A DNA stretch of 19,011 nt from Thermoplasmatota archaeon (GTDB lineage: Archaea > Thermoplasmatota > Penumbrarchaeia > Penumbrarchaeales > Penumbrarchaeaceae). The stretch's first letter is position 1. Each line of letters starts with the position of its first letter. Shown piece after piece: positions 1-19,011 of this stretch. The notes beneath the pieces were generated by a model. That model searched no databases, was not told the DNA's origin, and saw only the letters and a list, made by a program, of their open reading frames with translations. A program made the translations under genes and the position numbers. The stretch is taken from assembly GCA_965234725.1 (NCBI GenBank), contig CBDDUX010000114.1, positions 1 to 19,011 on the forward strand. Reading direction: 5' to 3'.

Positions 1-29
1 ATCGGTGGGCCAGTGTACCTTACATCGAT

Positions 30-650
30 TCAAAAAGTTAGTGAAGTACTGAAATTGAGATAATTAACAAAAATATTATCCTTTATTATTAAGTCATTAA
101 CAGCTTCAAAATGCATTGAACTCTCAGTACAATTAAATCTGCTAAATCTTATGGTGAAATTATTTTTATTGGATGATTGAAATCCAAAATCCCCAAGACA
201 ATTTACATTAAAAAGATCAATGAATGAGGCTTCAGCAAATATATTTTTAGACATGGGGCTATTCCCGTCGTTTTTATTTTCTATTGATATATTTTTAATA
301 TTAACATTATCTGAAGTGATTAAAATGTTAGTTGTATCCTTCTCAACATGATATAAAAGGGGATCTCCGATTCCTATCAATGAAATGGATCTGTTTATTG
401 TTAATAATTCAGTGTAGTTTCCTGAATAAATATGAATGGTGTCTCTATCTTTGCTATGATTGATCGCATCTTGGATCTTTGTATAATCACCGGAACCTCC
501 CTGGTCAACGATTATCGTATCTCCATTAATTTCAAAATCTGTAATAAACTCCGTTAAATTATCGATACTGATATTCTTATTCCCACTAATACCATTATTA
601 ATGGATAATATCAAGAACAAAATAACTAATGATAGTATGACCTTTCGCAT
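30..650 (-). CDS. Secreted protein with pectin lyase-like/NosD parallel beta-helix N-terminal region; possibly truncated
   Basis: N-terminal signal peptide (MRKVILSLVILFLIL) and the motif IIVDQGGSGDYTKIQDAIN...DTIHIYSGNYTELLTINRSISLIG typical of archaeal beta-helix surface proteins. SD-like GGAG upstream. The frame stays open after the TGA up to the window edge. Confidence 0.75.
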   Translation of the reverse strand: MRKVILSLVILFLILSINNGISGNKNISIDNLTEFITDFEINGDTIIVDQGGSGDYTKIQDAINHSKDRDTIHIYSGNYTELLTINRSISLIGIGDPLLYHVEKDTTNILITSDNVNIKNISIENKNDGNSPMSKNIFAEASFIDLFNVNCLGDFGFQSSNKNNFTIRFSRFNCTESSMHFEAVNDLIIKDNIFVNYLNFSTSLTF

Positions 651-772
651 GTAAATGTCTCCTTTCCTATCTTTGATATTGACTTAGATAATAATGAAAG
701 TAAATATATAATACTATTCATTTCATGAGATTTTTTATTATATTATTGACATATAATATACATTAAGTAAAT

Positions 773-809
773 AAAAAAGAATGAATCCTCCTCTCTTGGA
801 GGATTCATT
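773..809 (-). terminator. Intrinsic terminator-like hairpin downstream of the LamG gene
   Basis: Perfect 12-bp inverted repeat AATGAATCCTCC (780-791) / GGAGGATTCATT (798-809) with a 6-nt loop, followed on the minus strand by a T6 run (773-778). It lies about 20 nt after the stop at 831. Confidence 0.7.
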
Positions 810-830
810 TGACAGAGGTATTTCCGATAT

Positions 831-2381
831 TCAAACGGGATAGCATCTACCGATCACAACATCATCTATCAATCCAACAAGAGGCCAGTCTGGATTATCG
901 TCATCATACCATGTATGGAAACCCATACCGAAATGAAGATCGTTATCAGTTGGTCCAATGCCATATGAATTCGTTGTGGAAGCAGAGGATGAACCTTGTA
1001 AATGACTATCATAATACATATTCATAGTTCCAGCTCCTCCATCAGACCAGGCCCAAAGATGGTACCAATATCCGGGAGTAATACCTGATAATGAGAGTGT
1101 TGTTATTGAAGAATTGGCAAGTTCAAAATTAAAATCATAGGTTCCTAATAAACCATCATAAGATATGTATAGTCTATATCCGTCTGCATCACTTTCACCA
1201 TTCCAATCCCACTTTTCAATTAACATCATGTCATCCTCTTCATCTTCGATATTGACCCATAACTCAATATAGATGTCATCTTCACCTGATTGACAGTCAA
1301 AATCCAAATAATTACCCGTATCATCCACATTTACAAAACCTTCACCATACATTTGTAAACAATGTGTTCCGGGAGCACCATTCTCAACTGAATTTGAGCT
1401 TGCAAAAGCAGTTACGCCTGGTTCAGCGAGACCATAGCTGTGGAAATCAGATCTGACCATGTCATTTATAATATTCCGATCTTCAGGAACACTCTCAATC
1501 AATCCTTCATCCATAGGCCAATATCCAACATTTTCCATACCCCACATTCTATCACGAGAGGCAGGACTTGGAAGGTAAGATGTTTCTATAGCATAGAAAT
1601 AAACAAAATCTATATCTCCTTCATAGTAATCGGTTTGACCTTTTCCAATATAAAAAGGATATGCATTATTTCCAGGATCTTGTGGGAAATTACTGTATGT
1701 TTGGACTTCCCCATAATCACCTGGAGACGGATCAATATACAAACGTAATGTCCCTTCGAAAGACTCTACTGCAACATAATGCCATTCTCCGTCCCGAAGA
1801 TCATCTCCATCCGAATCGACTATAAATTGAGAGGCTGCATTTTCCCATACTTTAAAGGTTAATAGTCCTGCTGCAAGGTAAAAAGAGAAACCATTGTTAG
1901 CAAAATCACCTTTACTACAAATTGTCAATTCAACGTTATCTGAATCTGTTTTTATCATAGATGAAATCACGAAATTATAACTGTTTATATTAAAATCAGC
2001 GCTATGATTCACATGGACAAACTCATCCTCTCCATTAAAAGATAAAGCAGCATCACCGATATTGTTATCTCTCTCCTGTGTTGTACTAACATCTTCTTGA
2101 AGGAGCCCTTTTTTATCTCTTCCAGAATCATCCCATACATAATCTTGTGTAAATTTAGTTTCACCGATATAATAATCGTATGAATACACATCATTTAAAT
2201 TATAATATGCAATGTGTGTGTCATGGTTGTCAGTGATATAATTACCTGAATCCTCTCCATTAGGAGGAACTGCATTTGTTTCCAGTGGAATTAATGATAT
2301 CATCATCAATATCCCTATTGCAGAACAAACAAATATTACCTTCCAAGCTATGCTTTTTTTACTATTTTCATTCTTTTTCAA
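831..2381 (-). CDS. Secreted or membrane-anchored protein with two LamG (concanavalin A-like) domains
   Basis: N-terminal hydrophobic segment. LamG signatures ALSFNGEDEFV...DGEWHYVAV...LRLYID...FYIG...YEGDIDFV, and a second copy VGYWPMDEG...IELWV...WYHL...LHFG...GLIDDVVI. TTG start with GGAGG at 2391-2395. Confidence 0.85.
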   Translation of the reverse strand: MKKNENSKKSIAWKVIFVCSAIGILMMISLIPLETNAVPPNGEDSGNYITDNHDTHIAYYNLNDVYSYDYYIGETKFTQDYVWDDSGRDKKGLLQEDVSTTQERDNNIGDAALSFNGEDEFVHVNHSADFNINSYNFVISSMIKTDSDNVELTICSKGDFANNGFSFYLAAGLLTFKVWENAASQFIVDSDGDDLRDGEWHYVAVESFEGTLRLYIDPSPGDYGEVQTYSNFPQDPGNNAYPFYIGKGQTDYYEGDIDFVYFYAIETSYLPSPASRDRMWGMENVGYWPMDEGLIESVPEDRNIINDMVRSDFHSYGLAEPGVTAFASSNSVENGAPGTHCLQMYGEGFVNVDDTGNYLDFDCQSGEDDIYIELWVNIEDEEDDMMLIEKWDWNGESDADGYRLYISYDGLLGTYDFNFELANSSITTLSLSGITPGYWYHLWAWSDGGAGTMNMYYDSHLQGSSSASTTNSYGIGPTDNDLHFGMGFHTWYDDDNPDWPLVGLIDDVVIGRCYPV

Positions 2382-2455
2382 TCTAATCAGCCTCCATTCA
2401 TTTGTGTCCTCATCTTCCGTTTCGACGAAAACATTGACAATATTATTGATAACAG

Positions 2456-2470
2456 TATATAAATTTCACC
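2456..2470 (-). promoter_or_regulatory. Putative archaeal BRE/TATA promoter for the LamG gene
   Basis: Minus strand GGTGAAA-TTTATATA about 75 nt upstream of the start codon. A second candidate, GCAAAAGG-TTTATAAA, lies at 2497-2512. Confidence 0.5.
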
Positions 2471-2570
2471 TGAAATAATAATTTTTTATTGGTTAGTTTA
2501 TAAACCTTTTGCATTCGGAAAAATCAATTATTGGATAACACATTTCATCCGAAGGACACTGTCATTAGCG

Positions 2571-3477
2571 GATAGATCAATGTTACCTCCAAAAGCCGAG
2601 CGGACCTGATAGGGATTCTAAACAGGTTATTTTTTACTGATCCTATCAGAGACCTCATCCTATCTTACTTCAATGATCTATCATACAGGATCAATCCCCA
2701 GAAAAACTGATGATTACTCGTAACTCACTCTCGTAGATTGCAAAAGTAACGTGAGTTCGAGGTCGAAGGAAAAAACAGCCTTTGGCTTTGGTTTTTTCCT
2801 GTCCTCCACATCACAGATGTGAAGGTCCAGCATAACTAGTTCGTTTATATCGAAATGCATTATGCGGACCTTTGTGCAAGAATGATATTAATATGATGAT
2901 CTTGCACAAAAGATTCTGTTGTGTGTGTCATAATAATTACGGCTGGTAAATTTCTCTCGTCAAATCCATAACCTTGTAACTTCCTCTCGTCAATATCATT
3001 TAACTTCGGAAGTTCAAGTCCCAGCTAAATTAAATCGTCAATAATACATTTCATTTAGCGGGTCTGGAAATTTGACATAGATTTTTATTAACCAAAAATT
3101 TCCAGATCGAAATTTCCAGGTCCAGCTGAATTAAATCGTCAATATCAACATTCATTCAGCGGACTTTTATGCAATAATGAAAGTGAGATGATAATCATGC
3201 ATAAAAGATTCTATCATATTTTCATTAGATTACATCTGGTAAATTGCTCTCGTCAAATAGATATTGATACGCAATTTCCAGGCCCAGCATAATTAGACCG
3301 TCAATTTCAGAATTCATTATGCGGGCATTTTTCTTGGAATAGCATACAGAATCAATACCAAGAAAAATGATTGGCAGAGGACGAAGGGTTAAGAAGAGAG
3401 GATTGGATGTAAAGAATAAAAGTTTACTTCATCCTCCGCCTTTGTTTGTGGATTTATCGTGGCGCGTACGCCACTCC
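2571..3477 (-). ncRNA. Candidate large structured non-coding RNA (family not recognised)
   Basis: No ORF in the track. More than 15 stem-loops with compensatory changes between repeated copies. TATA box about 30 nt upstream of 3477 and a 5' hairpin GUGGCG-UACG-CGCCAC. Strand and ends are inferred. Confidence 0.5.
2717..3369. repeat. Array of four degenerate three-hairpin modules (~135 bp each)
   Basis: T-bulge hairpins at 2717-2761, 2943-2954/3109-3119, 2973-3018 and 3236-3281. A-bulge hairpins at 2824-2870, 3020-3062, 3120-3164 and 3282-3326. Perfect hairpins at 2871-2910, 3063-3106, 3164-3207 and 3326-3369. Confidence 0.9.
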
Positions 3478-3498
3478 ATTACTATTTAGTTCATGAGA

Positions 3499-3516
3499 AT
3501 ATATAATCCCTTCCCC
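3499..3516 (-). promoter_or_regulatory. Putative BRE/TATA promoter facing into the hairpin array
   Basis: Minus strand GGGGAAGGGA-TTATATAT. The predicted start near 3477-3479 coincides with the first GC-rich hairpin. Confidence 0.5.
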
Positions 3517-3580
3517 TAAGGTATCATTTTTTGTAACTCAATTCCAATAGAATGTGTTTTGAAATTGACCAATACTGAAC

Positions 3581-3630
3581 ATGATGACGGAGGACTACTG
3601 AGGTCCTTCCTGGACCTGACGATGATCTGA
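3581..3630 (+). ncRNA. Candidate box C/D sRNA
   Basis: Box C ATGATGA (3581-3587), 10-nt guide, D' CTGA (3598-3601), GGTCC/GGACC hairpin, C'-like TGACGA (3617-3622) and box D CTGA (3627-3630). The C-to-D span is 50 nt. Confidence 0.6.
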
Positions 3631-3634
3631 CCGT

Positions 3635-5095
3635 TTAATAGCTCTTTGAAAGCAGGACGATGGTTTCCGTGGGTCTTCCGCAATTCATGCAGTTTCCCTC
3701 ATCTTTTTGATATTGGCCGGTCTCGATATCGGCCATAGGATACCCTAAGAAGGTCCTGTCCAGGGTCTTTTCCATCTGTTCGGCACATTCCATTTCTCCG
3801 CACCAGTGGGTCCTTACGATACCGTCCCAACCTTCAAGGAGCTTTGTCCCGTCATCGAGGGAATCCGCATCTCTGATCCCGTTATCAAGGATCTCCGCGG
3901 CCCTCCTCGTGAGCTCATCTTCAACCTCTTTGAGGGCCCTTTCGCACTCCGACCTGAGGTCCGCCCTTTTCACGAATTCCTTGGTGGATAGGTCCCTCCT
4001 CTTGAAGACAAGGGAATTGTTCTCAATATCCCTGGGACCTATCTCGATCCTTACAGGTACGCCCTTGATCTCCCAATCATAGTGTTTGGACCCGGGCCTG
4101 TCGTCCCTTTCATCCAGTTTGACCCTGAAACCGAATCCCTTGATCTCTTCTTGGAGCTCCCTTGAAGCCTTCAAAACTATCTCTGTCTTATCCTTGGCAA
4201 GTATTGGGATTATCACGAATTGTATAGGGGCCAGTTTGGGAGGGAGTATGATCCCTTTGTTATCTCCATGGACTCCTACAACCGCACCCACCAGCCTTTC
4301 GGACATTCCGTATGTGGTCTGATGACAATGATGGAACTGACCGTCGGTCCCCTCATATTTGATATCATAGGGTCTGGAGAAGTTCTCTTTGTATTGATGT
4401 ATCGATCCCAGCTGTAGGGTCTTCATAGAGGGCATGAGCGTATCAACACCAATTGTATAGACCGCTCCCGCGAACTTGTCCCAATCAGGTCTCTTTACAA
4501 GTAAATAGGGAATGCAGAGGTCCTTTGCAACCTTGTGCATGATTACGCAGTCTTCCCGGATCTGCCTCTCCGCATCTTCGAAGGAATCGTGGCAGGTATG
4601 TGCCTCGAAGAAATGTATCTCCCTGACCCTGATGAAGGCCCTGGTCATCTTCGTTTCGTATCTGAATGTGTTGACGATCTGATACGTCTTGAGGGGAAGG
4701 TCATTGTGGGATCTGATCCAAAGGGAGAACATGGGGTACATGGCAGTCTCTGATGTCGGGCGAAGAAGAAGGGGAACATCGAGTTCGTTCAAACCTCCGT
4801 GTGTGACCCAGTAGACCTCAGAATCGAATCCTTTGATATGGTCCGCTTCTTTCTGGAACTCGGTCTTGGGGATGAGTAGCGGGAAGTACACCTCTTCATG
4901 TCCGGTCGCATCACATTCCCTCCTTATGATGGAATCGATGAACTGCATGACCTTCCAACCATAAGGTGTCCAGACATTCATCCCTTTGATGGGGTACCTT
5001 TTATCGGAGAGGCCGGAGACCTCCACCACATCGTTGTACCATTCGGAGAAATCGTCCTTGTTCAGGACTATCTTCTTCTTTTCATCCTCGGTCAT
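3635..5095 (-). CDS. proS: Proline--tRNA ligase, archaeal/eukaryote type
   Basis: FSEWY, LLLRPTSET, FRYETKMTRAFIRVREI, TTYGMSERL, anticodon-binding domain (WEIKGVPVRIEIGPRD), C-terminal Cys4 Zn site and terminal KSY. Confidence 0.98.
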   Translation of the reverse strand: MTEDEKKKIVLNKDDFSEWYNDVVEVSGLSDKRYPIKGMNVWTPYGWKVMQFIDSIIRRECDATGHEEVYFPLLIPKTEFQKEADHIKGFDSEVYWVTHGGLNELDVPLLLRPTSETAMYPMFSLWIRSHNDLPLKTYQIVNTFRYETKMTRAFIRVREIHFFEAHTCHDSFEDAERQIREDCVIMHKVAKDLCIPYLLVKRPDWDKFAGAVYTIGVDTLMPSMKTLQLGSIHQYKENFSRPYDIKYEGTDGQFHHCHQTTYGMSERLVGAVVGVHGDNKGIILPPKLAPIQFVIIPILAKDKTEIVLKASRELQEEIKGFGFRVKLDERDDRPGSKHYDWEIKGVPVRIEIGPRDIENNSLVFKRRDLSTKEFVKRADLRSECERALKEVEDELTRRAAEILDNGIRDADSLDDGTKLLEGWDGIVRTHWCGEMECAEQMEKTLDRTFLGYPMADIETGQYQKDEGNCMNCGRPTETIVLLSKSY

Positions 5096-5204
5096 CTCAT
5101 TTCACCTGACCAGGACCCATGTAACAAAGTTCGATTTATAACAGTTGTGCAGGTGTGTGCGGAACATATTGGAATTATATATCAAATGATCATTTTCATC
5201 ATTA

Positions 5205-5414
5205 ATGGTAAGATGTCCGAATTGTCATGGGAGATTGAAGGAGGAAAGCAGGGAGAGGACCCTTCCTGATCCGGATTTCGTGAACATGTCCGATGATGAA
5301 ATGATAGATTTCTTCAGTGAGGACATTACAGGTGAATATACCAACTGGGGAATGACCGAGGTCCATTTCAAATGCATGAAATGTGGAAAACGCTTTCGTC
5401 TCGAAAAGAAATGA
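5205..5414 (+). CDS. Small zinc-ribbon protein, unknown function
   Basis: CPNC at the N-terminus and CMKC at the C-terminus, separated by an acidic insert. It fills the gap between proS and rio1 without overlap. Confidence 0.7.
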   Translation: MVRCPNCHGRLKEESRERTLPDPDFVNMSDDEMIDFFSEDITGEYTNWGMTEVHFKCMKCGKRFRLEKK

Positions 5415-5417
5415 AAT

Positions 5418-6227
5418 TCAATCTTCCTCATCATCTTCACTTAGAGAGTCGATCAGTTCATTCTTAAGTCCTTCAGCTTCTTCTTGAGCACCCTTGACAC
5501 CTCTTTTATTGAAGAACAATGAGATGATCTTAAGGTCCCTTTCAAGAAGGTTAAGGGCATTGGGATGTTCGATATGGACGCTCTGTCCGACGTCGATGAA
5601 TACAGGATCGCCATCATAGAGGATATTGTATTCGGACAGGTCGGCATGAACCAGTTTACACTCGATGAAAAGTCTTTTTACAGTATCAAGGACAATTCTC
5701 CACATATCCTCCCATTCATCCACTTCCGCGTCGAGGAATTTGATCTGTGGTGCGGGTTTTCCACCATATTCGATGTAATCCATTATGAGAAGGTTCTTGA
5801 AGATCGCTCCTGGTTTGGGAACCCGTATGCCCTTTGCATGCATGGTCCTCAAGTTGAGATGCTCCTTCTTGGCCCATGTATAGATTATTCCCCTTTTGGA
5901 CCGATCAATTTTCTGGAACCTTCTGTCGCCTTCAATATATTCCAGAAATGCGCCGAATGTTGAAGTGGAGGTCCTGAATATCTTCATTGCGGAGAATCCC
6001 TCTTTTGTTTTGATCTTGTAGACGTTTGCCTCCTTCCCGGTGGAGATGGGACACTCCACGGTTATGATCTTGCCCCTTCTCATCAATTTGTAGATGTGGT
6101 CGAGGTTCTGGTGGTCGAAGACCTCATCATATGTCTTGAACTGTTCCGCATCGATTATGATGGTCTCCCTTTTGTTCCCTCTGTCGAATCTCTCGTCTAT
6201 CAGATCGTAGACATCCTTGCCTGGCAC
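5418..6227 (-). CDS. rio1: RIO1-family serine/threonine kinase
   Basis: ISTGKEANVY, WAKKEHLNL, LVHADLSEYNIL, FIDVGQSV. GTG start with GGAGGT. Directly downstream of aIF-1A. Confidence 0.96.
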   Translation of the reverse strand: MPGKDVYDLIDERFDRGNKRETIIIDAEQFKTYDEVFDHQNLDHIYKLMRRGKIITVECPISTGKEANVYKIKTKEGFSAMKIFRTSTSTFGAFLEYIEGDRRFQKIDRSKRGIIYTWAKKEHLNLRTMHAKGIRVPKPGAIFKNLLIMDYIEYGGKPAPQIKFLDAEVDEWEDMWRIVLDTVKRLFIECKLVHADLSEYNILYDGDPVFIDVGQSVHIEHPNALNLLERDLKIISLFFNKRGVKGAQEEAEGLKNELIDSLSEDDEED

Positions 6228-6266
6228 ATACCTCCATTCGGGTATGATTAGAAAAACCTGCCGGGA

Positions 6267-6596
6267 TCAACCTAGCAATGATTCGAGGTGCTTGGGGACC
6301 AGATTCCTTCTGGCCATGTTCTGGGATTGGATATGGGTATACCTGTAAAGCACATCTGCCTTATCATCCTGGAATTCCCAGGGGCAGATGATAACGAGGT
6401 CTCCCTCTCTCATCCACATCCTCTTCTTCAATTTGCCGCGGATCCTCCCTAGCCTCATCTTCCCATCCTCGCAGAAGATCTTGAGATGTCCACCACCCAG
6501 AGCCTGTTCGACGACGCCGAATATCTCCCTCTTCTTCTTGTTCGGGAGTTTGACCCTTACATATTCCTCTGGATTTTGATTATGATCGTTGGACAA
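6267..6596 (-). CDS. eif1a: Translation initiation factor aIF-1A
   Basis: FGVVEQALGG, CEDGKMRLGRIRGKLKKRMWMREGDLVI, PWEFQDDKADVLYRY. TTG start with GGTGG. Confidence 0.97.
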   Translation of the reverse strand: MSNDHNQNPEEYVRVKLPNKKKREIFGVVEQALGGGHLKIFCEDGKMRLGRIRGKLKKRMWMREGDLVIICPWEFQDDKADVLYRYTHIQSQNMARRNLVPKHLESLLG

Positions 6597-6738
6597 TGGA
6601 CCACCTGTTCCTTCCGGCCGGGAAGGGAGGAGGTCCTATAAGGGTTCTTTTATTAAGAAATTTCCATTTTCCAACTGGTAAATGTTCTGTCACATTTTCA
6701 CAGGGATTTAATATCTCATTGCCTTACATGCAAACAAG

Positions 6739-7956
6739 GTGATTGTCGTGAAGAGGATCCAAGCGAATCCCAGGTCCCTGGAGATCGAATATGCAATCAG
6801 GGATGTCGTACTACCTGCCGCAGAGCTTGAAAGAAAAGGTCATTCCATAATGAAGCTAAATATCGGGGATCCGAACAAATACGATTTCGATACACCGGAT
6901 TTCATCAAGGACGCTGTCAGGGAAGCCATGGATATGGGTCTTAACGGCTATTCACCTTCAAGCGGACTTCCAGAACTTCTTGATGCCATCGTCATGGATG
7001 AGAGGTCCCGGGGGAATAACATCGAGGCAAAGGATGTGGTCGTAACAAACGGTGTGACCGAGGCCTTGCAGATGATCTTCTATTCCGCTATCTCCCCAGG
7101 AGACGAGGTCCTGGTCCCGGGTCCTTCATATCCCCCATACATTACCTATGTTCAGATGGTGGGAGGTATCCCGGTCCCATATCGTACCATCGAGGAAGAG
7201 GGATGGATACCTGATGTCGATGATATAGAATCGAAGATAACACAGAGGACTAAGGCGATCGCCATCATCAATCCCAATAATCCGACCGGCGCCCTTTATG
7301 ACGCTTCCACCATCAGGAGGATAGGTGAGATCGCCGCAAAGAACGACCTGTTCCTGATCTCGGATGAGATATACAATCTAATGACATTTGAAGGAGAGAC
7401 CCCGTCCACCGCAAAGGAATGTCCCGATGTTCCCGTTATCACCATGAACGGGATCTCAAAGATATATCTGGCACCGGGATGGAGGATCGGATATCTTGCG
7501 ATCAGGGATGTTGATAACAGGCTTGAGGATATTCGGGATGGGATCATGCGGCAGTCAAGGGCCCGTCTCTGTGCCAATTCCATCTGCGAATACGGTTATT
7601 TCAAGGCATTGACAGGAGACCGGTCCCATATAAGACGCACAATGGAGAAACTGGATAGAAGGAGGGAGATCGCCTTCAGGAGATTGAACGAGATCGAGGG
7701 TACCTCATCACAAGATCCCGGTGGAGCTTTCTATATGTTCCCCAGGATAGATGCTCTAGGGAGAGGACCGTGGAAGGATGATAAGGAATTCTCCCTTGAT
7801 CTCCTCCATGAGGAGAAGGTCCTGACGGTCTTCGGTTCCGGTTTTGGTAAAGAGTATGGTTCCGGTCATTTCAGGATAGTTATCCTTCCCCAGGAGGAGG
7901 TCCTTGAAAAGGCCTTCGATGGGATTGAAAGGCTCCTAAAAAAGAGAGTTGTTTAA
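6739..7956 (+). CDS. Class I/II PLP aminotransferase, alanine aminotransferase-like
   Basis: IEYAIRD, LNIGDP, INPNNPTG, SDEIY, SKIYLAPGWRIG (PLP lysine), GAFYMFP, GSGFG...HFRIVILP. The start could be the GTG at 6739 or 6748. Confidence 0.92.
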   Translation: MIVVKRIQANPRSLEIEYAIRDVVLPAAELERKGHSIMKLNIGDPNKYDFDTPDFIKDAVREAMDMGLNGYSPSSGLPELLDAIVMDERSRGNNIEAKDVVVTNGVTEALQMIFYSAISPGDEVLVPGPSYPPYITYVQMVGGIPVPYRTIEEEGWIPDVDDIESKITQRTKAIAIINPNNPTGALYDASTIRRIGEIAAKNDLFLISDEIYNLMTFEGETPSTAKECPDVPVITMNGISKIYLAPGWRIGYLAIRDVDNRLEDIRDGIMRQSRARLCANSICEYGYFKALTGDRSHIRRTMEKLDRRREIAFRRLNEIEGTSSQDPGGAFYMFPRIDALGRGPWKDDKEFSLDLLHEEKVLTVFGSGFGKEYGSGHFRIVILPQEEVLEKAFDGIERLLKKRVV

Positions 7957-8122
7957 CTGCACAGACGGATCAGTTCAATTATCAACTTTAATGTTTATTA
8001 AATTCTATATTATTATTTTTTCCATAATCAATGGTTTTTGTGGGTTAATATGTCAGGGGTCAGTTTATTATCTAATGTGCAAGACTTATGCACATCCGTA
8101 TCCGTCCAAGGGAGTGACCCCG

Positions 8123-8608
8123 ATGTCCTTTAGACCTATCCCGTTCGTTATTTCATTTGTACTGCTCCTTGCAGCCTGGGTAATGCTCACATCAAGCCTC
8201 CAATACCAGGAGCTGATAGCTGGGATCATTGTATCGATTGCCCTTGCGATAACTCTAAATTCAATTCTTCCCAAGGGTGGAAAAGGTAACCTTCCTGTCA
8301 GGATCGTCAAGGCCTTCTGGTTCTTGATCGTCCTCGGAAAGGAAATGGTGGTGGCCAACCTGGATGTAGCCTTCAGGGTTCTTCATCCAAAGATGCCAAT
8401 AAGACCTGGGATCGTGGAGGTCAAACCCGGACTTGATTCTGAAATGGGCAAGGTCCTCCTATCGAATTCGATCACTCTGACCCCCGGGACCCTTTCAATG
8501 GACTGGATAGGTGACAGTCTATTCATACACTGGATAAATGTTAACGAGGAAGATACGGATTCCTCGATCGAACCCCTGAACAGGGCCGTGAAGGGGGTGT
8601 TCCCATGA
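8123..8608 (+). CDS. mbxA: Mbx/Mbs subunit A (MnhE-like)
   Basis: ANLDVA...PIRPGIV...LSNSITLTPGTL...LFIHWINV. Start moved to the ATG at 8123, which follows GGAGTGA. Confidence 0.88.
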   Translation: MSFRPIPFVISFVLLLAAWVMLTSSLQYQELIAGIIVSIALAITLNSILPKGGKGNLPVRIVKAFWFLIVLGKEMVVANLDVAFRVLHPKMPIRPGIVEVKPGLDSEMGKVLLSNSITLTPGTLSMDWIGDSLFIHWINVNEEDTDSSIEPLNRAVKGVFP

Positions 8609-8868
8609 TACCTGAATGGTTCCTCTGGGCAACGGTTATTCTATCCGGAGGGGCCACCCTGCTTGCACTGGTAAGGGCTTTCATCGGACCTACAACACCG
8701 GATCGGATCGCCGCTGTTGATAACATGACCACTGTGATGGCATCATACTTCCTGATCCTGGCCCTGATGATGGGGTCTGGTATCTACGTGGATGTGGCCA
8801 TGGTCTATGCGATCATCTCTTTCATCGGGATCCTTGTATTTGCCAGATATCTGGAGGGATCGATTTGA
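8605..8868 (+). CDS. mbxB: Mbx/Mbs subunit B (MnhF-like)
   Basis: GPTTPDRIAAVD, YVDVAMVYAIISFIG...ARYLEG. ATGA overlap with the previous gene. Confidence 0.9.
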   Translation: MIPEWFLWATVILSGGATLLALVRAFIGPTTPDRIAAVDNMTTVMASYFLILALMMGSGIYVDVAMVYAIISFIGILVFARYLEGSI

Positions 8869-9212
8869 CACCAGTAAACGAGATCGTCGGGATGGTGTTC
8901 ATTGCAATCGGGCTTCTATTCCAGGTACTTGGGGCCCTGGGTCTGGTAAGGTTTCCGGATGTCTACAACAGGCTTCAGGCTGCAACCAAAACCATAACCC
9001 TGGGGGCGATATCCATTGCTCTCGGGGTCGGGATCGCTGATGTATCCCTGCTTCCAAAGTCCTTGATAGTGGCCTTTTTCCTCCTCCTTACCAACCCGAT
9101 CGCATCCCATGCCATTGCAAGGGCGGCATACAGGAGCGGGGTTCCTTTGTGGAAAGGTTCGGTTATTGACATGTATGGAAAGGCCCTCAAAAAGGAGGGT
9201 GATGGAAAATGA
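8865..9212 (+). CDS. mbxC: Mbx/Mbs subunit C (MnhG-like)
   Basis: GLVRFPDVYNRLQAATKTITLG, LTNPIASHAIARAAY. Confidence 0.92.
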   Translation: MTPVNEIVGMVFIAIGLLFQVLGALGLVRFPDVYNRLQAATKTITLGAISIALGVGIADVSLLPKSLIVAFFLLLTNPIASHAIARAAYRSGVPLWKGSVIDMYGKALKKEGDGK

Positions 9213-9478
9213 ACTCTCTCATCTTCCTCACCCTGGGGACATTGATGTTCATTGTAATGATCGCGCTTGCTGTTGCAGCTGTCATTTCCAAGGACCTGAT
9301 AAGAAGCGCCATACTCCTGGCCGGAGTATCCCTGGTGGCATCGTTCATCTTCGTCCTTCTCAAGGCTCCCGATGTTGCCATGGCAGAAGCTTCCATAGGA
9401 TCCGCCCTAACCGCCATGATAATGGTCTATGCCATCAGACGGACCAAGAGGTTCGAGGAAGGAGGTGGCCAACGATGA
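9209..9478 (+). CDS. mbxD: Mbx/Mbs subunit D (DUF4040-like)
   Basis: KDLIRSAI, LKAPDVAMAEASIGS. Confidence 0.88.
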   Translation: MNSLIFLTLGTLMFIVMIALAVAAVISKDLIRSAILLAGVSLVASFIFVLLKAPDVAMAEASIGSALTAMIMVYAIRRTKRFEEGGGQR

Positions 9479-10197
9479 TGGAAAGGTCCATTCTCCACAG
9501 GTCCATTCCTGCCATCCTGGTCGCATTATTGGTTGCAGGGACGTTGTTCCTCGCATTCGTAGAGATAGGATTCGGGGACCCAAGGGTCGATGACTCGGAC
9601 TCGGTATCCAGCAGATACATAGCGAATGGAACCGATGAAACAGGTTCCTCGAACCTTGTAACATCCGTAGTGGTAAATTACAGAGGATTCGACACTCTTG
9701 GAGAGGTTACGGTCCTGTTCCTTGCGGCAGCAGGAGTATCCGCAATGATATCCCTGCTTCCCGAGGATGAAAAAAGGAAGAAGGGGCCGAAACCCTCTTT
9801 GATAATGACACAGGGAGGAATGCTGGCAATACCAGTGATAGTCCTCTTCGGCACATACATCTTCCTCCATGGACATCTGTCTCCAGGTGGCGGTTTTCAG
9901 GGAGGCGTTGTCATCGCATCCGCTTTCCTGCTCTACCTCCTTGTTAAACCCGGTGCAAAGGTATCCCATTCAGGGCTTTCCCTCTCGGAATCGATAGCAG
10001 GCCTTGCGTTCGTAGGGATCGGTCTTGTCGGTCTGGCCGTTTCCGGGATATTCCTTGACAACGTCATTGAAGGGTTCGGAGAGGTCGGGCAGCTTGTATC
10101 GGGTGGACTCATACCCTTGATCTATATCGCAATAGGGATCAAGGTGGGTTCGGAGATGTCCGGCCTGGTCACCAAAATGAGGGGGGATGCCTCATGA
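9475..10197 (+). CDS. mbxF: Mbx/Mbs MnhB-like subunit (MbxF / MbsE)
   Basis: NLVTSVVVNYRGFDTLGEVTVL and HGHLSPGGGFQGG. Start moved to the ATG at 9475, which follows GGAGGTGG. Confidence 0.88.
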   Translation: MMERSILHRSIPAILVALLVAGTLFLAFVEIGFGDPRVDDSDSVSSRYIANGTDETGSSNLVTSVVVNYRGFDTLGEVTVLFLAAAGVSAMISLLPEDEKRKKGPKPSLIMTQGGMLAIPVIVLFGTYIFLHGHLSPGGGFQGGVVIASAFLLYLLVKPGAKVSHSGLSLSESIAGLAFVGIGLVGLAVSGIFLDNVIEGFGEVGQLVSGGLIPLIYIAIGIKVGSEMSGLVTKMRGDAS

Positions 10198-10583
10198 CCG
10201 ATTACAGCTGGGTCTTCTTCGGCGGGATAATGGCCCTCATGGCCGTTGGGATCTGGGCAATCCTCTCCAGGAGGAACTTGATCAAGATGATAATGGGTCT
10301 GGTTATCCTCGAGACCGCTGTCAACCTCCTTCTTGTGGCCGTAGGCTATGTCAACGATAGGGCCGCTCCGATAGTTGGTGGCGACACCGGCCTGCCCAAT
10401 TCTCCCGTGGGAGAGGTCGTCGATCCGATCCCGCAGGCACTGGTCCTCACTGCCATTGTCATAGGATTGGCAACAACCGCACTGGCTCTAGTGGCTGCTA
10501 TAGGTTACTTCAGGACCTCGGGTACTCTGGAACTGAAAAGCTTCAGTTACGGAAGGACCGATGAAAAGGAGGTGAGGAAATGA
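10194..10583 (+). CDS. mbxG: Mbx/Mbs subunit G (MnhC-like)
   Basis: NLIKMIMGL, VDPIPQALVLTAIVIG. Confidence 0.92.
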   Translation: MTDYSWVFFGGIMALMAVGIWAILSRRNLIKMIMGLVILETAVNLLLVAVGYVNDRAAPIVGGDTGLPNSPVGEVVDPIPQALVLTAIVIGLATTALALVAAIGYFRTSGTLELKSFSYGRTDEKEVRK

Positions 10584-12064
10584 TCGTGGATCCTGTTCTC
10601 CTCGTGGTTATCCCACTTTCTGCGGCGTTCCTCGTTCCGCTTATCTCATTGCTATCGAAGAAGATAGCCGAGTGGGTCCCGCTCCTTGGGCTTCTTGGAA
10701 TGGCCGTGGTAATGGCCCTCAACCTCCCAGAACTCCTCAACGGACCAGTTACTTCCACAACAGGGGGTTTCAACCCACCATGGGGTATCTCGATCATCAT
10801 GACTCCCCTGGGCGGACTCTTTGCAGCCGGTATGATAGGGGTCGGCCTGTTCGTATCCATATCCGGGATCAGCGATTCGGGAAGACCCCATCAGACCGTA
10901 TACAACACCTTTGTGATGATGGCAACCGCAGGGTCCGTGGGGATGGTCATCACGGGAGACCTCTTCAATATGTTCGTCTTTCTGGAGATAACCTCGATCT
11001 CCGGAGTGGTCCTTGCAGCAATGCCAAGGAAAGGTCATGATAAGGGCCTGAACTGGAGAGGAGCCGCGGTGTATGCAGTTGTTGGCGGTGTGGCATCATT
11101 CCTGGTACTTGCAGGAGTAGCACTGCTTTACGGTTCCACCTCAACATTGAACATAGCCCAGATCGCTTCCAGGATCGAGGATGTGGATACATTTGTCATA
11201 GGGGCCGCATTCCTTGCAATGTTCGTGGGATTCGGCATAGAATCCGAACTTTTCCCTTTGAACGGATGGGCACCGGAGGTTTACAGAGGTTCCAGATGGG
11301 GTACCGGTTCCCTCTTTTCCGGTGTTATTGGGAAAGCGGGACTGCTTGCACTCATAAGGGTATCCATAACCGTCCTATCTCCTGGTCTGGAGAACGATCT
11401 CATCCCGGATATTCTGCTTTGGGTCGGAGCAGCCACATACATCTTCGGAGAGGCGGCCGCCTTTTCTTCAAAGGACCTCTATCGTATCCTTGGCTATTCA
11501 TCTATAGGCATGTTTGGACTTCTCACGGTCTCTTTTTCCCTAGGTGTTGAAAATGGGATCAGAGGAGGGACCTTGCTCCTTATCGGTCATATGTTGGTAA
11601 AACCCCTGCTTTTCTCCATGGCCTCTTATGCAGGCAGGATGAAGAAAGGAGATGTTCCCATCTCATCCCTGAAAGGTCTGATAAAAACATCTCCCCTTGC
11701 AGGTATATTGATGACAATTGGAATACTGGCCCTGATCGGTATGCCCCCCTCCCCCATATTCTGGGGTAAGTTCCTGCTAATATCTTCTGCAGGTTCGGAG
11801 GCCCAATGGCTCTTGATCGGGGTCCTCCTGACAGGCACCATTCTCGAGGCAGGATATCTAGGAAGGATGCTTTTCAATATCTTCGATACCAGGAGATCGC
11901 ATTCTCCCTCAAAGCTGCCGATCGCAAGAGGACTCATGGGAATTGCAGCTGTGCTGACGATACTCTTGATCGGGATCGTCCCGGGGCCATTGAATGATAT
12001 GGCCGATCTTATCGTTAAGGAACTTCTGGACCCGTCAATTTACACCTCATGGGGGGTGATCTGA
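10580..12064 (+). CDS. mbxH: Mbx/Mbs antiporter-like subunit H (MnhD-like)
   Basis: TGDLFNMFVFLEI, STLNIAQ, ELFPLNGWAPEVY, RILGYSSI; about 14 hydrophobic segments. Confidence 0.88.
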   Translation: MIVDPVLLVVIPLSAAFLVPLISLLSKKIAEWVPLLGLLGMAVVMALNLPELLNGPVTSTTGGFNPPWGISIIMTPLGGLFAAGMIGVGLFVSISGISDSGRPHQTVYNTFVMMATAGSVGMVITGDLFNMFVFLEITSISGVVLAAMPRKGHDKGLNWRGAAVYAVVGGVASFLVLAGVALLYGSTSTLNIAQIASRIEDVDTFVIGAAFLAMFVGFGIESELFPLNGWAPEVYRGSRWGTGSLFSGVIGKAGLLALIRVSITVLSPGLENDLIPDILLWVGAATYIFGEAAAFSSKDLYRILGYSSIGMFGLLTVSFSLGVENGIRGGTLLLIGHMLVKPLLFSMASYAGRMKKGDVPISSLKGLIKTSPLAGILMTIGILALIGMPPSPIFWGKFLLISSAGSEAQWLLIGVLLTGTILEAGYLGRMLFNIFDTRRSHSPSKLPIARGLMGIAAVLTILLIGIVPGPLNDMADLIVKELLDPSIYTSWGVI

Positions 12065-13956
12065 TGGATGTGATCAACGAACCGGCAACCTTGCTATTTG
12101 TCCTCGGAGCTGGCGGGATCCTCTCAATGCTTCTCTGGAAAGTTCGATGGTTCGCCGCTCTCATTTCGATCCTGACCTCTCTGATCGCGGCAGGGATGGT
12201 CCTCCATACAGGTATCCTTGGGAAGATATCCTCTTTGAAGATCTGGGAATATTCTGTTTTCGGTGATGTATCCCTATCCCTGGGAACGAATTGGTTCTCA
12301 TATCTATTCCTTGCATCCATTGTGGTACTTGCACCACTTGTCCTGATATATTCCTGGGAGCCTATGAAAACAAGGCAAAAGGATAGGCCTTTCTACGGCC
12401 TTTTCATGGTCTCCCTGGTAGGAGCAGCTGGTGTCACAATGGCAAGGGACCTTCTGACCATGTTCCTGTTCTGGGAACTGATGACCTGGCCGGTTATCCT
12501 TCTGATTGGCGACGGCAGGCCAGGGTCCGGGAAGGCATTGAAGATGTATTTCGGATTTGGAATGCTCTCGGCAGGAGGCATCCTCGGGATGTTGGCCATC
12601 GTCAATTGGTCCCAGGGAGGAATTGCCTATTCCGATGCGGTAATGACATTGAAGGAAGGGAGTACCGGACTGAGGATAGCCTTCCTCCTCCTCGGAGCTG
12701 CCGCATTCGGAACCAAAGCGGCGATAGTCCCCTTCCATATATGGGCTCCGGGGGCCTATGGCCACACAGAGGATTCTTTCACATCATTCTTTTCCGGGGG
12801 CCTTTCCAAGACAGGCATCTATGGTGCTTTTCTTGTTGTTGACGTTTTTATCGGAACAGCGGTCCTCCTCTCTTACGGGTCGGTCAACGGACTTACACCG
12901 ATCGGTTTCTTCATTGCTCTGGCCGGTGCGATCACCGCTCTTATCGGGGGTATGATGGCAATGATGCAGGACGATGCAAAGAAGCTCCTTGCCTATTCAT
13001 CGATCTCTCAGCTTGGGTATATCTTCGTTGGCCTTGGGGTCGGAGGCTCGACCGCAACAGCTGGAGCACTCTACCATGTCCTCAATCACACGGCATTCAA
13101 GGCGGTTCTGTTCATGGGCCTTGGGGCGGTGATATACAGGACAGGCGAGCATCGATTGTCAAGGCTGGGTGGTATGATACATGTCATGCCTGCCACATTC
13201 TGGTGCTTCCTTGTGGGAATATTTGCCGCTGCGGCGATCCCGATAACATCGGGTCTTGCTTCGAAATGGCTGATCTACGAGGGAGCCCTGGAAAAGGGTG
13301 TAGGCGTACTCGTTCCGATCCTTTTCCTGGCATCCGTCGCTGCTTTCCTCTATTCATTCAGAATACTTCAGGGCGGTTTCATGGGACAATTGAGGGACGA
13401 GTTCAGGGATGTGAAGGAAGCCCCGCTAACAATGCTAATCCCAATGATCCTGATAATGATCGCTTTGATAGTTTTCGCATTCATCCCCGGTCTCCCCATG
13501 GAGTTGATCTCCAGAGCAATGGGTGATATCGGAATGGAAGCCCCGGAGTATTCCATCTTCTCTCTGAAATCCGGTGTGGGAAGCTATTCCGGCCTTATTG
13601 TGATGATCGCTGTGGGTGCGGGTTTCCTGACCTCAGTATTGATGTTCTTTTCCAGACCGCTTGGGAGGCACATTAATCTCAGAGACACCTTCACAGCCGG
13701 AGAGGAACCGATCCCGAATATGGACAAGCGCTATCATTACGCCTGGAAGTTCTATGCTCCCTATGAGAGGTTCCTGAAACCCTATTTCAACAACTGGATA
13801 GGAAAAGGTTGGGCAAAGGTATACAAGTTAGTCTCTCAGATAACAAGGCTTCATCGATCGATCATGAACGGAGATATCACAGGATACCTTTGGCTCGTGT
13901 TCGGATCCCTGGTTCTCCTGGGGGTCATTCTTTACAGGTTCGGGGGGTGGTTCTGA
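12064..13956 (+). CDS. mbxH': Mbx/Mbs antiporter-like subunit H' (NuoL/MrpA-like)
   Basis: DLLTMFLFWELM, KAAIVPFHIWAP, QDDAKKLLAYSSISQLGY, HVLNHTAFKAVLF. Start at the TGATG overlap at 12064. Confidence 0.88.
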   Translation: MDVINEPATLLFVLGAGGILSMLLWKVRWFAALISILTSLIAAGMVLHTGILGKISSLKIWEYSVFGDVSLSLGTNWFSYLFLASIVVLAPLVLIYSWEPMKTRQKDRPFYGLFMVSLVGAAGVTMARDLLTMFLFWELMTWPVILLIGDGRPGSGKALKMYFGFGMLSAGGILGMLAIVNWSQGGIAYSDAVMTLKEGSTGLRIAFLLLGAAAFGTKAAIVPFHIWAPGAYGHTEDSFTSFFSGGLSKTGIYGAFLVVDVFIGTAVLLSYGSVNGLTPIGFFIALAGAITALIGGMMAMMQDDAKKLLAYSSISQLGYIFVGLGVGGSTATAGALYHVLNHTAFKAVLFMGLGAVIYRTGEHRLSRLGGMIHVMPATFWCFLVGIFAAAAIPITSGLASKWLIYEGALEKGVGVLVPILFLASVAAFLYSFRILQGGFMGQLRDEFRDVKEAPLTMLIPMILIMIALIVFAFIPGLPMELISRAMGDIGMEAPEYSIFSLKSGVGSYSGLIVMIAVGAGFLTSVLMFFSRPLGRHINLRDTFTAGEEPIPNMDKRYHYAWKFYAPYERFLKPYFNNWIGKGWAKVYKLVSQITRLHRSIMNGDITGYLWLVFGSLVLLGVILYRFGGWF

Positions 13957-14900
13957 TGGATGCCACCGGATGGGTCATGGTATTTCTGGCTCCGTTACTT
14001 GCCTTCATACTTGGACATCTGTTCCTGGGTATATCCCGGAAGTTCACTGCAAGGATACACCGGAGGGTGGGCCCACCTGTCTTGCAGCAGTTCATCGATG
14101 TGATGAAGTTATTTGGAAAGCGGGAATCCACTACCCATTCCTGGGTCCAGGACATGGGTGCCCTCTTTGCCGTGATCGGTGTTTTCGCATCCATACTGTT
14201 CATTCCCATCGGAGGTGAAGCCATCCTTTCCTTCCAGGGGGACCTGATAGTTCTGGCATATCTTCTGGTAATAGCCCCTCTTGGGATGGCACTTGGAACC
14301 GGAGCAACGGGAAATCCGAACTCTGCTATCGGTGTTTCAAGAGGACTCATGCTGATGATGGGTTATGAGCTTCCTTTCGCCATGGTATTGGTTGCTGTAA
14401 TGCTCCATTATGATACAGCCTCGCTTGGTGATATCGTGGAGGCCCAGAAGGGTGCCTTCAATTGGGCCATTCTTGCCCTTCCTCTTTCAGCTATCGCAGC
14501 GGACCTTTCTCTTCAAGCGATGCTCGGAGAGAAACCATTCGATCAACCGGTGGCTCCTTCGGAGATAGCATCAGGTCCCATGGTCGAGTTCGGAGGGAAG
14601 TACCTGGGTATGCTTATGGTATGGCATGCAATGTCCATAGTCGTGGAAGCAGGATTGTTCGTTGACCTCTTCCTCGGTGGAGGTGTGATATTCTCTGGCA
14701 GTTCGGTCTTTGGACTGGTTGGCAATATCGTGGTATGGGCACTGCTTTCGCTTGTAATGTGGCTGATATCAGTTTCAATAAATACCGTGTTCGGCCGATT
14801 CAAGATGGGTCAGGCCCTAAAATTTTACTGGGGGGTTCCCACACTTCTTGCCTTATTGAGCCTGGCGTATGTTGTGGTGACCAATCTGGGGGTGATTTAG
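13956..14900 (+). CDS. mbxM: Mbx/Mbs subunit M (NuoH-like)
   Basis: RKFTARIHRRVGPPVLQQFIDVMKL, KPFDQPVAPSEIASGPMVEFGG. Start at the TGATG overlap at 13956. Confidence 0.92.
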   Translation: MDATGWVMVFLAPLLAFILGHLFLGISRKFTARIHRRVGPPVLQQFIDVMKLFGKRESTTHSWVQDMGALFAVIGVFASILFIPIGGEAILSFQGDLIVLAYLLVIAPLGMALGTGATGNPNSAIGVSRGLMLMMGYELPFAMVLVAVMLHYDTASLGDIVEAQKGAFNWAILALPLSAIAADLSLQAMLGEKPFDQPVAPSEIASGPMVEFGGKYLGMLMVWHAMSIVVEAGLFVDLFLGGGVIFSGSSVFGLVGNIVVWALLSLVMWLISVSINTVFGRFKMGQALKFYWGVPTLLALLSLAYVVVTNLGVI

Positions 14901-15506
14901 ATGTCGGAGGAGAATCCAAAAGGAGGACTTCTTGATCAGGATGGAAGACCGATTACGAACCTCCCCGAGAGGGGATTCGTCAGAAAAGTAGCCGATTGGG
15001 CTTCATCACGATCCATGTGGCTTCTCTGGTATTGCACCGGGTGCGGAGCGGTGGAGCTTCCTCCGTCATTCACATCCAGATATGATATGGAGAGGTATGG
15101 TATAGGGCCAATGGCCACTCCGAGACAGGCTGATATTTTCCTCATCACGGGATACCTGTCCGTCAAGACGTTGAAGAGGATCGTTAGGTCCTATGAGCAG
15201 ATGCAGGATCCCAAATATGTCTTAGGGCACGGCTCCTGCACCATTGACGGGGGAATGTACTGGGACTCTTATGCAACCGTCAAGGATGTGGGATTGTACA
15301 TCCCAGTGGACCTCTACATAGCTGGTTGCATGCCAAGACCTGAAGCGATATTCCAGGCGTTCGAAAAACTTCAGGATATGATAACGAAGGGTGAAGCTCT
15401 GGGCTGGAAGAAGTACAAGGAGAACTATCAATGGTATCGGAAGAACCAGGACAAGGTCTTCAGGAGAGGACCTGACTGGGCGCTGGAGGAACCGGAACTG
15501 AGGTGA
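14901..15506 (+). CDS. mbxJ: Mbx/Mbs subunit J (NuoB-like Fe-S subunit)
   Basis: CTGCGAVE, RYDMERYG, TPRQAD, GSCTIDGG, PVDLYIAGCMPRPE. Confidence 0.93.
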   Translation: MSEENPKGGLLDQDGRPITNLPERGFVRKVADWASSRSMWLLWYCTGCGAVELPPSFTSRYDMERYGIGPMATPRQADIFLITGYLSVKTLKRIVRSYEQMQDPKYVLGHGSCTIDGGMYWDSYATVKDVGLYIPVDLYIAGCMPRPEAIFQAFEKLQDMITKGEALGWKKYKENYQWYRKNQDKVFRRGPDWALEEPELR

Positions 15507-15507
15507 T

Positions 15508-16098
15508 ATGATGGTCAAGGATTCCTACGATCTTACAAAGAGAAAGGACCAGCGTAATGGAACATATGTTCCAAAAGATGTTCCGGTACAGAATGTGATG
15601 GATGAAATCCTGGGGAAGGTCCCAGGTTCTGAAATGGTTCCGAGGAAAGGCAGAAGAGCGGAGGTAAAAATTCCTCCTCTACTTGTTTCCGAAACGCTTT
15701 CGATCTTTAAAAGGGATGGATATGACCATTTCGTTGCACTTACCTGCATAGACCAGATAGATGAGGGTAAGTTTGACCTGGTTTACCATCTGTTCTCCTA
15801 CGGTGCCAGGGTCCATGTGTATGTCAAAACATCGATACCAAGGAAGAAACCAACCATCCATTCTGTCATCGATGTTTTCAGACCCTCGATAACCTATGAG
15901 AGGGAGATCAAGGAGATGTTTGGTGTGGATTTCCCAGGAAATCCCCGTTTGACCGATTTCATACTGGAGGATTGGGAAGGTCCTCCTCCCATGAGGAAGG
16001 ATTTCGATTCCATTCAGTATGTTCAGGACACCTTTGACATCCATGTCAGACATCCCAAAGGTCTTCCACCCAAACCGAAAAAGGAAGGTGGTGCCTGA
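15508..16098 (+). CDS. mbxK: Mbx/Mbs subunit K (NuoC-like)
   Basis: FDLVYHL, YEREIKEMFGVDFPGNP, WEGPPPMRKDF. Confidence 0.92.
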   Translation: MMVKDSYDLTKRKDQRNGTYVPKDVPVQNVMDEILGKVPGSEMVPRKGRRAEVKIPPLLVSETLSIFKRDGYDHFVALTCIDQIDEGKFDLVYHLFSYGARVHVYVKTSIPRKKPTIHSVIDVFRPSITYEREIKEMFGVDFPGNPRLTDFILEDWEGPPPMRKDFDSIQYVQDTFDIHVRHPKGLPPKPKKEGGA

Positions 16099-17204
16099 TG
16101 GATGATTTCAGAGCAACGGAGATAATCTTCGGCCCCCAGCATCCTGGTATACACGGGAACTTTGGCACCAGGCTGGAACTCGAAGGAGACCTTGCCCACA
16201 GGGCAAGGATGGTTCCAGGCTACCTTCATCGTGCATTCGAGAAATTGATGGAGCACCGCACCTGGATGCAGAACGTGGCAATTGTACCCAGGATTTGCGT
16301 CCCCGATCCTGATGTCAACGAACAGGCCTATTCAATGGCCATAGAGGATATTATGGGGATAGAAGTTCCAAAGCGGGCTCATTACATCAGGACGGTGATC
16401 CTGGAACTTTCACGGATCGGATCCCACCTTATGAGCCTCGGAGGGCTGGGAGGGGCCATTGGTCTTTACACTCTTCCCATGTGGTCAAATGGAGATAGGG
16501 ATTATATTCTGGACCTAATGGAACAGCTGACCGGTGGGAGGGTCTATCATATTTTCATCTGGCCCGGTGGTGTCCGATGGGATATGCCGGATAACTGGCC
16601 CAGGAAGGTCAATAAAGTGCTGGACCATATCGAATCAAGGCTCCCAGATTATCATTCACTTTTCTTCGAATCGAAGGTCACCGATGCAAGATTGAAGGGA
16701 TTGGCACCATTCGATTCACAATGGGCGGTGGAACATGGTGTTACAGGCCCAAATCTCAGGGCGACCGGATTTGAGATGGACCTGAGAAGGTTCGATCCAT
16801 ACGCCGCTTACGAGGAACTGGATTTCGATATCATTACAAGAAAAGAGGGAGACGGACTTGCAAGGGCCCTTGTAAGATGGTACGAGGTCGGTCAGTCGAT
16901 CCGGATCATCAGACAGGCCCTTGAGGATATGCCCGGTGGGGAACACCGGGCCAAGGTCCCACCACCTCTTGCATTCATGGTCCCCCCTGGAGACAGCTAC
17001 GCCAGGGTCGAGAGCTCCAAGGGCGAATACGGATACTACGTTGTCTCCAAGGGGGGCAAGTTTCCATACAGGGTCCATGTCAGAGGTCCCTCGTTCACCC
17101 ACGGGATAGACGTCCTGGAGCAGCTCCTTCCCGGAAATGAGATATCTGACGTAGCACTGATAACAGGTACCCTGGAGGTATGCCCCCCCGATATAGACAG
17201 GTGA
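16098..17204 (+). CDS. mbxL: Mbx/Mbs catalytic subunit L (NuoD / hydrogenase large subunit-like, two Cys only)
   Basis: FGPQHP, GYLHRAFEKL, RICVPD and C-terminal VCPPDIDR. It lacks the second Cys of both NiFe CxxC motifs. Confidence 0.93.
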   Translation: MDDFRATEIIFGPQHPGIHGNFGTRLELEGDLAHRARMVPGYLHRAFEKLMEHRTWMQNVAIVPRICVPDPDVNEQAYSMAIEDIMGIEVPKRAHYIRTVILELSRIGSHLMSLGGLGGAIGLYTLPMWSNGDRDYILDLMEQLTGGRVYHIFIWPGGVRWDMPDNWPRKVNKVLDHIESRLPDYHSLFFESKVTDARLKGLAPFDSQWAVEHGVTGPNLRATGFEMDLRRFDPYAAYEELDFDIITRKEGDGLARALVRWYEVGQSIRIIRQALEDMPGGEHRAKVPPPLAFMVPPGDSYARVESSKGEYGYYVVSKGGKFPYRVHVRGPSFTHGIDVLEQLLPGNEISDVALITGTLEVCPPDIDR

Positions 17205-17208
17205 TCCT

Positions 17209-17727
17209 ATGAGCGATGTTGTGAAGAGAACGATCAGACCCTTCAGGGCCCTGAAATACCTTACAAGGAAGCCCCATACCATCAGGATCCCCCATGAACT
17301 GCATAATGATATCGAGGGGGACCCACTACCTTCTGAGAGGTACAGAGGCATCCATGTCAATAACTGGGAAGATTGCATAAGCTGCGGTCTCTGTGCAATG
17401 GTATGTCCCTGTGATGCCATAGAAATGGTTGATGTTCAGGGAGAAAAGAAGCAGAGGCCAGAGGTATCCTACGGAAGATGCTGCTTCTGCGGATTCTGTG
17501 AGGATGTATGTCCCAAGAAATCTATGCACCTGACATCGAATCATACGATGCTTGACACCGATGAACGGAAGTTCATTTTCCTTCCAACAGCTAATCTCAG
17601 GGAATTCGAGTTCGAATACATGGTCGATGCAAGGACCCTCTGTCAGATAAAAAGGAAGGATGGAAAAAACATCATCGTGCAGGGCGAGTCATATCCTGTG
17701 AAGAAGGATGGCCAGGACCGATCCTGA
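17209..17727 (+). CDS. mbxN: Mbx/Mbs subunit N (NuoI-like 2x[4Fe-4S])
   Basis: RYRGIH, CISCGLCAMVCP and CCFCGFCEDVCP. Confidence 0.93.
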   Translation: MSDVVKRTIRPFRALKYLTRKPHTIRIPHELHNDIEGDPLPSERYRGIHVNNWEDCISCGLCAMVCPCDAIEMVDVQGEKKQRPEVSYGRCCFCGFCEDVCPKKSMHLTSNHTMLDTDERKFIFLPTANLREFEFEYMVDARTLCQIKRKDGKNIIVQGESYPVKKDGQDRS

Positions 17728-17834
17728 ACCAGAATTTCTTTGATGATCCTTTTAATAATTGGAATCAGAACCAACATGGGAAAAAGATAGATAATACTAT
17801 CACAATGAAACGGAAGAAGTAGCCGGATAGGATC

Positions 17835-18668
17835 ATGGAGAGTTCACTGATGGATCTGTACGAGTGGTTCAAAGGTCTAAGCCCCATCATCCAGGCTCTC
17901 TTTGCAACCCTGTTTACATGGGGTGTCACCGCCCTGGGAGCTTCAGCAGTGATATTCTTCAAGAAACCATCCAGGAAGCTCCTGGATGCAATGTTGGGTT
18001 TCGCAGGAGGGGTAATGATTGCTGCCAGTTTCTGGTCGCTTTTGGCACCTTCCATAGAAATGGCCAGTGAAGGTCCTCTTCCAAAATATATTCCCCCCGC
18101 GATCGGTTTTGCTCTGGGTGGCATATCCCTCTGGGGCATGGACAAGATATTACCCCATATTCACCCGAGTTTGAAGGACACTGAAGCGGAAGGGGTCAAG
18201 ACATCATGGCGTCGTTCGACCCTCCTGGTTCTCGCGATCACCCTCCATAATATTCCGGAGGGCCTTGCCGTGGGAGTTGCTTTTGGTGCTCTATCTTCAA
18301 ATATTGGTGGAGCTACCCTGGGTGGGGCCTTGGCCCTCGCTTTGGGGATAGGTATCCAGAACTTCCCCGAAGGTTTTTCGGTATCGGTTCCTCTCAGAAG
18401 GGAAGGTCTGTCAAGAGGAAAGGCATTTTGGTACGGCCAGCTTTCCGGAATTGTTGAACCTGTTGCTGGTGTAACCGGTGCTGTATTGGTTTTAGTAATG
18501 AAACCCCTGCTTCCATATGCTCTTGCGTTCGCCGCGGGAGCAATGGTTTTTGTTGTTGCGGAGGAAGTCATCCCTGAATCCCAGAGAGAGGGGAACCGGG
18601 ACCTTTCCACTATGGCGTTGATGGCAGGTTTCATAGTAATGATGGTCCTGGATGTCGCACTTGGTTAA
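17835..18668 (+). CDS. ZIP family (ZupT/GufA-like) divalent metal transporter
   Basis: GFAAG-like [57 protein letters not shown]. Confidence 0.95.
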
Positions 18669-18675
18669 ATCTAAA

Positions 18676-18963
18676 TTAGAAATGGTGGGTCTGTCCGGAC
18701 ATCCGTAAAAAAGTAATTAAATGCTAATTATTATCGCTTTTTTACTTGCCAATTATTTTGGTATGATTTTAACGGTCGGTCCCATTTTCTGCAATTATAT
18801 TATGATAAAAATCGAAAATGGGCCCGCCCGGACATCGCCAAAAAAAATAATGTGTTTTAAATTGGAATCGTTTTTGTGTCTGTCAATTATTGTAATATAC
18901 TTATAACGTCCAGACCCACCATTTGAATTTGAAAAGAATTTAGAAATGGTGGGCCTGCCCGGG
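18676..18963. repeat. Degenerate tandem array (~130-135 bp period) with inverted arms resembling tRNA 3' ends
   Basis: Forward arms at 18680 (AAATGGTGGGTCTGTCCGG), 18814 (GAAAATGGGCCCGCCCGG) and 18944 (AAATGGTGGGCCTGCCCGG). Reverse arms at 18773-18789 and 18911-18924. The interiors of units 1 and 2 align. Confidence 0.8.
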
Positions 18964-19011
18964 TCTTAACCAATCTTGGTTTGGGTCCTGTGTTTTTTTA
19001 AGGGTCCTTTA

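Follow-up and report, generated by a model that had tools for sequence, protein, structure and literature searches.

The hairpins at 2717-3369 of a 19,011-nt stretch of Thermoplasmatota DNA (the whole stretch analysed, here called the window) raise the question of what kind of element is built from stems that differ in sequence and nevertheless keep their fold. An earlier note made from the sequence had described four covarying modules, each of a T, an A and a P hairpin, as a candidate structured RNA or single-stranded DNA system. Chance as the origin of the array is excluded, because the array holds 7 local bulged hairpins against a mean of 0.095 and a maximum of 2 in 1000 dinucleotide shuffles, each of 23 equal tiles covering the remainder of the window has 0 or 1, with 3 altogether, and the DNA fold of -107.7 kcal/mol lies far below the -57.3 +/- 4.8 kcal/mol of 20 shuffles (z-score -10.4). 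The comparable regularity that would have undone the note was thus missing from shuffled sequence.

The basic unit consists of two paralogous bulged hairpins, T and A, in the same orientation, followed by a perfect P hairpin with a T-run and an A-run (Table 1). The bulged hairpins have 4 bp, one bulged base and 7 bp around loops of 22-23 nt, and they abut, with 0-1 nt separating T from A. The interval 2717-3369 contains the 7 local bulged hairpins, 1 long-range hairpin of the same type and 4 perfect ones. Three local T, four A and four P hairpins were recovered where the earlier note had placed them, all four A loops measure exactly 22 nt as it had said, and the P hairpins are perfect, with differing stems of 10-12 bp and loops of 18-24 nt. 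The T hairpin that it gave as CTGG-t-AAATTTC / GAAATTT-CCAG is not local; its arms enclose the entire second module (2973-3106). Its scheme of four T-A-P modules therefore stands for the three hairpin classes and is too simple in the layout, since module 1 has 64 extra nt forming two hairpins in the T-A interval and another module lies inside a long-range T hairpin. The left edge of the array is marked by the partial copy of P4, separated from T1 by 10 nt. At the right edge, the G-module comes after the terminal P in three non-orthologous loci, and it is uncertain whether it is part of the element.

Table 1. Features of the hairpin array and its borders (window coordinates)
Feature	Position	Strand	Remarks
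Partial copy (3' part) of terminal hairpin P4	2679..2706	+	86% identity to 3340-3367; 28 nt aligning to P4 positions 15-42
T1 hairpin CTCG-t-AACTCAC / GTGAGTT-CGAG	2717..2761	+	loop 22 nt, 0 mismatches; loop motif variant CGTAG
X hairpin, 10-bp stem AGGAAAAAAC / GTTTTTTCCT	2767..2800	+	extra element in T1-A1 interval; conserved in L001 with 2 compensatory pairs
Y hairpin CACATC aca GATGTG, with outer CCT/AGG pairs	2803..2825	+	second extra element of module 1; L001 copy nearly identical
A1 hairpin GTCC-a-GCATAAC / ATTATGC-GGAC	2825..2869	+	loop 22 nt; 1 mismatch (C.A)
P hairpin of module 1, T-run/A-run type	2871..2910	+	perfect 11-bp stem, loop 18 nt
Outer T hairpin (long-range), 5' arm CTGG-t-AAATTTC	2943..2954	+	loop start 2955-2972 carries TCTCGTCAA; 11/11 Watson-Crick pairs; pairing present in fold centroid
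Inner T hairpin CTTG-t-AACTTCC / GGAAGTT-CAAG	2973..3018	+	loop 23 nt, 0 mismatches; same stem in L012 and L018 (L018 bulge is C)
Inner A hairpin CCC-a-GCTAAAT / ATTTAGC-GGG	3019..3063	+	loop 22 nt; 1 mismatch, the outermost pair
Inner P hairpin, sequence-conserved class, arms TCTGGAAATTT ... AAATTTCCAGA	3063..3106	+	11 bp, loop 22 nt; same arms in L002, L012, L016 and L018
Outer T hairpin, 3' arm GAAATTT-CCAG	3109..3119	+	closes four-way junction around 2973-3106
Outer A hairpin GTCC-a-GCTGAAT / ATTCAGC-GGAC	3120..3164	+	loop 22 nt, 0 mismatches
P hairpin ending the 265-nt composite unit (2943-3207)	3164..3207	+	10-bp stem, loop 24 nt
T4 hairpin CTGG-t-AAATTGC / GCAATTT-CCAG	3236..3281	+	loop 23 nt, 0 mismatches
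A4 hairpin GCCC-a-GCATAAT / ATTATGC-GGGC	3282..3326	+	loop 22 nt, 0 mismatches
Terminal P hairpin	3326..3369	+	perfect 12-bp stem, loop 20 nt
'G-module', conserved flanking block	3372..3482		long hairpin around GGTTAAGAAGAGAGGATTG, then palindrome GTGGCGCGTACGCCAC; no Rfam match

Related arrays exist in other genomes. A genome scan with a 19-base pattern on the A hairpin matched 23 loci, of which 10 are Thermoplasmatota from 6 MAGs. All 13 matches in these 10 loci are closely preceded by a T 3' arm and followed by a P hairpin, as against none of the 13 other loci. A covariance model (R1) gave 34 matches at E <= 0.02, every one in the arrays or the window, and its sole match outside arrays was in L004 (E = 0.24). 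The hairpin family is therefore real and restricted to this lineage, since the T and P context accompanies all of the Thermoplasmatota matches and no others and the R1 matches at E <= 0.02 are confined to the arrays and the window. The MAGs hold several arrays each, and L014 carries a second one. Plasmid and phage collections searched by blastn in distant mode with 2600-3420 as the query gave no match. At the gathering threshold Rfam has no family in the window, tRNAs and introns included, as the earlier note had supposed, and nothing but tRNAs in 9 related loci; a permissive search of 2300-3700 returned 6 weak hairpin look-alikes, all far under threshold. These clustered covarying hairpin repeats of uncultured Thermoplasmatota are apparently an undescribed family.

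The fold is conserved between copies. Covariation was assessed on 16 T-A units from 7 genomes, with 22 stem pairs and 352 stem cells, several A-hairpin columns being fixed by the search pattern itself. Pairing is kept in 96.6% of the 352 cells, compared with 21-43% in slid controls. Double-sided (compensatory) change is found in 13 of 22 pairs and amounts to 53 cells against 16.1 +/- 3.2 in shuffles, with 0 of 500 shuffles reaching 53. The compensatory change with kept pairing, bulge position and loop length that had been noticed within the window thus extends, on these 16 units, to independent copies from other genomes. The bulged base is A in 16/16 A hairpins and T in 15/16 T hairpins, and the two hairpins share their geometry, loop motif and orientation in 16/16 units. 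The motif, CGTC(A/G)AT, is conserved in the 5' half of the 22-23-nt T and A loops; CGTC lies inside the loop beside the 5' arm in 15/16 T loops and 16/16 A loops (in A partly fixed by the search pattern), and two copies have CGTAG in its place. Stems and 5' loop halves are conserved between genomes and 3' loop halves vary freely. When the variable loop halves were compared by eye with the flanking sequence for signs of a guide-like role, module 4 gave one suggestive match; modules 2 and 3 gave none.

Larger arrangements are conserved as well. A unit may stand alone, follow another head to tail, lie within the loop of a further T hairpin or carry two additional hairpins. Three architectures recur at unrelated loci in different genomes: T-A-P without additions, a nested unit of 265 nt and a T-X-Y-A-P unit of 196 nt, the last common to the window and L001. 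The nested composites of the window, L012 and L018, which are non-orthologous loci in three genomes, measure 265, 265 and 266 nt, and their long-range outer T stems pair at 11/11, 10/11 and 11/11 positions despite different letters. A fourth long-range outer T stem, in L002, has 10/11 pairs by reading. Pair counts for the outer T, inner T, inner A and P1 stems were taken from a MAFFT alignment of the three composites, in which the outer A and P2 are misaligned and were left out.

Antisense tandem small peptides of ~30 aa with the pattern M-x-x-x-I-D-[DG]-L-I-x-L-[GD]-L-E... were considered as a further reading, with the repeats forming a small-peptide gene array: three similar antisense ORFs lie in the window, and at two positions all variation in the Ile and Leu codons is synonymous (by reading). 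The ORF is, however, intact in only 3/16 units, with in-frame stops in 11 and the ATG missing in 2; in 5 of the 11 stop-bearing units the stop is TAG at one covarying stem position. Second codon positions are the most variable, third positions show no excess of variation, and the ATG lies within a stem, which covaries with the downstream codon. Because so few units keep the antisense ORF and the third-position excess is lacking, the repeats are not coding; minus-strand small-peptide genes are largely refuted, the antisense ORFs not being conserved, and we regard this reading as very improbable. A protein search with a spurious 95-aa ORF that spans the L018 array gave 8 candidates, none significant.

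A structured non-coding RNA, either an array of small hairpin RNAs or a multi-branch RNA of ~265 nt, would have promoters in the AT-rich P loops or linkers, stops at the P T-runs and selection on the RNA fold. It would accord with the strong covariation and fixed helix geometry, with constant-length composites that contain a four-way junction, with the division of the loops into a conserved and a free half, with the retention of arrays at orthologous loci and with the T-run that starts every P hairpin. The pairing itself tends to speak against it, as a structured RNA should combine covariation with tolerated G.U pairs on the transcribed strand. The 352 stem cells comprise 337 Watson-Crick, 3 G.T, 6 A.C and 6 other combinations, and on neither strand does wobble outnumber the other mismatches (3 and 6 against 6 other). 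From these 15 non-Watson-Crick cells only, a small sample, the pairing signature looks DNA-like rather than RNA-like, because one-strand wobble is tolerated no more than its mirror image. Orthologous loci differ in copy number and in composition, the orientation of arrays with respect to the genes beside them is not consistent and is reversed between the orthologous L009 and L012, whose arrays also differ in content, and partial copies of the terminal hairpin flank the arrays. For these reasons both the multi-domain ncRNA and the guide or decoy array that the earlier note had entertained are disfavoured, and of its proposal that selection acts on a single-stranded fold the recombinase or HUH substrate hairpins fit best. 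Lacking an Rfam family too, the RNA reading is unlikely, a weaker rival than DNA repeats of the REP/BIME or PATE kind. The arrays behave more like DNA-level repeats or mobile elements than like an RNA gene.

The genomic setting is that of intergenic repeats. Arrays lie in stretches of housekeeping and surface-protein genes, where the genes on their two sides may be convergent, divergent or tandem, and persist at orthologous loci in genomes with LonB only 75% identical. In 6/9 arrays the first T is preceded, at a distance of 8-12 nt, by a partial copy of the terminal P in direct orientation; such copies are 34-43 nt long, with 100% identity in 4 loci. The exceptions are L002 with an inverted half copy, L014, which is ambiguous, and the window, which retains the 3' part and not the 5' part. 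Simple target duplication is argued against because the P loops of L009 and L012 agree better in array orientation (11/20 matches) than in gene orientation (7/20; both by reading). Compensatory change has occurred in place at orthologous loci, for example in the A hairpin ahead of the P shared by L020 and L023; with the persistence, it fits a host function as well as a selfish element. No pair of filled and empty sites was seen; every orthologous locus compared carries an array, so that mobility is only something we infer. Among 153 proteins near the arrays (19 in the window, 47 and 87 at other loci), no transposase, integrase, HUH or Cas domain was detected, and the statement of the earlier note that the window encodes no candidate effector is borne out by the domain scan of its 19 proteins. 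No Y1 domain occurs within ~10 kb either side of 10 loci, tnpA and tnpB are absent from the array loci, and all-against-all BLAST of the locus ORFs revealed no recurrent array-adjoining protein. Two other origins were tried and rejected. Integration scars linked to tRNAs do not apply, as the P sequences are particular to each locus and L001/L023, an orthologous pair, are the only loci to abut a tRNA. A replication origin with ORB-like repeats beside cdc6, suggested by the TTTCCAG-type arms, has no cdc6/orc1 nearby, and there are several arrays per genome.

REP/BIME sites are bound by gyrase and IHF, and the arrays may likewise be host regulatory or architectural DNA, that is, invertible switches, recombination sites beside variable surface-protein genes, or binding clusters for chromatin or topology proteins. 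Near 7/11 arrays, and mostly adjoining them, are genes that encode archaellum parts or large proteins of the secreted or surface type, and in orthologous loci no genes have diverged further than these array-side ones (39-41% identity, with most neighbours at 60-95%). The flip between L009 and L012, a 24-nt inverted repeat that brackets the L001 array and a jump in GC content where the array of the window sits are of the same tendency. Binding to double-stranded DNA would, however, leave the strict one-sided bulge and the complementary 3' arm unexplained. Four arrays (L002, two in L014, and L018) are amid housekeeping genes only, none of the 153 proteins scanned is a recombinase, and the surface-protein genes are not closed off as a 'cassette' by a second array. 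We rate such a host role as improbable.

The explanation that we prefer, and that we give an even chance of being right, is that the array is one locus of dispersed, multi-copy, non-coding hairpin-module repeats of Thermoplasmatota chromosomes, whose hairpins act as single-stranded DNA. By analogy, single-stranded-DNA hairpin repeats like REP/BIME or PATE elements, with the enzyme encoded elsewhere, would be the best-fitting kind; the mechanism is one that we infer. The hairpins would form in replication or a transposition-like reaction, the extrahelical base would mark the active strand, and the loop motif beside the 5' arm would be the site of recognition or cleavage. Candidates for the structure-specific enzyme are a Y1 HUH transposase (IS200/IS605 or RAYT kind), a tyrosine recombinase that reads hairpins, or some other integrase. 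Modules would be copied beside or into palindromic hairpins by this same activity or through recombination at the palindromes, which may account for arrays that are tandem or nested, for inversion and for the partly duplicated terminal hairpin. The P hairpins, with their T-run and A-run, could double as two-way transcription stops for adjacent genes.

Several known systems resemble parts of this family. REPs are described in PMC3733652 as imperfect palindromes that occur in clusters and bear a conserved tag, GTAG or CGTC, and its Table 1 gives loops of 2-20 nt in GTAG families and 4-5 nt in CGTC families. Like the REP/BIME elements of bacteria, which are associated with a RAYT (Y1 HUH) transposase gene in the genome, the present repeats are short, imperfect, bulged palindromes that are intergenic, often between convergent genes, and clustered, and they carry a conserved unpaired tetranucleotide, CGTC as in the REP tag (CGTAG in two copies). 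In both, stems vary and pairing is kept, copies persist long at fixed loci and the enzyme gene is elsewhere in the genome, a place that it would have here as well. REP palindromes measure 20-40 nt and have short loops, whereas the present hairpins span 44-46 nt and their loops far exceed those of known REP or IS200/IS605 hairpins. The tag is within the loop, whereas the REP tag is outside the stem at one end; units are head to tail, which is rare or absent in REP families; and there are three hairpin classes and nested composites in an archaeal host. According to a 2018 survey, the Y1 proteins of Archaea are all of the IS200 type and the RAYT subclass is absent (PMC6006769). The literature searched contained no account of REP/BIME-like clustered hairpin repeats from Archaea.

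PATEs offer an archaeal precedent. These terminal-only elements of Haloquadratum are described in PMC3119063 as IS605-derived, with similar near-terminal palindromes and no inverted terminal repeats, and other small repeats are reported to insert into their palindromes. Both families are archaeal, without a transposase gene and without inverted terminal repeats, and the two similar palindromes of a PATE, in the same orientation, compare with T and A, which are so arranged in 16/16 units. PATEs may be fused ends only, and repeats in their palindromes give nested conglomerates. They differ in lying 3' of a 4-6-nt target without target duplication, whereas most arrays here are flanked by the partial hairpin copy; reading across loci revealed no conserved oligonucleotide before T. 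The third hairpin, P, and the fixed composites also set the present family apart. PATE ends should match those of a full-length tnpA/tnpB element in the same or a related genome, and neither gene lies at the array loci.

The earlier note had set the array apart from attC and CRISPR, and a comparison of features by reading agrees, as the defining ones are absent. An attC site has R'' RYYYAAC and R' GTTRRRY boxes, an unpaired central spacer and 2-3 extrahelical bases, with cassette ORFs between sites. The likeness lies in structure-defined sites that are read as single-stranded hairpins with the strand set by extrahelical bases, in a variable and sometimes branched terminal structure, and in one-orientation arrays, which can be clustered without a nearby integrase. 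There is, however, no R box here, as the base following GTT (column 43) is C in 16/16 T hairpins and GTTRRRY never occurs, and the A hairpins have no AAC/GTT. One bulge is present instead of two or three, and unpaired central spacer, cassette ORFs and IntI are absent. CRISPR arrays have near-identical direct repeats, unique spacers of similar size and usually cas genes. The arrays here are similarly polar-looking, with a palindromic unit of ~44 nt (P) recurring between inserts, an intact terminal copy and, in the window, the most degenerate units at the distal end; duplication of a whole palindromic repeat is also a product of Cas1-type integration. The 'spacers' are, however, mutually homologous structured modules and not unique sequences, P differs between loci and at times within one array, and no cas genes are among the 153 proteins. 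MITEs in the strict sense have terminal inverted repeats and a short target-site duplication, whereas the modules here are all direct, without terminal inverted repeats, and the flanking copies are 34-43 nt.

Staggered integration of the Cas1 type duplicates a CRISPR repeat. A parallel process may define a new class of archaeal mobile DNA, a set of ssDNA hairpins of 90-265 nt that a structure-reading integrase would insert either at the base of terminator-like palindromic hairpins or, at one fixed position, into the loop of the set's own T hairpin. Nearly the whole target palindrome (34-43 nt) would be duplicated, and arrays would grow at the intact-hairpin end and decay at the other. We hold this proposal to be rather doubtful.

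The structural rules of the family are unusually clear, with a strand-marking bulge, a loop motif, three hairpin classes and a self-nested composite of constant length, and the family therefore points to a structure-specific DNA enzyme in uncultured Thermoplasmatota. The candidate enzyme, if found, would show how Archaea read single-stranded DNA hairpins. Arrays mark the borders of fast-changing surface-protein genes. They also break assemblies and yield spurious small ORFs, so that the covariance model is directly useful in annotating these genomes; one contig begins within an array.

The hairpin array of the window stands far outside chance expectation. A scan for 4 bp, one bulged base and 7 bp around a loop of 18–26 nt (≤1 mismatch) returned seven bulged hairpins on its plus strand, three of T type and four of A type after the bulged base, against 0.095 on average and at most 2 in 1000 dinucleotide shuffles. 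The rest of the window, divided into 23 equal tiles, held 0 or 1 per tile and 3 in total. Folded as ssDNA, the array reached -107.7 kcal/mol vs. -57.3 ± 4.8 in 20 shuffles (z-score -10.4). The array described in an earlier note thus exists, with a regularity that shuffled sequence does not equal, and its four perfect-stem P hairpins are confirmed. The picture of four modules, each running T-A-P, holds for the hairpins but not wholly for their arrangement. The fourth T is not local: its two arms enclose module 2, and the resulting four-way junction also appears in the centroid fold. Module 1 carries two extra hairpins, X and Y, between T and A.

The window is archaeal. The array lies in a 1.25-kb stretch without genes, with an archaeal-type prolyl-tRNA synthetase (by Pfam) on one side and a secreted LamG-domain protein on the other. 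Other genes recognized by Pfam encode RIO kinase, aIF1A, an aminotransferase and a 10-gene Mrp/Mbh-like membrane complex, which is ordinary for such an archaeon; no tRNAs were found in the window. GC content rises at the array from 30–38% (positions 1–3500) to about 50% (3500–19,011), and the low-GC side with its two secreted proteins looks like a variable island bounded by the array.

Positions of the array, its parts and neighbouring features in the window and in related loci
Feature	Sequence	Position	Strand	Remark
206-aa protein	window	30-650	minus	signal peptide, no Pfam family; low-GC side
Secreted LamG-domain protein	window	831-2381	minus	
Stretch without genes	window	2382-3634		
Small antisense ORFs	window	2714-2860, 3051-3155, 3225-3317	minus	span A and T hairpins
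Hairpin array	window	2717-3369	plus	
Hairpins X and Y	window	2767-2825		module 1
Outer T arms	window	2943-2954, 3109-3119		
Prolyl-tRNA synthetase	window	3635-5095	minus	
Membrane complex	window	7949-17727		complete; Mrp-antiporter/NuoH-B-C-D-I-like, Mbh/Mbx type
Block after terminal P	window	3372-3482		
Block after terminal P	L018	9745-9852	minus	
Block after terminal P	L014	1888-2016	plus	
First array	L014	1600-1890	plus	
Second array	L014	5378-5700	minus	inverted relative to the first
Reductase gene	L009	2206-2739		
Reductase gene	L012	7676-8272		
TiaS gene	L018	10143-11678		last 8 codons and stop within partial P copy
tRNA-Met 3' part and inverted copy	L001	692-715 / 933-956		24 nt, 83% complementary; flank the array

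A species-representative genome set was scanned once with a 19-base A-hairpin pattern, which returned 23 loci (designated here by L numbers); the genome of the window is apparently missing from this set, since no locus had four pattern matches. Ten loci belong to six MAGs labelled Thermoplasmatota or Thermoplasmatales, several of which hold two or three loci. All 13 pattern matches in these ten have a T hairpin arm before and a P hairpin after, a context absent from the remaining 13, of which 12 are bacterial and 1 is haloarchaeal. A covariance model, R1, built on the 91-nt T-A unit gave 34 matches at E ≤ 0.02, every one within the Thermoplasmatota arrays or that of the window; the only match outside arrays was in L004 (E = 0.24). 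This restriction of the family to one lineage is the basis for placing the window taxonomically. Searches of plasmid and phage collections and of Rfam returned nothing similar, and a full-text literature search found no published description of such repeats in Thermoplasmatota.

Alignment of 16 T-A units (2 from the window, 14 from the loci) showed standard pairs in 96.6% of 352 stem cells, and sliding the partners by 1–3 columns lowered pairing to 21–43%. Two-sided change occurred in 13 of the 22 pairs, amounting to 53 cells vs. 16.1 ± 3.2 with partners shuffled (0 of 500 shuffles reached 53), which bears out the compensatory change claimed for the stems. Variation clusters at a few stem positions, where Watson-Crick pairs of three or four kinds occur at each; every other stem position is invariant or limited to two. 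The bulge (A in 16/16 A hairpins, T in 15/16 T hairpins), the closing pairs and the loop 5' halves (TCNCGTCRAT in T, TARNNCGTCRAT in A) are nearly fixed, some A-hairpin columns by the search pattern itself, which leaves T hairpins, variable stem pairs and P hairpins unaffected; the loop 3' halves vary freely. On the minus strand, similar 30-aa peptides can be read across A and T in the window. Coding for small peptides was rejected: the frame is kept in only 3 of the 16 units (in-frame stops in 11, ATG missing in 2) and variation is highest at second codon positions. The repeats are therefore non-coding, and the antisense ORFs are a repeat artefact liable to be miscalled as genes. We are confident that these hairpins form a real family, one that is conserved, dispersed and without coding function.

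RNA helices usually tolerate wobble pairs above mirror-image mismatches. The stem cells comprise 337 Watson-Crick pairs, 3 G.T, 6 A.C and 6 other mismatches, and wobble pairs are tolerated no more than their mirror images on either strand. With only 15 non-Watson-Crick cells, this lack of preference is suggestive, not conclusive, of a constraint on DNA; a structured RNA is considered unlikely. The one-sided bulge is kept in every case, which argues against a symmetric protein that simply binds double-stranded DNA.

Three composite forms recur at unrelated loci in different genomes. The first is plain T-A-P, present as single units or in head-to-tail runs that repeat roughly every 139–165 nt (for example L016, L020, L023 and window modules 3–4). 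The second is nested, in the order outer T 5' arm, 18–20 nt loop, inner T, inner A, conserved P (TCTGGAAATT...AATTTCCAGA), TC, outer T 3' arm, outer A and P, and is 265 nt long in both the window and L012 and 266 nt long in L018; that of L002, with one additional nesting level, measures 415 nt. Among the first three genomes the inner module is nearly invariant except in its loop 3' halves, and the outer T stems differ in sequence yet pair at 11/11, 10/11, and 11/11 positions. The third is a 196-nt T-X-Y-A-P unit common to window module 1 and L001 (mean column identity 84%), in which X shows two compensatory pairs.

The family fits the definition of none of the known systems against which it was compared. 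REP identity was rejected on the long loop, the tag within the loop and the head-to-tail order (PMC3733652), and typical PATE on the absent target oligonucleotide and the long flanking copies (PMC3119063). It also falls outside the definitions of attC site, CRISPR array and strict MITE. By a 2018 survey, the Y1 proteins of Archaea are of IS200 type only (PMC6006769), and the hairpin origins in the sections available of a 2026 account of archaeal rolling-circle Rep proteins bear no likeness to T-A-P modules (PMC13107129). Considered most likely, at about an even chance, is that the hairpins would work as ssDNA recognized by an enzyme encoded elsewhere, a relation like that of REP to RAYT, of IS200/IS605 ends and PATE derivatives to TnpA, and of attC to IntI. 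The extrahelical base would set the strand, the loop motif would serve as recognition or cleavage site, and insertion or recombination at palindromes would account for modules being arranged in tandem, nested, duplicated or inverted. No transposase, integrase, HUH or Cas protein occurred among 153 proteins scanned within about 10 kb of arrays, those of the window included, in agreement with the earlier note that the window encodes no candidate effector; no unknown protein recurs beside arrays.

Genes around arrays are convergent, divergent or co-directional. In 7 of 11 cases the array is near, and mostly adjoins, a gene for an archaellum part or for a large protein that is secreted or at the surface. 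Two orthologous locus sets, L009/L012 and L001/L020/L023, carry an array in every member, and no empty site was seen in them. In the former it separates a ferredoxin-thioredoxin reductase-rubredoxin gene from a PKD/CARDB gene (identities of LonB 75%, reductase 65%, surface protein 41%), in opposite orientations; in the latter it lies upstream of a surface protein of roughly 1200 aa, for which L020 and L023 share 39% identity vs. 60–95% for most neighbours. These values suggest fast evolution or replacement of the surface-protein genes beside arrays. Array content differs between orthologous loci. Arrays may have a host role, perhaps as topology sites, as terminators acting in both directions or as switches next to variable surface genes, and their persistence at orthologous loci and compensatory change in place are equally compatible with it.

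As to array ends, 6 of 9 arrays have a direct copy of terminal-P positions 1 to 34–43 that stops 8–12 nt short of the first T; this copy is 100% identical in L012, L016, L018 and L023 although the intervening T and A units differ. Exceptions are L002 (inverted half copy), L014 (ambiguous) and the window, which retains the 3' part. The terminal P is intact, and the 3' arm of internal P copies is usually missing its outer nucleotides; in the window the cleanest unit adjoins the intact end and the most degenerate is at the far end. By reading, the reductase-gene stop codon falls inside the palindromic P 5' arm in both L009 and L012. One contig begins within an array. The two L014 arrays enclose ornithine carbamoyltransferase, the DNA polymerase D small subunit and a 170-aa protein without Pfam family; this arrangement, though notable, is probably not a transposon because the enclosed genes are housekeeping. 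In addition, a conserved block without Rfam match follows the terminal P at three non-orthologous loci. It consists of a long hairpin around GGTTAAGAAGAGAGGATTG and then a small palindrome, which in L018 and the window has a GCGTAC core, and could represent either a gene for a small RNA or an additional module of this hairpin family.
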